DNA of 64,000 bases from an uncultured virus (IMG/VR IMGVR_UViG_3300008003_000324) (lineage: Duplodnaviria > Heunggongvirae > Uroviricota > Caudoviricetes): the IMG/VR virus record IMGVR_UViG_3300008003_000324; one strand, given 5' to 3'. Of the stretch, positions 1-64,000 are shown piece after piece. Numbering within the stretch: position 1 is the stretch's first letter; every line of letters starts with the position of its first letter. The notes below the pieces were generated by a model. It was not told the DNA's origin, did no database searches, and saw only the letters and a list, made by a program, of their open reading frames with translations. The translations under genes and the position numbers were made by a program.

Positions 1-792
1 AGACGCTTTTCTGACAACTTCCCTCGGGTCCATTGCGTACCAACCAGAACAGCTAAAAGAGTTCAGTTCAACTATTTTAGGACCTTCATTTGTTGTAGCT
101 ATATCAATACAAAAAAGTGTGTCCGGGAGCCAGTCGGAAGTATCAAGGATTCTTTGAACAGATTCCTTGGATTCTAGATTTACTTTTGTGTCTTCAACGT
201 GGATGCCTTCGACTGCGTATCGGGAGCTTGCAAGAATTTCTCTGTTGCCGACAATAAATCTCTCTTCTTCGAATATCTTTTTGGGGGTAGATATCAAAAT
301 CATCGAATCCAAATCGACTCCATACATTTTAACAATAGCATCAAGTTCTCTAGGCAATTGTTCCATGCTCCAAACATCTCCGGTAAACTCTTTACATCCC
401 CGGTTGGGTCTGAAAAAGAGTTGATCTATTCCCATAAGTTCAAAATAGTAATTCGGTTTTGTGATTAAATCGGACAGGGTACAGTACAAATGGTCGTGGT
501 TCAAAAACATTCTGTCGTCTACATCAAGCAATGACATGTAGACGTTACAGTTGTATTTTAGATCATCGTAATAACAACCCCAAAACTGTCTCATTTTTTT
601 CACCACACCAAGTGTGGTGTAGGTTATTACGGGCTCAGAGGTGTCAAAAGGTATTCTTCTATCTTCTATAAGAAACGGAATGTAATCGTATTCGAAAAAT
701 TCTATTCCAAGTTCGTCAAATACTTCTACTGGTATTCTGGAACCATCGAATATGTACTTGTCAACTACCCATTTTGGTTTTAAATTTGTCAT
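1..792 (-). CDS. ATP-grasp domain protein, R2K/DUF4343-like (3' end runs off the window; absent from ORF track)
   Basis: Manual translation from ATG at 792 is open to position 1: MTNLKPKW...LFFRPNRGCKEFTGDV...EERFIVG..ASSRY...FCIDIA....KIVELNSFSCSGWY, matching R2K ATP-grasp motifs. Confidence 0.7.
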   Translation of the reverse strand, partial: MTNLKPKWVVDKYIFDGSRIPVEVFDELGIEFFEYDYIPFLIEDRRIPFDTSEPVITYTTLGVVKKMRQFWGCYYDDLKYNCNVYMSLLDVDDRMFLNHDHLYCTLSDLITKPNYYFELMGIDQLFFRPNRGCKEFTGDVWSMEQLPRELDAIVKMYGVDLDSMILISTPKKIFEEERFIVGNREILASSRYAVEGIHVEDTKVNLESKESVQRILDTSDWLPDTLFCIDIATTNEGPKIVELNSFSCSGWYAMDPREVVRKAS

Positions 793-971
793 TTTTTGAT
801 TTCTCTTTGTGTATTAACATTTCTTCTAGATAGTCTTTATGAAGGGCCTAGGATATATCCACATACATAGATACCACTTCTGGGTCGTACCCGTGCGTAT
901 GATGCATCCAAGCTTAAACCCTTCCGTTCAATCCGTGCGTTTCTATTAACTGCGGTACATGATTCTCTGCC

Positions 972-1184
972 TTACCAAGTAGTTGTAGATATTTTTTCTT
1001 CTTCGTAAATTTTGCTTGTGATATAATATTTAGTGTAAGTTTCTCTATGATTAGAACATTTTGGGGGCAACTCATCGTAGCGAACTTGTTCTCTAGTTCG
1101 ACCACACCCCGTGCATTCGGCGGTTCTAGAATCATTAAAAAAATCTATGAGCGCCTTCCTCGTAGTTAGAAGAATGTCAAGCAT
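972..1184 (-). CDS. small hypothetical protein with CxxC
   Basis: 70-aa ORF on the same strand as its neighbours, CTGC motif; no family recognised. Confidence 0.35.
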   Translation of the reverse strand: MLDILLTTRKALIDFFNDSRTAECTGCGRTREQVRYDELPPKCSNHRETYTKYYITSKIYEEEKISTTTW

Positions 1185-1322
1185 AATAGGCTTTGATTAC
1201 CTCGTCTCTTTCTTGAGGATTCTTATTGAAGTAGTCCAACGCTATTTGGTCCATCCTGTTTGCCATCATTCAGTATCTCACTAATAATTGGGTGTTCTAT
1301 CAGCACTTCTAAAATCAATTTT

Positions 1323-1859
1323 TTAGAGCAGACCATCTTGTAAATATTCTAACATTGTCTGTGCGTCGGACACATCGAAAGGGTCGCCATCGAACTCGTC
1401 CATGCACATTGTTGGGCCGCAGGATTCACAGAAAAGAGCTTCTATGTACCCATTGTCGACAACCGCACTGTATCTCCACGAGCGCATGCCCAATCCCGCG
1501 TTGTTCTTGGAGCAAAGCATTCCCATTCCACGGGTAAATTCTCCATTTCCATCTGCAACCATTTCCACGTTTTCGATGTCTAGGCTATCAAACCATGCAG
1601 ACATTGTAAAGACATCATTCACGCTAATACAGTAAACCTCATCGACCCCGGAGTCAATAATCTGATCGTACAGTTCATCAAATTCTGGAAGATGTCTAGA
1701 AGAACAAGTGGGAGTGAATGCTCCGGGCAACGCAAATACAACTACCCTTTTACCATCGAATAATTCTCCACTAAGTACCGGGCTCGTCTTCCCGTCTTCG
1801 TCTCTAATAAACACTCTAGCAGCCATTGGTACCAAGCTGTAGGCTTTAGCTATTGTCAC
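1323..1859 (-). CDS. peroxiredoxin (Prx5/redoxin family)
   Basis: VVFALPGAFTPTCSSRHLP active-site motif, CISVND, DGNGEFT, RSWRYS. Confidence 0.92.
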   Translation of the reverse strand: MTIAKAYSLVPMAARVFIRDEDGKTSPVLSGELFDGKRVVVFALPGAFTPTCSSRHLPEFDELYDQIIDSGVDEVYCISVNDVFTMSAWFDSLDIENVEMVADGNGEFTRGMGMLCSKNNAGLGMRSWRYSAVVDNGYIEALFCESCGPTMCMDEFDGDPFDVSDAQTMLEYLQDGLL

Positions 1860-2161
1860 GATAATTTTCTCCTAGTATTAAAATCATAAATTTCAGCTCC
1901 TTCAGAAGGAAATGGTTTCTTTTCCTTGGCGGACATTTCAATAATAGAATGTTCTTCTTTGGTTGTCAAAGGCTTTTTCTTTCTGTTTTCTGCCAGACTC
2001 TGCATGAAAATTTTGTATTCTTTGACAAACCGAGAAGTTTGGACTTCATCCAAACCCTGCATTATCGCTAAGAAGAACGGTTCGATTTCTGGGTATAAAT
2101 TTGCTATGTCCGTTCTGGACAAGGCAATCTTTTTATTACCAAATTTTATAAGATATTCCAT
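1856..2161 (-). CDS. hypothetical protein
   Basis: 101-aa ORF overlapping the peroxiredoxin start by 4 nt. Confidence 0.55.
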   Translation of the reverse strand: MEYLIKFGNKKIALSRTDIANLYPEIEPFFLAIMQGLDEVQTSRFVKEYKIFMQSLAENRKKKPLTTKEEHSIIEMSAKEKKPFPSEGAEIYDFNTRRKLS

Positions 2162-2244
2162 TAAGCACCTAGTTGTTGGTTGTTGTTAGTACAATAATTC
2201 AATTATACATTGAAGAAGATCAACACGCAATACAATTATCTCTT

Positions 2245-2739
2245 TCAACGCGTACTTGCTTCTGCTATTAAATCCCAGAATTTCTCCGGCTCTTCGTGTT
2301 TGTAGATATATTCACCACGATTTCTAACCCAAAATACTCGATTGCCATGTTTCCTACGATCTATATCAAGGTGTACCATGGGTTGAGGCTGTCTTCTATT
2401 TACATTAGTATCCAAGTATACCCCAATTCCTTGCCATACAGTATTTTCAACTGCACAAATCCAAAAATCCATAACGGCTACAGAAGGAAAAACATCCACC
2501 GCTTTTCCGAGAGAGCCATCGCCAATATAATGTCTGCTGTTCTTGGACCCGGTACGCCGTACAAGACCGTCTGGAACTCCACTTGGAAAAACCGACCGCC
2601 CAAATGCATATCTAGTTATATCTAAGTTATACAACACCTCTGCGTTTACGTATTTCAAATCTTCTGGAACTGGCCATTCGCTTGGAGAAAAATTAGATGT
2701 TGGTGTGTTTTTCAAATAATCATACGCATTTTTAAACAT
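2245..2739 (-). CDS. peptidase M15-like zinc peptidase (possible endolysin)
   Basis: SRH..G....AVD and GIGVY...VHLD motifs of the M15 zinc-binding fold. Confidence 0.65.
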   Translation of the reverse strand: MFKNAYDYLKNTPTSNFSPSEWPVPEDLKYVNAEVLYNLDITRYAFGRSVFPSGVPDGLVRRTGSKNSRHYIGDGSLGKAVDVFPSVAVMDFWICAVENTVWQGIGVYLDTNVNRRQPQPMVHLDIDRRKHGNRVFWVRNRGEYIYKHEEPEKFWDLIAEASTR

Positions 2740-2830
2740 ATGTTGGTCTTTATTGTTGGTCTAGTTCGACTTTATTTATGCTAATGGGTCGGAATAATAA
2801 ATACAGTAGTCGGAAAATTAAGGAAAAAAA

Positions 2831-3807
2831 ATGGCCTCGGAAAAATATGTATATGTCGTTGAAGAAGGTAAAAGACCCCGAAGAGATGTATTGAGCGCTG
2901 CATTTGCGCCCACTTCTACAACCTTTAGCGTGGGTTCGGGGGGAGACTTCCCTACATTGGGTGCTGCATTGGCACACTTAGATTCATTTGTTTCAACAAA
3001 TTTTCAACAAGTTATTATCAATATATTGTCTGGATATGTTTTAAAGAGAATCTGGTTTTAAAAAATAAAGATTATAAAAATGTAAAAATCACAAGTGATG
3101 ATGACACTGTTCTAGTCTCCAGAGAATATATGCTTTCCCTTGGTGATGATGACTCTGCAGCCTTCGTTAGTGCCACTAACACCATACTACCCCTAATAGC
3201 AACTCATTTTAAGCTAGATGACACCGGGACCCTGTATGCTGGAAACAATAATTTAGGTAACCATCGAGCGGGACTTTCCCTCTTTTCTGCTTCACAGTTG
3301 GTTTTTGAGAACGATTACAACAATGGTGGAAAGGTCTCTGGAATTTCTGATTTTTTGACTAACAACATTTTTTGTGCACAGTCGTCTGTAACTTTAGGCA
3401 ACGGAAGTTTTTCGCGAGATACCGGGACCGGTCAGAATTATGAGGTAGATTATACTTTTTCGGGTGGGGCTCTGGGGTGGCTTGACAATATTGGGGCGTA
3501 CTGGGGCTCAAACGTTAACGTGGTAGGGGGCAGTGTCAGTGGCTCTGCTAACGTGAATTTGGACCTCAGCCCCGGTTGTCGAGGGTATATTCAACAGGCG
3601 TCTATAATCAACAGCGAACACGATTGTTTAGCAGTACGTGGCTCAAATTGTGTAATAAATCTTTGTACTGTTCGTAAAGATGGCGCAAATGACAGTGCGG
3701 ATGACGTTGTAGTATCCGACGGTGGGGTGGTTTCTATAATCAACAGCAACTGTGGGGTTTCACAAACAGCCAACACCATTACCGCAAATGGTATAATCAT
3801 GAGGTAA
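2831..3807 (+). CDS. tail fibre/spike-like beta-rich protein in two frames joined by a -1 shift near 3040-3046
   Basis: ORF 2831-3061 (VGSGGDFPTLGAAL, a typical fibre-domain start) continues in the -1 frame (KENLVLKNKDY...) into ORF 3130-3807. In-frame T_TTA_AAG heptamer at the junction. Confidence 0.6.
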
Positions 3808-3827
3808 TGAGAAGTCTAACATTAAAC

Positions 3828-3854
3828 AAAAAAGCCGGGACCTCCCGGCTTTTT
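3828..3854. terminator. bidirectional intrinsic terminator
   Basis: AAAAAAGCCGGGA-CC-TCCCGGCTTTTT between convergent genes. Confidence 0.85.
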
Positions 3855-4281
3855 ATAGCTCTTTAATGGCTTCCAGCAATTTAGGATATGCTACTCTTTC
3901 AATCTCTTCTTTGTGAGTCGAATCGACTTCCGAGAAAAGTGCTCCCTGTTTTTCCCCATATGTAAGATGTACAAACAAATCGTATTTCAGATTTTTTATC
4001 TGGTCTGGCTGTATGACTTTTCCCCAATGATCTCTTTTTCCTTTTATATACTCACCATATAAATTAGTAAAGTAAGCTGTTCCCTCCCACCCCTGCACAC
4101 CATTCAAAAAATATGCGGGGTCTGAAAACAACGAGGGAGTTCTTTTTTCATCCAAATCCACAACAATACTTCCTTCTGCAACGAATTTACGATGAGTTGG
4201 AAGGAACTCATGGTCTGTTTGGTATACAGCAATTCTTTTTGGACCAGAATCAGTTGGGTTCATTATTTCTGTTAGTTTCAA
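3853..4281 (-). CDS. hypothetical protein
   Basis: 142-aa ORF with TATAAATA (4305-4312, minus) upstream and a terminator downstream. Confidence 0.65.
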   Translation of the reverse strand: MKLTEIMNPTDSGPKRIAVYQTDHEFLPTHRKFVAEGSIVVDLDEKRTPSLFSDPAYFLNGVQGWEGTAYFTNLYGEYIKGKRDHWGKVIQPDQIKNLKYDLFVHLTYGEKQGALFSEVDSTHKEEIERVAYPKLLEAIKEL

Positions 4282-4353
4282 TTTTTTGTCTCGGATACTG
4301 TTTGTATTTATATATTATTCGGGTAGAATTAATAACAAAGTTATTTAACGATA

Positions 4354-5469
4354 TCATAAACTGAAATTTTTAAAAGCCTCGTTTTCTACTTTTTTGTCTA
4401 CTTCACCAACAAGATACGTTGATATCTCAACTTCCTGTGGGGCGTTTTGTGTTTCTCGGCCAGCTATCCACGATTCTGTCCACGATAGAGGATTGTCTCT
4501 AGGCACCACGTATGGACTACTCAACCCGATTCTTGTCATTCGTTTGTTTGCAATCCATTCTACATAATCTTTCAACAGTTGTGCGTTCAGTCCTAGCATA
4601 GACCCGTCTTTGAAGAGATAATCGGCCCATGCTTTTTCCTGATCTACAGCACTAATAAACATTTGGACACAATCTTCTTCGGTTTCGCTACGTATTTTTA
4701 TAAAATCTGGGTCATCTTTTTCTAAAGTATTCAGCAAGAATTGTGTGAACCCCAGATGCAAATTTTCGTCCCTGCAAATGAACTTTATTATTTTGGCATT
4801 CCCTTCCATCTTGTCCTGTTCAGCAAAAGCCCACGAACAAGCAAAGCTCACATAAAACCTGATCCCTTCCAAAATGTTGACGGCCATCAATGCCATCCAT
4901 AGGGCTTTTTTGTGTTCATATTTGCTGACTGGTGCGTCATACCCATTAACATCGACGTAGTTAGTGATAGCTATCAAATTATCATAATGTTTGCTGATGT
5001 CGGAGGCACATTCCAGAATTTCCGGTATGTTGTTTATTTCATCAAACACCATAGACGGGTTCGGCAATACGTTGCGGATAATGTGAGTGTACGATTGATT
5101 GTGAATACCTTCAACAAAGGACCACACCTCGATGAAAGATTCTATTTCCGGTAATGTTGTTATGGGAAGAAACGCTAGATTCGGTGATCTTCCTTGAACA
5201 GAGTCTAAGAGAATCTGTCTTTTCAAATTAGACAAAAATATATGTTTCTCGTGATCTGACAGGTCCCTAAAATCTTTGGCGTCTCTTGATATGTTAATTT
5301 CTTCTGGACGCCAAAAGAAACTAAGTTGTTTTTCATACATCTTAGTGGCTTTTGGATATTTAACGTCGTCATAACGAGCTATCGTTACCGAAGTATTTTG
5401 ATCATCCAAGAACATTGTACATTTCTTGTGAGACTTTTTGTTGTCTGGGTTATAAACGCTTTTAGTCAT
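4354..5469 (-). CDS. nrdB: ribonucleotide reductase class Ia beta subunit
   Basis: FFWRPEEI, RQILLDSVQGR, EGIHNQSY, LEGIRFYVSF, RDENLH, APQEVEISTY. Confidence 0.97.
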   Translation of the reverse strand: MTKSVYNPDNKKSHKKCTMFLDDQNTSVTIARYDDVKYPKATKMYEKQLSFFWRPEEINISRDAKDFRDLSDHEKHIFLSNLKRQILLDSVQGRSPNLAFLPITTLPEIESFIEVWSFVEGIHNQSYTHIIRNVLPNPSMVFDEINNIPEILECASDISKHYDNLIAITNYVDVNGYDAPVSKYEHKKALWMALMAVNILEGIRFYVSFACSWAFAEQDKMEGNAKIIKFICRDENLHLGFTQFLLNTLEKDDPDFIKIRSETEEDCVQMFISAVDQEKAWADYLFKDGSMLGLNAQLLKDYVEWIANKRMTRIGLSSPYVVPRDNPLSWTESWIAGRETQNAPQEVEISTYLVGEVDKKVENEAFKNFSL

Positions 5470-5491
5470 ATCTTTCCTTAGTTATTATACT

Positions 5492-6031
5492 TTATAATAT
5501 GCATGAAGAACAACCTTCTTCATCGTCAAGTTCCTCGGTCTTGGGCTCTAATACTACTTCGACTTCTTCCTTTTCTTCCCCGGCACCATCATAAGTATTG
5601 TGATAGTATAAGGTCTTGCCACCATATTTGTAAAACTCAAGGAGTTGCTTTAAAAGCTCCTGAAGAGGGACCTTATTGTCCGGATAGTTTTCTGGGTTGA
5701 TGCTGACATTTGCTGAAATAGTTTGGTCAACATACTTTTGTATAATGTTCATTATCCTCAAATAACCATCTGGTGACTTTTGTTCCCATAGAAGATCGTA
5801 CTTGTTCTTCAGGCGATAGATTTCAGGAACCACCTGTTTCATTTTGCCGTCCTTAGAACTTTTCTCGCTGATCAACCCTCTGGGCGGCTCTACGCCGTTG
5901 GTGGCATTAGCTAATTGTGAAGAAGTATTGTGACTTATCGATCCATTTGATAGGGCGTATTGTTCGGTATCCGTAGATATATCCCAAGTGTGTTCTACGC
6001 CCACATTTCGTTTTATGCTTTTAATTTTCAT
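5492..6031 (-). CDS. nrdA: NrdA piece 3: split-intein C-half (35 aa) plus C-terminal extein
   Basis: MKIKSIKR...TWDI...ISHN|TSSQLANATNGVEP...KTLYY...CSSC; GAGGA Shine-Dalgarno upstream. Confidence 0.93.
   Translation of the reverse strand: MKIKSIKRNVGVEHTWDISTDTEQYALSNGSISHNTSSQLANATNGVEPPRGLISEKSSKDGKMKQVVPEIYRLKNKYDLLWEQKSPDGYLRIMNIIQKYVDQTISANVSINPENYPDNKVPLQELLKQLLEFYKYGGKTLYYHNTYDGAGEEKEEVEVVLEPKTEELDDEEGCSSCIL
5927..6031 (-). mobile_element. split intein 2, C-half (+1 residue Thr)
   Basis: Block F/G motifs ending HN, followed by TSSQ. Confidence 0.9.
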
Positions 6032-7016
6032 TGTGTAATTCCTCTATTGTTATTGTACATTTTCCTTGTTTAGACAGATTTTCCTCCCAAGGAATAAATT
6101 CCAAATTCTTCTTGTCGCCTATAATTTCTGGCGGTATACCTTCTATAAATCCCCTAGATATAGAAAATTTGTGATCTAGATGGTATGCTCCATCCTCCCC
6201 AGCTTTTCCTCTAAGATAAAAATTCTTTAATTCAGATAGGTCATTTTGATTGGTATGCGACCATACTTCTCTTTTATAGGATTCATATTCTGTCAAGGAT
6301 TCATATGGCACCCAAATCCCAGAATCTTCCATGGTTTTCCTCAATTTTTTCATTCTAGCAGAAAATTCTTCGTCGGTTAGCTTTTTCTTAGAATTATGGC
6401 CCCTGACCTCTCGTATTTTTTCTTTTATCTCCACTTCAGTCATTTCTGTAGTTTTTTTCAAATATTCTGCATAAGAGTCTATTCCTTTCTTTTTGTCGTG
6501 TATTTTTCTTATATTCTTTTTCGCGTACTCCAATGATTTTCCGCGCTTAATGTAATACTCTACATGGAGTGGGCTATTTTCTCTTTGATATTCTTTCGCT
6601 TTTTCAATCGAAGTAGATTCATCCAAGCCCCGTTTCATGTAAAATTCCTTACAGCGCGGAGATTGTGCCCTTCCATTTTCTTTGGCCAATTCCCACCCAC
6701 TTCGTAAGGTTTTTTCTGCCCAAGACTCATATTTTTTTAGTCCTTCGACTTTGCCATATCTTTTTACAAAGTTGTCCTTAGATGTTGCTTTAGACCTTTT
6801 AAATTGTTCTATAGTTTTTTCTGCTTCTTCCAAAGAACAATTGTCTCGCTTCATTACATATTTCGGATCATATGGGTTGGCTTTTTTTATCTTCTTCCCT
6901 CTATTCCACGCATTCTTTTCTTTCAACAACCAAATAGTTTTTTCTGCTTCTTCCAAAGAACAATTGTCTCGCTTCATTACATATTTCGGATCATACGGAT
7001 TAAATTTTTTAGTCAT
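6021..7016 (-). CDS. free-standing HNH-like putative homing endonuclease in the second nrdA break
   Basis: C-terminal YHLDHKFSI..GF...IPPEIIG...NL..IPWEEN..K; basic repeated N-terminus. Start probably ATG 7016 (track: TTG 7043). Confidence 0.75.
   Translation of the reverse strand: MTKKFNPYDPKYVMKRDNCSLEEAEKTIWLLKEKNAWNRGKKIKKANPYDPKYVMKRDNCSLEEAEKTIEQFKRSKATSKDNFVKRYGKVEGLKKYESWAEKTLRSGWELAKENGRAQSPRCKEFYMKRGLDESTSIEKAKEYQRENSPLHVEYYIKRGKSLEYAKKNIRKIHDKKKGIDSYAEYLKKTTEMTEVEIKEKIREVRGHNSKKKLTDEEFSARMKKLRKTMEDSGIWVPYESLTEYESYKREVWSHTNQNDLSELKNFYLRGKAGEDGAYHLDHKFSISRGFIEGIPPEIIGDKKNLEFIPWEENLSKQGKCTITIEELHNEN
6811..6995. repeat. 62-bp perfect direct repeat (6811-6872 and 6934-6995)
   Basis: Encodes YDPKYVMKRDNCSLEEAEKTI twice, period 123 bp. 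Confidence 0.95.
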
Positions 7017-7067
7017 GCCAATACCCCCCCCCCGGTCTTCCAAGTTGGCGTTAATGCCGTTACTTTT

Positions 7068-8066
7068 TTATTTAGTATTAACGCTAACTACATTGTCATT
7101 TTCTCTTAAATCCTTGATCTCGATCCATTGGCTGCTTCCGCCCCTATCAACTAACAATCTATGATTTTCAGTGAACTTGTATGATGATCCGTCTTCAAAT
7201 TCTATTTCAATGATTTCTTTAGGTCCATTGTAATAAAACTCGTGAGCTATAGAGTCAGACAACTCTACGGGTTTCAGGAAAGAAAACCGTTGTCCAATCA
7301 TAAACGGGTTGCTATGAATGTCTTCTATGGAAATGTTTCCGTACTCTCGGATTAGTTTTTCGAGTGTTGTTTTAGAACCGTCTTTCATTAGTATCTCGTT
7401 GTCCAAGCTCTGGCATTCGCTAGGCATCAGAGCCATCAACGTAGCATTTCTAATACCATACTGTGCCATCTCGGATCGTAGACCTTCCCAGTCAAAGCGG
7501 GTCTTATGTGGTATGATCTCGTCTATTTCTTTCTTGCGGTTTTCCCAAGGGAACTGCCCTATCCCATATTTTGTTTCTGCCGAAAGTTCACAAGGACCTT
7601 GCTCTTTAGCAAGTTGTACAGAAGCTTTGGTCAAATAGAACGCCATTGCTTCCATGTATTCATCTACTGTCTCGAATGCAGACCCGTCATAACGCATATT
7701 ATTTTTGGCTAAAAAGTACGCCAAGTTTATAATTCCTATACCCAAAGTTCTAAATTCTTTTGTCGAAAGCTCTGCTTGTATGGCAGGAAAATCTTGGTAC
7801 GTTAATAGAGAGTCTAATGCCCTTACTGCTAACTCACATGGTTTTTCAAAATCTTCAGGCTTTTTGATATTTCCCCAATTTATAGCAGAGAGGGTGCATA
7901 AAGCTATTCTACCATTTTCGTCATTGACGCCCTCAAAAGGCGTTGTGGGCAAAGTTATCTCCGCACAGTTGTGTACTAGTATATTATTCGCATAAAAATT
8001 TGACGTATCTTTTACTGTAATGTCATAAACGGGTCTGGTTATTTTCTGTTTAGTTATTGTTAACAT
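7068..8066 (-). CDS. nrdA: NrdA piece 2: IntC1 (33 aa) + middle extein (184 aa) + IntN2 (115 aa)
   Basis: MLTITKQ...VYDITV...LVHN|CAEITLP...LCTLSAIN...RTLGIG...ALMPSE|CQSLDNE...KFTENHRLLV...; AAGGA Shine-Dalgarno. Confidence 0.93.
   Translation of the reverse strand: MLTITKQKITRPVYDITVKDTSNFYANNILVHNCAEITLPTTPFEGVNDENGRIALCTLSAINWGNIKKPEDFEKPCELAVRALDSLLTYQDFPAIQAELSTKEFRTLGIGIINLAYFLAKNNMRYDGSAFETVDEYMEAMAFYLTKASVQLAKEQGPCELSAETKYGIGQFPWENRKKEIDEIIPHKTRFDWEGLRSEMAQYGIRNATLMALMPSECQSLDNEILMKDGSKTTLEKLIREYGNISIEDIHSNPFMIGQRFSFLKPVELSDSIAHEFYYNGPKEIIEIEFEDGSSYKFTENHRLLVDRGGSSQWIEIKDLRENDNVVSVNTK
7071..7415 (-). mobile_element. split intein 2, N-half
   Basis: Starts with Cys after ALMPSE, block B TENH, ends at a stop with no HN. 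Confidence 0.88.
7968..8066 (-). mobile_element. split intein 1, C-half (+1 residue is the catalytic Cys)
   Basis: VYDITV..TSNFYANNILVHN|C. Confidence 0.92.
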
Positions 8067-8071
8067 TTGTA

Positions 8072-9001
8072 TTATTTCCTTTGTAGTGTGAATGATCCGT
8101 CCGGGTGGTAAAATCTTTTTTTTCCAAGACTACTTTCTCGTATCTGTTGTTTTTGTTGGGAAGATCGATAATAACGATCATATTCAAACTCTATCCCACG
8201 ATTATTGCATTCTTTACGTAGCGCTTCAATAAATTTTTTCCTAGACCCGTTCCAACGGTGCTTAGAAAAGTTTATTATGTAAATTAAATTTTTTTCTTCG
8301 CAGTACTTCTTGTACTCAGATTTTATAAACCTTCCATCGGAACAAGTCTTTATGTAATCTATAGTCTGTTCAAGGTACTCTTCGTTCTTTATATTGTGAG
8401 CATTAAAGTTTTTTAATCCCCGATTCCTTTTGCTCAAATATTCTTTTTGATCTTTTTTTAAACTTTTTCCTTTAGAATGGTGAACCCATTTTCCGCCCAG
8501 AACATTTTCGTGATTTACATCAACTGAGCCTATCATTTCTCCAGTGATGAAATCCTTGACAGGCATTTTTCCTCTCCTAGCTTCAGAAATTCTTGGGTGA
8601 CCGGAATTGTTGGCTTTGATAAATCTAGAAAAAGCTTCTCTTTGGTATTTAAACTTTTTCCTCAGTATTTTGTTAACATGAATATCTTCCAACTTTTTTC
8701 CAAAAAAGCCATTTAGCATTAGATTTACGGCACAAATATCATTATATTTCCCATAAACTTTATAACGCAAGTAGTGTATAAACAAGTGTTCTTCTGGTAA
8801 GAGGGACACGATGTTATCTTCACTGTCCATTCCTCCCTCTGATCTAGGAACTATATGATGTCTTTCAACATATAAATTATCAGAATTGAGCCTCAAATCC
8901 CTCGGGTTTCTTCGAATTATCCTAGTCTTAACATCAGTGTTAATAAAGTCTATAATGAAATTGTTATAGATTTTCTCGTAATTCATAGTCGGTAATGTCA
9001 T
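8072..9001 (-). CDS. free-standing HNH homing endonuclease (MobE-like) in the first nrdA break
   Basis: YVERHHIVPRSEGG.D...NIV.L..EEH...H..L..VY, as in T4-type Mob HNH enzymes. Confidence 0.88.
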   Translation of the reverse strand: MTLPTMNYEKIYNNFIIDFINTDVKTRIIRRNPRDLRLNSDNLYVERHHIVPRSEGGMDSEDNIVSLLPEEHLFIHYLRYKVYGKYNDICAVNLMLNGFFGKKLEDIHVNKILRKKFKYQREAFSRFIKANNSGHPRISEARRGKMPVKDFITGEMIGSVDVNHENVLGGKWVHHSKGKSLKKDQKEYLSKRNRGLKNFNAHNIKNEEYLEQTIDYIKTCSDGRFIKSEYKKYCEEKNLIYIINFSKHRWNGSRKKFIEALRKECNNRGIEFEYDRYYRSSQQKQQIRESSLGKKRFYHPDGSFTLQRK

Positions 9002-9017
9002 TTCCGTGTATCTTTAT

Positions 9018-10688
9018 TTAGTGTTTGGATATTGTATTGCCCATAAATATTTTAAGAACATCGTCTTCACGCAAGTTCTTAGCTTCAACATAGCCTCTGT
9101 TCATAGTAAATATTTTATGTTCACCAGTGCAGGTTACGGATTTTCCACTTTTTTCACACGTTATGGTGATAAGTTCTTCACTAATTCCGGTTTGTGCAAA
9201 ATCCGTTATTTCACTATATACTTCGGTACCGGTATTCAAATCATATGATTTCACTTTAACGCTTCTATGAGCAACCAGATACTTAGCCAAATCTTCTATT
9301 ATTATAGTTTCAAGGATTTCGTCATCCAGTAAGACATCTATCGTTGTATCCCCAACCACACACAAATTGCTCTGTTCTATAGGATGAAGTTTCGATATGA
9401 AAGACCCTTGTGTGTTACAATGATCGATATTTTGGATGTAGATACGACCCGTCGAGACTCTTTCATCCATTATCGTACCAAACACTTCTAGAGCCGGTAG
9501 ACTGTATTTCATTTTTATCTTTCTACTTCTCTCATATTTTTCGTATATTCTTTCAAATTCATCGTTATCTCCGGAATAGAATGCGTCCATCAAGTCTGGA
9601 ACCTCGTGGGGAGAAAAGAAAGTTATTTTCCCACCCTCTATCAACCTTTTATACGCCAATCTGTTTAATTGTACTCCGTAGTCCATATGTCTGATTCTAT
9701 TCTCTTCGACCCCTTTATTGTTTTTCAGAACAATAAGATTTTCAAACTCGTAATGAAAGAAAGGCCAATACACAGTCGCAGCACCTCCCCTAACCCCACC
9801 TTGACTACAACTTTTTAGCGCAGCATGAAAATATTTCAAGAAAGGAATGACCCCAGTGTGTTTGATCTCTCCGTTTCTAATCTCAGAACCAACTGCTCTG
9901 ATCCTACCAGCGTTTATGCCAATCCCTGCTTTACGTGAAACGTAATTTACGATAGAAGAAGCTGTTGCGTTTATACTGGAAAGTGAGTCACCAGAATTAA
10001 TTAATACACAAGAACTGAACTGTTTGGTAGGTGTTCTTACTCCCGCTAAAATCGGTGTAGGAACAGAAATGTCCCACTTACTCAAGGCATCGTAATATTC
10101 TTTTACGAACTTCATTCGAGTGTCTTCGGGATAGCCATGGAAAAGAGTTGCTGCAATTAGCATGTATGCCATCTGTGGTGTTTCGTAGTATTCTTTTGTT
10201 ACGCGGTTTTGGACAAGATATTTTCCTAAAAGTTGTTTCATTCCTGTGTAAGAAAATTCGAAATCCCGGTCATGTTTGATCATCTTGTCCATCTTGCGCC
10301 ACTCTTGATCATCATACCATTCAAGAAGTTCTTTCGTGTAATAGCCGGTTGCGACATTCTTCTCTACCAATTTTTTAATTGGCCACGGGGTAATCATACC
10401 GTATACTTCTTTCCTGAGATTAAAGTTAATCAATTTGGCTGCAACGTATTGATAATTTGGGGCGTCCTCAGATATTAAATCTGCCGCCGTTTTAGTCAAT
10501 GTAGAATGAATCTCGGTTGCCTTCATTCCATCAAAAAACTGTAACTGGCTTTTAATTGCGATGTCGGATACCGAAACACCGGTTACATCTTCGCAAGCCC
10601 ATGTCAATATTTTGTGTATCTTATCTAGGTCTAGGGGTTCTTTTCTTCCGTCTCGCTTTTCTACCAAAATTTCTTTTTTAGCGTTCAT
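9018..10688 (-). CDS. nrdA: NrdA piece 1: N-terminal extein (442 aa, ATP cone) + IntN1 (114 aa)
   Basis: VEKRDG ATP cone, TPTKQFSSCVL, SQGGVRGG, IEQSNL|CVVGDT...CTGEHKIFT.NRG; AGGAGA Shine-Dalgarno. Confidence 0.95.
   Translation of the reverse strand: MNAKKEILVEKRDGRKEPLDLDKIHKILTWACEDVTGVSVSDIAIKSQLQFFDGMKATEIHSTLTKTAADLISEDAPNYQYVAAKLINFNLRKEVYGMITPWPIKKLVEKNVATGYYTKELLEWYDDQEWRKMDKMIKHDRDFEFSYTGMKQLLGKYLVQNRVTKEYYETPQMAYMLIAATLFHGYPEDTRMKFVKEYYDALSKWDISVPTPILAGVRTPTKQFSSCVLINSGDSLSSINATASSIVNYVSRKAGIGINAGRIRAVGSEIRNGEIKHTGVIPFLKYFHAALKSCSQGGVRGGAATVYWPFFHYEFENLIVLKNNKGVEENRIRHMDYGVQLNRLAYKRLIEGGKITFFSPHEVPDLMDAFYSGDNDEFERIYEKYERSRKIKMKYSLPALEVFGTIMDERVSTGRIYIQNIDHCNTQGSFISKLHPIEQSNLCVVGDTTIDVLLDDEILETIIIEDLAKYLVAHRSVKVKSYDLNTGTEVYSEITDFAQTGISEELITITCEKSGKSVTCTGEHKIFTMNRGYVEAKNLREDDVLKIFMGNTISKH
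9021..9362 (-). mobile_element. split intein 1, N-half
   Basis: Block A CVVGDT, block B CTGEH, ends at a stop codon. Confidence 0.92.
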
Positions 10689-10781
10689 TCTTTCTCCTAA
10701 TTGTTGGGCGCTGGGTGATGATTATTTAGACCCGAAGGGGTCTTTCAAGAAATATTCTTTGAGTATCTTATACTTATGTCT

Positions 10782-11327
10782 TTACTTTTGCAAGAGTCGT
10801 ATCAACTCGTTGTAGCATGGGTATTTTTCGGAAGACACCGTGTAATAATACTGCATTCCATAAAAGATAATTTCTTTCTTGGATTTTAACGCATCGTTCA
10901 ATGACGTATTGTCTGAGGTGTATGCGTATTCGATTGAATCTTCCATCATTTCTAAAGCTTTTCCTTTGTCGACCAAATCTAATCCTAACAATTTGGTATA
11001 AGAGTATCGATACTCTTCGTGATCATTGATTCTAGGATTGAACAAAAATTTGAACCCGTTTTTCGGGAAGATGTAGTGTGTTTTCATCCCATCTTTTTCA
11101 CTATGAGGACCGTTGACGACTACTGAACGCATGTGAATGTTCCGATGCTCCTTTTGCAAAGCATCTCCGATAATGCGAATGAAACCAACTGGTTTTTTCT
11201 TATGGCGTACTTTAACTTTGCGAAAATATTTCCCATGGTCATCGAACGCTTTCAATGCTGGATATACGCTCGTGATAGAAAGAAAATCGGAGCATTCTTT
11301 TTTTATGTTTTCTATTATCTTGCTCAT
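10782..11327 (-). CDS. hypothetical protein
   Basis: Long ORF (track start 11366; ATG 11327 likely), CATAAATA upstream. Confidence 0.65.
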   Translation of the reverse strand: MSKIIENIKKECSDFLSITSVYPALKAFDDHGKYFRKVKVRHKKKPVGFIRIIGDALQKEHRNIHMRSVVVNGPHSEKDGMKTHYIFPKNGFKFLFNPRINDHEEYRYSYTKLLGLDLVDKGKALEMMEDSIEYAYTSDNTSLNDALKSKKEIIFYGMQYYYTVSSEKYPCYNELIRLLQK

Positions 11328-11459
11328 ATTGCCAATATAAATAATCTTGTCCAGTCTCAATGACAAAGTATAAAGACTTGCTTATTCAAAGAGAAGAGTG
11401 TGAGTTATATTTATGCGGCAAATACATAACATGATACTAAAGATAAATACTTTAAAGGC

Positions 11460-13100
11460 TTGAATATATTCATGGCAACTATAAAATATCAATGTGATAC
11501 CTGCAAGAGGGACATCGAACTTCTAGAAAACTCCAGAGGGTTGAACATGTTCAGCTCGTGTACAATAACCGAAGGTTGTAGGGGTAAAATGTATAAACTC
11601 TCTAGAAACGCTTACAATTTTCGCGAGGCTTTTCGAGAAGCGGACCCTGCTGGTAATCTTGAAAACTTTGCCCCTAGGAAAATATTTTTCAAGCATTACC
11701 AAAGCATTCTATCAGACAAATGGATAATTAAACACAACCTCAATACGCAACCGGTCGTCAAGGTTTTTCTGGAATCAGAAGATGGGACACAAATAGTGCC
11801 GGTGGGTTCTAATGTATTCAGCGTTATAAACAAATCTTCAAACGAACTAGAGATTGTTTTTAGTGGATCTTTCACCGGACAGGCTCATTTGATTGCCAGA
11901 AGTATTTCGGAAGACAGTATAGATACAATTCCAGATACAGAAAATCTCACCCAAATTTCTTACAACAACACGTTATCTTTTGCAGTCATATCCAGATATA
12001 GAACGCCATTTCGAGAAATATATACAAACGGTCCAATACAGTTGGACATTGTTCTGCAAGAACCGAATGAAGAGCCTATTTTTTGTGTCGAAACCTTATC
12101 TGGGTTAGAAGCTGGCTTGTCGCCTTGGAATGATTTTAGGTCAATTCTTTTCAGAAGAAGGCGAAACTTCAATGTGAAAACCAAAAACATAGCAGATTTT
12201 AGAGTTATAAAAGATCGCTATGAGTCATTACAAGACATTCCACAGTTGACTCGTCTAACAATCAAAGGAATAAATTTATTTCCTGATACGGAAACTTTTA
12301 GTGAAATAAAGTCTAAACAACTTTTGTTATTGTTAGCGAACAGTCCATATGACAAAGCAGATAAGAATTTGGGACAATTGATTGACATTGGCGAAATAGG
12401 ACAAAAATCGGAGAATACATCATTTGTGTTTGTGAATGGTGTTTTATATTCTGACCCATCCAACATTGAAGTCGTCTATCCAAAAATAGAAAAAGATGTT
12501 GTAGTGGCTCCGTTGCCGTCCAGCACCCCAACTCCTACAGTGTCTATTACATCGTCAACCGCGCCAACACCTACACCGACACCTACCCCTACAGTGACGC
12601 CTACAGTGACGCCTACAGTAACGCCTACAGTGACGCCTACAGTGACGCCTACACCTTCGGGCGTGTCTTTTTGTTGGGTAGGAGATACTACGGATTGGTC
12701 TGTTTTTGGGTCTGAGTCGAACCCGTATTTTGACGGAACCTGTTTTGTTTATGGTGAATTCGGTTCGTCAGTTTCAACTAACCCGATAGAATATTCCGGT
12801 TCGGGGGTTTCTTTGTCTCACGGTATAAGATTCGAACTGTTGTTGTCCGGACCGACACCCAATATTGACGTAGATATACAAATTAATGCTAATAGTCTAA
12901 TAGGACCAACTGTTGTTGACACAGTTGAACTAACAAACGGTGTTCCATTTGTATATGAATTAGATGAAACTTCTGGCCTGTTCGATGGTGTTTCTTCATT
13001 AGACCCCGCGTCTATATCAGTAAGCTACACGAGAATAGATAATTATGATGTCGTAACCATTTGTAATATTGAAGCTAGAAGCCAAGATTGTGCCCCTTAA
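11460..13100 (+). CDS. putative virion protein with Pro/Thr linker and C-terminal beta domain
   Basis: N-terminal CxxC, W.I.HNL...P.V.V motif, (PTVT)n linker, GATAAATA upstream. Start may be ATG 11472. Confidence 0.7.
   Translation: MNIFMATIKYQCDTCKRDIELLENSRGLNMFSSCTITEGCRGKMYKLSRNAYNFREAFREADPAGNLENFAPRKIFFKHYQSILSDKWIIKHNLNTQPVVKVFLESEDGTQIVPVGSNVFSVINKSSNELEIVFSGSFTGQAHLIARSISEDSIDTIPDTENLTQISYNNTLSFAVISRYRTPFREIYTNGPIQLDIVLQEPNEEPIFCVETLSGLEAGLSPWNDFRSILFRRRRNFNVKTKNIADFRVIKDRYESLQDIPQLTRLTIKGINLFPDTETFSEIKSKQLLLLLANSPYDKADKNLGQLIDIGEIGQKSENTSFVFVNGVLYSDPSNIEVVYPKIEKDVVVAPLPSSTPTPTVSITSSTAPTPTPTPTPTVTPTVTPTVTPTVTPTVTPTPSGVSFCWVGDTTDWSVFGSESNPYFDGTCFVYGEFGSSVSTNPIEYSGSGVSLSHGIRFELLLSGPTPNIDVDIQINANSLIGPTVVDTVELTNGVPFVYELDETSGLFDGVSSLDPASISVSYTRIDNYDVVTICNIEARSQDCAP
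12588..12653 (+). repeat. 12-bp tandem repeat (CCTACAGTGACG, about 5 copies) encoding PTVT
   Basis: Read directly from the sequence. Confidence 0.9.
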
Positions 13101-13115
13101 ATAGGAACAATTCTA

Positions 13116-13727
13116 GTGAATATTGATGTCCATATAATTAAAAATGACCGAGGATATCTTGACGAATGTTTGGAAAGTTTGGAAGGTTCTCCGATAAATC
13201 TACACTTTGTTGATTATGTAGACGGAAATCACGGAAAAGCCAGAATAAAAGGATTCATGCAAGGACATTCCCCGTATGTTTCTTGTTTCGATGATGATGA
13301 CATTGCTGTTCCCACAGTGTTTGAGAGAGCATTGCGGGTAATGGAAAAGGGCTATACCGCATATTACTCCAATCATTACTATCTAGACGAAAATAGACAG
13401 GTAAAAGGCAAGCGCTTTGGCAAGATTGCAGCAAAACCGGGGATGGGACAGGCTGCACAAATGCATCACGTTGTTGTCTATAGGAGGGACGTAATACTAC
13501 CCGTGTTACACTTGCTAGATGGAATATATGCATCAGACCAGCTTTTATTAAACCTAAAGGCAATATATGATGGGAAGGTATTGGGTGATCCATTCATGGG
13601 AATGTATTGGAGGATTCATGAACACAATTTACACAAAAGAAAAACTTTTAATAACAAAAACAACCCCAAGGAATGGCAAGATGCGGTAGAATACTATAAA
13701 AATGAGATACAGAAAAGAAATGATTGA
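13116..13727 (+). CDS. glycosyltransferase family 2-like
   Basis: ECLESL, ARIKG, YVSCFDDDD acidic motif, YWRIHE. Confidence 0.8.
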   Translation: MNIDVHIIKNDRGYLDECLESLEGSPINLHFVDYVDGNHGKARIKGFMQGHSPYVSCFDDDDIAVPTVFERALRVMEKGYTAYYSNHYYLDENRQVKGKRFGKIAAKPGMGQAAQMHHVVVYRRDVILPVLHLLDGIYASDQLLLNLKAIYDGKVLGDPFMGMYWRIHEHNLHKRKTFNNKNNPKEWQDAVEYYKNEIQKRND

Positions 13728-14319
13728 TGTGCATGTAATTCAAACAGGTCGAAAATATGCCAAAGAATGCTTGGACAGTTTGCACGATGAGCCTATAAAT
13801 CTTTTTTTGTCAAAATTTATCGAAGGTCGTATAGGATTAGCCAGAGTTAAAGCAATCATGGAGGGAAATTCCGAATTTGTATCTTTTGTGGATGACGACG
13901 ACATATTGGTCCCCGGCACTTTTGGAATAGCTTTAGAAGTTCTCAAAAAAGGATATTCGGCCTACTATACTAATCATTTTGTAATGGATTCGGAAAAAAA
14001 AGTTTATGGCAAGTGGTTTCACAAACCAGCTAAACCAATCGGTTTTTCCCAAAATATACAAATGCATCATGTAGTAGTTTATCGTAGAAGTATAATCGAA
14101 CGTGTGTTTGATTCGACCGCGTTGGCCAGAACAAGCGAAAGAACTCTATTCAACCTAGCATCAATCTATCACGGGGTTGTATATGGCGATGACAGAATGG
14201 GATTATACTGGAGAGTACACGACGATTCCGCACACAACGTGAAATGGGAAAACCCGAAAGAATGGCATATAGAAGTCGATAGATATCAACAAAAAATATT
14301 GAACAAACAAAAGAAGTAA
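13720..14319 (+). CDS. glycosyltransferase family 2-like, tandem paralog
   Basis: IDVHVI, ECLDSL, FVSFVDDDD, QMHHVVVYRR, YWRVH shared with the preceding gene. ATG 13720 likely (track: 13702). Confidence 0.8.
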   Translation: MIDVHVIQTGRKYAKECLDSLHDEPINLFLSKFIEGRIGLARVKAIMEGNSEFVSFVDDDDILVPGTFGIALEVLKKGYSAYYTNHFVMDSEKKVYGKWFHKPAKPIGFSQNIQMHHVVVYRRSIIERVFDSTALARTSERTLFNLASIYHGVVYGDDRMGLYWRVHDDSAHNVKWENPKEWHIEVDRYQQKILNKQKK

Positions 14320-14324
14320 ATGAT

Positions 14325-14984
14325 ATGTCTGAATTAATAGACGAACTTGCAAAAGAGGTTGGGGGAAAAGACATCTACATCATCGGGGGTGGAAAATCTT
14401 TCAATCCTTCAGCAGAATATGTTACCAAAATTCCTAAAGACAGAACCATTTGTCTTAATTCTGCGCTACAAGATTTCGACACATGCCTCGCTTGTATGTT
14501 TATGGATTCCAGTTGGCAAGGAAATAATAAAAAACTTTTGGATGAAAGAAGACAGAAATACGCACTAAGAGTCAATCTAGACCGAAGAGTACATACACCA
14601 CAAAGAAATGACTATATTATGTATTTGCGAAATTCTATGATATCCAGATGTTCTTTTGGACCAAACTACAGATTAAAGAGATATGACGTGTGTGGTAACA
14701 ATATAGGGGTGTGTGCTATCGATCTCATGGATCAAATGGGGGCAAAAAACATCTATCTCTTTGGCTTTGACTGCACTTCTGATGGAACTTCGTCCCACTA
14801 TCATAATAGATACAGGATCGTGGTCAAACAAAAAACATATGATGATAAGCTGATACCCTGCTTCAACTCTCTCGCCGAACATTTAAAGAAAAAAGGAACA
14901 CACCATCGAGTCATCAACTTCTCACGACCAACCAATATAACTTCTTTGCAGTCAAAAAGTCTGGAAGATTTCGATTTTCCCTAA
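14325..14984 (+). CDS. Maf/DUF115/sialyltransferase-like glycosyltransferase
   Basis: IYIIGGGKS...CLN...MGAKNIYLFGFD....HYH pattern. Confidence 0.6.
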   Translation: MSELIDELAKEVGGKDIYIIGGGKSFNPSAEYVTKIPKDRTICLNSALQDFDTCLACMFMDSSWQGNNKKLLDERRQKYALRVNLDRRVHTPQRNDYIMYLRNSMISRCSFGPNYRLKRYDVCGNNIGVCAIDLMDQMGAKNIYLFGFDCTSDGTSSHYHNRYRIVVKQKTYDDKLIPCFNSLAEHLKKKGTHHRVINFSRPTNITSLQSKSLEDFDFP

Positions 14985-14993
14985 TGGTTTTTG

Positions 14994-15024
14994 GATGTCC
15001 TAGGTAGTCTCAACCTAGGACATC
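14994..15024. terminator. hairpin between convergent genes, probable terminator
   Basis: GATGTCCTAGGT-N7-ACCTAGGACATC perfect 12-bp stem. Confidence 0.65.
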
Positions 15025-15042
15025 GTTGCGTGATGGTAAATC

Positions 15043-16050
15043 TTAGACACTGAACGGAAAATTGATAGCCGGAAGAGGGTCATAATCTGATATAACAAAA
15101 GAATCTTTCGTTGCGTTTTCACAAAATTCTCTCAGGTTATCATAAGTAGGGACTTTTATAGTTGGTGAAGGTTTAATTTCACGCTCCATTTGTTCCCGGA
15201 AAAGTTCTATTTGGTCCTCATAAATGTGGATGTTGTGCATTACGTGAGAAAGTTCTCCAGTCTTCAGATTGGTCATGTTAGCGACTATACGGAGTAGCAG
15301 GGCGTAGCTTGCTATGTTGTACGGGACTCCCAACGGGTAGTCACAAGACCTTTGGACCATAGTCATGTGTAAGTATCCATCCAAGATTGTAAACATATAT
15401 GTAATATGACACGGAGGGAGTGCCATTTTGTCCAGTTCACCGGGGTTCCAATGGGTTACAATCAGTCTACGATCATCGATACCTTTACTGATCTTGGAGA
15501 TGCACATGGACAACTGATCGACACTTCCACCGTCTGGTCTCTTCCAATCTCTAGCCTGTACTCCGTAAATCCTACCAAGATCATCTTGTCCTTTTCTGCT
15601 TGGATTATTTAACCACTGCTCGTTGTCGTTTGCGTTCGCATCCCAAATTTTGCAGCCCTCTTCTCTAAACAGAGCGGCGCTGTCGTGTCCTTTAATGAAT
15701 CCTATCAGTTCTGCCGCAATAGGACGAATATCCATCTTCTTGGTCGTAAGAAGTGGAAATGCATCGGTATCGGACATATCATATTTTGTCATCTCGGCTC
15801 GTATAGTGAGACACCGTTTTCCGGTTCTTTTGTTGTAAACCCAAATACCCTCTTCTAGAAGTTTTTGTCCCACTCTATTGTATTCTCCGTCGAAAAATAC
15901 TGAATTTTGTTTCTGCATTAATTTTTGTACCTCTTGATAGCATTCTTGTCCCACAAGGTAATAATCCATTTGTGACAAGCATTGAAAATCCAAATCGCCA
16001 CAATGCTCTTTAATCTTGTCCAAACACTTCGTGTTCATTGTTTTTACCAT
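15043..16050 (-). CDS. thyA: thymidylate synthase
   Basis: LGRIYGVQ.R, RRL...WNP, LPPCH, QRSCD..LGVPYNIASY, HIY. Confidence 0.96.
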   Translation of the reverse strand: MVKTMNTKCLDKIKEHCGDLDFQCLSQMDYYLVGQECYQEVQKLMQKQNSVFFDGEYNRVGQKLLEEGIWVYNKRTGKRCLTIRAEMTKYDMSDTDAFPLLTTKKMDIRPIAAELIGFIKGHDSAALFREEGCKIWDANANDNEQWLNNPSRKGQDDLGRIYGVQARDWKRPDGGSVDQLSMCISKISKGIDDRRLIVTHWNPGELDKMALPPCHITYMFTILDGYLHMTMVQRSCDYPLGVPYNIASYALLLRIVANMTNLKTGELSHVMHNIHIYEDQIELFREQMEREIKPSPTIKVPTYDNLREFCENATKDSFVISDYDPLPAINFPFSV

Positions 16051-16114
16051 TTTTCTGGGAGTATTTACATATTTTATAGACTTGTGACAACTGGAGTCAA
16101 ATATAATCCCAAGT

Positions 16115-16122
16115 TATAAATA
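16115..16122 (+). promoter_or_regulatory. T4-type late promoter TATAAATA (representative site)
   Basis: Same 8-mer lies just upstream of genes at 35045(+), 61193(+), 4305, 32302, 34317, 48781, 52127 and 57740 (all -); NNTAAATA variants precede many others. Confidence 0.75.
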
Positions 16123-16149
16123 AAGATAGACAAGTTATCAAACAAATCC

Positions 16150-17400
16150 ATGAAAGAACGTATTAACGTAGAATTCAGTACGCGAGTTGTACTCAATGAA
16201 ATCAACCCGGATACCGGCGAAAAATTGAACCTTTTAGATAAAAGCAACGCCGTTCATTCTCAAAATATGGCTAGGGTTATTGCTAAAGGTCTGGCCAACG
16301 AACCAAACCATTTCATACACAGAATAGCTTTTGGGAACGGCGGTAGTTTCACTGACGCGGGAGAAGTCACTATATTAAACCCTCCTAATGACGGTACCAG
16401 AGGTGACGGTTGGGAATCTAGACTCTACAACGAGACTTATTCTGAAATAATCGATGAAGGCAACTGGGAGTTAACCGCAGGGGAATATGAATTTTTCGAA
16501 AATAGTGAATTTGGTACGGACCCCGGTTCATATGGACCGAATTCTACCCGACCGGGTGGTGGCGCTGTTCCTAGTGATGACCCCGGTGGTGGTGGTGTTA
16601 CTTCTGTAGAAGTGGGACGAAAATCTAACATTGTTGCCAGAATGTTCATTAATCAAAACGAACCGACCACGCAATTGCCGGGAGTGACAGTAGATAGCAC
16701 TATTACCGACTCGGAAAAAACTTTTGAATTCGATGAACTAGGTTTCTACACACGCGGCCAACCCGCTAGTGCTAGTCCCGCCGAATCCGTCGTGAATGTC
16801 AACAATAAGATATCTAGCGACTCAATCCCGGCTTCTATGTTTGGCAATTTCTACAATTTCAACTACGAAGTACAGGGCCAAGCTCGCACGGTAGAAATAA
16901 CTATACCCGGCTCCGGTTCTGGTTCTGGTGGAGAAGTTACCTACGGTGATCTCTGTGAGGGAATAAACACTGGTGCTTGGTTAACTGGTGGCGATACCAC
17001 AGAGTTGGACAACGATTTGACTGTTTTGATCACGGACCAAGAGGGAGGGTCTACGTATTCTACGATTTCTGGGGAAGAGACATTCGGAAATTTGGTATTT
17101 AGAAGTGTACTTCAGGGTTCCACTGCAACATTACAATTAGAGTGCTCTAATTCTGGTAGTGATTTTCTATTTGCGTTGACCGGCGATTGTACTAAAGTTG
17201 ATACGTCATTAAGTACCGGGGTTAATGCTGGCGTACAAAACGATGCGGCAAATCCCGGTAATGAAAGAGAGCGACTACTAACTCATATAACATTTTCGCC
17301 TATCCTTAAAAAGGCCAACAGAATAATTGAGATTGAATATACCCTAACTGTTAGTGTTTCTCAAACACAAAGCACTTCGACTCGACTGGAAAACGTTTAA
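16150..17400 (+). CDS. putative virion structural (baseplate-associated) protein
   Basis: NAVH..NMA..IA..L, IAFGNGG, FEFDELG, LLTH..FSP..K..NR...IEYTL; late promoter upstream. Confidence 0.65.
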   Translation: MKERINVEFSTRVVLNEINPDTGEKLNLLDKSNAVHSQNMARVIAKGLANEPNHFIHRIAFGNGGSFTDAGEVTILNPPNDGTRGDGWESRLYNETYSEIIDEGNWELTAGEYEFFENSEFGTDPGSYGPNSTRPGGGAVPSDDPGGGGVTSVEVGRKSNIVARMFINQNEPTTQLPGVTVDSTITDSEKTFEFDELGFYTRGQPASASPAESVVNVNNKISSDSIPASMFGNFYNFNYEVQGQARTVEITIPGSGSGSGGEVTYGDLCEGINTGAWLTGGDTTELDNDLTVLITDQEGGSTYSTISGEETFGNLVFRSVLQGSTATLQLECSNSGSDFLFALTGDCTKVDTSLSTGVNAGVQNDAANPGNERERLLTHITFSPILKKANRIIEIEYTLTVSVSQTQSTSTRLENV

Positions 17401-19001
17401 CTCTCTTTTCTGGCAGAAGCCGGATAGTGTACAAACCTGTGATGTGTAATAGGGGATGCCAACAGGCATCCCGCTTTTATGTTCCCCGTCCTAATTTCTT
17501 TTTGGGTGTTTGTCATCAACCCGGCCTCATGAGAAATTTTGTGACCCATGAATACTTTTCGACTACCTTCTTTGGAAAACAAAATGGGCCAGTTGCAATA
17601 AAAAAACTCTCCCACCATATAAGGTAATCCCCTATAAGAGCCACCGTAAAACATTCTTGTTTTGTCGGCATCTACTTCATCATTCTCTAAATATGTCTGT
17701 TTTTCGTTCCCAGAAATATTGTGCCATGTCCAGTTTTTAAAGTTGTCACCAAAAAACTCACTAAAAGTGAGTTTTAAATAGTCTAACTGGTTTTCTTCTA
17801 GAATTGTAGTGGCCTTGTTAAAAAGATCGGAGTCTTTATTTTTGAAACCAGTTTTGCATATTCCATCTTTCTCGTTCATGACCATATCATCTTCAAAGAA
17901 AATCATGTAACGATGCTTTGATTCATTAAAGTGTTCTGCGGCGAATCTTCTACCACCAGTGATTCCAATGTTATCAAACTTGAACTGGTGAACGTTGTAT
18001 TTTTCACACAGTTTGGAATAGGCGGAATCGTGCTTACGATCTGTAGAATTGTTGATCAAATACTTCTTACTCTCTCCGAAGAATCTCTTGAACGTTCTAT
18101 CAAATATCTCAAACTGCTTTTCGATTTGCTCTGGTGCGTTAAAGGTTAAAAAGTACAGGGCCATGTCTTCGGATTCTGATATCTCTATCTTTTTGAGGTC
18201 TTCAAAGAACTTGTATATCAACCCATTCGGCTCAATCATCTCTACGTTGAATAAATCCTTGTTTGTGTATGAGATAATAGTGAATACACTTTCCTCCGTC
18301 CCCATGTAGCCATTTTCTAGGGTGGTTTGGAGCATATGATAATAAACCCCGTTAACTCGCTCTATGGAGGTCTTAGAGCCTCCAAAAAAGCCTCCACGAC
18401 AAACATACTTCGTATCGGTACCGGCGTATTTGTCCATTCCTGACTTTTTAAAACCGTGGACCTCGATTTGTCCGTCATACGGGAAAGCCAGATATAGCAT
18501 TTTATTGTTCTGAACTTTTCGTATTAAACGCTGTTCGAAATGTGGTTCATCGAAATAACCAAGATTTAAAGTGTTTGAAATTCCAGCATCTATCCAGAAA
18601 AAATAGTCCGCGTTGAAATGATTCCATATAGCAGAATCATTGAGCATGAATTGCTTACTCATTACTAAAGGGTTGTAATTTTCCAATTTTGCTTGTGGAC
18701 TATTTTCTAACCATCGTGCCTGTTTATACCAACTCGGATTGCTTCTAACCTGTTCTATCTGTTTTTTGAAAGAACTTTCTACGGGTTTTATAACAATATG
18801 GGTGTTAGATTTATTCCTGTACTTCCAAATAAAGTCTTCTAATTTTTTTTCACAAAATATCACCAAGTTTATGTCTTTTTCCAGAAGTTTCTTAAAAGAA
18901 TTTAAATAATGTTCCATATTTCTAGAAAATGACTCATTTAATTTGTCTCTTCCTAAATCATAAAGAGCCGTTACGTATGTTATGTTTGGTTTGGTACCCA
19001 T
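17397..19001 (-). CDS. HtrL/YibB-like glycosyltransferase fused to a GT2-like domain
   Basis: N-half VTALYDLGR...SK...FFWIDAG...GGFFGG; C-half NIGITGGR...IFFEDD. Confidence 0.7.
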   Translation of the reverse strand: MGTKPNITYVTALYDLGRDKLNESFSRNMEHYLNSFKKLLEKDINLVIFCEKKLEDFIWKYRNKSNTHIVIKPVESSFKKQIEQVRSNPSWYKQARWLENSPQAKLENYNPLVMSKQFMLNDSAIWNHFNADYFFWIDAGISNTLNLGYFDEPHFEQRLIRKVQNNKMLYLAFPYDGQIEVHGFKKSGMDKYAGTDTKYVCRGGFFGGSKTSIERVNGVYYHMLQTTLENGYMGTEESVFTIISYTNKDLFNVEMIEPNGLIYKFFEDLKKIEISESEDMALYFLTFNAPEQIEKQFEIFDRTFKRFFGESKKYLINNSTDRKHDSAYSKLCEKYNVHQFKFDNIGITGGRRFAAEHFNESKHRYMIFFEDDMVMNEKDGICKTGFKNKDSDLFNKATTILEENQLDYLKLTFSEFFGDNFKNWTWHNISGNEKQTYLENDEVDADKTRMFYGGSYRGLPYMVGEFFYCNWPILFSKEGSRKVFMGHKISHEAGLMTNTQKEIRTGNIKAGCLLASPITHHRFVHYPASARKES

Positions 19002-19003
19002 AA

Positions 19004-19801
19004 TTAGTTCTCTGAATAATAGTTACAACCCAATTCCGCCAAAAAAGGACAGCTATCCATTATAGTATCTGACCGCATATTTATTTGATTTGGACTCGGT
19101 GACCAGAATCTTTCTACGCTATCTAAATCAGCAACCGTACAATATTCTAAAACTTCATCCACATTAGAATCTTCAAATTCTGGCCACACCGAATAGTAAT
19201 CTTGGAATTTGATGTTATCTCCCATCAAACGATTATCATAATGATATGCTATGGCCGGAATTCCATATGCATGTGCAGTAATCAATCCATGTAGGCTAGT
19301 ACTTATTATTCTCTCGCATAAATTGACCTGATCTATATAATTTTCGAAATTTTTACCGTAACGGGTACTCGGATCAATTATGTGATAATCTTTTTTTAGC
19401 TCTTTAACTTCTTCAACTATTCGATCAAAATGTATTTGGTGTGGTATTAAACCTACTTCGTATTTTTTATTTTTGTTACTCGGCTTGTAAAACTTGGACA
19501 GTGCTATAGCCGGGTCCCCCAAGGGTACGTCTTTTCTTATCTTGTTTGCGGAGTGTTTACCCCTAACTAAAAAAAATATTCCATCTGGTTCTACATTTGT
19601 CGAAGCACTTATTATTCCGCTACCCCCAACCATTGTATTCCGCTTAGTACCAACTCCCAATATGGAGCCTGTGGAAATTACTTTATATTCCTCGTTGTGA
19701 TCTACTCGTTGAAAGGGTATTCCCATTTTATTAAGCATATATGGAAAAACACAATCCCCGAAATTAGAACCTGTAACATAGTTGACTTTCAAAACTCTCA
19801 T
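19004..19801 (-). CDS. polysaccharide pyruvyl transferase (ExoV-like)
   Basis: NFGD, GSIL, VRG, GDPA, G.IPH, STSLHGLI.AHAYGIP, KF.DYY. ATG 19801 likely (track: 19867). Confidence 0.85.
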   Translation of the reverse strand: MRVLKVNYVTGSNFGDCVFPYMLNKMGIPFQRVDHNEEYKVISTGSILGVGTKRNTMVGGSGIISASTNVEPDGIFFLVRGKHSANKIRKDVPLGDPAIALSKFYKPSNKNKKYEVGLIPHQIHFDRIVEEVKELKKDYHIIDPSTRYGKNFENYIDQVNLCERIISTSLHGLITAHAYGIPAIAYHYDNRLMGDNIKFQDYYSVWPEFEDSNVDEVLEYCTVADLDSVERFWSPSPNQINMRSDTIMDSCPFLAELGCNYYSEN

Positions 19802-19911
19802 GTTTGTACTTATTACCCCTACAATCGCATATTGCAATATTCTAGCATGTTTTCCACCCGAGAACACTATTTCAATTGAAGTAGAATTATTTCACCCCAA
19901 CGTGTTAATTT

Positions 19912-21306
19912 CTAAACATCTTTTTTTACTTTACCCAACCAACCCCTGCTTTTACTATGTGGCCACAATGTATAGCTTTTAGGTATTCTGGTAGATACAA
20001 ATATAAACCGGTAGTCAATCCAACCATTGTCTGAATTTATGTGTCTTTTAAATTCATTAGAACTTAAATCTTTTCGCTGAATTTCTACTTCACCAGAATC
20101 GTGTGCTCCCACATAACAGAAATCTATGTCGTCTATAAGTTTACCATCCTCAAAACATTTTGGAAACTCGTTTTTATGGACACATATTCTGATGTCGTTG
20201 GATCGAGCAAAAGAGTTCTTCCACTCTTCTTCTGTCTCATACGGGTAATTCACTGGGGGTTCAGTCTGATCTAATGTCGCTTGCTGGACCCCCCGGTATT
20301 CGAAGCTAATACCCGCATACTCTTCATATTCTCGAACAGTTCTTTCTGCCCCGAATCCATACTTTCCAAAATCAATTTGATTAGGGTTTTCTCCATCCAT
20401 CCCAAATAAGATTTTATTCCTCTTGTGACAAAGTTCATTCCGCTCTACCCAGTCTTTTTCAATCACACCCGTTTTCTTCATGTCGGTGGTATGATCGTCC
20501 CAGACCTTGGTTCTTCCCTTTCGAGTATATTCGTGCCATGCTACGATTTTATGTGGCGTGTATAGATCATAACCATGAGTGAACGCCCTAGCCGCGATAG
20601 ATATTTCTTCCCCGTGGAAGAAGTATTCGGGATCATGTTGAACATCAACTGCAAAGCTCCCATCCGCAAAGGCAAAATGGCCCGAATAGAATCTAGCCCT
20701 GATAGGTTCTTTCTTCTCTTTCCAATCCTTCATCTCGGATGGAATGAAGAATACTGGACTCTCTGGGATAAAGCGATCAAAGTTGGTTTGCCACGGAACT
20801 TGTACTCTTCCTTCCGGGTCTTTCTCCGGATTATAAGAAGGAATGTATCCGGTAAGAACCGGCTTTTTAGAATGTTTTTTGCACTGGTTTAGCATGTTAA
20901 TTAGAATAGTGTCCCAACCCTCAACGAACCTGTGATGGGAATCGAGTTGAAGAGTGTAGATTTCATCAACATAGTGTTGTTGTATCATGTGTCTAGCCCA
21001 ACATGCACCCCGTGCCAAAGTGTAATCAACGTCAATAAAGTCGATGACTGCACCCCGCAATTCCGTTCTTAGAACATGGAAATCTGTCACAGTTCCGTCA
21101 ACCTCTGCGTGATGGTATGTTAGTACCTCGGTTATCTCTATTCCGGCGTCAAGAAAGTCTTCCGTGGCTTGTTCCTCACCATGCTGCCAGCATACTACTA
21201 TCTTAAGGTTCTCCGGCCTGTCTGCCTGTTTGGTTATGTCGATTAGAGTGGGTATTAATTCAGGATCACGATAGCTTGCTATTTGGACGAAGATTGTTTC
21301 TTTCAT
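19912..21306 (-). CDS. GT60-like polypeptide GlcNAc transferase (Gnt1-like)
   Basis: IFVQIASYRDPEL, ARGACWAR, LQLDSHHRF..GWD, FHGEEI..AARAFTHGYD. Confidence 0.85.
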   Translation of the reverse strand: MKETIFVQIASYRDPELIPTLIDITKQADRPENLKIVVCWQHGEEQATEDFLDAGIEITEVLTYHHAEVDGTVTDFHVLRTELRGAVIDFIDVDYTLARGACWARHMIQQHYVDEIYTLQLDSHHRFVEGWDTILINMLNQCKKHSKKPVLTGYIPSYNPEKDPEGRVQVPWQTNFDRFIPESPVFFIPSEMKDWKEKKEPIRARFYSGHFAFADGSFAVDVQHDPEYFFHGEEISIAARAFTHGYDLYTPHKIVAWHEYTRKGRTKVWDDHTTDMKKTGVIEKDWVERNELCHKRNKILFGMDGENPNQIDFGKYGFGAERTVREYEEYAGISFEYRGVQQATLDQTEPPVNYPYETEEEWKNSFARSNDIRICVHKNEFPKCFEDGKLIDDIDFCYVGAHDSGEVEIQRKDLSSNEFKRHINSDNGWIDYRFIFVSTRIPKSYTLWPHSKSRGWLGKVKKDV

Positions 21307-21343
21307 GTCTTGCCTTTACAGTATATTTCTTATTTATTTAGGC

Positions 21344-21370
21344 AAAAAAAGAGAGGGCGAAAGCCCTCTC
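21344..21370 (-). terminator. intrinsic terminator
   Basis: Minus strand GAGAGGGC-TTTC-GCCCTCTC-T7. Confidence 0.88.
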
Positions 21371-21404
21371 TCTCATCTAACCCCCGAGGCAGTGGAGGTA
21401 TATT

Positions 21405-21848
21405 TTAGGAGTTAGACGACTTCTTGGGTCTTCCCGGACTCTTTTTCGAAGTAGAGGTTGAAGCTGAAGCCGCCTCAGTATTTTTGGAAGATTCCTGTAC
21501 CTTTTGCGGCGGTCTCTGTTGAACTATAGGCCGACGCATACCCTGTCTTGCAGAAGAAGGTGGGATGATCTGACCGGACGCCGTTCTAACCTGTACTAAC
21601 TGGTGGAAATACTCCAGAGCATTAACACCATTTTTAAGGGTGGTCTGTGCCATCAAATCCCATAGGGGGTATTGGTCCGCGTTTCGCTTAGAAAGAATCT
21701 GACGCATTCTACTTCTGTCTATTCTATCAAGATCTTCTTCCTTGATGAAGTAAACGTCTCCATTGCTTTCTTCTTCCTTGACGATTACCACGTTGTATCC
21801 AATTCCGTTACCATATAGGTCCATAGAAACGTAATGTCTGTATTTCAT
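21405..21848 (-). CDS. hypothetical phage protein with basic C-terminal tail
   Basis: AGGAG Shine-Dalgarno, ACTAAATA upstream, terminator downstream. Confidence 0.75.
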   Translation of the reverse strand: MKYRHYVSMDLYGNGIGYNVVIVKEEESNGDVYFIKEEDLDRIDRSRMRQILSKRNADQYPLWDLMAQTTLKNGVNALEYFHQLVQVRTASGQIIPPSSARQGMRRPIVQQRPPQKVQESSKNTEAASASTSTSKKSPGRPKKSSNS

Positions 21849-21910
21849 GTTCTTTAACTCCTTTTAAATAGTTCCAGTGAACAATTTTGAATTTCACGAT
21901 TATTTAGTAC

Positions 21911-21939
21911 TTGAAAAAAAGCGTGAAATTTGGTATACT
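21911..21939 (+). promoter_or_regulatory. sigma70-type promoter for the Nudix gene
   Basis: TTGAAA-N17-TATACT with extended -10 TG. Confidence 0.7.
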
Positions 21940-21962
21940 ACTTTTTACATTAGGAGAAATTT

Positions 21963-22418
21963 ATGAAACAAAAAATATACAGAGCCGGGATGATTCCGTT
22001 CTTTGTCCAAGAAGATGGGACTGTTTTAATGAACTTTATGGTTCCCAGTGATCAAACTTACGGTGGTAGTGATCCTCAGTTTTGCAAAGGTAGAATAGAA
22101 AATGGAGAAAACCACGAAGATGCCGCAGTGCGCGAGGCTGAAGAAGAATTGGGACTAAAAGAAAGTAACGTATTGTGGTATTATTATTTAGGTGAATTCT
22201 TGGGAAGAACCCATTTGTACATATGTGAAGTTGAAGACATCAATGATTTTAATAAGCCACATTATGAAACAGAAAGTACCCATTGGTTGACTTTAGAGCA
22301 GTTTCAAGAAATAGGCAGGGTTTTACACAGACCTATCATCAGAGAAGCTCATTCCGCTTTTGTGCAAATTAAGAAGAACGAAAACTCAGATGAATATGAA
22401 GAAATCGAAACCCATTAA
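21963..22418 (+). CDS. Nudix hydrolase
   Basis: Nudix box KGRIENGE....AAVREAEEELG; AGGAGA Shine-Dalgarno. Confidence 0.9.
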   Translation: MKQKIYRAGMIPFFVQEDGTVLMNFMVPSDQTYGGSDPQFCKGRIENGENHEDAAVREAEEELGLKESNVLWYYYLGEFLGRTHLYICEVEDINDFNKPHYETESTHWLTLEQFQEIGRVLHRPIIREAHSAFVQIKKNENSDEYEEIETH

Positions 22419-23188
22419 TTGAAACTATTAATAGGTACTTCCACAAGTTCAAGAGACACCTCGGAAAGAAAAGCTCCGGGGTTTCTTATTAAGTACTCGT
22501 CGGGTCTTCCACTACCATAAAACTGCTCTCCGTGAGTGTCGACAACATCCACCCAATCAAAATCTTCATGCATCTCATAAATTTTTAAAACCTTAAAGTC
22601 TTCGTCTCGTAAAGTGTTTATGACAGAAATTGTAGTACCAAAAGCGTACACATTGTAAAACGCTGGATTTGGGTATTGTGCAATATAGAAATATTGTTGT
22701 CTTTCTTGTATATGATCTAGCCGATGATTTATTCTGGTTCCTAGAAAATCGGTCCAAGTAAACCACTCACCAGTCTTTTTGTAATGGATATCTGGTCTCG
22801 CGGGGATGTCTTCCGGCTTTTGTCCGGTCTTGCAGAAAGCATGCCATTGTACCAAGGAGGTAAATCCTAAATGATGGGCGTATGTTTTAGCATCTTCATA
22901 GGGTCTAAATTTCTTAGTGCGATACTGTGGAACTGATTCGTTGTAGTTTCCCAAATAGTACCCCCACCCCTTCCATTCTTTGAGGTACGCCCTATCCGGT
23001 CTCTTGGGTATTCTGGCCGGGGCATGGAACTCATACCATTTCAGATAATCTCGAAATGACTGGATGTTTTCTTGGCGAACAAGAGCCACGGCATCCTCAA
23101 AAGGCATACATATTTTGGGCCTTCCGGGTGTACCCTTCTTCTTTTTCTTTCTGGGTCTTCCCCTAGGATTCTTGGATTTCTTGGGCAT
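22415..23188 (-). CDS. putative DNA-binding protein with AT-hooks and two integrase-repeat-like units
   Basis: PRGRPR and PGRPK, then two copies of P(F/Y)EDA...W....P..IP.RPD..Y....W..W..(Y/F)LG. Confidence 0.6.
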   Translation of the reverse strand: MPKKSKNPRGRPRKKKKKGTPGRPKICMPFEDAVALVRQENIQSFRDYLKWYEFHAPARIPKRPDRAYLKEWKGWGYYLGNYNESVPQYRTKKFRPYEDAKTYAHHLGFTSLVQWHAFCKTGQKPEDIPARPDIHYKKTGEWFTWTDFLGTRINHRLDHIQERQQYFYIAQYPNPAFYNVYAFGTTISVINTLRDEDFKVLKIYEMHEDFDWVDVVDTHGEQFYGSGRPDEYLIRNPGAFLSEVSLELVEVPINSFN

Positions 23189-23222
23189 TCAAAATAAATA
23201 CTACAACTGAGGATATTTATCC

Positions 23223-23678
23223 ATGCAAAAAATAACCGATTTCATCTTAGACTTTGCCAAAGCCTTTGATTCTTTGAGGATAATTCCAAGAATCTTGTTA
23301 TTCATGTATGGCGTCTTAGTATACAACATGTACCAGTGGTACAAATCTATTAGTCTTTTTGAAGAAACCCGTTGTGATAACAACATCTTGAAAACGCTAA
23401 TAGATGCAGAGATAGACCCAGTACAAGCCACAGAGATGGCCTGTACCGTCATTGCAGTTGTAGGAGGTCCGACCGTCTCGCAAACCAGCTTCGTAACCAT
23501 TATCGTAGGACTGTCTACTGCCGTCATCGGCCTTTACCTAAATTCCGGACCCAAATGGAGCTTCACGAAAAGTAAAAGCGATTATTATCAACCAGAATCA
23601 GATCAGCGTTCGGTTAGACCCGAAAATGAACAAAATTGGTTTGGTGGCGGCGAAACCAGAAGAAAAGACGGCGAATAG
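23223..23678 (+). CDS. membrane protein with two TM helices (holin candidate)
   Basis: Hydrophobic segments IIPRILLFMYGVLVY and FVTIIVGLSTAVIGLYL. Confidence 0.55.
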   Translation: MQKITDFILDFAKAFDSLRIIPRILLFMYGVLVYNMYQWYKSISLFEETRCDNNILKTLIDAEIDPVQATEMACTVIAVVGGPTVSQTSFVTIIVGLSTAVIGLYLNSGPKWSFTKSKSDYYQPESDQRSVRPENEQNWFGGGETRRKDGE

Positions 23679-23681
23679 ATG

Positions 23682-24644
23682 CTAATACGGTTTATTGGCT
23701 AGAGTATCTGTGATTCTGGTCATCGAAGAAATGACATTTTTCATGTCGTTTTTTCCCAGATATCTCAAAAAGTATGGTATACTCATTTTTTTCTTAGAAC
23801 ACAGTTCTCGTTCAATTTCATCAAATATCTCTTCTTTGATTTCATCAGGTTGCGATTCGAGATCCAGTAGCAAACGGTTTTCTTCAAAAAGGTCTCTTAC
23901 TTTGAACTTCACGTTTGTGTATTCTTCCTTGTGTTCGTCATAAATGGTTTCCTCAAACTCATGTTCCATCAAATTCTGCATTTTGTAATCATCATAAAAA
24001 GCTTCTACGAGTTTTTTTCTTTGAAGCCTCGGATAACTAGACCGAACATTGTCTTTGCTGTCACCACGGATGCACTTTTCAAAAATGTATAAGTCGGGGT
24101 CATTGTTGAAATCTTTTAGACTTCTTTTTTTTCCGTTTTTTAGTGGGTTTACAATTTCGACATTTTCGTGTCTGAGAAGTTGGATATAGTCTTTGTCTGA
24201 AGAAACCAACTTGAGTTCAACCCCCGGCTGGCCCCCATAAATTTGACAAACCCCACCCACGAAATCATCGCATTCGATCCCGTCTTTACACAAAACAAAC
24301 AGTTTAGTGTTATTTCTGAGGGCGGCTGCAAGTTCGTCTATTTTCTGGTCCAAGTATATTTTAATTTCTTTCTCTTTCTTAGACAATTTTTTTGTACGGT
24401 TCTCTTTGTAGACTTTATTGGTTATGGCCGCTGTTGTCTTTGTATATTTTTTTCTCCAATTTGACAGAGAATCAAAACACAGAATGATCGTGGTTGGTTT
24501 ATAATTCATTCTCAGATAATTTAGCCGTAAAATGAATTGAGATATAGCAAGATCGACAGCCGCCTTTCCACCGTCAAAACCCTTATTGTTGTGAAATTCG
24601 ATATGTATGAGGTTGTTAGAATCAACCACTAAGAGACGGTTCAC
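23682..24644 (-). CDS. rnh: T4 RNase H-like 5'-3' exonuclease
   Basis: LLVVDSNN, NWRK...YK.NR, ECDD, SSDKDYIQL, GDSKDNV. Confidence 0.88.
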   Translation of the reverse strand: MNRLLVVDSNNLIHIEFHNNKGFDGGKAAVDLAISQFILRLNYLRMNYKPTTIILCFDSLSNWRKKYTKTTAAITNKVYKENRTKKLSKKEKEIKIYLDQKIDELAAALRNNTKLFVLCKDGIECDDFVGGVCQIYGGQPGVELKLVSSDKDYIQLLRHENVEIVNPLKNGKKRSLKDFNNDPDLYIFEKCIRGDSKDNVRSSYPRLQRKKLVEAFYDDYKMQNLMEHEFEETIYDEHKEEYTNVKFKVRDLFEENRLLLDLESQPDEIKEEIFDEIERELCSKKKMSIPYFLRYLGKNDMKNVISSMTRITDTLANKPY

Positions 24645-25045
24645 GCGTTCTTGATCCCTTCTAAATCTTCGTGTGACATGACCTCTCCATGCTCCCCAAC
24701 CAGTTTGGAGAAGTACGCAGAAATTAAATCTTCCTCAGATTGGGCATTGAACCCCATTCTTCTAAGCTCTTGAATCATAGCCTTGTTCCAATCAAATTTG
24801 ACTTTGACTCTTCCGTCAGAGGTGAGTTCAGTCATAAAGTCCGCCCACGGTTCGTCTGAATCTTTCATGATTCTTTTGTTCTCTTCATACTTCCTGTAAC
24901 CTTCCATCTGAGAGTTGATGCCTTCCAAAATGTCACTCATTTCGCCGAAATTGGATTCGAGTTCTTGTGTCATGCATATTAAATCTGTTTCTAGTGCTTC
25001 GATTTTCTCTTCTAGTGCTTCGATTTTCTTTTTATTACCAAACAT
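24641..25045 (-). CDS. hypothetical protein
   Basis: 134-aa ORF within the replication operon, 4-nt overlap with rnh. Confidence 0.7.
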   Translation of the reverse strand: MFGNKKKIEALEEKIEALETDLICMTQELESNFGEMSDILEGINSQMEGYRKYEENKRIMKDSDEPWADFMTELTSDGRVKVKFDWNKAMIQELRRMGFNAQSEEDLISAYFSKLVGEHGEVMSHEDLEGIKNA

Positions 25046-25065
25046 AATTATTCACCTTTGTAATT

Positions 25066-25806
25066 TTAGTCTACGCCCGGAAATATGTATACGCTCAACC
25101 CGGATATGTTCAAACACATGACACCTTTCCTAGAAATTCTTATTTCTGATTCTTGACTTACTGCTTGTGTGAGTAAGGGAATAAGAATTTTGAATATGTA
25201 CGAGAATTTCATTTCTTCTTCCGCATCATCGTTTAACACATTTAATTCTGCATCCAGTTCTTTTTTTAGAACATCACCCTCTACGTCTACTATACGAACG
25301 GAAATGGTTTCTCCGTCTTCCGACGAAACCTCAAAATGATCCGCACCCATTGCACTCAAACCTCTTTTCAAAATGGCAAGTTCCTCTTTATCCAAGGTAA
25401 ATTGATAGTCAATTGGGTCGTTAAACTTTTTGGGCCACCGGTTTCGTGCAACGATAGAAGGATTACCACAGCGAACTTCTACCGAAGTCTTACCACCTTT
25501 CAAAATTGCCTTTGTAACAAAATGATCGCCAGCGTCATTTTCTTTGGTTTCCACAAAAATGTCAAAGTCTATATTAGAGGCTTCGAACATCTTTATTCTA
25601 GGTGCAAAGGAATCTACTCTATTCATAAACATTTCGTCAAATTCCAAATAATCAAAGTCTCCCGGCTCGATAACATAGACCGCAAAATCATCTTGTTTTG
25701 CTCTTATGCCTTTTTTATCGATCATTACCGCTTCGATCTTTACCATATTACAGTATTTGGCGGCAGCGACAACAATGTTCTTGCTGTCTTCTGATAATTT
25801 TATCAT
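25066..25806 (-). CDS. DNA polymerase sliding clamp (gp45-like)
   Basis: 246 aa, acidic alpha/beta pattern, between PolB and RNase H; upstream TTGAAT-N17-TATACT promoter. Confidence 0.6.
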   Translation of the reverse strand: MIKLSEDSKNIVVAAAKYCNMVKIEAVMIDKKGIRAKQDDFAVYVIEPGDFDYLEFDEMFMNRVDSFAPRIKMFEASNIDFDIFVETKENDAGDHFVTKAILKGGKTSVEVRCGNPSIVARNRWPKKFNDPIDYQFTLDKEELAILKRGLSAMGADHFEVSSEDGETISVRIVDVEGDVLKKELDAELNVLNDDAEEEMKFSYIFKILIPLLTQAVSQESEIRISRKGVMCLNISGLSVYIFPGVD

Positions 25807-25849
25807 CCATTATTTCCTTAATGTTTCTTAAAGTATAATACCTTGTGAT

Positions 25850-26800
25850 CTAAAATTCAATGAGTTCGTCCGCTAGTGTGTTTCTGCTGTTCGGCACAGC
25901 TTCGCCAATGGCATCTAATATGTTTTTAATGGGCTGGTCTACCAGAGATTTTATCTGGCGGTTTCTGTCAACATATGGAAGGAAATCTGTTAACCAATCT
26001 GGTCTAATTGTCATATCCGTTGGTAGTGCTATAGCATTAAACATTCCAAAGTTTTTCTTCTTGAGAAAATAAAACTTTTTAACTTTATCTCCGGATCGGA
26101 TAGGATACGATTCATGGTCCTCATAAGTTTTTAGGCACTCATTGTAAAGAATGGAAGCCCGGACCATGTGATACACTTTCTTCGGATCAGTTTTGAATAC
26201 CTGCGTACCCTCTTCGACATCGTTGACGCCGGAAGGAACCCCTATGTCAAAAATGTCCCCATCCCGCAAAGAATTCTTGTAGTCTACAATGTCCCTTTTG
26301 ATAACAATCCAACTTTCTCCCTTAAGAAATCTTTCGAAAAAATCCGTTAGTTTAATTCTAATGGCTTTGGGAATATTTGTCTTCTTGATCTGAAGACCCA
26401 TGACTTTCATTTTGTCAACCTCTTTACCATCTAATTCAACCAAGTGTAAAATGTAATGTTTCTTTTTGACAAATATTCCCCGGTCAGAAACAATTTCTTT
26501 TTCTGCGACGATGTAGTTCTCTCTACCACCAGTGCAGTTAAAAGCCTTTTTCATGTATTGAGGATAACTCTTATTGACCTTCTTACAAATTGCATCAGAT
26601 ACAGCAGATACCTCTTCCGCCGTGATGTCCTCTTCGCCTAAACCGGAATAGAAATAAACGCTATTGTGGACTAAAATGTCATTTGCCATAAAATATGGAA
26701 AGGCCGCATCCTTCATGACAACATCATAAACATATTGTTCTTCCGGATTATCAATTTTTGTTATATTTTTAATTTTTGATCTTATAATCTTCTTATCCAA
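25850..26800 (-). CDS. DNA polymerase B, C-terminal piece: split-intein C-half (46 aa) plus extein
   Basis: TTG at 26800 with AAGGAG 8 nt upstream; VYDVVM...FMANDILVHN|SVYF...KKKHY...KVMGLQIKK. Confidence 0.9.
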   Translation of the reverse strand: MDKKIIRSKIKNITKIDNPEEQYVYDVVMKDAAFPYFMANDILVHNSVYFYSGLGEEDITAEEVSAVSDAICKKVNKSYPQYMKKAFNCTGGRENYIVAEKEIVSDRGIFVKKKHYILHLVELDGKEVDKMKVMGLQIKKTNIPKAIRIKLTDFFERFLKGESWIVIKRDIVDYKNSLRDGDIFDIGVPSGVNDVEEGTQVFKTDPKKVYHMVRASILYNECLKTYEDHESYPIRSGDKVKKFYFLKKKNFGMFNAIALPTDMTIRPDWLTDFLPYVDRNRQIKSLVDQPIKNILDAIGEAVPNSRNTLADELIEF

Positions 26801-27188
26801 TCTACAGTCTCCTTTTATCAGTATCACGGTTGATAGTTATAAAAACATCATCATTTTTCAAGTCGTCGGGGGCTATTTCAATGAATTGACCGTCCCGCTC
26901 TACTACCAATGAGTGGTCTTCTGTCACTGTGACAATTTTTCCACATTCCAACTCAATGCGAAATAGTGGTTTACTTATTTTGTGTCTGTATATCGTAAGA
27001 ATTTCTTTATCAATTATTCTCTTAGTTTCTGGGTTGTAACATGGTGAATAATTGTTGTCTCCGTGCATCTTTATGATTTCTTTTTTGCCCTCCATATATG
27101 TACCGTATTTTGTCGAATGTTCTTTAAACCATTCTCCTACATTCTTAAATTCCCCATTGATTTCAATTACTGAAGATTCGACCACACT
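26663..27188 (-). mobile_element. split intein in PolB (IntN 26805-27188, IntC 26663-26800), no endonuclease
   Basis: YGDTD|SVVESS...VTEDHSLVV...stop; separate ORF ...HN|S. Confidence 0.9.
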
Positions 27189-28991
27189 ATCAGTATCACC
27201 ATAAAGTATTGATTTTGAAGGATATTTGTACTCTCCGTCTAAAATAAGAGCTATTTTTTTAGCCATATGCAATAGGATGTTCTTACCGGTCTTGGTTGTG
27301 GATTCTGCGAGTCTAACATCGAAAAATCTGAAATATTTGTTTCCGAATACCCCATAGAGAGAATTAAGCTGAATCTTTTTCAAGTATTGTATATTGTCGT
27401 AATACTCGGCTTCCTTCTTATATCGTTCTTCGTTGGTTTCTTGATGTTTCGCATAAGCGTCAACCTTTTTCTTTTGATATTCGATTCGCTCGTCGAACCA
27501 CTTCGTCAAGATACAGGGTATGACCCCGTCTTTAGCCTGATCAAAAATTGTCCCATGGCCACTTATTGCCCAGTTACGCTTCTCTAGAGCATTTCTCCAT
27601 TCTGAGGCAGTCATGGTCTCATCATTTCCATCTTCGTAGAGCAGGGTAAGATGTATATCTCCCGATTTTTCTTGAATGTATTCAAACGCTTTTTCGTTTT
27701 CGAAGAATTGACCTATTATTGTTTCGGGTGAAATGTTGATGGCCCTCATACTAGATGGATATAGAGATTTAATGTCTACAGATGCAATCCATTCGTGTAG
27801 ACCTATTTGTGGATCTAATACGAAAGCACCTTCAAACTTTGTACCATCATCAAATACATCATAAGGAGCATCCGGCAACACAAGCCTTTTGTCCTGCTCG
27901 TGTTTGCAGAAATTTAGAATAGCTGTGTCGGACGTACTAGTTGTTCCCAAAACCGCTGGAATATTATTGGTTGTCATATGAGAAAAGTTCAAAGCTAGGT
28001 CCATATACTTGAACTTCAAGTCAAGATGTTTCAAAATGTCTGTATCTCGAATGTTGTATCGTAAAAACTCGTCAAAATCTTCGTGATACAATCTATACAG
28101 AGATTTGTCGTAACTCAACTTCTGAAACCCATCTAGAGATTCTTCAGCAACGGATTCCAAAGAATAAGAATCACGTTCGCTCGCATCAAATTTCTTAACC
28201 ATCTCCATGAAGTCTATCCAAATTCTCCCATGAGGTTTAACCACCATTTCCATTGTGCCGAATTTCTCGCGTTCGTCCACACGAACATCCAAATCGGACT
28301 CTGGAAAGTTCATCAACCTCGTATATTTTTTACCCAAGACTTTCATGGTTCTACTATAGATGTATGGGTCATCGAACCAGTCACTGTTCCAACCGCTAAC
28401 GACATCACTGTCTTCTATCTCTTGATAAAAACGCGTCAACAATTCTTTTTCGTTAGATAGTAATTCAATCTTGGAATGATCAAATAAGTCTCTAGGAAGT
28501 TCGTCTAGTTGGACCTTAGACCATTCGCCCGTCTTCGGTCTTAATGCAAGGACGATAGATTCGTCAGTGTGTTTATGGTATAGAGCGATAGAACTTATTC
28601 TAGCATACGGGTTGTCGGGTCTAGAATGACCCCTCTCTGGGTCGTAATCAACCTCAATGTCATAGAAAGTTACATGAAGATCCCCGTCAAGGGGACTATT
28701 GTAATAGTTGTCACTCAAAACTTTGAGTTCGGGAGAAATATCAGATTCGTATATCTTTATTTCCGCTTCTCTCAATCTCTTCCTGCCGCCATAGAAATCA
28801 TAATGGCTCGTAAACTCTATCTTTTCTAGTTTTTTTCCTGTAACGGAATAACATTCTTGGTCAGAATCTTCGTTCTCTACAAAAAATTCATATGGGGCAT
28901 CGTAATATACAGCGACCCTCTTACCGTCTGGGCCTCTTTCCCAAACAATAACGTTTTTTCGGTCTTCTGTTAGTTGCGTAGAAAGATACAT
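26802..28991 (-). CDS. DNA polymerase B, N-terminal piece (exonuclease and palm) + IntN (128 aa)
   Basis: FYDIEV, GWNS.WFD, DIKSLYPS, KIQLNSLYG, YGDTD. Confidence 0.95.
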   Translation of the reverse strand: MYLSTQLTEDRKNVIVWERGPDGKRVAVYYDAPYEFFVENEDSDQECYSVTGKKLEKIEFTSHYDFYGGRKRLREAEIKIYESDISPELKVLSDNYYNSPLDGDLHVTFYDIEVDYDPERGHSRPDNPYARISSIALYHKHTDESIVLALRPKTGEWSKVQLDELPRDLFDHSKIELLSNEKELLTRFYQEIEDSDVVSGWNSDWFDDPYIYSRTMKVLGKKYTRLMNFPESDLDVRVDEREKFGTMEMVVKPHGRIWIDFMEMVKKFDASERDSYSLESVAEESLDGFQKLSYDKSLYRLYHEDFDEFLRYNIRDTDILKHLDLKFKYMDLALNFSHMTTNNIPAVLGTTSTSDTAILNFCKHEQDKRLVLPDAPYDVFDDGTKFEGAFVLDPQIGLHEWIASVDIKSLYPSSMRAINISPETIIGQFFENEKAFEYIQEKSGDIHLTLLYEDGNDETMTASEWRNALEKRNWAISGHGTIFDQAKDGVIPCILTKWFDERIEYQKKKVDAYAKHQETNEERYKKEAEYYDNIQYLKKIQLNSLYGVFGNKYFRFFDVRLAESTTKTGKNILLHMAKKIALILDGEYKYPSKSILYGDTDSVVESSVIEINGEFKNVGEWFKEHSTKYGTYMEGKKEIIKMHGDNNYSPCYNPETKRIIDKEILTIYRHKISKPLFRIELECGKIVTVTEDHSLVVERDGQFIEIAPDDLKNDDVFITINRDTDKRRL

Positions 28992-29052
28992 ATAACTAAT
29001 TTCACCTTTTGTCTCTTCGAGGCATGTAGTTAAACATCTTGGGGCAAAAAGA

Positions 29053-29673
29053 TCAATCCCAATTTGAAGGGTTTAAATCGTAATCGTCTTTATTGAATTG
29101 AAAGTCCCCGGTGCTTCGTATCTGAAAATGTACTTGCGTGAGGCTTCCGAATGATACTTCTCCCACGTGGTAAACAAAATTTGGAGCAGACGGAAAAATA
29201 ACTAATGTACCCCTCTCTGGACGAAAGTTGATATCAAAGTTGGGGAAATTTAGGTTCCCCCCATATACTTCAAAGAAAGGATCAAAATCTCCTTTGTCAT
29301 TATAGTCGTTTAACCACAGTATTCCTGTAAAGTCAATAAGGTTTGATTTTTTCCAACCACCATTTTTTTGGTATTGATATGCGTCTACTATAGCTTCAGC
29401 TTTCTTATATTTGGTTGGATACCATTCAAACATCAATTGGTGTGTTCCCAGATATGTTGTATCGAAGTTTTCTTCTAAACTTGTCACCACTCCGTCAAAC
29501 ATCCTCATGATTCTTGTCGTGTTCAGGTTATTGTGGAAAATGCTCTTCCTAGGAGATCCGTCTTGTCCTATAATAGGATATGTGTTACGAACCCTCAAAT
29601 CTTCTATGATTTGTTCACATGCTAGAGGGTTCAAGAATTCACGTAAAATAAGAAATGGTTTTTTCTTTTCCAT
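29053..29673 (-). CDS. 2OG-Fe(II) oxygenase (prolyl hydroxylase-like) fold, catalytic residues apparently degenerate
   Basis: FTGILWLND...GG.L.FP....P.RGTLVIFPS pattern; HxD appears as IVD. Confidence 0.65.
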   Translation of the reverse strand: MEKKKPFLILREFLNPLACEQIIEDLRVRNTYPIIGQDGSPRKSIFHNNLNTTRIMRMFDGVVTSLEENFDTTYLGTHQLMFEWYPTKYKKAEAIVDAYQYQKNGGWKKSNLIDFTGILWLNDYNDKGDFDPFFEVYGGNLNFPNFDINFRPERGTLVIFPSAPNFVYHVGEVSFGSLTQVHFQIRSTGDFQFNKDDYDLNPSNWD

Positions 29674-29730
29674 TGAGACTATAATGTATTGTTTTTATGA
29701 TGTTATTTATGACACACGAAAAAGTGTGTA

Positions 29731-30594
29731 TCAATGTTCCTTTGCGATGATGATTTGTTCTGTGGGGTATTCGTCACTAGTCGTAACAATCGTAAACTTT
29801 TCGGAAACCCGTTGTCCATCACGCTTAAAATACAGATTTGTTTTCACACTACCATTTTCTTTACATATTCCAGCAAAAAACTTTTTGTCTCGGAAAGTAA
29901 CATTCCCCATGATACAAGAATCATCCGATTTAACTTCATCATATTCTGTAACAACCAATAGATTTTGTTCTCCTAGTGTAGCAGTCTCTATCGTTTCAAA
30001 TAGTTCTATTTCAACAAATCCCTCATCAGAAGAATCTTTCTCTATTCTTGATTCTACTATTGATACGTCTTGGACGCTCTCAGAGACGCTCTGGGGCTCT
30101 GATAGACCCAAAGCCTTGTCTATGGCCGCATAGAAACTTTCAGGCTTTGTATGCACCGCTATGCCTTTTTTATAACATACAATATCAACATTACCTTTAC
30201 GGTGGTAGCCTTCCGGACAAAAAACAATTATATGTTCTGGTGGTTTGATTTCGGACAACTTCCCCAGTTCCATTAGGGTTATGGGGGCTTTGCTGTCTTT
30301 TGTGAAATAAACAACCGCAATATCACAGTTGTCTATATGTGACAGTTCCCAAGACACCTGTTCAAAAAATTTAGAATTGTTTATGTCTTGCTTCCAAGTT
30401 TCATCCCAGTCATTCCGACGGGGGTTGAACACCCCAATAGATGTTGTACTTTCGTCTTTTTTAGACTCTAGATGTTTTACTACTTCTGTTTGCCAATCCA
30501 CCGCTGAACCCATATCGATAGCGCCAGCCAGAAATATGGTAAAGTCGAATTGGTCCAAAACTCTTTTTGGGGGTTTAATCTCCGTTACGTTCAT
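29731..30594 (-). CDS. nucleoside 2-deoxyribosyltransferase-like protein with C-terminal extension
   Basis: IFLAGAI....DWQ...FNPRR..W...QV.WEL....D....YF...SKAPITLMELG. Confidence 0.8.
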   Translation of the reverse strand: MNVTEIKPPKRVLDQFDFTIFLAGAIDMGSAVDWQTEVVKHLESKKDESTTSIGVFNPRRNDWDETWKQDINNSKFFEQVSWELSHIDNCDIAVVYFTKDSKAPITLMELGKLSEIKPPEHIIVFCPEGYHRKGNVDIVCYKKGIAVHTKPESFYAAIDKALGLSEPQSVSESVQDVSIVESRIEKDSSDEGFVEIELFETIETATLGEQNLLVVTEYDEVKSDDSCIMGNVTFRDKKFFAGICKENGSVKTNLYFKRDGQRVSEKFTIVTTSDEYPTEQIIIAKEH

Positions 30595-30981
30595 TTATGC
30601 CTCTCCACGCATTCTTTTGTTTAGCCTTTGAACTGTCTTGGATGGTGCCCTTCTCTTCGCAAGTTGGGTCTTTCTGACTCTTTCTCCCTTTCTCATTCGT
30701 GAAGATTTTTTACCGGCTCGCACCTGCTTTGGGTCTTTTCGCATTCCGCATTTTTGTGGGTTTTTTACGAGTCTACCCTTTCTAGGCCCAGTCATACAAC
30801 GGTATTGGCGGTCAAACTTGTTACCATAGCGTTTAAACTGTCGAGTGACTGTTCTCTTGGAACGCTTAACCGGTATTTCGGGAATCAGTGAACCATCTTC
30901 GAATAGTTCGTTTTCCTCAAACAGTTCAAACTCATCTTCTATCATTTCGAGAACATATTCGAGAACATATTCGATTCTCAT
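30595..30981 (-). CDS. hypothetical protein, acidic N-terminus and very basic C-terminus
   Basis: YRC.TG.RKGRLV.....C motif; coupled to flanking genes. Confidence 0.65.
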   Translation of the reverse strand: MRIEYVLEYVLEMIEDEFELFEENELFEDGSLIPEIPVKRSKRTVTRQFKRYGNKFDRQYRCMTGPRKGRLVKNPQKCGMRKDPKQVRAGKKSSRMRKGERVRKTQLAKRRAPSKTVQRLNKRMRGEA

Positions 30982-32270
30982 CTTTGTTCTCTCCTATTGT
31001 GTATCGTTTGAGGTGCATTGTCATCTCCCTCTTCTTTCTCTCTTCGCTCTTCTTCTTCGCGCTCTTCTTTTTCTTTCTGATTTCGATGTGCCACAAGCCT
31101 TCTGTCAGAGGTGATACTCTGAAGCCTCAAACGTCTTTCCGCCGGGTCTTCGATCTGTTGGGCTTGTCGCCTTTTCACCCTCATGGTCATTTCGTTTTCC
31201 AAATCGTCTAGTTCTAATAGGGTGCCCAAAAACGATCCACCTTCAGAGACACTGCTTAATTTGTGACGGGCCAACTCCGCCATCTTTTTGGCGTCCTTTT
31301 CTCTCTCTTTCTGTGCCTCCATTTCTCGTTCCATTTTGGCAAGTTCGGTCTGTTTTGCCATCTCTTCTTTTGCGGCCATTGCAGTGTATTCAGCTTGCAA
31401 CGCGCGAGATTTTTCGGCTTCTGCTTCTGCCTGTGCTGCTTGTGCTTCTGCTTGTTTAGTCAACATCTGGACAATATTTTTCAGTAGACCGCTGGCACCG
31501 CCCTCGTCTTCTTCCTCATCACCAAACTCAACACCCAAATCTTCTTCCTCTGGAAGTTCACTGTCTTCCGGTGTTTCGTCGTCGCCGTCACCAAGATCAT
31601 CCATCCCGCCAGCATCGCCGTCTGTGTCATCCATGCCGTCCATATTGAATTCTTCATCATCAGAAAAATCGGCGTCGTCTTTCTGGAATTCTTCTTCACC
31701 GAACTCTGCATCTTCTGGATCAGAAACCTTGTCCGCATTGTAAACTTTATTAGTGGGTATTTCGGGAAACTCTACTGTGATGATATCAAACTGTTGTTTG
31801 AGGTTATATAGAACTTCTGCTATGGAAACTTCTCTTCCATAACCACCCCTGCCTGTCATCTTGTAATTTTCAAGCTCACCCAACTCTTGTGCTAAAGCAA
31901 CCTCAAACTTTTCGGCCTGATCTCCTCTAACGGTAATTTTCATCAAGTTTCCGTCGTCGTCTTCTACCCCGTAAGTGGATGTATTGTTGTCTTCCATTCT
32001 ACCCTGATTTCGAATACCACTAAGTTTAGAATATACTTGATCCAAAGATACGTTTTCTTTTAGCTTTTTAGGGAAAGGTCTACTAGAATCGACAAGTTTC
32101 ATGTTTGCTTTGTTCTTGAGACGAGAGTTAAATTTTTCCATAAAGTCTAAAAAACTCCCACCCCTACGTTGGGTTGGGAAATCGTCTTTCGCGCCGTCTG
32201 TTCTTACGGCTATGGAGTGTGCTCCCACAGAACCGCTTGCTGCCGTTTCTTCTACTGTTTTTTTATACAT
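30978..32270 (-). CDS. acidic coiled-coil protein (possible head scaffold or internal protein)
   Basis: D/E-rich linker, long coiled coil, TATAAATA upstream. Confidence 0.6.
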   Translation of the reverse strand: MYKKTVEETAASGSVGAHSIAVRTDGAKDDFPTQRRGGSFLDFMEKFNSRLKNKANMKLVDSSRPFPKKLKENVSLDQVYSKLSGIRNQGRMEDNNTSTYGVEDDDGNLMKITVRGDQAEKFEVALAQELGELENYKMTGRGGYGREVSIAEVLYNLKQQFDIITVEFPEIPTNKVYNADKVSDPEDAEFGEEEFQKDDADFSDDEEFNMDGMDDTDGDAGGMDDLGDGDDETPEDSELPEEEDLGVEFGDEEEDEGGASGLLKNIVQMLTKQAEAQAAQAEAEAEKSRALQAEYTAMAAKEEMAKQTELAKMEREMEAQKEREKDAKKMAELARHKLSSVSEGGSFLGTLLELDDLENEMTMRVKRRQAQQIEDPAERRLRLQSITSDRRLVAHRNQKEKEEREEEERREKEEGDDNAPQTIHNRREQR

Positions 32271-32304
32271 AATCTGGTTAAACCATTGCTATTCATTGAA
32301 TTAT

Positions 32305-32775
32305 TTATAAGAACTGGTCGTCTTCGGTCAAAAGTCTAAACCTTATATTGCGTTGCTTGCACCAATGTTCTGCCGCTTCCCACTTCAAACGATTGACCAT
32401 AAGAGTATATTCTTCGTTTGCCCGCTGTAACGGTTTTCTAGCTCTTGATTTTTGTGTTTGTTTTTTAGGCTTGATTTCAATCAATTCCCTGCGAATCTCG
32501 CCCATTTCATCACTAATCACAACGAACAAATCCGGAAGATATATGGAATCTACCAACATTCCGGTTGTGGGACTAGGCTTGCGGTATGGTATAGCGATTT
32601 CTTCAGACGCCCACTTGATTATGTAAGGGTTATTGTCGCAGAACTTGAATGCTTCTTGTTCCCACGAAGATCGAAAGAAAATTTGATTTGGGTCTCCTAG
32701 ATATTTTTCTGGGTTTTTTGGTTGAAACTGGCCTTCAGCCCACCGCCCACCAGATGTGGGTCTATGCTTAGGCAT
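32305..32775 (-). CDS. head completion nuclease (T4 gp4-like, TnsA-type)
   Basis: PKNPEKY.G....FRSSWE...CDNNP....W.SEE..IPY...YLPD....IEIKP..QT. Confidence 0.88.
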   Translation of the reverse strand: MPKHRPTSGGRWAEGQFQPKNPEKYLGDPNQIFFRSSWEQEAFKFCDNNPYIIKWASEEIAIPYRKPSPTTGMLVDSIYLPDLFVVISDEMGEIRRELIEIKPKKQTQKSRARKPLQRANEEYTLMVNRLKWEAAEHWCKQRNIRFRLLTEDDQFL

Positions 32776-32777
32776 TG

Positions 32778-33059
32778 TTATTCCTCTATCTTACCCATGA
32801 TATCGCCAAACTTAAGCATGAGGAATTCGTTTCTTTCATGTTCTATACGCAACCCCGTACCCCTAGGGAAAAACACTCGGTCTCCCAGCTTAAGCGGAAT
32901 ACTCTCAACAACCCCGTGAGGGTTTCGGAATCCGGGACCCACTGCTTTGACGGTCCCGGTGTTACTATTGCCCGATCCACCGAGCAAAATTATCCCAGAC
33001 TTTCTTTTTTCGGCTTCTTCGATTTCGACAAACACCTCGTCTCTTAGTGGTTTAAGCAT
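32778..33059 (-). CDS. groES: co-chaperonin GroES
   Basis: LKPLRD.V......SGIIL....G.V.AVGPG......LK.GDRV.F. Confidence 0.93.
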   Translation of the reverse strand: MLKPLRDEVFVEIEEAEKRKSGIILLGGSGNSNTGTVKAVGPGFRNPHGVVESIPLKLGDRVFFPRGTGLRIEHERNEFLMLKFGDIMGKIEE

Positions 33060-33115
33060 AATATCTACTCCTTATATTGGCAGACATATTTATGGTATGA
33101 TTTTAGTTTTGAAAC

Positions 33116-33745
33116 TTAAAGGTGTGTAACTTTGTATCCGTCGTAAACAAAAGCAATATTGATTAAGGATACGTCAGATGCAGACATATCAAGTTCGTCT
33201 GCTATAATGTTTGTTATTTTGGGATTAAAAAATTCGTATTGTGTTTTCTTATCTCCACCATTCGACACGTGCCATAGTGTTATAGTTTTTATAATGCCCA
33301 ATTCACTACCGTTTTGTAGTGCTTGAACAGTAGTAAGACCTCTTACACTATCAGCGTTGTTAGCGTCGGCTAGAGGACTGATGGCTTTCATGTAGCTGTC
33401 GACCAATTCATGACTTCTGTTGCTGGAATCATCATACAGAGTAACGTTCAGGACCGAAAAATCGGTTTTAGTAGCAACTTTAGTCCTATACCCATAATAG
33501 TTAACATCTTTGTAATTGATGATAGGGGTGATTCTACCTGCTGTCTTTACTGGTAGATAATTTGATTCTATTGACAATTCACCCAAAGACTCGGCATTGG
33601 GAGGAGAATTTTGACGAAATTGAAATTTGATAAAAAAGTTAAATTTTAGTTTTGGGGCTTCGCTAGAGGCAAATTTATCTGCGACTCTTGGTCCGGGAGC
33701 GCTTCCGTTTGTGTATAAAAGCGGGCCTGTTATTATACCAGTCAT
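33116..33745 (-). CDS. tail tube-like paralog
   Basis: PKLKF.F, VNYY, VTLYDD, NPKIT....DELD; gp19-like pattern. Confidence 0.65.
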   Translation of the reverse strand: MTGIITGPLLYTNGSAPGPRVADKFASSEAPKLKFNFFIKFQFRQNSPPNAESLGELSIESNYLPVKTAGRITPIINYKDVNYYGYRTKVATKTDFSVLNVTLYDDSSNRSHELVDSYMKAISPLADANNADSVRGLTTVQALQNGSELGIIKTITLWHVSNGGDKKTQYEFFNPKITNIIADELDMSASDVSLINIAFVYDGYKVTHL

Positions 33746-34293
33746 TATCTAATCACCAGTCTCTCTTTCGAAATTTTTAATGTTCTAACACTTTTTCTGA
33801 GAAAAGAAAGAACATCTTCATTGTTCTTTCTCAGGAATGTGCCGGAATTGACTTGATCAAACACTTCTACCAATCTAGTCTTAGTATTTTCATGTAGGTC
33901 TTTTTTATAGATGCTCAATTCAGATACAAGGTTTCCAATTCCCAAACTTTCCGAAACGAATCTGATCTTATCATCGGTTGTTTTCGCAAAATCCAAAGCT
34001 TTTACGCTAGCATATTGGGGAATTCGATCAAACAACAACACACTATTTAGATTTTTCCCCTTTTTTGATAAAGATACCAATTCTAGGAAGATAAGCCCCC
34101 TAGAGACCCTACCGCCGCCATAGTCTTTCTGCAAATCTGCGTAACTAAGGTCTATTTGTTGTTCAGGCTCGACGACAAAACTAGGACCGAAATCATTCAC
34201 TAAAAAGGTTTGTGATTGTTGACTCAAGACTTCTCTGGCTTCATCGAAGTTACCTTGACGTATAGCGTATTGCACTCTAGCTAGGATTTTCAT
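33745..34293 (-). CDS. hypothetical protein
   Basis: ATG 34293 follows TATAAATA; the track's longer start runs through the upstream terminator. Confidence 0.6.
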   Translation of the reverse strand: MKILARVQYAIRQGNFDEAREVLSQQSQTFLVNDFGPSFVVEPEQQIDLSYADLQKDYGGGRVSRGLIFLELVSLSKKGKNLNSVLLFDRIPQYASVKALDFAKTTDDKIRFVSESLGIGNLVSELSIYKKDLHENTKTRLVEVFDQVNSGTFLRKNNEDVLSFLRKSVRTLKISKERLVIR

Positions 34294-34323
34294 GTAAAGA
34301 TACCACACCTTTATTTTATTTAT

Positions 34324-34354
34324 AAAAAAAGGCCACATTTTTGTGGCCTTTTTT
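34324..34354 (-). terminator. intrinsic terminator after the tail tube gene
   Basis: AAAAAAAGGCCACA-TTTT-TGTGGCCTTTTTT. Confidence 0.82.
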
Positions 34355-34381
34355 GTATTTTTCAATTGAGCTTTATATACT

Positions 34382-34981
34382 TTAAGCAGCGCCGCCTAGG
34401 GCAGACTTCGCTCTTCCACGGACTACCAAGTATGCATGGTCATAACGAACCGTCAGAGTGGTTTTAATTGTTTCAGACGCCTGATAATCTAGGTCCCCAA
34501 AATCAACATTGTTTAAAGCACACCCTTCAAGAAACCATTCTTCCAAAATTGCAGTTCCACCCGCGTTTGGGTGAGAACCATTCAACAATTGCATTATCAT
34601 GGAAAACTTGTAGTCAGATCCTGCTTCTGCTTGGCCCAGATACAAACCACGATCCGGACCAATAAGTTTTTGCTGTACTTCCATTTGTCTCTGGATGCCC
34701 AAATGACATCTTCCACCCATATCTGGCTCTATTACGACCGTGATAGGCTGGAAGGTATACTTTCCTTGTAGAAATGCACGAGAGTTATATCTATCTAATT
34801 GAATTTCTTCGTATTCTACTTTTGGTCTATCAGCCGTGATGGCCATTGATGTAACCGCTCTTACGCCATCCCCATCCTGACCTCTCAAATTCATTTGAAT
34901 TCTCCAGCGATTTTTATATAGAGGTTGTGAAATACCTTCTCCTAGGTCACCGGGGATTCCCATATCAGCGATTGTTGCCAT
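34382..34981 (-). CDS. tail tube protein (gp19-like)
   Basis: RP...EEI.L..YNS.....GK......I..., LE.W.LEGC.....FGDLDY......LTVRYD; near the sheath gene. Confidence 0.85.
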   Translation of the reverse strand: MATIADMGIPGDLGEGISQPLYKNRWRIQMNLRGQDGDGVRAVTSMAITADRPKVEYEEIQLDRYNSRAFLQGKYTFQPITVVIEPDMGGRCHLGIQRQMEVQQKLIGPDRGLYLGQAEAGSDYKFSMIMQLLNGSHPNAGGTAILEEWFLEGCALNNVDFGDLDYQASETIKTTLTVRYDHAYLVVRGRAKSALGGAA

Positions 34982-35077
34982 ACTCTTTAACTCCTAAGTA
35001 TTTTAGTGTTCATCATTATTTATCGATTCTGATACTTTTTATTCTATAAATATCTTCGATCACATAAGGATAAACAC

Positions 35078-35797
35078 ATGGGCAAAAACCACAACAGGGC
35101 TTCTCTCGCTTTGCATGCATTCGTAGACAATCTGGACAATGCACATTATGACGCAAATAACGGAAAACTGGAATACAATTTGGGGGAAGTTATTCAAAAT
35201 GGATTCTTTTCAAATGTTGATATCGTTATCATTCAAGGAAACTCCGAATCAATAAGAGCGGCCAAGAGGAAAGATTCTGATACATACGCCATAGTTATCC
35301 AAACTCCAACACTACCAGAAATTGGTGCGGTAGATGACTTTATTGAAAATAAAAAAATTGCAATACCAGTCATCAAAGAACTTGCAAAAATTGCTAATAA
35401 TTTAGAGGATCAGGGAGTTGACGGTTCTGACCAACTTACGGATCATGAAAAAAGCAAAAAGTTCAACAGCAAAGATTTTTTCGAAAAAGCATACATGTTG
35501 GGTGTTGAGAAAATGAATCGTTATTTGGAACGGTTACAGGGTCAGATCGAAAGCCTTAACCGAAAAGCCGAAAATGCTGGTCTAGCGTCTAGAAAGGCTA
35601 CTTATAAAATGGCTATAGACAAGTTAAAAGAAGAAACAATCGGCGAAGACGCCAAAAAGTTTTCCACAAAGTTCTATGAATTAATTGAAGAAGAACACCC
35701 GAACTTTAGAAAATATTTAGAATCTGAAAATAGAAAAAGATTAGAATCTAGGGTTAATCAATTTTACAAAAAAATTTCTTCTAGATTTAAAATCTAA
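35078..35797 (+). CDS. hypothetical protein
   Basis: 239 aa, TATAAATA and AAGGA upstream. Confidence 0.75.
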   Translation: MGKNHNRASLALHAFVDNLDNAHYDANNGKLEYNLGEVIQNGFFSNVDIVIIQGNSESIRAAKRKDSDTYAIVIQTPTLPEIGAVDDFIENKKIAIPVIKELAKIANNLEDQGVDGSDQLTDHEKSKKFNSKDFFEKAYMLGVEKMNRYLERLQGQIESLNRKAENAGLASRKATYKMAIDKLKEETIGEDAKKFSTKFYELIEEEHPNFRKYLESENRKRLESRVNQFYKKISSRFKI

Positions 35798-35908
35798 TTG
35801 CAGTATAATGACGACCCGCAAATGACAGAATACGAGAACAGGAGAAAAGAAGGGTGGTATCGAATATGGGATTGTGGAAGTAATAAATGGGTTTGGAATA
35901 AACCATAA
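35798..35908 (+). pseudogene. remnant 3' end of a phage homing-endonuclease-like gene
   Basis: Translates LQYNDDPQMTEYENRRKEGWYRIWDCGSNKWVWNKP*; TE.E....G..RIWDCG..KW.W is recalled as a C-terminal motif of such genes. Confidence 0.6.
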
Positions 35909-35933
35909 AAAAGCCCCGCGAGCGGGGCTTTTT
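35907..35933. terminator. bidirectional intrinsic terminator
   Basis: AAAAAAGCCCCGC-GA-GCGGGGCTTTTT between convergent genes. Confidence 0.88.
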
Positions 35934-35957
35934 CTTTTCTACCGCACGGTTTATCTA

Positions 35958-38105
35958 TTACGTGTTAGATGGTGGGTTTGCGATAATGCTACCCGGATCA
36001 CCGATGTCTGCATCTAAAGCAACCACTCTAATAGTAACAGGGATAAATTCTACCGCTGTTACTGGCTTTAAGGCCACATCAATCCAAAGTTCCTTGCGCT
36101 GAACACGATCTGGAGTATTGTTGGAATCGTCACAAATTGTAGCGAAGTCGAACAATGCTCTAGTGTTGATCAATCCGAACAAGAAATTATCCACAGTAGT
36201 TTTCACCTGATCGCGAGTAATCTGATCGTTTGGTTCAAACAGGTAAGGGAACAACCCTCTACGAACTTCTCTTTTGATGTATCTCAACAATCTTTCGATG
36301 TTTACGGATTCTCTCAAAGATACGGCACCGTACACAGTTTTCTGGCCAAGAACCAAGATTCCTCTTCCGGATATGCGTGTGATCGGATTGATGTTTTTAG
36401 GAAACTCATACAGCGAATCCCTAGCACCAACATTGAGATCTTCCTCTACAAATGTGGTAGGACCCCCCAAGTTCCCAGAAACATAACCAGTTTTTGTTAG
36501 GTGAGGACATGATCCACGTTCGACACCCGCTGGTGCGTACCACAAGGCAGTCTCTCTATCATTGAAAGCATAGACTCTCAAGGCAGTAGAGGCCGAGGTG
36601 GTTAGAATGTTTCTACCGTCGAGATTAGAAGAAATTCCGTGACCATAGTAGTAAGCAGCGCCGGGATATGTGGTTCTTTCTGAAGAAAGAGCCCAAGTGG
36701 TAATACCGTTAAATCCAGTTGGCGGTCTGTCAAACGGGGTTTCACCGATTACAAATACTTCTTCCAACATGTCAACTGCCATCCTATTCAATTCGTCCGT
36801 AAGCTCGTGGTATCCCGGAGCTACTAGTAGGTTATATGAATAAGCGTCAGGGTTTCTCACACCAAGGGTCGGGTCATTGATTGCAGCTTGCATCTGGGCT
36901 ACGATTTCTGCTCTTCTTTCAGCATCATTAATACCCAAACTGGTGAAATTCCTGAACTCTCTTGTCAACTCATACTCGTTAGCGGCAGTAGACAACAGTG
37001 CCACAATTTCTGGACAAGTGTACGAAGAACTGTCATCAATTGCATTATACAGACCAAAATAATCCCCAGTGGCAGCATTTTCATAGCCGTCGGCAAAAAT
37101 TAATAGTTGGTCTGTGCCTAGACCCTGTACTGGGTCAGCTAGGAACAAGAATAGATTCAAGGAACTAAATAGTCCCGTCGCACCAGAAACGCCTTCTTCT
37201 ATTTCAATACTTGAAGTGGCCCCAGACAAAGCAGAAGTTACTCTTAAACGACCCGCGACAAAATCTATAAAAGCGTCACCACCGAGTTCGGTGTTAATTT
37301 CGTCTATCAATTCTCCAAAAGTCTGAATAGCCGCACCATCTAGAGAAACCGTTTGCGGCACTGCACCTTCTATGCTAATGGTAAATGCGTAAGTGGTGGC
37401 ATCGTTATTCAGTCCAGTAACATCATCGGTGGTTAGGAAGCCCCCGGTTGTATCAAATACTATTTCTTGGTACCCCGACCTAGCAACGTTGTTATCCTCT
37501 AAGAAATTTTGCTTGAAAAGATTGTTGTTTCCTGTTCTGTTCTTGGAAGAGAAAGAATATACGTTGAATAGGTCAGTAAGAGCCTCTTCAATCAAAAGTT
37601 TCGCGTCAGAACCAGCTACTTCTGTAGAGGCTGCTGGGCCATACAATTCGTTTTCTTCGTTGAACTCTGCTAGGTAATCTTCGAAAAGCTCGCAAACGTA
37701 ATCAGAAGCTTCTGAAATTTTGCGTCCCCACAATGCACGGATTCCAGTAATAGAATCGTCCAAGTTCACGTTGGCACGGACAACATATGCTCTGTTACCA
37801 ACTTCCAAAAATTTGTTTAACGCATCCAAACCGTATTCGTTTCTGGCGTCGCCGTGGAACGGTTGGCCATCAACACTTTCCAAATATCTAGGAATTCCGT
37901 ATAGTTCAACGGCCTGACGGATAGACGTTACTTCTCTAAAAACTCCATACTCATATGTACCAAGTGCTGGAGTCACGCCGTCAGGCTGTGTTTTCTCGTC
38001 AGCAGTCGCAATGAAAATTACCGGAATTGTAGCCGCACGACCCGGAATGAAAAAACTTTGGTCGTCAATGGTTACACTTACACCGGGGCTAATTAAACTT
38101 GCCAT
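35958..38105 (-). CDS. tail sheath protein (gp18-like)
   Basis: LISPGVSV, WYAPAG.ERG, INPI, GQKT, NIERL, FEPND..TR, CDDSNNT. Confidence 0.95.
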   Translation of the reverse strand: MASLISPGVSVTIDDQSFFIPGRAATIPVIFIATADEKTQPDGVTPALGTYEYGVFREVTSIRQAVELYGIPRYLESVDGQPFHGDARNEYGLDALNKFLEVGNRAYVVRANVNLDDSITGIRALWGRKISEASDYVCELFEDYLAEFNEENELYGPAASTEVAGSDAKLLIEEALTDLFNVYSFSSKNRTGNNNLFKQNFLEDNNVARSGYQEIVFDTTGGFLTTDDVTGLNNDATTYAFTISIEGAVPQTVSLDGAAIQTFGELIDEINTELGGDAFIDFVAGRLRVTSALSGATSSIEIEEGVSGATGLFSSLNLFLFLADPVQGLGTDQLLIFADGYENAATGDYFGLYNAIDDSSSYTCPEIVALLSTAANEYELTREFRNFTSLGINDAERRAEIVAQMQAAINDPTLGVRNPDAYSYNLLVAPGYHELTDELNRMAVDMLEEVFVIGETPFDRPPTGFNGITTWALSSERTTYPGAAYYYGHGISSNLDGRNILTTSASTALRVYAFNDRETALWYAPAGVERGSCPHLTKTGYVSGNLGGPTTFVEEDLNVGARDSLYEFPKNINPITRISGRGILVLGQKTVYGAVSLRESVNIERLLRYIKREVRRGLFPYLFEPNDQITRDQVKTTVDNFLFGLINTRALFDFATICDDSNNTPDRVQRKELWIDVALKPVTAVEFIPVTIRVVALDADIGDPGSIIANPPSNT

Positions 38106-38174
38106 ATTTTATTCTCCTGAATTATCGCAAATGTTCAATGATATTTATTAGGCGTGTATTTGGAAATTGTAAAT

Positions 38175-38963
38175 TTACCTAGGTGGTGGGTCTAAGTCAT
38201 CAATATCAAATATATTTTCATAATCGTCTTCCATTCCACGGGACGCTGCTATTTGTTTTACTTCTTCAAAACTAGCAGCTTTTTCTAGATTTTGTATTCT
38301 CAATTTTATTTTCTGTATAATATCGTCTCTTACATTTACAGGAGCACTTAACCAAGCCTCTATCTGGAATGACAGATTCAACGAAAGTATTCTTCTTTCA
38401 CCTCCTGCGGGATAATTTTCTTCATTGTCAATAGACATTAGCATCACTCGGTGTATTGCAGTGTGGTCGTCGGGGTCATCTGAGGTATACAGAAGAAGAT
38501 CTGGATCAAATATTAAAGCTATTTGTTCGAGTATTTCATATTGATGAAACAAATTAGATGTTAGAATGTTAACCTCTCCTCGGATTCTCCACGGGATTGG
38601 TTTAAGTTTTTCGATTGTTCTTAGATCATCAGGGAAAACTCCCCCTCTAGGAAAAGTTACAGATTTATCTATGGTTCTCATGCCGCTCATACGATCCAGT
38701 GCCAATTCCATATCTGAAAACCGAACACTAAGAATAGGAAGTTTGACCGGTATATTGGGGGAGTTTCTCGCCATAATATGGGCTACTACCCTATCTTTGG
38801 AGCCATGAATAACTGGAACCCGTATCAAATTTGATTCGGAATTGAAATCGTTTTTCCCCACACTCACTTGAAGACCAGAAAAAATAGCCATAAATTGAAT
38901 CAGATATTTTCTAATCTGCTCTTGACTGTAGTGACTGCTTAGACTGTTATTTTCTTGTACCAT
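38175..38963 (-). CDS. tail sheath stabilizer / tail completion protein (gp15-like)
   Basis: QIRKYL.QF..IFS, VPV..G, LP..S, ILEQI..IF.P; next to the sheath gene. Confidence 0.75.
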   Translation of the reverse strand: MVQENNSLSSHYSQEQIRKYLIQFMAIFSGLQVSVGKNDFNSESNLIRVPVIHGSKDRVVAHIMARNSPNIPVKLPILSVRFSDMELALDRMSGMRTIDKSVTFPRGGVFPDDLRTIEKLKPIPWRIRGEVNILTSNLFHQYEILEQIALIFDPDLLLYTSDDPDDHTAIHRVMLMSIDNEENYPAGGERRILSLNLSFQIEAWLSAPVNVRDDIIQKIKLRIQNLEKAASFEEVKQIAASRGMEDDYENIFDIDDLDPPPR

Positions 38964-39082
38964 ATGTTTTTATTCCACCATGTTCCCGACGATGAAAGCC
39001 TTACCTTTCTGTGTCGTGGAAAAACTTATCAATACCTCGTTACTATTTAGTATATAGAAGGATTTCCGTCCGGCTATTGTAC

Positions 39083-42000
39083 TTATGGTATGATATCAGA
39101 CGTTAAAATTTCAATAGAGCACAATGTTATTTCACCTGAAAACGCAAATCCAAGAATATCAATATTAGCACCAGTACCTATAATTCCAGATAGTCCGGTA
39201 TATTCAAATATCTGGGGAACGCCATCCACCAATTCCATTGCTTGATACCCCGCCCCACCCGATATCGCATCAAAAGTCACTTGTGTGTCACCCGACACAC
39301 CGCCTGTACCCGATGATGTTAATGTAAATCTAACACCCTGAATGTTAATGTTTTCATATGCAGGATTGATAACTATGTTCATACTATTGAACCCTTCAAA
39401 ACTTTTCGTCCAACATGGGTTGGTGTATACCGTTGGGGTCTGTCCGTCACCCGTAGTTGGATCACCAGTCCAATATGTATCAGGCGTAATATCTACCCAG
39501 ATTGGTACGGATGCAGCCGACGGGGTTGGGGTGGGTGATAGTATTGGTGTAACACTTGGTGTAACACTTGGTGTAACACTTGGTGTAACACTCACGGTTG
39601 GGGTGGGGGTAGGAGTTGGTGGTGGTGGTACGTCTACAGCACACTCTAATTCACTACCAACCACTTTAACAATTTCCAGCGTCTCACCTTCTAAAATAGT
39701 ACCCGCATTTCCAACATCTACGGCCACCCACGAAGTCTTGAAAAAGTCCGGGTGCTTTTTCTTAGCAATCATAGAATTTTCCAGAATCTCAAAAAAGATG
39801 TCATTGACTTCTTTCACGGTGAACAGAGCATATATCGCTCTGAGTAGCTGTACGTATCCCTCTGGTACCGTTAGATCATAAGATTCGTAGAACGCTTCTA
39901 TATCACCAACAGACCATTTTCTGTTCGGTTCAAACAGCACCTGAGTAATAAGTTTTCTTAGGATGTCTCTATCAACTAAAGTTTGCTCTCTACCCAGTCC
40001 AATTCGTGTAGAAGCGCCGCGCACTAATACATCGTATCTGACTCTTTCTTCAGACGGAACCGGGACTCTCTCGTCAATGTTGAACAATTCGTCCACAACT
40101 TCAAATCCGGTAGTACTTTCAACCACTTTTCTCCAAAGAATAAAATCGATTTTAGAAGTTTGGTTCTTTCTAATAAGTTTCCAATCTACGTGTTTGTTCT
40201 TTTTTTCTAAATCAAGACCCAGATCATCTCTTAATGTAAAATCTTTCCGAAGTCTTAGTACATAATCAGAGTTATTCTTAACGCTGTTTGCCAAACCTTT
40301 GATGATAAGTTGAGAGAATCGCAATGGTAGATTGTTGTCGTCGGGGTCGTAGGTTGCCCCGAACAACACACCATAACCATCACCCTCCTCACGGAATCCT
40401 TCAATAACGGCGTAGGGTTTGGTCATATCTGAGAGTTCACGCTCCGCGTCAAAAAGAGTAAGTGTAGTATTATTCAACAACTTCTGTGATTTGTCACCTC
40501 TAACCCAAAAGTAATACTTTGATTTTATATCACCGCTCACGCGGTCTATGTAGTCTATCTTACTGTGGGGATGTACCCGGATATAATCACCATTATCAAT
40601 TTCCTCTTCGCTAGGGACAACAGCTTCCTTTACCAACGTAATTATTGAATTGTCGGGGATATCAAGCCCGAAGGTTTCTGCTAATGCGAGCGTGGCCAAA
40701 AATACGTCATAGGAAACATAATTAAACCTTAAGGTAAATTTTCCATTAACGTACAGGTCAAGAAATTGTTCAGGTGTGAAATCTTCCAAATCTGACGATT
40801 CTATCCCGGCCTTGGGGAAACTTCTTACAATGGTTTTTTCTTCTTCCCACCGGGCTTGTCCCGCTCCGGGATTTACTACTTTTTTATAAACCACAGATTT
40901 TGGATTTCCTGTCAACTTTTCCCCCAGTGGTATATTTTCTAGAGACTGTTTCTCTACTTCGTTAATATAATCCTCTGGTGAGAAATCACTTTCTGTCCAG
41001 CGATACATTTCTATTTCTCCGTAATCTGCTAAATTGCCCCACTTCAGACTGCGCTCTTCTTGATTTGGAAAAATGAATTTGTCGTAGTAAGGAACGTATC
41101 CTTTTTTGGTTATATCCAGCCAAACTTTTCCTATCTGTTTTTCTTCCCAAAAACTTTCTCTCTTGATAAACGCGCCACTGGAAGAATTAACATCAAAATC
41201 CAAAGTATACGAGGCTGGATCTTTTTCTAGCTTAAAATCTATTGGATAATTTCCTACTGGGTTTTCTTGTCCAAAAGCCGGGTTCCATATAGGAATATCG
41301 GCAACCACCCGTTCCTCACGTTTGTTATCTATCAACTTGAAAATGTTAGTACTGTCGTATGAATACCTCAACCCAGTAACAGTAATATTCTGCCACACCT
41401 CGATGTTTGTAGCAATGAATTCTATGACTAACCCGTTTATAAATCTATAATCCACACCTTCGCTGGCAATGAATTTTTCATCAGAAATTTCATACTCGAT
41501 CTTAGCACCATAAACAGGGACGTTCAATCGTAAAACCGGATTATTGGTAATACTTGTGATCGTTGACGTTTGTATTAGATTTTCAGCATTCGTGAATATT
41601 TCAGTTTCTTCAACATCTAAGAAATAACCCTTGAACGGCTTCATTAGATCCACAACATCTGGAAGATTTTCCCAACGGTTAAAATCAGTTAGTCGAATAG
41701 GAATATAGTCCTTTCCGATAGTTCCGCCAGTTGGTGGAACAAATTCAAGTCGAAGTTCCTTTCTAATTACGTCATCCGTATTGAGTTTTATCTCAGGGTA
41801 GGCTTTTTTCTTAGAATCCCCAAACTCACATAGTTTATATGCCCAGAACTCATCAACTGTTACTCCGGTTAATGCACGTTGATTTGTAAAAGCCTCAAGT
41901 GAAAAATTTGTACCCTTGTTTTGTACAAAAGATTTCCAAAATACAAACTGTGACTTTTCGTTAATACCCAAGTTTTCCATATACTGTTTTGGTCCCTGAT

Positions 42001-45000
42001 ACCCCACGGACCTTCTGACTGCCTCTGTAGTATCATCACCCCTAATGTTGTTGTATACATCGTAATAGTCTCTTATATCTTGTATCGATTTTTCGATGTT
42101 ATCTATTAAGGAGTTGTCACTCAAAACCAAACCCCCCACATGGAGTCTTCCCGTGGGTTCTGTCGGCCTCAGAAAACTTAAAAACACCCTAGGGGTTTTG
42201 ATTCCTAAAAAGGGATCATATATTAACTTGTTACCGCTAGTGTACTGATTAAACCTGCAAATGTGCGACACCTCGAAAATAGAATAATCCGCACCCGCAA
42301 TCTTATTTTCGCTGTTCTGTGTTAACAAAACGCTTGTTTCTCTGTCATTCCTGAAAAATAATAAATTTTCTAAGTCGATGTATTCTCCATTAACATCCAA
42401 AACATTTTGTCTTTCGAATAACCCGTTTCTGGCCCTCTCAAAACTCGAAGGTAACCCTCTATCGTGGCTCACAACAAAATGGTTGTAATATGGATTGGTC
42501 ATCATTTTAGGAAGAACTTTGTCACTTTTGAAAATTTCCAAATACACTTCCCCGGAGCCGGTAGAAAACTCTATAAACCTTCCGGCAGTGGCGTCGTTTT
42601 TGGAATATGCCAACTGAATAGCACCAGACCTAGTAACAATAGCGTAGTATGGTACAAACGCATTAAATGGACTGTTTAATTCTTCCGGCACCGTTCCACC
42701 CTCACCCGCTTTCAACCTTACGGCCTGTCCAGTCGCCAAGAACTGTCCAGAAGGACTGATAAAAGAGCTAGAATCAACGTTTACCGTTGCAGATATTCTC
42801 GGGGGGAGTTCTTCTGCTCTCTGTATTAGAGTGTCTAGCCACACAATATACTTTTCAATTTCCAAAATCCATTCATTGTCTCTTCCACTGTCTTCGGCTT
42901 TATTGGTCTTGTCAAAAGGAACTGACTTAATACCGCGATCTTCCAGCAGAGCTTCATAACCAAAGAGAATATCTATGAGAGATTGTATTCTGGTTACGTT
43001 TTGAGCTTCAAAGAGGGTTTTAACGAGGCGAGTGTCTGGTTCATGTCTTCTGAATGCATAGTCTATTCTGTTCAACGGTTTAAACGTGTTTGTGACTTTT
43101 CCGACCCAGAAGTTACCAGAACCCGCAGTGGCAAAATTTATAACAGTTCCCAATTTTGCTAGGTCTTCACTCTCTGAAATCTGGAATGTTGTACCGTTAA
43201 TCTTTACGATATAATAGGGAATATAATTCAGTAGTTCTCCCGGTAGTACCCCGTCTGTGTTTAAAAATACCTCTTGCCCGGTTTCCCACGGGATTGTTAT
43301 GGTATTTTCTGGGCTTACAATTCCGTCTACGATGTCGTCAGTTATAACAACATCTTCCAAGACTTTAACTAGAGTCTCGTTTCTTCTAAAATCGTATATT
43401 ACGTCGTCAACTGTATACGTCCCACCATAGTTGGTAGAAGAAGAGACCGTTATCTGGTCACCAGCCGAAAACTCTCCCAAAACGTTGCCATAAACATAGA
43501 ATATTTTTTTGAACTCGAAATCAGTTATGCCGTCCTCAGACACTAAGCCCGAAGATATTACGGGAAAAAGGCTGTCTAGGCTAATGCTTATTGAAGAACC
43601 GAGACCCGTGGCCTCGCTGCGGATGATCAAATATCCGTTTTCTAAATCGATAAAGGCACCACTTATTTGATCATTGATACTGGCGATAACGTCACCAACT
43701 GTCGGAGTATTGGGAGAGAGTGACCCGTCTATGGTGACAACAGTAGACGTTGTGCCGTCGATATCAATAGTAAACTGGTATGGCCCTGCCGTTAACCCAG
43801 TAACATCCGTCAACGCTAAAGGTGAAGAATATATAGCTCTCCAAAAGCCTCTAGGTGAGTCTATTTCTGTGGCCTTGATTTGATACCCACCGGTTGTAAA
43901 AGTATTTGTTCCCACCAATCTAACTTGGTAATTTTGTGGTGGATAATATTCTATAGTTTTCTTCTTTTTAGGACTTTTAATATATGGTTTGAAAACCCAG
44001 TTGCTTGTTTCGTAATGAGTTCTTTCCGTGATTGGGGCTCTTTTTTGGACCGCCCAATTTATCGCGGAGAATGTATTTTCGGTCGAGTTTAGCTGGCGAT
44101 CAATGAATGTCGCATAATCTCTAGCAACTATGTCGATCTGGTCCCCCGAAACACCTAATGTAGTGTCGTTGATCAGAGTGTTAAAAATGTATGCTGCGTT
44201 TACATTCCAACCAATCCATAAATCCCTATAGTCAGAAGATCCCCCGTCTAACTCCAGATATCTATTGTAATTAACGATCCACTGCTGTATACCCGCAGAA
44301 TAATAAACCGTGCCATCTTCTCTGTAGTCTCCGTGGAATAGAGTTTTAAAATGTGGATTTATATTTTGGGTTTCTTTGTTAGCAAGCAAGCAATCTACTT
44401 GTACCAAATCATCACCATAGTTTCTGCTAAAAAATTCTATTGGATCACACAAAAAAGACGCCTTGAGCAAGAAATATAAGTAGCTACTACTATTTTTCCA
44501 TTTCCACTCAACTGGACCATCTTGTCCAAAAAGAAAATCCGCATTTGGAGAAGATACATAATTGCCAAGACTCTTGTCGAATAGTGGTTTAAAGCGGGGG
44601 TCTGCCGATAGCGAACCATCCCAATATGGTGGTGCCAGTTCATCACTAGCAATACCCGCCACGGTACTTCCGGTTACGTTAACGGGAGAGTAATCGTAAA
44701 TTTGAGTTTCTCCACTGTTGCCAGTAGAAATAGTTCCATTTGGTAATTCTTGTCCGGCTGGGACGACTCCAGTGAATATGTTATCCCACATAGTTTCTTT
44801 CCAGAATCGATCTATTCCTAAATCGTTATTCTTGTATGTGGTCTTCCACCATGTGGGCTCTTCTTCATAACCTTGCAAGATCCAAGGTTCTCGGTGGGGA
44901 TATGCTGTTCCATATATTTCTTCATACAATCCCTGCCACGATGCCTTTCCCCTAGCAGAAAAAACTCCGGAAAGTGGATGTGTTGCTATGTCGGTATTGG

Positions 45001-48000
45001 CGTAGTTCCATGTAAAAGCATCCCCGCTCTGGAACGCGGTGTTGTGTAGTGCATCTTCTCCGACCAAACACAAAAATTCGGTCTCTTCAAGATCTCTAAA
45101 ACGACTGTTTGTTTTAGTCAACTCTAGATTATAAAATTCGTCTAATGGCTCTCTGTGCTGTCCGGCAGAGTATAACAGAGTTTCCAACTCGTAAAGCAAA
45201 TTGGCAATTTGTCCGATCACATCAATCTCGGTCCATGAACCTGATTCTAATTGATACAAAGATATGCTTTTTTCGGAAGAAACCCCCCTAACCAAATAGT
45301 CTCCTTCTGCATAATCTGCTATATCCGGGAAAGCTTCACTGTCTTCGGACACCTTCTGTGTATTTTTGGTTAGTATTCCGTAGAATTTGCTCTTCTGAGC
45401 GTTCGTTATATCTAATGTGAAATATGTGCCATCGTGTCTTTTGACTATCCAGTCTTCACCCCGTTTGAATATAGAAGGTTTAGAAAGCCCCGTCATTCTC
45501 AAAATTGCCGAAGTTGATATTACGTTTTTGATCCCATATCCATCAGCGTAACTAAAAGAATCTCCAAACAAACGATCCCATCTTGTGTTATTTTCGGTGT
45601 AATTTTCGAAGTTTTCTATTAAATCGACTTCTGACATTTCTAAAAAAGTAGAAAGATTTTCTAGATATCGTAATGTCCACCTATAAGTAAGTCGTTCGTA
45701 TGCGTCCCCCACAAAATCTAAAGTTTTGGGTATATCAATTTGTTCCCCCAACATCGCAGAGACTAGTAGGTCGAGGTTGCCGTTGTGTTCTTTGATGGTA
45801 CCACCCAATCCGAAGTTTGGATTGTTCAAAGCATGAAACACTTCTTCTGGGTTTGTCGAATTGTATTTTGTCGGTTCTTGTGCTAATGTTATAGTTTTGA
45901 AATGTCTAAATAAGTCGGTGAGACTTACTTCCTTTCTAAGCTCATGCTGTATGTTATATTTCCAACTGTTGGGTATGTCCCAGTCACTTTCTATTTTTTC
46001 TGGGACGGATTGTTCATTAAACTCTCCTTTCTTCCAAATAGTTTTAATCTTATTGTCCCTTAAATCTAAATAGCAGCGTAATTTTCCTTCAGAATCCACA
46101 AGACCGTGTTCAAAAACTAGATCTCGTTCATTCCTCTTGTATTCTGCTCTTAGGTCTAACGTTCTATTCAACTCAAATTCTCCATTTTCTTTAAACCAGA
46201 AAATAGAGTTAGATTCTTCTAGTGGGTTTCCTAGAATATCATATATTTTGAACAAGGGATATTGGTTAGTTTTGGTTTTAGTTTGTTCTATTCTCTTATA
46301 TCGAGACAGGTTATAGATATCTGGTGAATTTCCCGTAGGATCAACCACTACAACGTCTTTTCGACCGATGTCGTGTGTCCAATATTCTCCTAATTCGATA
46401 CGAACTAGCGTGTCCGGGGTGATAACTAGGTCACTATCTAGAACAATAGCCCCAACGTAATTGGTATTGTTGGCGGGAATGTCTGTATGTCTTCCATATA
46501 TTCTTTTTCCGTCGATATACAGACGAAGGTCTCCTTCTTGGTAATCCTCAATCAAACACAAATCCGTAAGAGATTCATCAAGCTCCAACCTAGCTCCATT
46601 TATTGTAGAAGTAGGGTTGAATTCTTGCCAGTATAGCCCTATTTTGGTTTGGTATTCTTGGAAAACGCTATTTGTCTCTGTCTTAATTTGTATAGCAGGT
46701 CCATCTAGCATGGGGTTTTTTTCGGGCTCTGCACCACTGGCTGTGATATTTTTTATTCCAACAAAAGCCCAGTGAGTAACCAGTGGATCAAAAGTATCCC
46801 CCAAACTGGTACGTTCCGGGTAGATTGTTCCCCCTCCATCAGAAATGTCATCGCCCACGCTGAAGAAATTCTCTACTACCCGGATAACGGATTGATATCT
46901 TTCACCCGGAGTAAATTGTACAAATTCTACACTGTCAATAGTGTACTGGCCGTCGTTGGTGTTAAATCCAACGAGATTTATATTGTCGCCCTTTGTGAGA
47001 ACCGATTCCATATTACCAAATCTGGCCGGTAGTAGTAATTCGTTTGAAGCTAACTGAAAAACTGGGACATTTTCGCTATCTGATTCTTCTATTTTTATAG
47101 GTCTAATTTCTAAAAGATTGGGTTGGTCTTCAACTTTTTTGTATTGATCTTCAACTGTCTTTCGGTAAGCCCATTCAAATTCAAATTTGGAAAAGTAGGA
47201 AAGCTCTATGTAGTTCTTATATTCTATAATCGGTTGTGTTGCCTGACGACTTTCCGAAAGATTCGTAATTTGGTTTTTGTGTACCCACTTGTTTTCATCA
47301 GCCCAGTCGTTGCTGTCCGCTCGTAATTTGCTGTTTTCACTTTCGTACAATATAGAAAAAGACCTGACTTTCGTCTTCCACTGTCCGTCAATCCATTGAT
47401 ATAAAATGTCAGTGGTCGTATCGAAGAAAAAATCATTTTCTTGGGCATATACATTTGCAGATAGACTATCTTTGACGTATATTTGATAAGAAATATTTTC
47501 GTCTTTGAAAAATTCAACACCGTCAACTAAAAATCTATCAGGGTCACCAAAAACTGCACCTTCGACCCAACTAGATAAATCATGGTCCCCTGTGTTTGGG
47601 CCACTATTTATTTTGATTCCGTACTCGGCACCGACAACAAGCTCTGACGCGGGTCCACCGAAATATTGTATTACTTCGTTTTCGCCAAGTGACAGTACGA
47701 AGCCCCCATTTGACGAAAAAACTTCCCGACGGTCATACCATACGGGCTCGCCGAGGTCATAGATGTTTATTTCGTCAACCTGCTGTGGCTCTGCCACATC
47801 TTGAAAATATATGGATTCACTTCTAGCGGCGTATGCATAAGCATGAACAGATACCCGTGTAGGGGAGGTTTGGGGGACAGTTTTAAGCGTGAATACACTT
47901 TCATTATTGTCTTCGTCAAACTCGTAAGATTGAACCTCGACAAATTCTTGTATACCATCCAAATCCGTATATAAACTTAAAATAAAACCTTCACGAGCCC

Positions 48001-48754
48001 CCGTCAAAAATGACCCGGATACTCGAAGTTCTGTGTTTTCCAAAGAAACAATTTCTCTATCCAAACGAACATACTCATTAAACGAAGTCAGGTTTAGAGT
48101 CCAACCATCAAGACTCAGATAACTACCGTCTGTTTCTTTAACCACAGCTACATATATGTTCTGTTCTACATCGTGGACGATAAAAATTCCAGCACTCTCA
48201 GAGTCGAGGTTAGTTGTTGGGTTAGATGTAATAATGTCAGAGAAAACACCTTTCTTCAACTCGTCGTATTTTGCTTCTGAACGGGTTCTCTGGACTTCTA
48301 CTGTGATATAGTTTGGAGTAGTGTTTCTGTCAGTCCAGTAGTAGTCTTGATAATTTATTATCTTATCAATGTTTACAGGAGGTAGAAAATTAAATTGTAA
48401 CGCTTTACCCCATTCACCAAAACTCTCAAGGTCCACCCCATCACGTTCTAGGTTTTTAAGGAATTTCTCAAATGTCAAGAACTTGGTTTCCGCACCCAGA
48501 GTTGCACTGATAACCTCTTGGAGTTGGTTCTTCTGCAAATACTCTCTACCTTCTGATATTCTAGACAAAACCGAATTGTCTATTTCTTTTCCAACATATC
48601 CCGTTACTTCTTCAAAATTCTTTTTTGTGAGGAAGCGGTTTAAGATGTTGTTGGAAATTCCGTTCCAAAGTCGGCTACGAGAATATTCTGGAAGTAAAGA
48701 AGAGGTATCAACTACCTCTCCTTTTTTGTAGTCGGTGATGTGCTTTCGAGACAT
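39083..48754 (-). CDS. giant (3223 aa) virion/baseplate protein, gp7-like position
   Basis: Follows the gp6-like gene; DKIINY.DYYW, PHREPW..., EFWAYKL..FG, KTSW; Pro/Thr linker and terminal beta domain. Confidence 0.8.
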   Translation of the reverse strand: MSRKHITDYKKGEVVDTSSLLPEYSRSRLWNGISNNILNRFLTKKNFEEVTGYVGKEIDNSVLSRISEGREYLQKNQLQEVISATLGAETKFLTFEKFLKNLERDGVDLESFGEWGKALQFNFLPPVNIDKIINYQDYYWTDRNTTPNYITVEVQRTRSEAKYDELKKGVFSDIITSNPTTNLDSESAGIFIVHDVEQNIYVAVVKETDGSYLSLDGWTLNLTSFNEYVRLDREIVSLENTELRVSGSFLTGAREGFILSLYTDLDGIQEFVEVQSYEFDEDNNESVFTLKTVPQTSPTRVSVHAYAYAARSESIYFQDVAEPQQVDEINIYDLGEPVWYDRREVFSSNGGFVLSLGENEVIQYFGGPASELVVGAEYGIKINSGPNTGDHDLSSWVEGAVFGDPDRFLVDGVEFFKDENISYQIYVKDSLSANVYAQENDFFFDTTTDILYQWIDGQWKTKVRSFSILYESENSKLRADSNDWADENKWVHKNQITNLSESRQATQPIIEYKNYIELSYFSKFEFEWAYRKTVEDQYKKVEDQPNLLEIRPIKIEESDSENVPVFQLASNELLLPARFGNMESVLTKGDNINLVGFNTNDGQYTIDSVEFVQFTPGERYQSVIRVVENFFSVGDDISDGGGTIYPERTSLGDTFDPLVTHWAFVGIKNITASGAEPEKNPMLDGPAIQIKTETNSVFQEYQTKIGLYWQEFNPTSTINGARLELDESLTDLCLIEDYQEGDLRLYIDGKRIYGRHTDIPANNTNYVGAIVLDSDLVITPDTLVRIELGEYWTHDIGRKDVVVVDPTGNSPDIYNLSRYKRIEQTKTKTNQYPLFKIYDILGNPLEESNSIFWFKENGEFELNRTLDLRAEYKRNERDLVFEHGLVDSEGKLRCYLDLRDNKIKTIWKKGEFNEQSVPEKIESDWDIPNSWKYNIQHELRKEVSLTDLFRHFKTITLAQEPTKYNSTNPEEVFHALNNPNFGLGGTIKEHNGNLDLLVSAMLGEQIDIPKTLDFVGDAYERLTYRWTLRYLENLSTFLEMSEVDLIENFENYTENNTRWDRLFGDSFSYADGYGIKNVISTSAILRMTGLSKPSIFKRGEDWIVKRHDGTYFTLDITNAQKSKFYGILTKNTQKVSEDSEAFPDIADYAEGDYLVRGVSSEKSISLYQLESGSWTEIDVIGQIANLLYELETLLYSAGQHREPLDEFYNLELTKTNSRFRDLEETEFLCLVGEDALHNTAFQSGDAFTWNYANTDIATHPLSGVFSARGKASWQGLYEEIYGTAYPHREPWILQGYEEEPTWWKTTYKNNDLGIDRFWKETMWDNIFTGVVPAGQELPNGTISTGNSGETQIYDYSPVNVTGSTVAGIASDELAPPYWDGSLSADPRFKPLFDKSLGNYVSSPNADFLFGQDGPVEWKWKNSSSYLYFLLKASFLCDPIEFFSRNYGDDLVQVDCLLANKETQNINPHFKTLFHGDYREDGTVYYSAGIQQWIVNYNRYLELDGGSSDYRDLWIGWNVNAAYIFNTLINDTTLGVSGDQIDIVARDYATFIDRQLNSTENTFSAINWAVQKRAPITERTHYETSNWVFKPYIKSPKKKKTIEYYPPQNYQVRLVGTNTFTTGGYQIKATEIDSPRGFWRAIYSSPLALTDVTGLTAGPYQFTIDIDGTTSTVVTIDGSLSPNTPTVGDVIASINDQISGAFIDLENGYLIIRSEATGLGSSISISLDSLFPVISSGLVSEDGITDFEFKKIFYVYGNVLGEFSAGDQITVSSSTNYGGTYTVDDVIYDFRRNETLVKVLEDVVITDDIVDGIVSPENTITIPWETGQEVFLNTDGVLPGELLNYIPYYIVKINGTTFQISESEDLAKLGTVINFATAGSGNFWVGKVTNTFKPLNRIDYAFRRHEPDTRLVKTLFEAQNVTRIQSLIDILFGYEALLEDRGIKSVPFDKTNKAEDSGRDNEWILEIEKYIVWLDTLIQRAEELPPRISATVNVDSSSFISPSGQFLATGQAVRLKAGEGGTVPEELNSPFNAFVPYYAIVTRSGAIQLAYSKNDATAGRFIEFSTGSGEVYLEIFKSDKVLPKMMTNPYYNHFVVSHDRGLPSSFERARNGLFERQNVLDVNGEYIDLENLLFFRNDRETSVLLTQNSENKIAGADYSIFEVSHICRFNQYTSGNKLIYDPFLGIKTPRVFLSFLRPTEPTGRLHVGGLVLSDNSLIDNIEKSIQDIRDYYDVYNNIRGDDTTEAVRRSVGYQGPKQYMENLGINEKSQFVFWKSFVQNKGTNFSLEAFTNQRALTGVTVDEFWAYKLCEFGDSKKKAYPEIKLNTDDVIRKELRLEFVPPTGGTIGKDYIPIRLTDFNRWENLPDVVDLMKPFKGYFLDVEETEIFTNAENLIQTSTITSITNNPVLRLNVPVYGAKIEYEISDEKFIASEGVDYRFINGLVIEFIATNIEVWQNITVTGLRYSYDSTNIFKLIDNKREERVVADIPIWNPAFGQENPVGNYPIDFKLEKDPASYTLDFDVNSSSGAFIKRESFWEEKQIGKVWLDITKKGYVPYYDKFIFPNQEERSLKWGNLADYGEIEMYRWTESDFSPEDYINEVEKQSLENIPLGEKLTGNPKSVVYKKVVNPGAGQARWEEEKTIVRSFPKAGIESSDLEDFTPEQFLDLYVNGKFTLRFNYVSYDVFLATLALAETFGLDIPDNSIITLVKEAVVPSEEEIDNGDYIRVHPHSKIDYIDRVSGDIKSKYYFWVRGDKSQKLLNNTTLTLFDAERELSDMTKPYAVIEGFREEGDGYGVLFGATYDPDDNNLPLRFSQLIIKGLANSVKNNSDYVLRLRKDFTLRDDLGLDLEKKNKHVDWKLIRKNQTSKIDFILWRKVVESTTGFEVVDELFNIDERVPVPSEERVRYDVLVRGASTRIGLGREQTLVDRDILRKLITQVLFEPNRKWSVGDIEAFYESYDLTVPEGYVQLLRAIYALFTVKEVNDIFFEILENSMIAKKKHPDFFKTSWVAVDVGNAGTILEGETLEIVKVVGSELECAVDVPPPPTPTPTPTVSVTPSVTPSVTPSVTPILSPTPTPSAASVPIWVDITPDTYWTGDPTTGDGQTPTVYTNPCWTKSFEGFNSMNIVINPAYENINIQGVRFTLTSSGTGGVSGDTQVTFDAISGGAGYQAMELVDGVPQIFEYTGLSGIIGTGANIDILGFAFSGEITLCSIEILTSDIIP
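39545..39592 (-). repeat. 12-bp tandem repeat, 4 copies, encoding (SVTP)n
   Basis: TGGTGTAACACT x4 on the plus strand. Confidence 0.9.
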
Positions 48755-48813
48755 TTAGTAGTACAAATCTTGTTTGGAAATATTTATAAGTCTCGCATTA
48801 AATGTGTTTGTGC

Positions 48814-51735
48814 TTACAATCTTTGCACTAGTGTTTTTGAATCTAGATTTTGAACAATTTCGATATCATCAACACTTATGCTCGCTTGCAATATCTCGTC
48901 CTCTTTTGGAACAATTTCGTGAAGATCCCCGAAGAATGTACCCGCAGCCTTTGGTACCAACACGACAGATTCGATATTATACCCCAGACTATTGTGTATC
49001 GCGGCAGACAATTCCGTAAAATAAAAAGGCTGACCGAAAGACCAGAAATTAATATCAAAAAATTTGTTTACTATCCCAACGATCTGGGTCTTGATCTTGT
49101 TGTCACTAACCACCGTGTTTTCCGACTTTACGACTTTTAGAGTTCCTTGAAGTTCTCTCTGTGCTTTAGAACCAATAATTGGTTTGATTATTCCGGGTTG
49201 CAATAGCATCGTGTCTGATATCATTTTATTTTCCACCAAATAAGAATAGGAGGATTTCAACTCGAATGGTGTTGGTCTAGTAGGTTCTTTGTCCAAATTA
49301 CCATTCAACCACGATCTAACTTTGGAATAGTATCCTCTTGTTATAATGAAGGTGTCAATTATGTTAGACGCCGCAGGATCGATTAGATGGTATCGGGGGG
49401 TTCTGTGAATCCACAAGAAGTTTAACCCCTCGACGCCTTTTTCCCTTTTCCACAAGCCCGTTGAAGACGCGGAATCTTCCGACCAAGACTGTAGGGTTTC
49501 TTCCGAAAACGGAACGTATACCCACGGGGCATTTCCATCTTCTCTTTGGAAATACACATAGTCGTTGTTCCCTATCAAATATGATAGATCTACTCCATCA
49601 GGTAACCCGTTATTGTCCTCATCCACCGGGAGGATAGAAAGTGTATTAAAATCACAAATACCGCGCAACAGGCCCCTATTTACATTAACACCGTTGCTAA
49701 TAACAAACGGTCTGTTGGTTCCAATACTACAACCGTCTACCCCGACGTTCGCTTTCAGTACGACAATGTTGTCTTTTTTCGAATTCATTGTATCATACGT
49801 CAAAACCCGTTCATCATAGTTACTAAGATTGAATTTGGTTTCTGGGCTGTGGGCATATAACTCCCTAGTCTTAAAGTTTATGATCCAACTGTTATTTGTT
49901 TGTGAAGTTATGGCAATATCCCAATCTGTCTGTATGTTTGTTTCTAATTCGATTTGCCAAAAGTTATCTGCCTGATCTTCTTGTATCCGGTACGTTAAGT
50001 AAAGTGTGTTTGGGGCAGATGTTATCAAAGAATTGATATTTGTCAACAACCCACTGAGTTCTGCTGATGTAAACTCGTATCTGGCAAACACGGGTTGCAT
50101 TCCTTTCAAAATCAGAGAATTATAAAGGTCTTGTCTACGCAAAATTGGTTCAATGTAATTTTCAACCAAAGCCGTAATCAGGGGGACATTGATTCCTCCA
50201 TCCTGTGGTGGTAGTTGTTCTGGAAGAATGTTAAAGTTCTTAATCTCAGAGTTAAAATACAAGACCATATCATCACCGAAAAGCTTAACGTTCTCATAAT
50301 ATTCTTTCGGATCATGCCAACCTATGAATTTAGAATCTCCCGCAAAAGTTCTGTTGATAGAACGAAGTTTTAAGATAGTATTGTCTTGTAATAAAAACTC
50401 GTTGTAATCTCTTCCGTTTACCATTCTATCTTGTGTATAGTACACTGATGGAGCTACTTCTCTAATCCTTGCCGCAGTCTCGGATGGTGCTGCATTTTGT
50501 ATCGGTGCAGTCAGGGTGAAGGTAAACGTAAAAGTTCTAATTGCACCGGTGTTGTCTCTGTAGCGGATGTTGGCCGATTTATTTTGAATTGCGCTTCTTG
50601 GTATAACTAATCCTTCTTCTGGACTGGTGGAAGTTCTATACCAAACATCAAATTTTCCTGAAGGTATGTTAGAAAAATTCCCGTCACCGAAAATCAATCT
50701 AACACCGTCATCTGCCAATGTCTCTACTTCGTATTTGTTTCTGTTGGGGGAAGTGTTATATAAAATGTTCTGTGCGTTTGTTACATCAACTTCCTGCCAT
50801 TCGCCCGTCCTAGGTTCGTTGTACCGCTCCCCACCGCTCAATATCTCGTCGGTTTCATCATCTATGTTGTTTAGCCATAAATCGGTATTGTTAATCCCCG
50901 TCCTAGAAAGATTCTTGGTCTGATTGGGCAACACTCCGTCCAAGAAAAACGTTTCTCGTTGAAGCTCACCCTGCTTTGTAAAAAAGAAAAATCCGGTATT
51001 GTCAGAAGAATCACCCAAACCGTCAGACAGATACAGTATATTCATCTGTTGTTTTCGTTCCGGTCTTTTTTCAATTGAACCAAATTCATTCAATTCGGCA
51101 CTGACCAACTCCATCGGATAAGTTTCTCCGTTAACAGAAACGCTGTAGCGTATTGCTTCGCCTTGTATTGCCTCGTTGTTTGTACCATATAATTCGAACA
51201 GTACGTTTTGAACCTGAATGCGGTCTGAAGGTAAAACTGTTCCGAAATTTTGTGATAAAATTTTCTGCATCACTAAAATAAATTGTTCTTTCCAGTTATC
51301 ATTGTTGGGGTCATTCCAAATGATTCTAGTGTTTCCAATATTGTTTCCTTTACTGTCTACTAACGATTCTGTAGTAGACACAGAGGTTAGCTTAACAAGA
51401 CCCCTCGCGGGTATGTTTCTTGATGCACTGTAAGAAAGAAACTTGGCTAGTCTAAGAACAGACTCTTTACGCTCGGCGGTGGCTAAAAAGTTTTCGTGTG
51501 TGTTTAAATCAATCCTATATGCCAAAAGTTCCCCAAGATAAGCGAACAATTCTATAATCGCCACAAGGTCAGATGATTCAATGTAATCGTTAAAATCTTC
51601 TGGATAGTACAGTTTCATATAATCCAACATGGACTGTTTAATACTATCGTAATCCCAAGCTTTAAAATTCACTTGCTGGAAAGAATCGTATGCCCTTTCC
51701 CAATTTTCGGCAATGTTCTGTAATCTATTATCCAT
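48814..51735 (-). CDS. baseplate wedge subunit (gp6-like)
   Basis: DYDSIK..M..Y....DFNDY.ESS...IELFAY, ENFL.TA..KESV, FGDG.F..IP, QDRMV...DY. Confidence 0.88.
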   Translation of the reverse strand: MDNRLQNIAENWERAYDSFQQVNFKAWDYDSIKQSMLDYMKLYYPEDFNDYIESSDLVAIIELFAYLGELLAYRIDLNTHENFLATAERKESVLRLAKFLSYSASRNIPARGLVKLTSVSTTESLVDSKGNNIGNTRIIWNDPNNDNWKEQFILVMQKILSQNFGTVLPSDRIQVQNVLFELYGTNNEAIQGEAIRYSVSVNGETYPMELVSAELNEFGSIEKRPERKQQMNILYLSDGLGDSSDNTGFFFFTKQGELQRETFFLDGVLPNQTKNLSRTGINNTDLWLNNIDDETDEILSGGERYNEPRTGEWQEVDVTNAQNILYNTSPNRNKYEVETLADDGVRLIFGDGNFSNIPSGKFDVWYRTSTSPEEGLVIPRSAIQNKSANIRYRDNTGAIRTFTFTFTLTAPIQNAAPSETAARIREVAPSVYYTQDRMVNGRDYNEFLLQDNTILKLRSINRTFAGDSKFIGWHDPKEYYENVKLFGDDMVLYFNSEIKNFNILPEQLPPQDGGINVPLITALVENYIEPILRRQDLYNSLILKGMQPVFARYEFTSAELSGLLTNINSLITSAPNTLYLTYRIQEDQADNFWQIELETNIQTDWDIAITSQTNNSWIINFKTRELYAHSPETKFNLSNYDERVLTYDTMNSKKDNIVVLKANVGVDGCSIGTNRPFVISNGVNVNRGLLRGICDFNTLSILPVDEDNNGLPDGVDLSYLIGNNDYVYFQREDGNAPWVYVPFSEETLQSWSEDSASSTGLWKREKGVEGLNFLWIHRTPRYHLIDPAASNIIDTFIITRGYYSKVRSWLNGNLDKEPTRPTPFELKSSYSYLVENKMISDTMLLQPGIIKPIIGSKAQRELQGTLKVVKSENTVVSDNKIKTQIVGIVNKFFDINFWSFGQPFYFTELSAAIHNSLGYNIESVVLVPKAAGTFFGDLHEIVPKEDEILQASISVDDIEIVQNLDSKTLVQRL

Positions 51736-52099
51736 CGAATTCTAACCTTATCTCCATAGTGTCATTAAAATTTATTTCAAGGTATCGTAAGTGTGCTATA
51801 ACAACAACTGCTTTTTCTTCGTATACGGGGTTGACGGATAAATCAAGAACCGCGACCCTAGGATCGTTATCAAAGACGTTTGTAAACTCAAGTTCCAAAA
51901 GTGCCAACGTGTTTTGGTCCAGCGGCTGAAACAACAATTCCTGAATAGAAGTTCCGTAATTTGGCATCATAAGCCGCTGGCCCTTAGAGGTGAATATATT
52001 GTTCAACAAGTCCTGTTTTACAAGTTGTACGTCTTTTAACAAGATCTTTTTGTCATCCTCGTAGCTTTTAAGGCTAGGACCCCTATAAAACGTTGTCAT
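51728..52099 (-). CDS. baseplate wedge subunit (gp25-like)
   Basis: VKQDLLN...T.KG.R.M.P.YG.....LLF.P....DPRV. Confidence 0.9.
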   Translation of the reverse strand: MTTFYRGPSLKSYEDDKKILLKDVQLVKQDLLNNIFTSKGQRLMMPNYGTSIQELLFQPLDQNTLALLELEFTNVFDNDPRVAVLDLSVNPVYEEKAVVVIAHLRYLEINFNDTMEIRLEFDG

Positions 52100-52139
52100 G
52101 TAGTTCCGCTGTTTTCTACTCGAAACTATTTATAAAAAA

Positions 52140-52478
52140 TTACCTTCTCCACAATGGGCCACGTTCATTTTTAAAATCACCTTCTATGACACCGATGGGT
52201 TTTCGACCCTCCGGGTTGGTTACATTGTCATATTGGTCAATCCAGTCTGTGTTGTTCTTATAACCGTCGTTGGTTTCATTTACGGAATCACCCCCGTCTT
52301 GTTTCATAACGCGTGGCCATGGTTCATGATCCGGCACCCTGTTTGTCCACGGGGCAATCTCGGTTAAAGACAGGCAAGATTTTTGTGCGAACGGGGGTTG
52401 AGTGTCCGCAAATGCAGGTGCATAGTTTTCGAAGTCCTGTACTACTTCGGCGTTCTTGGTCCATGTGTTGCTCATCAC
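52140..52478 (-). CDS. small baseplate spike-associated protein
   Basis: RVPDHEPWPR motif; overlaps the stop of the gp5-like gene. Confidence 0.6.
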   Translation of the reverse strand: MMSNTWTKNAEVVQDFENYAPAFADTQPPFAQKSCLSLTEIAPWTNRVPDHEPWPRVMKQDGGDSVNETNDGYKNNTDWIDQYDNVTNPEGRKPIGVIEGDFKNERGPLWRR

Positions 52479-54979
52479 GGGCCACCAAATTCTGAAATAG
52501 CATTGCTATAAGCATTAAAGAAAATCACTTGTTCCTCCAAAGAGGTATAGTCCAGCCCATTTACGGTTGCAGGTGTCTCTTGTATTTTTGTATTTATTAC
52601 AATTAGGGACCGTAGGTGGTCATTTGTTTCATTCTGTAGAATTGTAAGTCGTGGAACTACAGTAGATCCTACGTTCTCGTTAAACACATTTACGGCACTG
52701 TTAAAAGATGCGAGAGAGTCATTTAGTCCCCCAATTCCAGTTGTGTATGACGCAATATGTGTGCTATTATCTGTGATGTTTATATTCACCAAATTTTCTA
52801 ACGAGTCTTTGATTTGGTTGATGTTATTCTTAATGTTGTCTATCGCGTTGTTGATGTTCATGTCAACCTGATTACTCGCTATATCCAAAACGTCGATAGA
52901 ATTTTCAAAATTTAGTTTCTGGCGATCAAACCAAGATTTAAAGTTATCTTGTGTCCATCCCCCCAAATCTATATTTAAAAATAGTCCATCTGGTACCGGA
53001 TTGAAATTTTCTATATTCGAGAAATTCCCTACGTCTATACAGAAGTTAAAGTTGAACTCCGGTAAGTCTAGAGATGGTATTCGTAAAGTAGGAACACTTG
53101 GAAATGTGGGCAACGCCGGTATGGTGATATCTAGAATATCCAATGGGTTGGAGACTCCGACAATTTCAGCCAATTTTTCCCCCACCGTGAATGCTAAATC
53201 GTTTACGGTTCCCTGTATGGAATTAAAATTGTCGTTTATTGTTTGTACTGATGTTGCTATAGCTGAATTGTCTATGGCCATCTGGATGTTGTCCAACGCG
53301 TCAAAGTTTATTTCCGTCGGTTTAAAAGAAACGTTCACGCCACCCGTAAGAGATATGCACCCACCACCGAGAAGATTGCCGTCGATGGTGGGTCTTTTTT
53401 CGCCATCTATCCCAAACCCGTCGTTGGTTTGCTGTGCGATTTCTTTTGCACTTTGGCTGACTATTTGGCCCACGGAGAAAAAATTCATGAAAGGGTTTCT
53501 CATTGTTATTTGGTTGGCCCCGTTGTTGGACATTAACTTCATGTTTTCTTCTAACGCTTCCAATGTCAAGTCTCCTTCGTATGTCTTTATCGACATATCC
53601 AACAAAGAACCTATGTCCATCTTTCCAGTAAAAGAAAATATCTTAGTGTCACTCACCGATTGCATAATGTTATCATTTCCGGAAAATATTGAGGTGTTTC
53701 CAGAAGCGTGGTGGTTGTAGTCTCCGTCTACCGACACACTGTAATTGCCTCCATTTAATATTGTATTGGCATCCCCGTCTACTTGGATAAACATGCCACC
53801 GCCCACTGTTTGACAAATATCTTTGGCGATTTCTTCGAGTTTGTTTTCGTATACTAGAGTTCGTAAGTTTTTTTCCACTAATATGTGTGTGTCGGCGGTT
53901 GAATGTAATCTGATCTCACCGTCTTCCGGTTTGTCCGAATCTAGTGAAGACTGCCCCTCTGTGTTACCGGCGTACATGTATATTCCTTTGTTGGCCTTTA
54001 CTCTAAAAGTACCATCCGTAGAGAAATTAATATCTTCTTTCGCTCGCATACTTATTCTGCGTTCCGAGTATCCATCGATGTTCCCGTTAGAATCCATCTC
54101 TATCCAGCTTTTTCCTTCGTTGGTTGCAACATATATTCTTTCGTTGGTGTCATCTAAAATTATCTGATGTCCGGTAGAAGAACGCAGCCGTATCCTATTA
54201 TTGTAAGGACGGTCGTCCATGGTGAAAGCATGGAATCCCGGTGTAGAAAAACCGAAAACCCTAGAGGCCAAGAATGAACCTAGAGCTTTATTGCCAGACC
54301 AGTCATAGCCATGTGCTCCTACGATAGGCTTAACCCATTCGTCGCCCTCGGACTCCCTAATTTCCGGATACTGCTGATCAATCATATCCTCCTCTTCGTG
54401 GCCAACATTTCCGGTCGCTTGATATTCGGATTGACGGGTTTTCCATTCTGCGGAATCTTTTTCACCCCTAAATGCCTTTTCTGCGTTAGTGTATTGGGGT
54501 TCTATAGAATTCTTGGTAGAAGTAAGGGGGCCGTCTACCGTGCCCCCTTCTTTCCAATCATAGCGTCCATGAAACAACGAGTGCATTTCTCTGTGGGGCT
54601 GCATACACCCCATCCAAACTCTTCTTCTTTCGTCACCGTCTATACAGGTCACCAGAACAAGAGATCCTTGTTCCGGAATTGCCCAGAAACCATATGCTAT
54701 AGCACCTTGACTCTTTTCTGGACCCTTCCCGGTCCCCCTAGTAAACTCGCCGTTCGAAATTACCCCCCCATACGGAGATACATATGAAGCCCACGGGAGG
54801 TGGTGTATTTTTTTTGGATCGTCGTTCAGATTAGCACAAAAAACCCTCAAACGACCATTTTGTAATGGATCATCGGTATCTACCACAACACCAACAGTAA
54901 TACCACTTGAGTTGTACTTGGTGTCGCCCACTTCCAATTCGGAATTCAAAATTTTTAGTAATTGTTGTTCGTCAAGCAT
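52475..54979 (-). CDS. baseplate hub / central spike (gp5/VgrG-like)
   Basis: OB-fold GVVVDTDDP...GRLRV, LPWA, P..GS.VLV; beta-helix GHQIILDD. Confidence 0.85.
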   Translation of the reverse strand: MLDEQQLLKILNSELEVGDTKYNSSGITVGVVVDTDDPLQNGRLRVFCANLNDDPKKIHHLPWASYVSPYGGVISNGEFTRGTGKGPEKSQGAIAYGFWAIPEQGSLVLVTCIDGDERRRVWMGCMQPHREMHSLFHGRYDWKEGGTVDGPLTSTKNSIEPQYTNAEKAFRGEKDSAEWKTRQSEYQATGNVGHEEEDMIDQQYPEIRESEGDEWVKPIVGAHGYDWSGNKALGSFLASRVFGFSTPGFHAFTMDDRPYNNRIRLRSSTGHQIILDDTNERIYVATNEGKSWIEMDSNGNIDGYSERRISMRAKEDINFSTDGTFRVKANKGIYMYAGNTEGQSSLDSDKPEDGEIRLHSTADTHILVEKNLRTLVYENKLEEIAKDICQTVGGGMFIQVDGDANTILNGGNYSVSVDGDYNHHASGNTSIFSGNDNIMQSVSDTKIFSFTGKMDIGSLLDMSIKTYEGDLTLEALEENMKLMSNNGANQITMRNPFMNFFSVGQIVSQSAKEIAQQTNDGFGIDGEKRPTIDGNLLGGGCISLTGGVNVSFKPTEINFDALDNIQMAIDNSAIATSVQTINDNFNSIQGTVNDLAFTVGEKLAEIVGVSNPLDILDITIPALPTFPSVPTLRIPSLDLPEFNFNFCIDVGNFSNIENFNPVPDGLFLNIDLGGWTQDNFKSWFDRQKLNFENSIDVLDIASNQVDMNINNAIDNIKNNINQIKDSLENLVNINITDNSTHIASYTTGIGGLNDSLASFNSAVNVFNENVGSTVVPRLTILQNETNDHLRSLIVINTKIQETPATVNGLDYTSLEEQVIFFNAYSNAISEFGGP

Positions 54980-54981
54980 AA

Positions 54982-56766
54982 TTATATAATATCGTCCGAT
55001 CTAGCAAGTGTTAACGTCTGGTGAAAATGACTACCCTCAATTATCGTAGTTATTTTCTGGATATGCATCCATTCCTGATGATAAAATACCTCTGGCTCTG
55101 GCCCGCCGACATCCTCGTAATTCGTGTCGAGATATATATTCAACTTGGCATACCAAGGGAGTATTTCGGGTAATTGGTAGTGTACTGCGTTTGGGTGAGA
55201 ACTGGTTGTCGCCGCACTAGGTTTTCGAAGAGTGTCATTGTATAAATCAGGATTCCCGTGAATATTTATTATGAATGTTGATTCTTGTAACGACTGCATT
55301 CTGTATTGTTTTTTCATACATTCTGCCCATTCTTTGGGGTATTCTACACCCAAGGTTCGATCATTTCCAACCTTGGCTCTGAACCCACTGTATCCGGTCA
55401 TGAAAAACTCCCGGTCTCTCTCGCGTTCGCCGGTAATGGGTTCCCTTTCACCCCCATATGCAGTTCTTCCTGAAACAGTATCTATTACGTCTTCTACAAT
55501 GTCTATTTTATCCGTTCTACTAGCTACTCCGACCAGCGCCCTAACATCGTGGTTTTGATTTGAAGAATAAAAAAATGTTAAGGGTTCTTTGGCGCTCTCC
55601 CCCGGTCCAGTATTCTTTCCCGTCGAAAAATTTACAGGTACTTCAAACCTTTTTATGACAATATCGTACAGTAGTTCTGAGCCCTGTTTTCTCCATACGA
55701 AACAAATTTTATGACTATACCCCTGTGCGGAATCTATTCCTGTTTTTCTTGACATTTTCATTATCCTATCAATCAGGTCCAGCAAGGTCTCACCGCTCGT
55801 TGAAGGTATCACTCTTATACCCTTTTCGTTCGCATCAAGTTCCGGTTGTTCAAAAGGTAAATTTCTATTGTCTATCTCGTAATTGTTGTATTTTGGATCT
55901 AGATGTATGTTGAATTTAATCTTCAATTCTTTTTGTTGAACAGAAGGATTTCTTAGTTTAAAAGTGTAATTGTCTCTTATAACTGCTTGCCAATCCTGTA
56001 GTTGATTTTTGTGGATCTTCGTAGACTCGTTGAGGTCTACTTGTAATGCTTCGAATGCATCCTGTAGAGTTCGCATGGGCTTGCTTTTTTCTAGCCGATC
56101 TTTCCTAAATGGATTTTTTTCTGCGTCTTCTTCCCCACGAGGTTTTATAGAACCCCCACTGGGGTTGGGGGTTGGTGTCTCTTCATGGAGTTGTCCGTCT
56201 TTATGCGTCACCGTCATACTATATAATAAATTCAATTTTGAAGATAATCCTATGGTATTATGGCAAGCCATGAAATACATTTCATAATAGTTATGGGTGT
56301 CCATAAATTTATATTTGAAGTCGTTAACCACAAAAATTAAAGGTTCGCTTCTTGTAGTCCTTTCATCTCCTTCTGGATAGTGGAAATGTACGTCTAGTCG
56401 AAATGATAAATTCTCTATAGATATACCCAAAACATCAACTACTTCGTTCTTCAAAAAACCGAAAAAATCTCCTCCGGATACATCATGCAAAATGAATTTT
56501 CCTAGTGCGGAGGTGCTGCTTGTATCAGTGCTTGTCCAAGAATAATCATATTGGAGCCTTTTACCAACAAATCTTTTTGTTCCTGTTCCGAAAGAATCAT
56601 TCAAAATCAATACTCCACCTCCCGGTAGAAGTTTGCCTTCCGGACCATCTGTTAGCTTGGGTGCGTTGCCATCGTTTTCTGCGCTGGCCGTATTAGACCA
56701 CGCAGACAAAATGAATGTTGTAGAATAAGAAGAATACTTCTCTAAGGGATTTCTAGGTTCACTCAT
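54982..56766 (-). CDS. baseplate hub protein (gp27-like)
   Basis: Between gp53-like and gp5-like genes; NPL..Y.SY start, I.I.GNP and F.Q.L end. Confidence 0.55.
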   Translation of the reverse strand: MSEPRNPLEKYSSYSTTFILSAWSNTASAENDGNAPKLTDGPEGKLLPGGGVLILNDSFGTGTKRFVGKRLQYDYSWTSTDTSSTSALGKFILHDVSGGDFFGFLKNEVVDVLGISIENLSFRLDVHFHYPEGDERTTRSEPLIFVVNDFKYKFMDTHNYYEMYFMACHNTIGLSSKLNLLYSMTVTHKDGQLHEETPTPNPSGGSIKPRGEEDAEKNPFRKDRLEKSKPMRTLQDAFEALQVDLNESTKIHKNQLQDWQAVIRDNYTFKLRNPSVQQKELKIKFNIHLDPKYNNYEIDNRNLPFEQPELDANEKGIRVIPSTSGETLLDLIDRIMKMSRKTGIDSAQGYSHKICFVWRKQGSELLYDIVIKRFEVPVNFSTGKNTGPGESAKEPLTFFYSSNQNHDVRALVGVASRTDKIDIVEDVIDTVSGRTAYGGEREPITGERERDREFFMTGYSGFRAKVGNDRTLGVEYPKEWAECMKKQYRMQSLQESTFIINIHGNPDLYNDTLRKPSAATTSSHPNAVHYQLPEILPWYAKLNIYLDTNYEDVGGPEPEVFYHQEWMHIQKITTIIEGSHFHQTLTLARSDDII

Positions 56767-57145
56767 TTATAACCCTTTCCCGCTCTGGATTCTTGATCGC
56801 AATTTGAGAGAAAACCCTACTGGATGATGGTAAAACTATTGTTCTACCGGCCACAAATTCTTCTTCGATGTCCACAATGTTATTGTATAGAAGGACAAGC
56901 CAAGTGAGTTTTGTCGTTCCGTAAACCCCCGCTGCTACTAAATCGGGTCTACCTTCATGCTCCGGTCCCAGTCGGTATTTACGATCAGTAAAAATATCAC
57001 GCTCTATTTCATTCCTCTCCCACCAGCCGAGTTTATTACCCTTGATTTCTGTAGTTCCGCCCGTTAGCATTCTAGACAACCTCTTCGCTAAAGAAGTTTT
57101 ATTATCAAAAAGTCTGAATCGATTGTTTATGTTTTTACCAGCCAT
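56759..57145 (-). CDS. baseplate wedge subunit (gp53/LysM-like)
   Basis: RPDLVA..VYG...L.WLVL.YN.I.D......G..I.LP. Confidence 0.85.
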   Translation of the reverse strand: MAGKNINNRFRLFDNKTSLAKRLSRMLTGGTTEIKGNKLGWWERNEIERDIFTDRKYRLGPEHEGRPDLVAAGVYGTTKLTWLVLLYNNIVDIEEEFVAGRTIVLPSSSRVFSQIAIKNPERERVINE

Positions 57146-57716
57146 TTAATGTACCCTCTCTAAACGATTGAATGTTGAAATCTCGTAACTCTTGAATAGA
57201 TCTAGCTTCTTTAAGAGTAATTGAAACGTTCCAGACGATAGGAACCGCGCCTTTTGGGGTTATGATATAATCGTTCTCTTCGTTCAAAGTTATGCTCAAA
57301 TCGGTCATTCTAACTGCTACCTGTTTAAATTGATTGTTAAGACCATTGAGAAAAAGTCTAGAAGGGGTTTTTGTATTAAACTCACCGTCACCAGTTTTTT
57401 CTGGCATCCTCCAAGATCGAAGGGTATTGACATAGGCTAAGTTGGTTTCTGCTTCTGATACAGTTCTAGAAACAAACGTGGCGTCTATTGAAAAGGTTCT
57501 GCTGGGGCTTCCCGTGTAAATCAATAAACTGGCAGCTTGTCTCATGTCCCCAACTTCAAGGTAGTTTGCTGTACCGGATTCAGACACATTGGGTTGTACG
57601 AAGAATACAACAACCCCGGTGGGTTGCCCTGTTGCTGCCGGTATCGTTTGTGTTTGTGCGTCGGTACCAATCTCTTCTTGGACCCGGCCAGTCAAAAATA
57701 TAGGTTGTGCTACCAT
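57135..57716 (-). CDS. baseplate-tail tube junction protein (gp48/54-like)
   Basis: Y.GS.SRTF.I.A.F, P...VSITLKE; synteny. Confidence 0.6.
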   Translation of the reverse strand: MVAQPIFLTGRVQEEIGTDAQTQTIPAATGQPTGVVVFFVQPNVSESGTANYLEVGDMRQAASLLIYTGSPSRTFSIDATFVSRTVSEAETNLAYVNTLRSWRMPEKTGDGEFNTKTPSRLFLNGLNNQFKQVAVRMTDLSITLNEENDYIITPKGAVPIVWNVSITLKEARSIQELRDFNIQSFREGTLNGW

Positions 57717-57821
57717 GATTACTGTAAATCTGTTCCATCTATTTATATCCTATGGAAAGAGTCTATTTGTGGAAAAACAACTTTTTGTGTTGACCATAAA
57801 TATCATCATTACAAACACACA

Positions 57822-58862
57822 ATGTCAATGAAAGAAGAATTTATATCAAACCCACTTATGGAAAAACGTAAAAGATCTCTTCCCGGAGTAACTTTTAGGT
57901 TGCCGTCTAGGGGTGAAATCTATAAAAAGGGTGTTCTGGCCGACAACGTTGAAAACGGTGAAATGGTAGTTTACCCAATGAGACTTAGAGAAGAACTTAA
58001 AATGAAATCTTTTGATTCAATCTTCCAAGGGAGTGCGGTATCTGAAACCATTTCATATTGTGTACCAGAGGTTTTAACTCCTGAAGAGTTGTGTCCAACG
58101 GATATAGATTATCTCATAACAGCAATTAAAAAACAGAGTCATGGTAACGATTTTCTTTACAAAGATGTCTGTATGAAAATAGAAAAACTCGTGGACCGAT
58201 CAAAATTAATCCAAGAGTCAGTCGAACAGGAATTTGAAGAATCCCAAAGAACTTCCAAATATGAAGAATCTCTGGATGATATCGGTGAACAGCTAAGAAA
58301 TCTAGACAATCAAATTGGCAAAGAAAATACTAAAGTAGAAAATAAAGAACGTGAATTTGACCCGGTGCTGGATAACGAGAATAACACAGGAATTGTCAGC
58401 AAATTTTGTGAATTTAAAATTCCGCTGTCTCATTTTCTGGATTCCTCCACAGAAATTGACCCGGATCTTTATGAAGAAAAGAAAAGATTCGATTTTAAAG
58501 GTTTTGATATAGAACTCCAACAAATTAGCTTTAAAGCATTCAAAGAAATCAGTAATTTGAGATTACAAGATAACCCACATGCTATGGGTGAAGAAAAATA
58601 CTTCGAATATGTGAACAAATTCTCCAACGTAAACCTAGCTAGAAGAATTCGTGTCGTTGACAACATCGAAAACCAAGACCAGATAGAAGAATGGGTTAAC
58701 TCTTTTAGTCTGGAGGATAGAACCGAATTACTTGACAGAATAGCCGATGCGTTTAACTGGGGAATAGACTTCAATTATACAATAACCTGTTCGGCTTGTG
58801 GGAAAAGCAAAGATATTGACATGTCTTACCTAAACCCTTTGTATTTTTTTTTAACATCCTAG
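57822..58862 (+). CDS. baseplate hub assembly protein / tail assembly chaperone (gp26-like)
   Basis: LPSRG..Y, V.PM...EE, L...DIDYL..AI....G, terminal CxxC and ...YFF. ATG 57822 after CATAAATA. Confidence 0.78.
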   Translation: MSMKEEFISNPLMEKRKRSLPGVTFRLPSRGEIYKKGVLADNVENGEMVVYPMRLREELKMKSFDSIFQGSAVSETISYCVPEVLTPEELCPTDIDYLITAIKKQSHGNDFLYKDVCMKIEKLVDRSKLIQESVEQEFEESQRTSKYEESLDDIGEQLRNLDNQIGKENTKVENKEREFDPVLDNENNTGIVSKFCEFKIPLSHFLDSSTEIDPDLYEEKKRFDFKGFDIELQQISFKAFKEISNLRLQDNPHAMGEEKYFEYVNKFSNVNLARRIRVVDNIENQDQIEEWVNSFSLEDRTELLDRIADAFNWGIDFNYTITCSACGKSKDIDMSYLNPLYFFLTS

Positions 58863-59101
58863 CGAGTAACGATAGGAGTGCGCTGAAGCGATATTCACAA
58901 TCCTTGAATGTAGGTATGCAAAATTTAATTAAAAGTGCTATTCACTTAGCCTATTTCATGAGAGGTGGTGTTCAATACGAGGACATCCTAGATAGGACCT
59001 TCTACGAACGAAAGATGATGATGGAATATATCAACGAAAGACTACAGTATGAAACAAAAAAACTTAAAGACACCAAGGGCAAACTCCCTCCGATATATTA
59101 A
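58844..59101 (+). CDS. gp51-like small ORF, probably a -1 frameshift extension of the gp26-like gene
   Basis: Frame is open from the T9 run at 58844; YFMRGG..YED......ER. Confidence 0.65.
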   Translation, partial: FFFNILASNDRSALKRYSQSLNVGMQNLIKSAIHLAYFMRGGVQYEDILDRTFYERKMMMEYINERLQYETKKLKDTKGKLPPIY

Positions 59102-59817
59102 TGAACATAGTAGCTATTGATCCATCAACCACTTGTACCGGGATATGTATAAACGGAAACCGAATGGTTGCCGTTGCCCAAGAAAGTTTAGTATGTTCTA
59201 AAAAAGGTGACTTCGTGAAATGGTTTGATCTCGCATCCAATATTTGTGAAATTAAAACATACGAAAATTACAAAGAGAAAGAAACTTTTACCGGTGTAGA
59301 AGTGGAAAAATTGCGATACTATCAAACAATAGCAAATATTGTAATCAAAACAGTTGAAGAAAAATATAAGCCACATGATACAAAAATTTGTATCGAAGGG
59401 TTTAGTTATAACTCCAAAGCTGGAAATCTTATAGATCTTGTAACTTTTTCGACTCTAATACGAAGTCGCTTTCTCAACAACGGTTATGGGCTTATTGTCG
59501 TTCCACCCATGTCCCTCAAACAAGGTGCTGCTAAATTGGTATACCCGCGCGTTGACATAAAAAATAAAGACAGAGACCCAAAACTGACTCCATTGAAACC
59601 TAAATTTATGTACCTAAACCCCGAGGGTGTTCCGGGGGGGAAATTCAAAAAACATGAAATGCTTCGTGCAATCGTAGATTCTCATTTTAAAGACGACTGG
59701 AAGAAATTTATTGACGCCAATTATTCAGATATCAGTTCTATGAAGTCAATACCTGCACCTATCGCAGATTTGAATGACGCCTATTTACTATACCATTACA
59801 TCAAAGATGATAAATAA
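59101..59817 (+). CDS. RuvC-like Holliday junction resolvase
   Basis: IVAIDPS..CTG, IEGFSY, VPP.SLK, DLNDAY. Confidence 0.75.
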   Translation: MNIVAIDPSTTCTGICINGNRMVAVAQESLVCSKKGDFVKWFDLASNICEIKTYENYKEKETFTGVEVEKLRYYQTIANIVIKTVEEKYKPHDTKICIEGFSYNSKAGNLIDLVTFSTLIRSRFLNNGYGLIVVPPMSLKQGAAKLVYPRVDIKNKDRDPKLTPLKPKFMYLNPEGVPGGKFKKHEMLRAIVDSHFKDDWKKFIDANYSDISSMKSIPAPIADLNDAYLLYHYIKDDK

Positions 59818-59841
59818 TTGTAAATTGAAACATCTATACAT

Positions 59842-61161
59842 ATGAAAATTTTACAAGTACTTGAGGCCACTACCTACATGACGGATATTTCGTCAAATGA
59901 TTTCGGTCAAATGAGCCAATTTTTCTCTTTTCTTGAAAAAGAAAAAAAGGGGTACAATCTCTCTCTGGATGATGTAATGCGTTTTGTGCTAACAATCAAA
60001 AGCAAAAAGAGCGCTCTGCGAAACGTAGCAGGTTCAGGAGAAGAAATATCAAGGTCCCTTGCTTCGTCAACTGTCGGAAGAGAAGCCAATCTTGCAAGAG
60101 GGTTCAGTGATACCAAAGATGTAAATCTAGGTGAAACCAGTATTGATAATATGCATGCAGTAGGAAAAGCATTAGAGGCCGCAGGATATGCAGAACTAAA
60201 CGATGATCCACGCAAATCAACAATAGACCGAGACGCAACCGCGAGATTATTGAAATTCATCAACACTATTAAAGCTAGTGGTTTCAATACACCACGACAG
60301 GTAGCTCAAAATTTCGAGAAGGCCGTTGGTTCATATCGCCGTGGTGTAGAGGGCTTCAAACAAGATATCGGTAGAGGGAACAGTGATCTTGATATTGCTA
60401 AAGATCGAGTAAGTAATATAACACCAAACATGTTAATGTTTCTGGCCGCAGTAGTAAAGAAAAAAGGTAGAAGTGAAGCGTGGGACAACTACCTAAACCC
60501 TGATAACTATGATGAACCACCGTTGCCGGGTTATACTCCGGGGTCATACAATCCCCGTGAAGCCGCTAAAGAACTAATAGCTATGGGACTTACAACCAAA
60601 ACACCCAAAAAAGGACTGATAACTCTAAACAAGGATGCAATTAAAAAATCGGTTTCAGCCCTCCGCAACGAGTTAGAAGAATTAAAAACAGGTAGCATCG
60701 AACAACCCGGTAACGTTAACACAAAAAGTCTAAAAGCCGTTGAACAAAATGCTAAAGCGTTAATCGACAAGATTGACTCAATGGTTCCTAATGACATCAA
60801 ACGACTGGCAGAAAGTAAACTAGCAGCGGCACTTAGAAAAGCCAGTGAAGATACCGGTGACGATTCTTTTATTCAAGCCTATAACTTGTATACTAACAAA
60901 CTAGCCCAATCAAGCGAAAGTGAAGCCGTGGGTGATGCTTCCGAAAGAATCAAAAAAACCCACTTAGGTAGTGTTATCGCTTTCCTGAGAGCCAGAATCA
61001 TCGGTCGCATGCTTTACCATTACGCATCGATGGTAATAGGCGATGGAAAAAAGTGGAAAGCACCAAACAAAGACTATGGATTTACTGGTCCAAAAGAACT
61101 ATCTATGGTAAGAAGCGCGCTCAAAAGTGGCGATGCATTAAAAACGTCACGTCTTTACTGA
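59842..61161 (+). CDS. hypothetical protein (possible internal virion protein)
   Basis: 439 aa, GATAAATA upstream, MKILQVLE start. Confidence 0.7.
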   Translation: MKILQVLEATTYMTDISSNDFGQMSQFFSFLEKEKKGYNLSLDDVMRFVLTIKSKKSALRNVAGSGEEISRSLASSTVGREANLARGFSDTKDVNLGETSIDNMHAVGKALEAAGYAELNDDPRKSTIDRDATARLLKFINTIKASGFNTPRQVAQNFEKAVGSYRRGVEGFKQDIGRGNSDLDIAKDRVSNITPNMLMFLAAVVKKKGRSEAWDNYLNPDNYDEPPLPGYTPGSYNPREAAKELIAMGLTTKTPKKGLITLNKDAIKKSVSALRNELEELKTGSIEQPGNVNTKSLKAVEQNAKALIDKIDSMVPNDIKRLAESKLAAALRKASEDTGDDSFIQAYNLYTNKLAQSSESEAVGDASERIKKTHLGSVIAFLRARIIGRMLYHYASMVIGDGKKWKAPNKDYGFTGPKELSMVRSALKSGDALKTSRLY

Positions 61162-61168
61162 AAAAAGC

Positions 61169-61200
61169 TTGACTTCACCTTCCCCAAGCATATATAAATA
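61169..61200 (+). promoter_or_regulatory. overlapping sigma70-like and late promoter
   Basis: TTGACT (61169-74) and TATAAA 18 bp downstream, within TATAAATA (61193-200). Confidence 0.7.
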
Positions 61201-61201
61201 A

Positions 61202-61537
61202 CCCTGTTCCCAACTTTGCAGTAAAGGAACACTTACAATTTGCATATCCCGAACAGGCTGCACAAATGTCGGACAGGGTGGATAGTAGACGATGAGGTTG
61301 CTATCCCATAGAAAAGCCCTAAAGGTCTGAATGAGGGGATTATACGTTGGTAACGCTTTCGGGACAGGCTGGACGTATAAATCCTAGACTCATGAAAACA
61401 AGTTCATTGTTCATCGCAGTGAAAGGTCTTGGATCAATATTGATCGCGAATGACTGGAGATCGTCTTTGTACTGCAAATACAATGATCTTGTTATGGTAG
61501 TAGCAAGATAGATTCACCTACCTAGGTTGGAACGGGA
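61202..61537 (+). ncRNA. candidate large structured ncRNA, family not recognised
   Basis: End-to-end pairing, nested helices and loop-loop complementarities; no ORF; promoter directly upstream. Confidence 0.65.
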
Positions 61538-61559
61538 AATTTCCTAAACAAATTTATTA

Positions 61560-61800
61560 TACAATTTTGTTAAAAAATGGGGGAGAGTATTTTAAAACCC
61601 TTCAAAAAATATTCAAAAACACTGTAACCTACAAAATAGAAATAAAACAGAAACAAAATAAAGAATGTAAATGCGAACGGAGCGAAGCGTAGTGAGTATT
61701 TACATTCTTGTAAAAAAAAACGAAATAACAAATTAATGGGGACCCCTTCGGGTCCCTCGGAGTCCGCTGTCGCGAACATCCGACTTGCTCTGCGCTCTTT
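61560..61800. other. candidate replication origin / single-strand initiation element
   Basis: A-rich tract, 12-bp perfect stem capped by GCGAAGC, further GC-rich hairpins. Confidence 0.4.
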
Positions 61801-61869
61801 AATAAGGTACAATATACAGGTACACCCAAATAGGTACAGACAAATGAACTACAAACAAATAGGTTGAAT

Positions 61870-64000
61870 ATGAAACACGAAGAGATACTTGAAAATAACG
61901 AAAAGAAAATTCTAGAGACACTAGGAAACAGAAGTGTGTTCGACGCTTGGAAGAAAGCTCTAAATTACACGCCCAGAGATTCTCAAGAGAAGGTAATGGA
62001 GTGGATTGATACGTTGCCACCTGAAATCAAGTACATTTTAGTAGAAGCCCCCGTAGGCTGTCATGCAATAGATACACCAATAATAGGCTATGACGGACAC
62101 ATCAAACTGGTTCAAGAAATAAAGGTTGGGGATCAACTAATGGGACCTGATGGAAAAAAGCGTACCGTTTTGGAACTGCATCGAGGTACTCAACAGATGT
62201 ATAAGATAACACCGGTAAAAGGTGACCCATTTGTCGTCAACCAAGACCACATACTATCGTTGAAAACCACTCCGCTGGGAGGTAGGTACAATGTGTCAGG
62301 GAGCGAAATAGTAAACATTTCTGTTCGTGATTATCTGAATAAATCGAATCACTTTAAAAGAAATCACAAACTGTATCGACCGGATTTCATTGAATTTACG
62401 GATTCTCAGTCTTTTCAGTCTTGCAACGAAAAACAGCAAGAGATAAACCCATATTTCATGGGAGTACTGTTGGGGGATGGATGTATGAAAAAATGTGCTT
62501 CAGTTACCACTATCGATTATCAAATTGCACAGACCGTATATGAACAAGCGGAAGTATTTGGACTTGAGGTTAGGGAACAAGTCAAAGAATCTACACATGC
62601 AATACAGTATTACTTGTCTAGTGGAAGGTCTCAGCTATATGAAGACCGAAACCGCTTGATCGATATTCTGAAGAGAAACGGCTTGTATGGAAAAACTTCA
62701 GGGAATAAGTTTATTCCACACATGTACAAGGTTGGAAATAAGTTAACACGACTCGAAATACTGGCAGGGCTTATAGACACCGATGGAAGTCACAACGGTA
62801 GAGGGGGTTTTGATTATGTAACTAAATCCCCCCAGTTGGCAGAAGACATTAAGTTCATATGCAGAAGTTTGGGACTATCTGTAAATTCCAGTATAAAGAC
62901 GGTAGATGGAAAAAAATATGCAAGAATATGTATTAGTGGTAACACAGATATTATACCTACCCGTTTGGAGAGAAAAAAGGCACCACCTCGAAAACAAAAA
63001 AAGAGACCCACAGTGACCGGGTTTTCGATAGAAAAACTTGATGTAGATGAATATTACGGCTTTTCTCTGGATGAAGACCATCTCTATTTGTTGGGGGATT
63101 TCATAGTAACACACAATTCAGGAAAATCTAATTTAGCAATGGCATTCAGTTCTTACATTAGTGATAGAATGGGTGATTCGTTCATATTAACTCCACAGAA
63201 AACGCTACAGCGCCAATATGAAGAGTCATTTGAAAAACATCTTCTTTTTTCTGTATACGGAAGAAGTAATTATGAATGCGAACAAAAAAACACGACTTGT
63301 GATGTAGGCGCGGATATTAAACCTGCATGTGATAATTGTCCCGCTAAACTCGCAAGAGATATGTCTATTACATCACCTAATGCCGTAATGAACTATACAT
63401 TAGCTCTAACTTATTTCAAATACTTGAGAAAAATGATTCCCCCTAGAAATTTAATGGTGTTGGATGAAGCACATACCTTGGAATCCAACCTTGTCGAATT
63501 CAGTTCGATTTCTGTAACGGACAAGAAATGTAAGAAATACAACGTCAAGTTCCAGTTCGCTCGTAGCGCCGCTGAGGCCATAAATTGGATAAGTCGTACC
63601 TATCTACCTGCCGTCGAAGCAAAATCGATAGAGCTACGTAAGAAGGTGACTGAGATCGAAACTAGAGGTGGGGCACTGAGTAAATCTGACATACAGACTG
63701 TTCGTGCTGCCATAACAGCCACGGAACATCGTAACCAATTAGTAGATCTAGTAGAAATGGACATGTCTCTAATAGACAAGAAATACGTCCTTGTGTCTGA
63801 AAAAGTTGGATTCAAATTCAAGGAACTCTACGCCAAGAATAATTTTAAAAACATTTGTTTACCAATGGCAAATCGTTTTCTCTTTATGTCATCTACTATT
63901 CTGGATAAAGACGAATTCTGTCGAGACTTGGGGATCGACCCAGATGAGTCTGCTATGATTTCTCTTGATTCCGAATTTCCAGAAGAAAACAGGGAAGTAA
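61870..64000 (+). CDS. DinG/XPD-family SF2 helicase with intein (runs off the window; absent from ORF track)
   Basis: Manual translation: YTPRDSQ, VEAPVG|intein|SGKS, GRSNYEC..C..C..C cluster, LDEAH, FMSST. Confidence 0.9.
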   Translation, partial: MKHEEILENNEKKILETLGNRSVFDAWKKALNYTPRDSQEKVMEWIDTLPPEIKYILVEAPVGCHAIDTPIIGYDGHIKLVQEIKVGDQLMGPDGKKRTVLELHRGTQQMYKITPVKGDPFVVNQDHILSLKTTPLGGRYNVSGSEIVNISVRDYLNKSNHFKRNHKLYRPDFIEFTDSQSFQSCNEKQQEINPYFMGVLLGDGCMKKCASVTTIDYQIAQTVYEQAEVFGLEVREQVKESTHAIQYYLSSGRSQLYEDRNRLIDILKRNGLYGKTSGNKFIPHMYKVGNKLTRLEILAGLIDTDGSHNGRGGFDYVTKSPQLAEDIKFICRSLGLSVNSSIKTVDGKKYARICISGNTDIIPTRLERKKAPPRKQKKRPTVTGFSIEKLDVDEYYGFSLDEDHLYLLGDFIVTHNSGKSNLAMAFSSYISDRMGDSFILTPQKTLQRQYEESFEKHLLFSVYGRSNYECEQKNTTCDVGADIKPACDNCPAKLARDMSITSPNAVMNYTLALTYFKYLRKMIPPRNLMVLDEAHTLESNLVEFSSISVTDKKCKKYNVKFQFARSAAEAINWISRTYLPAVEAKSIELRKKVTEIETRGGALSKSDIQTVRAAITATEHRNQLVDLVEMDMSLIDKKYVLVSEKVGFKFKELYAKNNFKNICLPMANRFLFMSSTILDKDEFCRDLGIDPDESAMISLDSEFPEENREV
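62059..63117 (+). mobile_element. contiguous intein (353 aa) with LAGLIDADG endonuclease in the helicase Walker A motif
   Basis: CHAIDTP...VNQDHIL...MGVLLGDG...LAGLIDTDG...YYGFSL..DHLYLL.DF.VTHN|S. Confidence 0.95.

Follow-up and report, generated by a model that had tools for sequence, protein, structure and literature searches.

On the minus strand of the window, the whole 64,000-nucleotide stretch of uncultured tailed phage DNA that was analyzed, the ORF list places five co-oriented genes, P1-HEG1-P2-HEG2-P3, followed by nrdB. P1 (9018-10688, 556 aa) encodes NrdA residues 1-442 followed by an N-terminal intein half, IntN1. P2 (7068-8066, 332 aa) encodes IntC1, 184 aa of NrdA and IntN2, and P3 (5492-6031, 179 aa) encodes IntC2 and the remaining 144 aa of NrdA; here and below, all features are on the minus strand. 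The pieces thus stand on one strand in the original N-to-C order, and an intact small-subunit gene, nrdB (4354-5469; PF00268, E 8e-56), adjoins P3 downstream, so that the partner of a class Ia reductase is encoded beside them. The original prediction described nrdA as three ORFs with their own Shine-Dalgarno sequences and stops, and the ORF list and the SD-like motifs AGGAG (P1), AAGGAA (P2) and GAGGA (P3), the latter two inside the endonuclease genes at their 3' ends, bear this out. The computed boundaries also reproduce the predicted extein sizes (442 + 184 + 144 = 770 aa). A three-piece nrdA with two split inteins is confirmed in the sequence.

The P1 extein (9363..10688) holds the ATP-cone, the all-alpha domain and the first part of the ten-stranded barrel (PF03477, PF00317, PF02867; NF006578 profile 2-440). 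In PDB alignments, P1 residues 5-444 match E. coli NrdA 3-440 (E 8e-175), with Cys227 at Cys225 and Asn441 at Asn437. The P2 extein (7416..7967; NF006578 438-626) corresponds to E. coli 439-623; P2 residues 33-220 align to 438-626 (E 2.5e-52), and Cys34, Glu36 and Cys57 occupy the positions of Cys439, Glu441 and Cys462. The P3 extein with its stop codon (5492..5926; NF006578 604-749) extends from E. coli residue 624 to the end; P3 aligns to 608-745 (E 6e-43), residues 36-157 falling on 624-745, with Tyr142/Tyr143 at Tyr730/Tyr731 and a C-terminus, CSSCIL, whose Cys pair is CSSC. E. coli NrdA is accordingly tiled by the three pieces with neither gap nor overlap, the breaks falling before Cys439 and at Glu623/Thr624, and the barrel profile PF02867 is likewise tiled (1-212 by P1, 206-394 by P2, 390-523 by P3). 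NF006578 gives 682 + 223 + 178 bits over P1-P3, against a cut-off of 813 for a single chain. The extein parts contain neither frameshifts nor internal stops, and they retain every residue expected of a class Ia NrdA (Cys225, Asn437, Cys439, Glu441, Cys462, Tyr730, Tyr731 and the C-terminal Cys pair), in agreement with the predicted class and CxxC ending.

The barrel-profile coverage and the PDB alignments of the pieces show that the predicted junctions QSNL / CAEI and ALMPSE / TSSQ are correct, and the same alignments identify the +1 Cys of intein 1 as the thiyl-radical residue Cys439. Uninterrupted relatives read ..SNL/CxEITLPT and ..MPSE/[ST]SSQ at the two points. In the closest viral contigs (L007-L009), which are 62-81% identical to the three extein parts, a single unbroken ORF abuts exactly at both junctions.

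Intein halves stand in frame on either side of both breaks. IntN1 (9018..9362, 114 aa plus stop) starts with Cys1 (CVVGDTT) and has a block B TGEH; TIGR01445 (intein_Nterm) matches P1 residues 443-528 with 26.2 bits (cut-off 24.5), and the PDB NrdJ-1 intein matches with E 6e-5. PF14890 finds the isolated segment with E 3.7e-8, although on whole P1 its score of 31.5 bits stays under the Pfam gathering score of 35.8. IntC1 (7968..8066, 33 aa) ends in ..ILVHN directly before the +1 Cys and is matched by TIGR01443 (intein_Cterm) on residues 12-34 (32.6 bits, cut-off 15.6) and by PF14890 (profile 126-155, E 2e-7). IntN2 (7068..7415, 115 aa plus stop) likewise starts with Cys1 (CQSLDNE) and carries a block B FTENH; TIGR01445 matches residues 220-306 (26.7 bits, cut-off 24.5) and PF14890 the segment alone (E 3e-5), and C218, F298, T299 and H302 are invariant across 37 sequences. 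IntC2 (5927..6031, 35 aa) contains a block F-like HTWDIST and ends in ..SISHN before a +1 Thr. Scoring the four halves with intein HMMs, as the original prediction proposed, therefore gave NCBIfam models above cut-off for three of them, whereas IntC2 had no intein HMM match in NCBIfam or Pfam and is assigned from its motifs and its collinearity with contiguous intein homologues. Four natural proteins (P0003, P0049, P0055 and P0057) have, at this site, IntN2-like and IntC2-like parts fused into a single contiguous mini-intein. T15, W16, D17, S33, H34 and N35 of IntC2 are invariant across 37 sequences, and among the best 120 P3 matches 39 carry this half, all 39 with HN followed by Thr or Ser. 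In 27 double-split middle-piece clusters, IntC1 HN/C and the Cys start of IntN2 are present in 27/27 and FTxxH in 26/27. Both inteins thus have the residues of canonical class 1 inteins: C, TGEH, HN and +1 C in intein 1, and C, TENH, HN and +1 T in intein 2.

A free-standing gene lies between the halves at each break; the original prediction had left these two ORFs (8072-9001 and 6021-7043) unspecified. HEG1 (8072..9001, 309 aa) is an HNH homing endonuclease gene by its matches to phrog_655 (homing endonuclease, E 3e-28) and PF01844 (HNH, 22 bits, cut-off 21.4), with the motif ERHHIVPRSEGG..N..EEH. It begins 16 nt past the P1 stop and leaves a 5-nt gap before the P2 start, and homologues occupy the same gap in L013, L014, L016-L019, L100, L132 and L135. 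HEG2 (6021..7016, 331 aa from the ATG at 7016, with the ORF open back to a TTG at 7043) consists of helical DNA-binding-like repeats and a C-terminal HNH-like domain (..AYHLDHK..N..N..) in which D281, H282, N304 and N313 are invariant across 45 homologues. It matches phrog_5104, a family without a named function (E 8.5e-20), and had no Pfam or NCBIfam match in profile searches. Its AlphaFold model (pLDDT 90.9) gave no Foldseek match at E<=0.001; in VIA the Gme HNH nickase came out as the top structural match, though a weak one (Z 4.5 and rmsd 5.6 over 70 aligned residues), and I-HmuI scored Z 2.0. We tentatively regard HEG2 as an HNH-like nuclease, and both gap genes would presumably act as endonucleases. 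The gene lies 51 nt downstream of P2 and shares its last 11 nt with the start of P3; homologues occupy the corresponding gap in L001, L006, L020, L087, L088, L091 and L095. Examination of the cassette spacing for hairpins revealed none of significance.

The three-piece layout is not unique to the window. Of the best 120 clusters of metagenome proteins, 27 have the same middle piece, and so do two phages in GenBank, Campylobacter vB_CjeM_WX1 and Klebsiella KP13-7. The original prediction had held the arrangement to be much rarer than single fractures, with no characterized natural case; it is indeed uncharacterized, but the many metagenome clusters and two cultured phages do not agree with rarity. 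The cassette at site 2 occurs alone in L006, L020, L088, L091 and L095, that at site 1 alone in L013-L019 and 7 more loci, and both together in L001, L087, L089 and L090. At the two sites, the best 150 representatives (50% identity) show all combinations of absent, contiguous and split, and the two cassettes are independent of each other. In 19 of the best 120 clusters an acidic N-terminal tail replaces IntC1, the Cys439 region is missing and IntN2 is retained; consequently, tail-type, non-splicing solutions exist in the same gene family. The nrdA of KP13-7 also carries a group I intron elsewhere (RF00028, 43.3 bits, E 2e-9).

The mechanism that we consider most likely, and with considerable confidence, is that the large subunit of a class Ia reductase is produced as three polypeptides and that two orthogonal protein trans-splicing reactions yield the 770-aa NrdA. 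The halves would associate in the pairs IntN1 (piece 1) with IntC1 (piece 2) and IntN2 (piece 2) with IntC2 (piece 3), and each reconstituted class 1 intein would excise itself. One reaction would join ..QSNL to CAEI.., with the thiyl-radical Cys439 as the +1 nucleophile, the other ..ALMPSE to TSSQ.., and the product would work with the adjacent NrdB. Since piece 2 has an IntC head and an IntN tail, the inteins must be orthogonal; cross-reaction would lead to cyclization or concatenation. The low identity between the halves of the two inteins (35% and 28%) suggests that they are, and charge by itself is not enough to account for the pairing, because the N halves both have a net charge of -8 and the C halves only +2 and 0. 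Each break probably originated from a mobile cassette made up of a split intein whose gap holds a free-standing gene for a homing endonuclease, and the locus would then represent two independent fractured gene events of the type described by Dassa et al. stacked within one gene.

Reductase function does not strictly depend on covalent joining, since the split NrdA of Aeromonas phage Aeh1 works without splicing, as the original prediction stated and as the available text of Crona et al. 2011 describes (PMC3045599). It is therefore conceivable, but in our view unlikely, that the three chains assemble non-covalently into a three-chain alpha subunit in the manner of Aeh1 NrdA-a/NrdA-b, the intein halves serving only as docking domains. 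The Aeh1 enzyme is reported there to be fully active, its tails being proposed as possible split-intein remnants, and the acidic tails of the 19 clusters point the same way. However, all splicing residues are present here and are invariant or nearly so among relatives, whereas docking alone needs no conserved Cys1, TxxH, terminal Asn or +1 nucleophiles; moreover, break 1 interrupts the active-site loop right at the thiyl-radical Cys. Very unlikely, too, is a decaying nrdA broken by selfish elements in a phage that depends on the host reductase. According to its available text, Dwivedi et al. 2013 (PMC3653736) regarded the nrdA of Campylobacter phages, with its multiple interruptions, as degenerating, and CP21 (L086) does have both the C-terminal part and the HEG2-like gene in shifted frames. 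Against this, the open extein frames of the window keep all catalytic residues and their 62-81% identity to intact relatives, nrdB is intact, each piece has its SD-like motif, and of the 18 codons of P1 and P3 that differ in a variant population (run X19), 16 are synonymous.

The breaks could also be assembly or sequencing errors, or be bridged at the RNA level, either by splicing of an intron or by ribosomes that bypass the endonuclease genes. Nothing beyond this general possibility speaks for it, although the relative KP13-7 does have the intron mentioned above elsewhere in nrdA. The original prediction named both errors and RNA-level joining as ways in which it could fail. All stop codons are kept in Logan contigs from 4 runs in 4 studies (covering 6966-10800 and 5400-6840; aquifer 2017, cold spring 2019, hot springs 2025), two of these runs being possibly the window's own source, and distant phages share the layout. 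The sole indel across these contigs is one additional G in a non-coding run of 10 G (7024..7033) immediately upstream of the HEG2 ATG, which has 11 G in the contigs of two other runs, X6 and X19 (one letter inserted behind 7023). A search of 4300-11500 at E<=1 found no Rfam family, and hence neither a group I nor a group II intron there, and RNA-level joining would leave unexplained why full-length, conserved gap genes are flanked by intein halves. Errors and RNA-level joining are thus largely refuted, and we regard them as extremely improbable; trans-splicing of three polypeptides is the reading that we retain.

Like the nrdA of the window, Trichodesmium dnaE holds several inteins in one gene, a split one included (one split and two contiguous), but it is a cellular rather than a phage gene, and its single split intein means that only two polypeptides are made. 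Single fractured phage genes with a split intein and an endonuclease are known, as the original prediction stated. The loci in the available text of Dassa et al. 2009 (NrdA-1 to NrdA-7, gp41-1, NrdJ-1 and IMPDH-1; PMC2677866) combine split inteins with a free-standing endonuclease gene whose 3' end overlaps the IntC gene by 6-69 bp (15 loci) and which follows 27-51 nt of non-coding sequence. They share with our locus the phage context, the common orientation of the pieces, intein halves flanking an endonuclease gene at the break and, for HEG2/P3, the 3' overlap, and their NrdA break lies at the same point as break 1, directly N-terminal to the thiyl-radical Cys. However, those genes are described as "fractured in two", whereas here two different cassettes, rather than one, give three pieces. 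The E623/T624 site is absent from the fractured NrdA loci described there, and the endonucleases of those loci are GIY-YIG or Vsr-like, in contrast to HNH (HEG1) and an HNH-like family (HEG2). In the Aeh1 nrdA-a / mobE / nrdA-b "genes in pieces", as in the window, an HNH endonuclease gene interrupts the nrdA of a phage, and separately translated pieces must reassemble, but the available description of Aeh1 is of one break with short tails and no splicing. Our locus has two breaks, all catalytic residues and, instead of short tails without intein motifs, complete split inteins with halves of 114/33 and 115/35 aa.

The nrdA genes of the Campylobacter phages IBB_35, CPt10 and CP220 carry several inteins (PMC3322345, PMC3653736), at the same two sites as here; in CPt10 site 1 is split and site 2 contiguous, and the three-piece layout of the window recurs in vB_CjeM_WX1 (OP654737), where the annotation lists three CDSs for the alpha subunit. 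Their exteins are only 36-37% identical to those of the window, and the site-1 intein sits one residue further along (SNLC/C...HN/CEI). The available text of the Campylobacter papers speaks of "two inteins" or a degenerating gene rather than of two split inteins and three polypeptides (PMC3322345, PMC3653736).

Single fractures (Dassa 2009) and engineered tandem splicing were all that our literature search brought up. As far as that search reached, the three-piece layout with two split inteins is in print only from protein engineering, where tandem trans-splicing also uses three segments, two orthogonal split inteins and a middle segment with an IntC head and an IntN tail, according to the accessible parts of the reports (PMC7210297, PMC7090010, PMC12707363). 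Those systems are laboratory designs, whereas the arrangement described here is natural and conserved, and is found in an essential phage enzyme.

The nrdA gene for the ribonucleotide reductase (RNR) alpha subunit is distributed over three of five co-oriented genes on the minus strand (5492-10688), followed in the ORF list by nrdB (4354-5469). Piece P1 (9018-10688, 556 aa) carries the ATP-cone, the RNR all-alpha domain and positions 1-212 of the Pfam RNR barrel, and ends in an intein-like segment (IntN1). P2 (7068-8066, 332 aa) covers barrel positions 206-394 with intein matches at both ends (IntC1 and IntN2), and P3 (5492-6031, 179 aa), which begins with IntC2, covers positions 390-523. Both gaps are filled by genes, a point not spelled out in the original prediction: HEG1 (8072-9001) lies between P1 and P2, and HEG2 (6021-7016) between P2 and P3. 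Our recomputed boundaries (442 + 114, 33 + 184 + 115 and 35 + 144 aa) agree with the piece sizes first proposed, and the three exteins sum to the 770 aa claimed for the spliced protein. When aligned to the solved E. coli NrdA, residues 5-444 of P1 correspond to 3-440, residues 33-220 of P2 to 438-626, and P3 from residue 36 to 624 onward; the breaks therefore fall directly before Cys439 (site 1, SNL|C) and between Glu623 and Thr624 (site 2, PSE|T). In the same alignments E. coli Cys225, Asn437, Cys439, Glu441, Cys462, Tyr730 and Tyr731 are all retained in the window. The assignment to class Ia with a terminal CxxC was also borne out, as the three pieces cover positions 2-440, 438-626 and 604-749 of the NCBIfam class Ia NrdA model and the C-terminal end reads CSSCIL. 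Each piece has its own Shine-Dalgarno-like sequence, as predicted: AGGAG five bases 5' of the P1 ATG, and AAGGAA (P2) and GAGGA (P3) within the 3' ends of the endonuclease genes. A consensus promoter and terminator scan performed no better than shuffles (28 promoter-like sequences against 23.6 expected, and 4 terminator-like sequences against 4.3).

The stops separating the pieces do not appear to be assembly errors. The stretch was found in 24 public sequencing runs from 21 studies, with no RNA run among them. Their labels are metagenomes of an aquifer (2017), a cold spring (2019) and hot springs (2025), and contigs were compared from four runs of four studies (X1, X6, X19 and X24). Contigs from X1 and X6, both of which may be the source of the window, cover 6966-10800 and 5400-6840 without differences, the G run of X6 apart, and those from X19 and X24 likewise keep all stops. 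The sole indel in the contigs is one extra G in that run (X6 and X19), and the contigs break at 6840-6966, the place of an internal 23-aa tandem repeat in HEG2. Run X19 holds a variant population in which 16 of the 18 variant codons of P1 and P3 are synonymous, which argues for purifying selection on the exteins. Joining of the pieces at the RNA level through an intron is unsupported, because no Rfam family matched in 4300-11500 at E≤1. A megablast search of 5400-10800 against GenBank phages gave no match; G001, the nearest record, overlaps as a fragment starting inside P2.

Scoring of the four intein halves with profile models recovered IntN1, IntC1 and IntN2, but not IntC2. The NCBIfam N-terminal intein model was above cut-off at P1 443-528 (26.2 vs 24.5 bits) and P2 220-306 (26.7 bits), and the C-terminal model at P2 12-34 (32.6 vs 15.6 bits), while IntC2 matched no intein model in the HMM searches. 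Four natural proteins among the relatives (P0003, P0049, P0055 and P0057) have the IntC1 start, the same extein and an uninterrupted mini-intein at site 2, of which the first part aligns with IntN2 and the last part (..MKIKKIIRNVAIEHTWDISTDTETYLLSNGVVSHN|TSAQ..) is collinear with IntC2 of the window. The predicted fold of P0003 (mean pLDDT 79.6) gave Foldseek matches mostly to RNR chains, the intein domain not being separately picked out, and a PDB profile search with alignment A1 returned no further intein match except one weak polymerase row. Both inteins have Cys1, the TxxH of block B and the terminal His-Asn; the +1 nucleophile of intein 1 is Cys439, that of intein 2 a Thr. A start of intein 1 one residue later (SNLC|V..) was rejected, because position 1 would then lack a nucleophile and Cys439 and Glu441 would be separated by one more residue.

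HEG1, on the minus strand in gap 1, encodes a 309-aa HNH homing endonuclease (phrog_655, E 3e-28; PF01844). HEG2 matches phrog_5104, a family without assigned function, and gave no Pfam or NCBIfam match. Residues D281, H282, N304 and N313 are invariant in 45 homologues (motif ..HLDHK..N..N..), and the structural model (pLDDT 90.9) has an elongated helical N-terminal part and a small C-terminal beta-beta-alpha-like unit. Foldseek returned nothing at E≤0.001 for this model; in a second look the best structural matches were HNH domains with low scores (Gme HNH nickase, Z 4.5; Cas9 HNH, Z 2-2.6; I-HmuI, Z 2.0). HEG2 is probably an HNH-type homing endonuclease. Its C-terminal quarter, the putative nuclease domain, for which Pfam has no model, is found again C-terminal of different helix-turn-helix domains in a large set of proteins (P0283-P0360) with the source label "transposase-like", and such a modular build is typical of homing endonucleases. 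At the start of HEG2 a 23-aa motif (NPYDPKYVMKRDNCSLEEAEKTI) is tandemly duplicated (about 6813-7001, minus strand). A run of 10 G (7024-7033) lies ahead of the ATG at 7016; run X1 likewise has 10 G, the X6 and X19 contigs have 11 G, and the tract may be of variable length in the HEG2 leader or a homopolymer sequencing error. The ATG at 7016 is the likely start, because the extra G in the two other samples would shift the alternative upstream TTG at 7043 out of frame. RNA folds upstream of HEG1 and HEG2 had z-scores of 0.19 and -1.20, so that a hairpin masking the ribosome-binding site is unsupported. HEG2 and P3 overlap by 11 nt, like many of the fractured-gene loci of Dassa et al.

Related loci show the gene in several states. 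The closest IMG/VR contigs (L007-L009; 62-81% identity over the three extein parts) have a single uninterrupted nrdA that abuts exactly at both sites (..SNL|CxEITLPT and ..MPSE|[ST]SSQ), matching the proposed junctions QSNL|CAEI and ALMPSE|TSSQ. The site-2 cassette (split intein plus gap gene) is found alone, with a HEG2 homologue, at L006, L020, L091, L095 and in Klebsiella phage phiKp_21 (L088). The site-1 cassette is the only one at L013-L019 and at seven other loci, and a HEG1 homologue accompanies it in several of these. Four of the related phages and contigs surveyed have both split inteins. One is Campylobacter phage vB_CjeM_WX1 (L087), whose annotation lists three separate CDSs for the alpha subunit. 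Klebsiella phage KP13-7 (L001) has a GIY-YIG gene at site 1 instead, and its nrdA is further broken by a group I intron that has an HNH ORF (2856-3552; RF00028, 43.3 bits against a gathering score of 50, E 2e-9). Two IMG/VR contigs of 101 kb and 251 kb (L089, 3867-7941; L090, 2237-6311) have at least two further breaks, one within extein 1 and one about 11 residues into extein 2, and a mere remnant of HEG2. Phage phiKp_21 lacks both the group I intron and the GIY-YIG cassette of KP13-7 and has only the site-2 cassette, so that two phages of one genus (Alcyoneusvirus) differ in these elements; the annotation of the nrdA pieces here is hypothetical protein or nrdA_1/nrdA_2. Since each cassette occurs alone, together with the other, or not at all among the loci compared, the two are independent mobile units that were stacked more than once.

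Protein surveys extend this picture. Searching metagenome protein clusters with P2 gave 1369 proteins at E≤1e-10, the best 120 of which were classed by per-segment BLAST and motifs. Among these 120, the same IntC1-extein-IntN2 middle piece occurs in 27 clusters, the window's own included; the junction is HN|CxEI, as in the window, in 20 of the 27 and HN|CEI in the other 7, where the partner N-piece ends in ..SNLC and the intein hence lies one residue further on. HN|C and Cys1 of IntN2 are kept in all 27, and FTxxH in 26. About 53 further clusters of the best 120 run from IntC1 through the extein to the C-terminus, a single fracture of the Dassa type; 4 combine IntC1 with a contiguous intein 2, and 7 or 8 are contiguous across site 1 and end in IntN2. 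With P3 as query, the IntC2 start was present in 39 of the best 120 of 234 matches, HN being followed by Thr in 38 and Ser in 1. At 50% identity there were 3350 representative matches (E≤0.001), and the best 150 were classed by the state of both sites. Both were split in 10 (4 more probable), only site 1 in 11 and only site 2 in 13. Only site 1 was contiguous or long in 18, only site 2 contiguous in 6, and both contiguous in 5; split site 1 with contiguous site 2 was found in 4, and the reverse in 2. Neither site was interrupted in 52, and the remainder of the 150 fell in no class.

The anatomy of the three-piece nrdA, its collinearity, its motif conservation and its selection are matters of observation, and the three-piece arrangement first proposed is confirmed. 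The best-supported reading is that two orthogonal trans-splicing reactions among three polypeptides would yield NrdA; association, splicing and orthogonality of the halves are inferred. Given its IntC-extein-IntN topology, P2 would be cyclised or concatenated if the two inteins cross-reacted. That they share few residues (34 of 97 aligned in the N halves, 9 of 32 in the C halves) would fit a need for orthogonality. However, specific pairing is not accounted for by charge alone: both N halves have a net charge of -8, and the C halves have +2 and 0.

The chief alternative is that the pieces assemble non-covalently, as in Aeromonas phage Aeh1, whose split NrdA is active without splicing (PMC3045599). 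In 19 clusters of the best 120 (P0016, P0018, P0026, P0029 and 15 more) an acidic tail of about 25-40 aa (e.g. ..WLYEVVEN..DDEYVYVDE..) replaces IntC1 and the Cys439 region while IntN2 is kept, an arrangement also present at locus L091, and these relatives look like an Aeh1-type non-splicing break and a splicing break in one gene. They make such assembly plausible for RNR in general, but the strict conservation of all splicing residues in the window speaks against it here. Decay, proposed for the multiply interrupted nrdA of Campylobacter phages (PMC3653736), fits CP21 (L086), in which the frames are shifted, but does not fit the nrdA of the window.

The loci of Dassa et al. (PMC2677866) include seven in NrdA at which the break falls immediately before the thiyl-radical Cys, and the window nrdA matches their definition of a fractured gene at each break. 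What sets it apart from the loci described there is that a single gene carries two different cassettes, that one break lies at a second site, and that the endonucleases belong to other families. The paper on phage IBB_35 (PMC3322345) gives nrdA as "interrupted by two inteins" without recognizing split halves. In the open-access and bioRxiv literature searched, two split inteins on one protein appear only as an engineering design, although a description in a subscription journal is possible. The original expectation of a much rarer case with no characterized natural example therefore holds as to characterization in the open literature, but not as to rarity, as the layout recurs among relatives.

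Elsewhere in the window, a family B (T4 gp43-like) DNA polymerase (25850-28991, minus strand) is encoded by two genes that carry the halves of a third, putative split intein and lack an intervening endonuclease gene. In the N-piece (26802-28991) the extein ends in YGDTD and passes into an intein half with Ser as its first residue (PF14890, residues 637-727). The likely start of the C-piece is TTG 26800, a single base past the stop and behind AAAGGAG; its intein half ends in ..ILVHN|SVYF, and joining restores the YGDTDS motif. A helicase gene (61864-63999, plus strand, 3' open) has a contiguous intein of full size that includes a LAGLIDADG endonuclease domain (residues 66-417; PF05203, PF14528, PF05204), which brings the total to four inteins in 64 kb. 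A single 3223-aa ORF (39083-48754, minus strand) lies between the tail sheath and baseplate genes.

In conclusion, the three-piece, two-split-intein nrdA is an uncharacterized, recurrent layout and a useful natural source of putatively orthogonal split-intein pairs. Tandem three-segment ligation in protein engineering requires fast, mutually orthogonal split inteins, and reviews have called for more of them from metagenomes (PMC11766414). Natural pairs forced to coexist on one middle fragment would be pre-selected by evolution for orthogonality, and public data offer dozens of variants of such pairs. In deposited phage genomes the pieces go under the names hypothetical protein, nrdA_1/nrdA_2 or pseudogene. 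We consider it quite likely that this is a natural, evolved case of tandem trans-splicing, in which two mutually orthogonal split inteins would join three polypeptides into an essential enzyme in vivo, with the third, in the DNA polymerase, being made in the same infected cell; the three would form a ready-made set of co-evolved orthogonal split inteins, and phage DNA synthesis would depend on three trans-splicing reactions. The two intein hot spots in RNR cycle independently between empty, contiguous-intein and split-intein states, and the locus illustrates the degree to which an essential gene can be broken up by selfish homing cassettes and still survive.

Follow-up and report, generated by a model that had tools for sequence, protein, structure and literature searches.

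A structured RNA family beside the DinG-like helicase gene of uncultured jumbo T4-like phages, with a candidate role in replication priming

Introduction

In the 64,000-nt stretch of viral DNA analysed here (the window), a gap of 702 nt separates a 439-aa open reading frame (59842-61161) from the start of a helicase gene at 61864, raising the question of whether the gap encodes a functional RNA, whether such an RNA belongs to a described family, and what it could do for the phage. The original prediction, made from the letters of the window, had proposed a promoter-driven, large and ornate phage non-coding RNA of unrecognised family. This core proposal is supported by 27 distinct sequences, by covariation, by four long-range pairings and by the lack of an Rfam match, and we rate the RNA family as new and previously undescribed.

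Genomic setting and promoter

The window is a fragment of the genome of an uncultured jumbo T4-like myovirus, with genes for tail sheath, baseplate hub, family-B DNA polymerase, sliding clamp, thymidylate synthase and ribonucleotide reductase; its nearest record, G001, comprises 73 kb and is rated 21% complete. The neighbours of the RNA locus are replication and recombination genes, and the helicase itself is DinG-like (Helicase_C_2, ResIII and DEAD_2 domains). An intein (Hint/LAGLIDADG) is also present in the helicase of the window, and nrdA is split by homing-endonuclease genes, the genome being rich in mobile elements. On the other side of the gap, the 439-aa protein yielded no Pfam, PHROG or PDB-sequence match, every structural lead from a protein atlas scored a TM of <0.3, and only 3 clusters in a large protein collection correspond to it. 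Across the RNA loci, the upstream proteins form two groups without detectable mutual similarity, and the group does not track RNA type. The RNA region had been described as covered by no open reading frame, which needs correcting: three short ones overlap it, of 54 aa on the plus strand and of 38 and 47 aa on the minus strand, the first of them without a Pfam or PHROG match.

A strand switch in gene orientation and a cumulative GC-skew minimum lie no more than about 4 kb from the locus in all three genomes considered (the window and two complete genomes), evidence that is weak because these genomes share synteny and are not independent, and because the skew minimum coincides with the orientation switch and tracks transcription.

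The predicted promoter directly before the RNA is of the sigma-70 type, with TTGACT and TATAAA elements and an 18-nt spacer, and elements of this kind are kept in most relatives. Among 25 sequences, one of which has only 36 nt upstream, a TTGAC[AT] -35 element was found in 20, a -10-like hexamer 15-19 nt from it in 19, and TATAAATA in 11. An automatic promoter scan did not report this site because its -10 hexamer lacks the final T. TATAAATA also presumably resembles the T4 late-promoter consensus.

Distribution among related phages

Candidate loci were collected through helicase alignment, 27 from viral contigs and 77 from metagenome contigs. Searches with a sequence profile and with R1, a covariance model of the 5' junction domain, left out twelve duplicate loci and identified 27 distinct sequences with the RNA among the 98 sources searched. 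All 27 lie on the helicase strand, just upstream of a DinG-like helicase gene, in uncultured jumbo T4-like myoviruses. Helicase identities across the RNA-bearing loci range from about 40 to 62%, at one syntenic place, and the first divergent copy, L004, was reached through its upstream protein (54% identical). Identical copies of the RNA occur in three IMG/VR records. With R1, two complete genomes bearing terminal repeats (315 and 307 kb) yielded a single copy apiece, as did two partial records, and phage XacN1 yielded no match. Also identified were 49 related helicase loci carrying neither the RNA nor the G-rich box that follows it (the G-box, see below).

Against 50,697 phage records, neither blastn of the RNA region in distant mode nor tblastn of the upstream protein returned a match, and the former recovered no cultured phage. 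Viral contigs were additionally scanned for exact patterns with the query words GCATATCNCGAACAGGC and GCTTTCGNGACAGGC; for GCATATCNCGAACAGGC, 4 of 15 loci, from 3 contigs, were real, and the others were unrelated.

Predicted fold and covariation

Plus-strand folding of the region gave -102.9 kcal/mol with a z-score of -3.11, a value that none of 100 shuffles equalled, compared with a z-score of -1.86 on the minus strand (6 of 100 shuffles as good). We predict a structured RNA of about 340 nt to the end of its 3' hairpin, or about 385 nt if the G-box is included; the original extent of about 335 nt was sound in proposing a large structured RNA, while its 3' boundary was probably placed too short. 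The core fold, derived with RNAalifold from 10 sequences, is predicted to be a three-way junction plus a long hairpin domain, locked by four covarying long-range pairings: PK1, the Hy/P_E kissing loops, the H1/P_H loop contact and PK2 (Table 1).

Table 1. Predicted features of the RNA locus, in window coordinates
Feature	Position	Strand	Remarks
Promoter	61169..61200	+	-35 TTGACT 61169-74, 18-nt spacer, -10 TATAAA 61193-98 inside TATAAATA 61193-200
5' hairpin H1	61205..61232	+	TGTTCC/GGAACA stem, 61205-10 with 61227-32; loop 61215-23 contacts P_H loop
Conserved single-stranded motif CAAUUUGC, then PK1 5' strand (61247-53)	61236..61253	+	Conservation; PK1 covariation
Three-way junction	61254..61329	+	Closed by helix P2, 61254-59 with 61324-29
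Hairpin Hx (vestigial)	61262-69	+	Within three-way junction; 98% of cells paired (25 sequences)
Junction CGGAC	61270-74	+	Conserved; within three-way junction
Helix P_B	61275-78 with 61317-20	+	82% of cells paired (25 sequences)
Hairpin Hy	61280-306	+	Caps P_B
Junction AAA	61321-23	+	Conserved; within three-way junction
Helix P_C	61331-35 with 61389-93	+	Encloses P_D; 100% of cells paired, 5/5 pairs changed on both sides
Long hairpin P_D	61336-85	+	Inner loop bears PK1 3' strand 61358-64
Junction GAAAAC	61394-99	+	Conserved
Hairpin P_E	61403-09 with 61417-23	+	Loop 61410-16 kisses Hy loop 61290-95
Variable 3' domain	61425..61522	+	P_F, P_G, conserved AUGACUGGAGAUCG, P_H, P_I, PK2
Helix P_F	61425-28 with 61452-55	+	Around hairpin P_G 61432-45
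Hairpin P_H	61467-83	+	Loop 61472-78
Hairpin P_I	61486-509	+	Loop supplies PK2 strand
3' hairpin	61523..61546	+	Outer stem TAGG/CCTA covaries; interior GGUUGG/UUUCC conserved
Spacer hairpin (61547-71), then A-tract and polypurine G-box AAAAAATGGGGGAGAG (61572-87)	61547..61587	+	Unique in window
AT-rich stretch	61588..61863	+	Conserved hairpin 61661-709 (GCGAAGC-type loop), hairpin 61739-56; helicase start 61864

Helix P2, formed by CAGGCT and GGTCTG, is paired in 99.3% of cells across 25 sequences, and two of its pairs, G61257-U61326 and U61259-G61324, are wobble pairs invariant in all 25. This helix was absent from the original prediction, and a pairing of CGGAC with GUCUG, our first idea for this junction, was replaced by P2 on the basis of better covariation. 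Per-sequence minimum-free-energy folds reproduce the P_B and Hy layout in 8 of 10 sequences (L145 and L146 fold otherwise), and those of P_D and P_E in 10 of 10 each, with 95.8% of P_D cells paired on the 10 sequences. Conserved junction bases comprise GC, CGGAC, AAA and GAAAAC. H1 is retained with differing stems in L238, L169, L143, L145, L004 and L170, covarying in the first three, and the stem of the 3' hairpin occurs in TAGG/CCTA, ACGG/CCGT and GGGT/ACCC versions. Short-form relatives (L149, L152 and L168) are missing part of the variable 3' domain.

Several elements of the fold had been anticipated. The hairpins at 61280-306, 61337-84 and 61486-509 recur in relatives, as does that at 61432-45 when read by eye. 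Conversely, the bases of a hairpin proposed at 61238-67 belong to a PK1 strand and to P2, and an outer helix joining the ends (61202-14 with 61526-36) gives way to two separate hairpins, since 61205-10 lies in H1 and 61523-46 forms a covarying 3' hairpin of its own.

Examining homologues upstream of the DinG helicase for covariation, a check proposed along with the original prediction, yielded strong covariation. On the 10-sequence alignment of 41 pairs, 91.7% of cells were paired against 69.9% when shuffled (0 of 500 shuffles as good) and 36-44% in slid controls, and 32 of the 41 pairs had changed on both sides. For 25 sequences the count took the well-aligned PK1, P2, Hx, P_B, P_C and base of P_D; the variable hairpins Hy, P_D and P_E were omitted and folded per sequence because MAFFT misaligns them. 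Over these 25 pairs, 93.6% of cells were paired against 75.2% shuffled (0 of 500) and 34-48% in slid-partner controls, with a covariation score of 0.66 against 0.29. Weaker on the same sequences were the number of pairs changed on both sides (19 against 15.3; 6 of 500 shuffles as high) and of further pair types (46 against 44.2; 145 of 500 as high).

Long-range pairings

Three of the four loop complementarities noticed at the outset covary among relatives. In PK1, TCCCGAA (61247-53) pairs with TTCGGGA (61358-64); 89.2% of cells are paired across 25 sequences, 3 of 6 pairs have changed on both sides, and a cognate duplex is found at the homologous place in 9 of 10 sequences, in about eight sequence versions, with L155 ambiguous. 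L004, for example, carries a compensatory change to TCTCGAA/TTCGAGA. The two CAGGCTG copies seen after the PK1 strands differ in this respect, the first being conserved and the second not.

The kissing loops of Hy and P_E, CGATGA (61290-95) and TCATCG (61411-16), occur as at least 12 different complementary pairs among 25 sequences. Cognate loops averaged -5.14 kcal/mol compared with -1.4 kcal/mol for non-cognate combinations, and none of 5000 permutations did as well; as exceptions, L181 and L192 were no better than shuffles, and L145 was mis-parsed in the run. PK2 joins the loop of P_I (GGTAG, 61496-500) to the strand immediately before the 3' hairpin (CTACC, 61518-22). Read by eye, a pairing of 4-6 bp is possible in 15 of 15 long-form sequences, in versions that include GGUAG/CUACC, GGCAG/CUGCU, GAUAG/CUAUC, GACAG/CUGUC, GAUGGU/ACCAUC and UGCUG/CAGCA; the automatic test of this pairing was noisy (5 of 5000 permutations as good).

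The fourth pairing, TTTGCAGTA (61215-23) with TACTGCAAA (61470-78), had been taken for part of the helix joining the ends. Compensatory changes read by eye support the pairing itself, now as a contact between the loops of H1 and P_H: UUUGCAG/CUGCAAA in the window becomes UUUGUAG/CUACAAA in L238, UUUACAG/CUGUAAA in L169, UACAUGA/UCAUGUA in L143 and L145, AACACG/CGUGUU in L004 and UCACACG/CGUGUGA in L170. An automatic matrix built on long segments did not separate cognate from non-cognate H1/P_H pairs. A further proposed pairing, TCATTGT (61404-10) with ACAATGA (61480-86), is not supported: 61403-09 forms the 5' strand of P_E, and relatives read by eye show no equivalent. The 14-nt complementarity at that place is real within the window.

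The G-box and downstream DNA

Beyond the 3' hairpin lies a polypurine G-box. In 22 of 24 loci, a regular expression located a G-rich box at a distance of 313-405 nt downstream of the conserved 5' motif, and variants are visible in the other two. Of 23 RNA-bearing loci, 17 have a strict form of the G-box ahead of the helicase, compared with none of the 49 loci without the RNA; control counts inside the helicase gene were 0 and 1. The box contains an AUG that is ACG in 6 of 22 loci, and it is therefore not a start codon. A common partner for the G-box inside the RNA was sought and not found: the best complement fell in the promoter area for 3 sequences, in the 3' hairpin for 4, and at other places for the remainder.

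No terminator-like hairpin was found between the 3' hairpin and the G-box in the 24 loci scanned. Such hairpins occur 100-200 nt past the box in 6 of 24 (L004, L143, L145, L152, L185 and L188), and the same scan flagged several hairpins inside the RNA itself. GC content averages 0.28 over the 100 nt past the box and 0.37 within the helicase gene, the former being the lower value at 21 of 22 loci, although intergenic DNA is AT-rich in general. Palindromes of the GCGAAGC type occur in this downstream DNA in either orientation. Direct repeats past the box (best 8-mer count) exceeded the shuffled maximum in only 2 of 22 loci, clearly in L146 (7 against 4) and marginally in the window (6 against 5), where the word is of low complexity and AT-rich. 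These repeats had first been taken for iterons; with no general signal, an origin of the iteron type was rejected.

Relation to cultured phages and known RNA families

Cultured counterparts of this locus are found in the Xanthomonas phages XacN1 and Xoo-sp13 and the Stenotrophomonas phage RAS14, whose helicases are 47-50% identical and whose gene order is shared. In all three, an unannotated gap of 684-820 nt at the same place holds another structured RNA, for which 25 of 95 predicted pairs had changed on both sides over the 3 sequences. In this XacN1-type RNA, a C-run inside the molecule pairs over 13 bp with a G-run further downstream and thereby closes the fold. It resembles the new family in occupying the same gap between homologous flanking genes, in being structured, and in possessing the short motifs CUAAAAC and GAAUGACU and a G-run; it differs in its 5' domain and in the internal pairing of its G-run, and was matched by neither the sequence profile nor R1. 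The proteins upstream of the XacN1-type RNA are also homologous to those of some family members (e.g. L157, E ~1e-35); we suspect that the two RNA types are diverged versions of one element.

Searches with the 4227 models of Rfam 15 returned no match at the gathering score anywhere in the window, and none over the RNA of the window at E up to 10. Ten other members searched at E up to 10 gave only a weak minus-strand match (L181, E 6.4), and L004 and three XacN1-type loci gave none over the RNA at E up to 1. The RNA thus corresponds to no Rfam 15 family in the window or in 11 other members.

The lack of tRNA, tmRNA and RNase P signatures in the RNA was borne out, ARAGORN predicting 0 tRNA or tmRNA genes in the window. 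A tmRNA combines a tRNA-like domain, its ends paired, with a reading frame for the tag; that identity was rejected on the ARAGORN and Rfam results and on the lack of support for the end helix. Bacterial RNase P RNA is built around the P4 pseudoknot formed by conserved CR-I and CR-V. By eye, GAAUGACU and GGUAACGC in our RNA have what we take to be a resemblance to RNase P RNA, which no tool supports, and with no RNase P model matching even at E 10 this candidate was also dismissed.

A group I or group II intron was set aside since the RNA has its own promoter, is flanked by two complete genes (relatives encode the upstream protein at full length, and the N-terminus of the helicase is present) and matches no intron model. 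GOLLD, ROOL, OLE, raiA and HEARO were excluded by the lack of a match to their covariance models. Also rejected was identity with ncRNA003 of phage PA5oct, which lies in a different context, not beside a helicase, and at whose locus R1 found no match; the other PA5oct ncRNAs likewise sit in other contexts (PMC7318152). We found no description of this RNA in the literature. An IMG/VR-wide survey of candidate phage RNAs reports, in the parts of it available to us, motifs of 29-151 nt only (PMC10690425). Four 12-mers from the RNA are absent from six supplementary files of that survey, whose big alignment files may list a sub-motif.

A possible pre-primer at a replication origin

Among the functions considered, we favour, with a probability of roughly 0.35, a role of the RNA as a structured pre-primer at a transcription-primed replication origin. 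Host RNA polymerase would start at the strong sigma-70-type promoter and the nascent RNA would fold, after which transcription would enter the A-tract and polypurine G-box and then the AT-rich DNA. The G-rich RNA could there remain hybridised to the C-rich template as an R-loop and be trimmed to a primer for rightward leading-strand synthesis, while the folded body might control or stabilise the hybrid step, or recruit replication proteins. We favour this reading because RNA and polypurine box occur together, at a nearly constant spacing (17/23 against 0/49 loci), and because no terminator-like hairpin intervenes between the 3' hairpin and the box; the AT-rich stretch, the replication-gene locus and the nearby strand switch also speak for priming. 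A promoter reading into the candidate origin, as a transcription-primed origin would have, is present as a sigma-70-type promoter in 19-20 of 25 sequences.

Precedents for such an arrangement are available from both phages and plasmids. According to the parts of a T4 paper available to us, T4 origins consist of a promoter and an AT-rich unwinding element, form R-loops that are processed to primers, and lie near strand switches, with oriE using an early promoter; R-loop formation there needs no specific sequence (PMC3016281). The present locus is similar to oriF, oriG and oriE in belonging to a phage of the T4 superfamily, in the order of promoter and AT-rich DNA and in the nearby strand switch and composition shift, and to oriE in its early-type promoter, but the T4 origins possess neither a conserved structured RNA nor a polypurine box, both of which are present here.

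In plasmid ColE1, RNA II is transcribed from a constitutive host-type promoter as a structured RNA of several hundred nt with a G-rich segment downstream, and forms a persistent RNA-DNA hybrid. Retroviral polypurine tracts and mitochondrial CSBII are further analogies for polypurine priming. Our RNA is like RNA II in its host-type promoter, in its structured body of several hundred nt and in having a G-rich segment at a fixed distance with no terminator before it, the hybrid being predicted here, and unlike it in the lack of sequence or structural homology and of a visible antisense partner, in belonging to a phage rather than a plasmid, and in its far more elaborate tertiary structure.

A number of observations argue against the pre-primer reading. 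T4 origin transcripts need no elaborate structure, and junction bases and wobble pairs that never vary would rather speak for specific recognition or for catalysis. The pairing of the XacN1-type G-run with an internal C-run (13 bp) suggests that the box may be a structural end of the RNA rather than a site of DNA hybridisation. Further, there is no general iteron signal (2/22), 49 related helicase loci lack both RNA and box, and the AT-rich stretch is weak evidence because low GC is usual for intergenic DNA. A bolder version of the pre-primer reading, which we consider rather doubtful, is an RNA-based origin-licensing device, in which a pseudoknot-locked globular fold, possibly catalytic or self-assembling, would decide whether the polypurine tail stays hybridised and primes the 300-kb genome. 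If so, the T4 superfamily would have its first known structured pre-primer RNA, and ornate viral RNAs would gain a new class.

Alternative functions

The RNA could instead act in trans as a stable molecule, namely as part of a phage ribonucleoprotein, as a ribozyme or as a self-assembling ornate RNA; this possibility, itself tentative, ranks a close second in our assessment. The RNA would then be made abundantly from an early and perhaps also a late promoter, and the G-box would mark or protect its 3' end. A compact fold with four covarying tertiary pairings, with conserved bases at the junctions and with two G-U pairs that never vary is what one would expect of catalytic or protein-binding RNAs, and in the XacN1-type RNA the G-run closes the molecule through an internal C-run, much like the paired ends of stable RNAs. 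Were it self-assembling, the kissing loops would pair between molecules, and homo-oligomers are described for GOLLD, ROOL and OLE in the parts of a study available to us (PMC12286853). With these the RNA shares a large size, an intricate fold and contacts of the kissing-loop type, while differing in its lack of an Rfam match at E up to 10, its shorter length, its fixed locus by replication genes and its occurrence in lytic jumbo phages. Another phage-encoded structured RNA with loop-loop pairs that covary among relatives is the packaging RNA of phi29; the present RNA has these properties in common with it, yet matches no Rfam model, is twice the size, and lies at another genomic place in phages with a T4-like terminase system. 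Against a trans-acting function, no partner protein emerges (the two groups of upstream proteins do not follow RNA type), no Rfam ribozyme or ribonucleoprotein RNA is matched, and the AT-rich stretch and fixed place among replication genes are left unexplained.

The constant position of the RNA upstream of the helicase and on its strand would also suit a cis-regulatory leader of that gene, riboswitch-like or an attenuator, and the G-box has a possible alternative partner, the pyrimidine strand of the 3' hairpin, in 4 of 11 sequences. We nonetheless consider a leader unlikely: about 320 nt separate the RNA from the helicase start codon, several relatives have, by eye, a separate TTGAC-type promoter directly before the helicase, terminator-like hairpins lie between box and helicase in 6 of 24 loci, and the helicases at 49 related loci do without the RNA. 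Equally improbable in our view is a decoy for anti-defence or host takeover, an abundant early RNA that would bind and block a host protein. Such a role would agree with the strong early-type promoter and the lack of any coding or known RNA function; counter-defence genes, however, usually sit in variable regions, whereas this RNA is single-copy and keeps the same syntenic position amid core replication genes in phages whose helicases are about 40-62% identical.

To our knowledge, few large RNAs show several covarying tertiary contacts, and the majority of those known do fundamental jobs. The present RNA is kept in single copy, at a constant position next to the replication genes, across a clade of jumbo phages, and therefore probably serves a core step of infection. 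A pre-primer would show how 300-kb genomes start replication and would connect phage biology with the plasmid mode of controlling priming through RNA folding; otherwise, a new class of ornate RNA would be at hand that is suited to structure determination, with a length of 340 nt and 27 natural variants. In either case the family could enter Rfam directly from the present alignments.

Least probable of all is that the locus encodes no functional RNA and represents a DNA-level element, what is left of a mobile intron, or structure that arose by chance in a long spacer. The wealth of mobile elements in this genome (split nrdA, helicase intein) and the downstream GCGAAGC-type palindromes in either orientation would be compatible with such an origin. 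No group I or group II intron model is matched, however, and the flanks are complete genes rather than exon halves. The promoter is conserved, and covariation already disfavours this explanation, some of the compensatory changes being to G-U pairs, which function on the plus strand alone.

Promoter and alternative pairing of the 3' region

The -10 region of the promoter driving the structured RNA was found to be TATAAATA in the window (61193-61200) and in 10 relatives, lying in each case 17-18 nt downstream of a TTGACA-type -35 element. As TATAAATA resembles the T4 late-promoter consensus, its combination with a TTGACA-type -35 means that the RNA could be synthesized both early and late. Further downstream, among 11 sequences, four (L146, L149, L157 and L168) have their best complement to the polypurine G-box in the 3' hairpin, on its pyrimidine-rich 3' strand; this hints at two alternative folds of the region spanning the 3' hairpin and G-box (window 61523-61587, and its counterparts in relatives). 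In the window, L004 and L143 the best partner of the G-box lay within or before the promoter, not in the 3' hairpin.

Hairpins and repeats downstream of the G-box

Comparison of a hairpin in the window with that of the relative L004 revealed wholly different stems around a retained loop, ACGGAGCG.AGCG.AGTG, which includes GCGAAGC. Similar GC-GAA-GC or GC-TTC-GC hairpins, in both orientations, were also identified 3' of the G-box in other members. In L146, an 11-nt unit (GCCTAATAAGT) is present four times in tandem 3' of the G-box (~2225-2300); among the loci compared, only this one possesses direct repeats clearly above shuffled sequences.

Structured RNAs of cultured jumbo phages

Upstream of the helicase in the cultured phages XacN1, Xoo-sp13 and RAS14, we identified an unannotated structured RNA of another type, closed by a helix of AAUAAACCCCCCG paired with CGGGGGGUUUAUU; in none of the three phages did it match an Rfam family. 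Elsewhere in the RAS14 locus, positions 8712-8873 of L141 scored weakly against the PhrS sRNA model (26.7 bits, E 0.0078), falling short of the gathering score of 37; this stretch ends in a terminator-like hairpin.

Split genes and mobile elements

Feature coordinates in the window and related loci
Feature	Location	Strand
Hairpin with conserved loop	window 61661-61709; L004 5838-5900	
Unannotated structured RNA, ~500 nt	L139 (XacN1) 3233-3916; L140 (Xoo-sp13) 3220-3916; L141 (RAS14) 3106-3925	
Ribonucleotide reductase large subunit, three pieces	window 9018-10688, 7068-8066, 5492-6031	minus
Homing-endonuclease gene between reductase pieces	window 8072-9001	
340-aa ORF, unknown PHROG family, between reductase pieces	window 6021-7043	
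Family-B DNA polymerase, two adjoining ORFs	window 26802-28991, 25850-26827	minus
Helicase with intein (Hint + LAGLIDADG), residues ~66-419	window 61864-63999	
Single 3223-aa ORF adjoining tail genes	window 39083-48754	minus

The splitting of the ribonucleotide reductase gene, together with its interposed ORFs, points to introns, to inteins or to the insertion of free-standing endonucleases. The two family-B DNA polymerase ORFs overlap by 26 nt. Unlike the window helicase, its L004 homologue lacks an intein.
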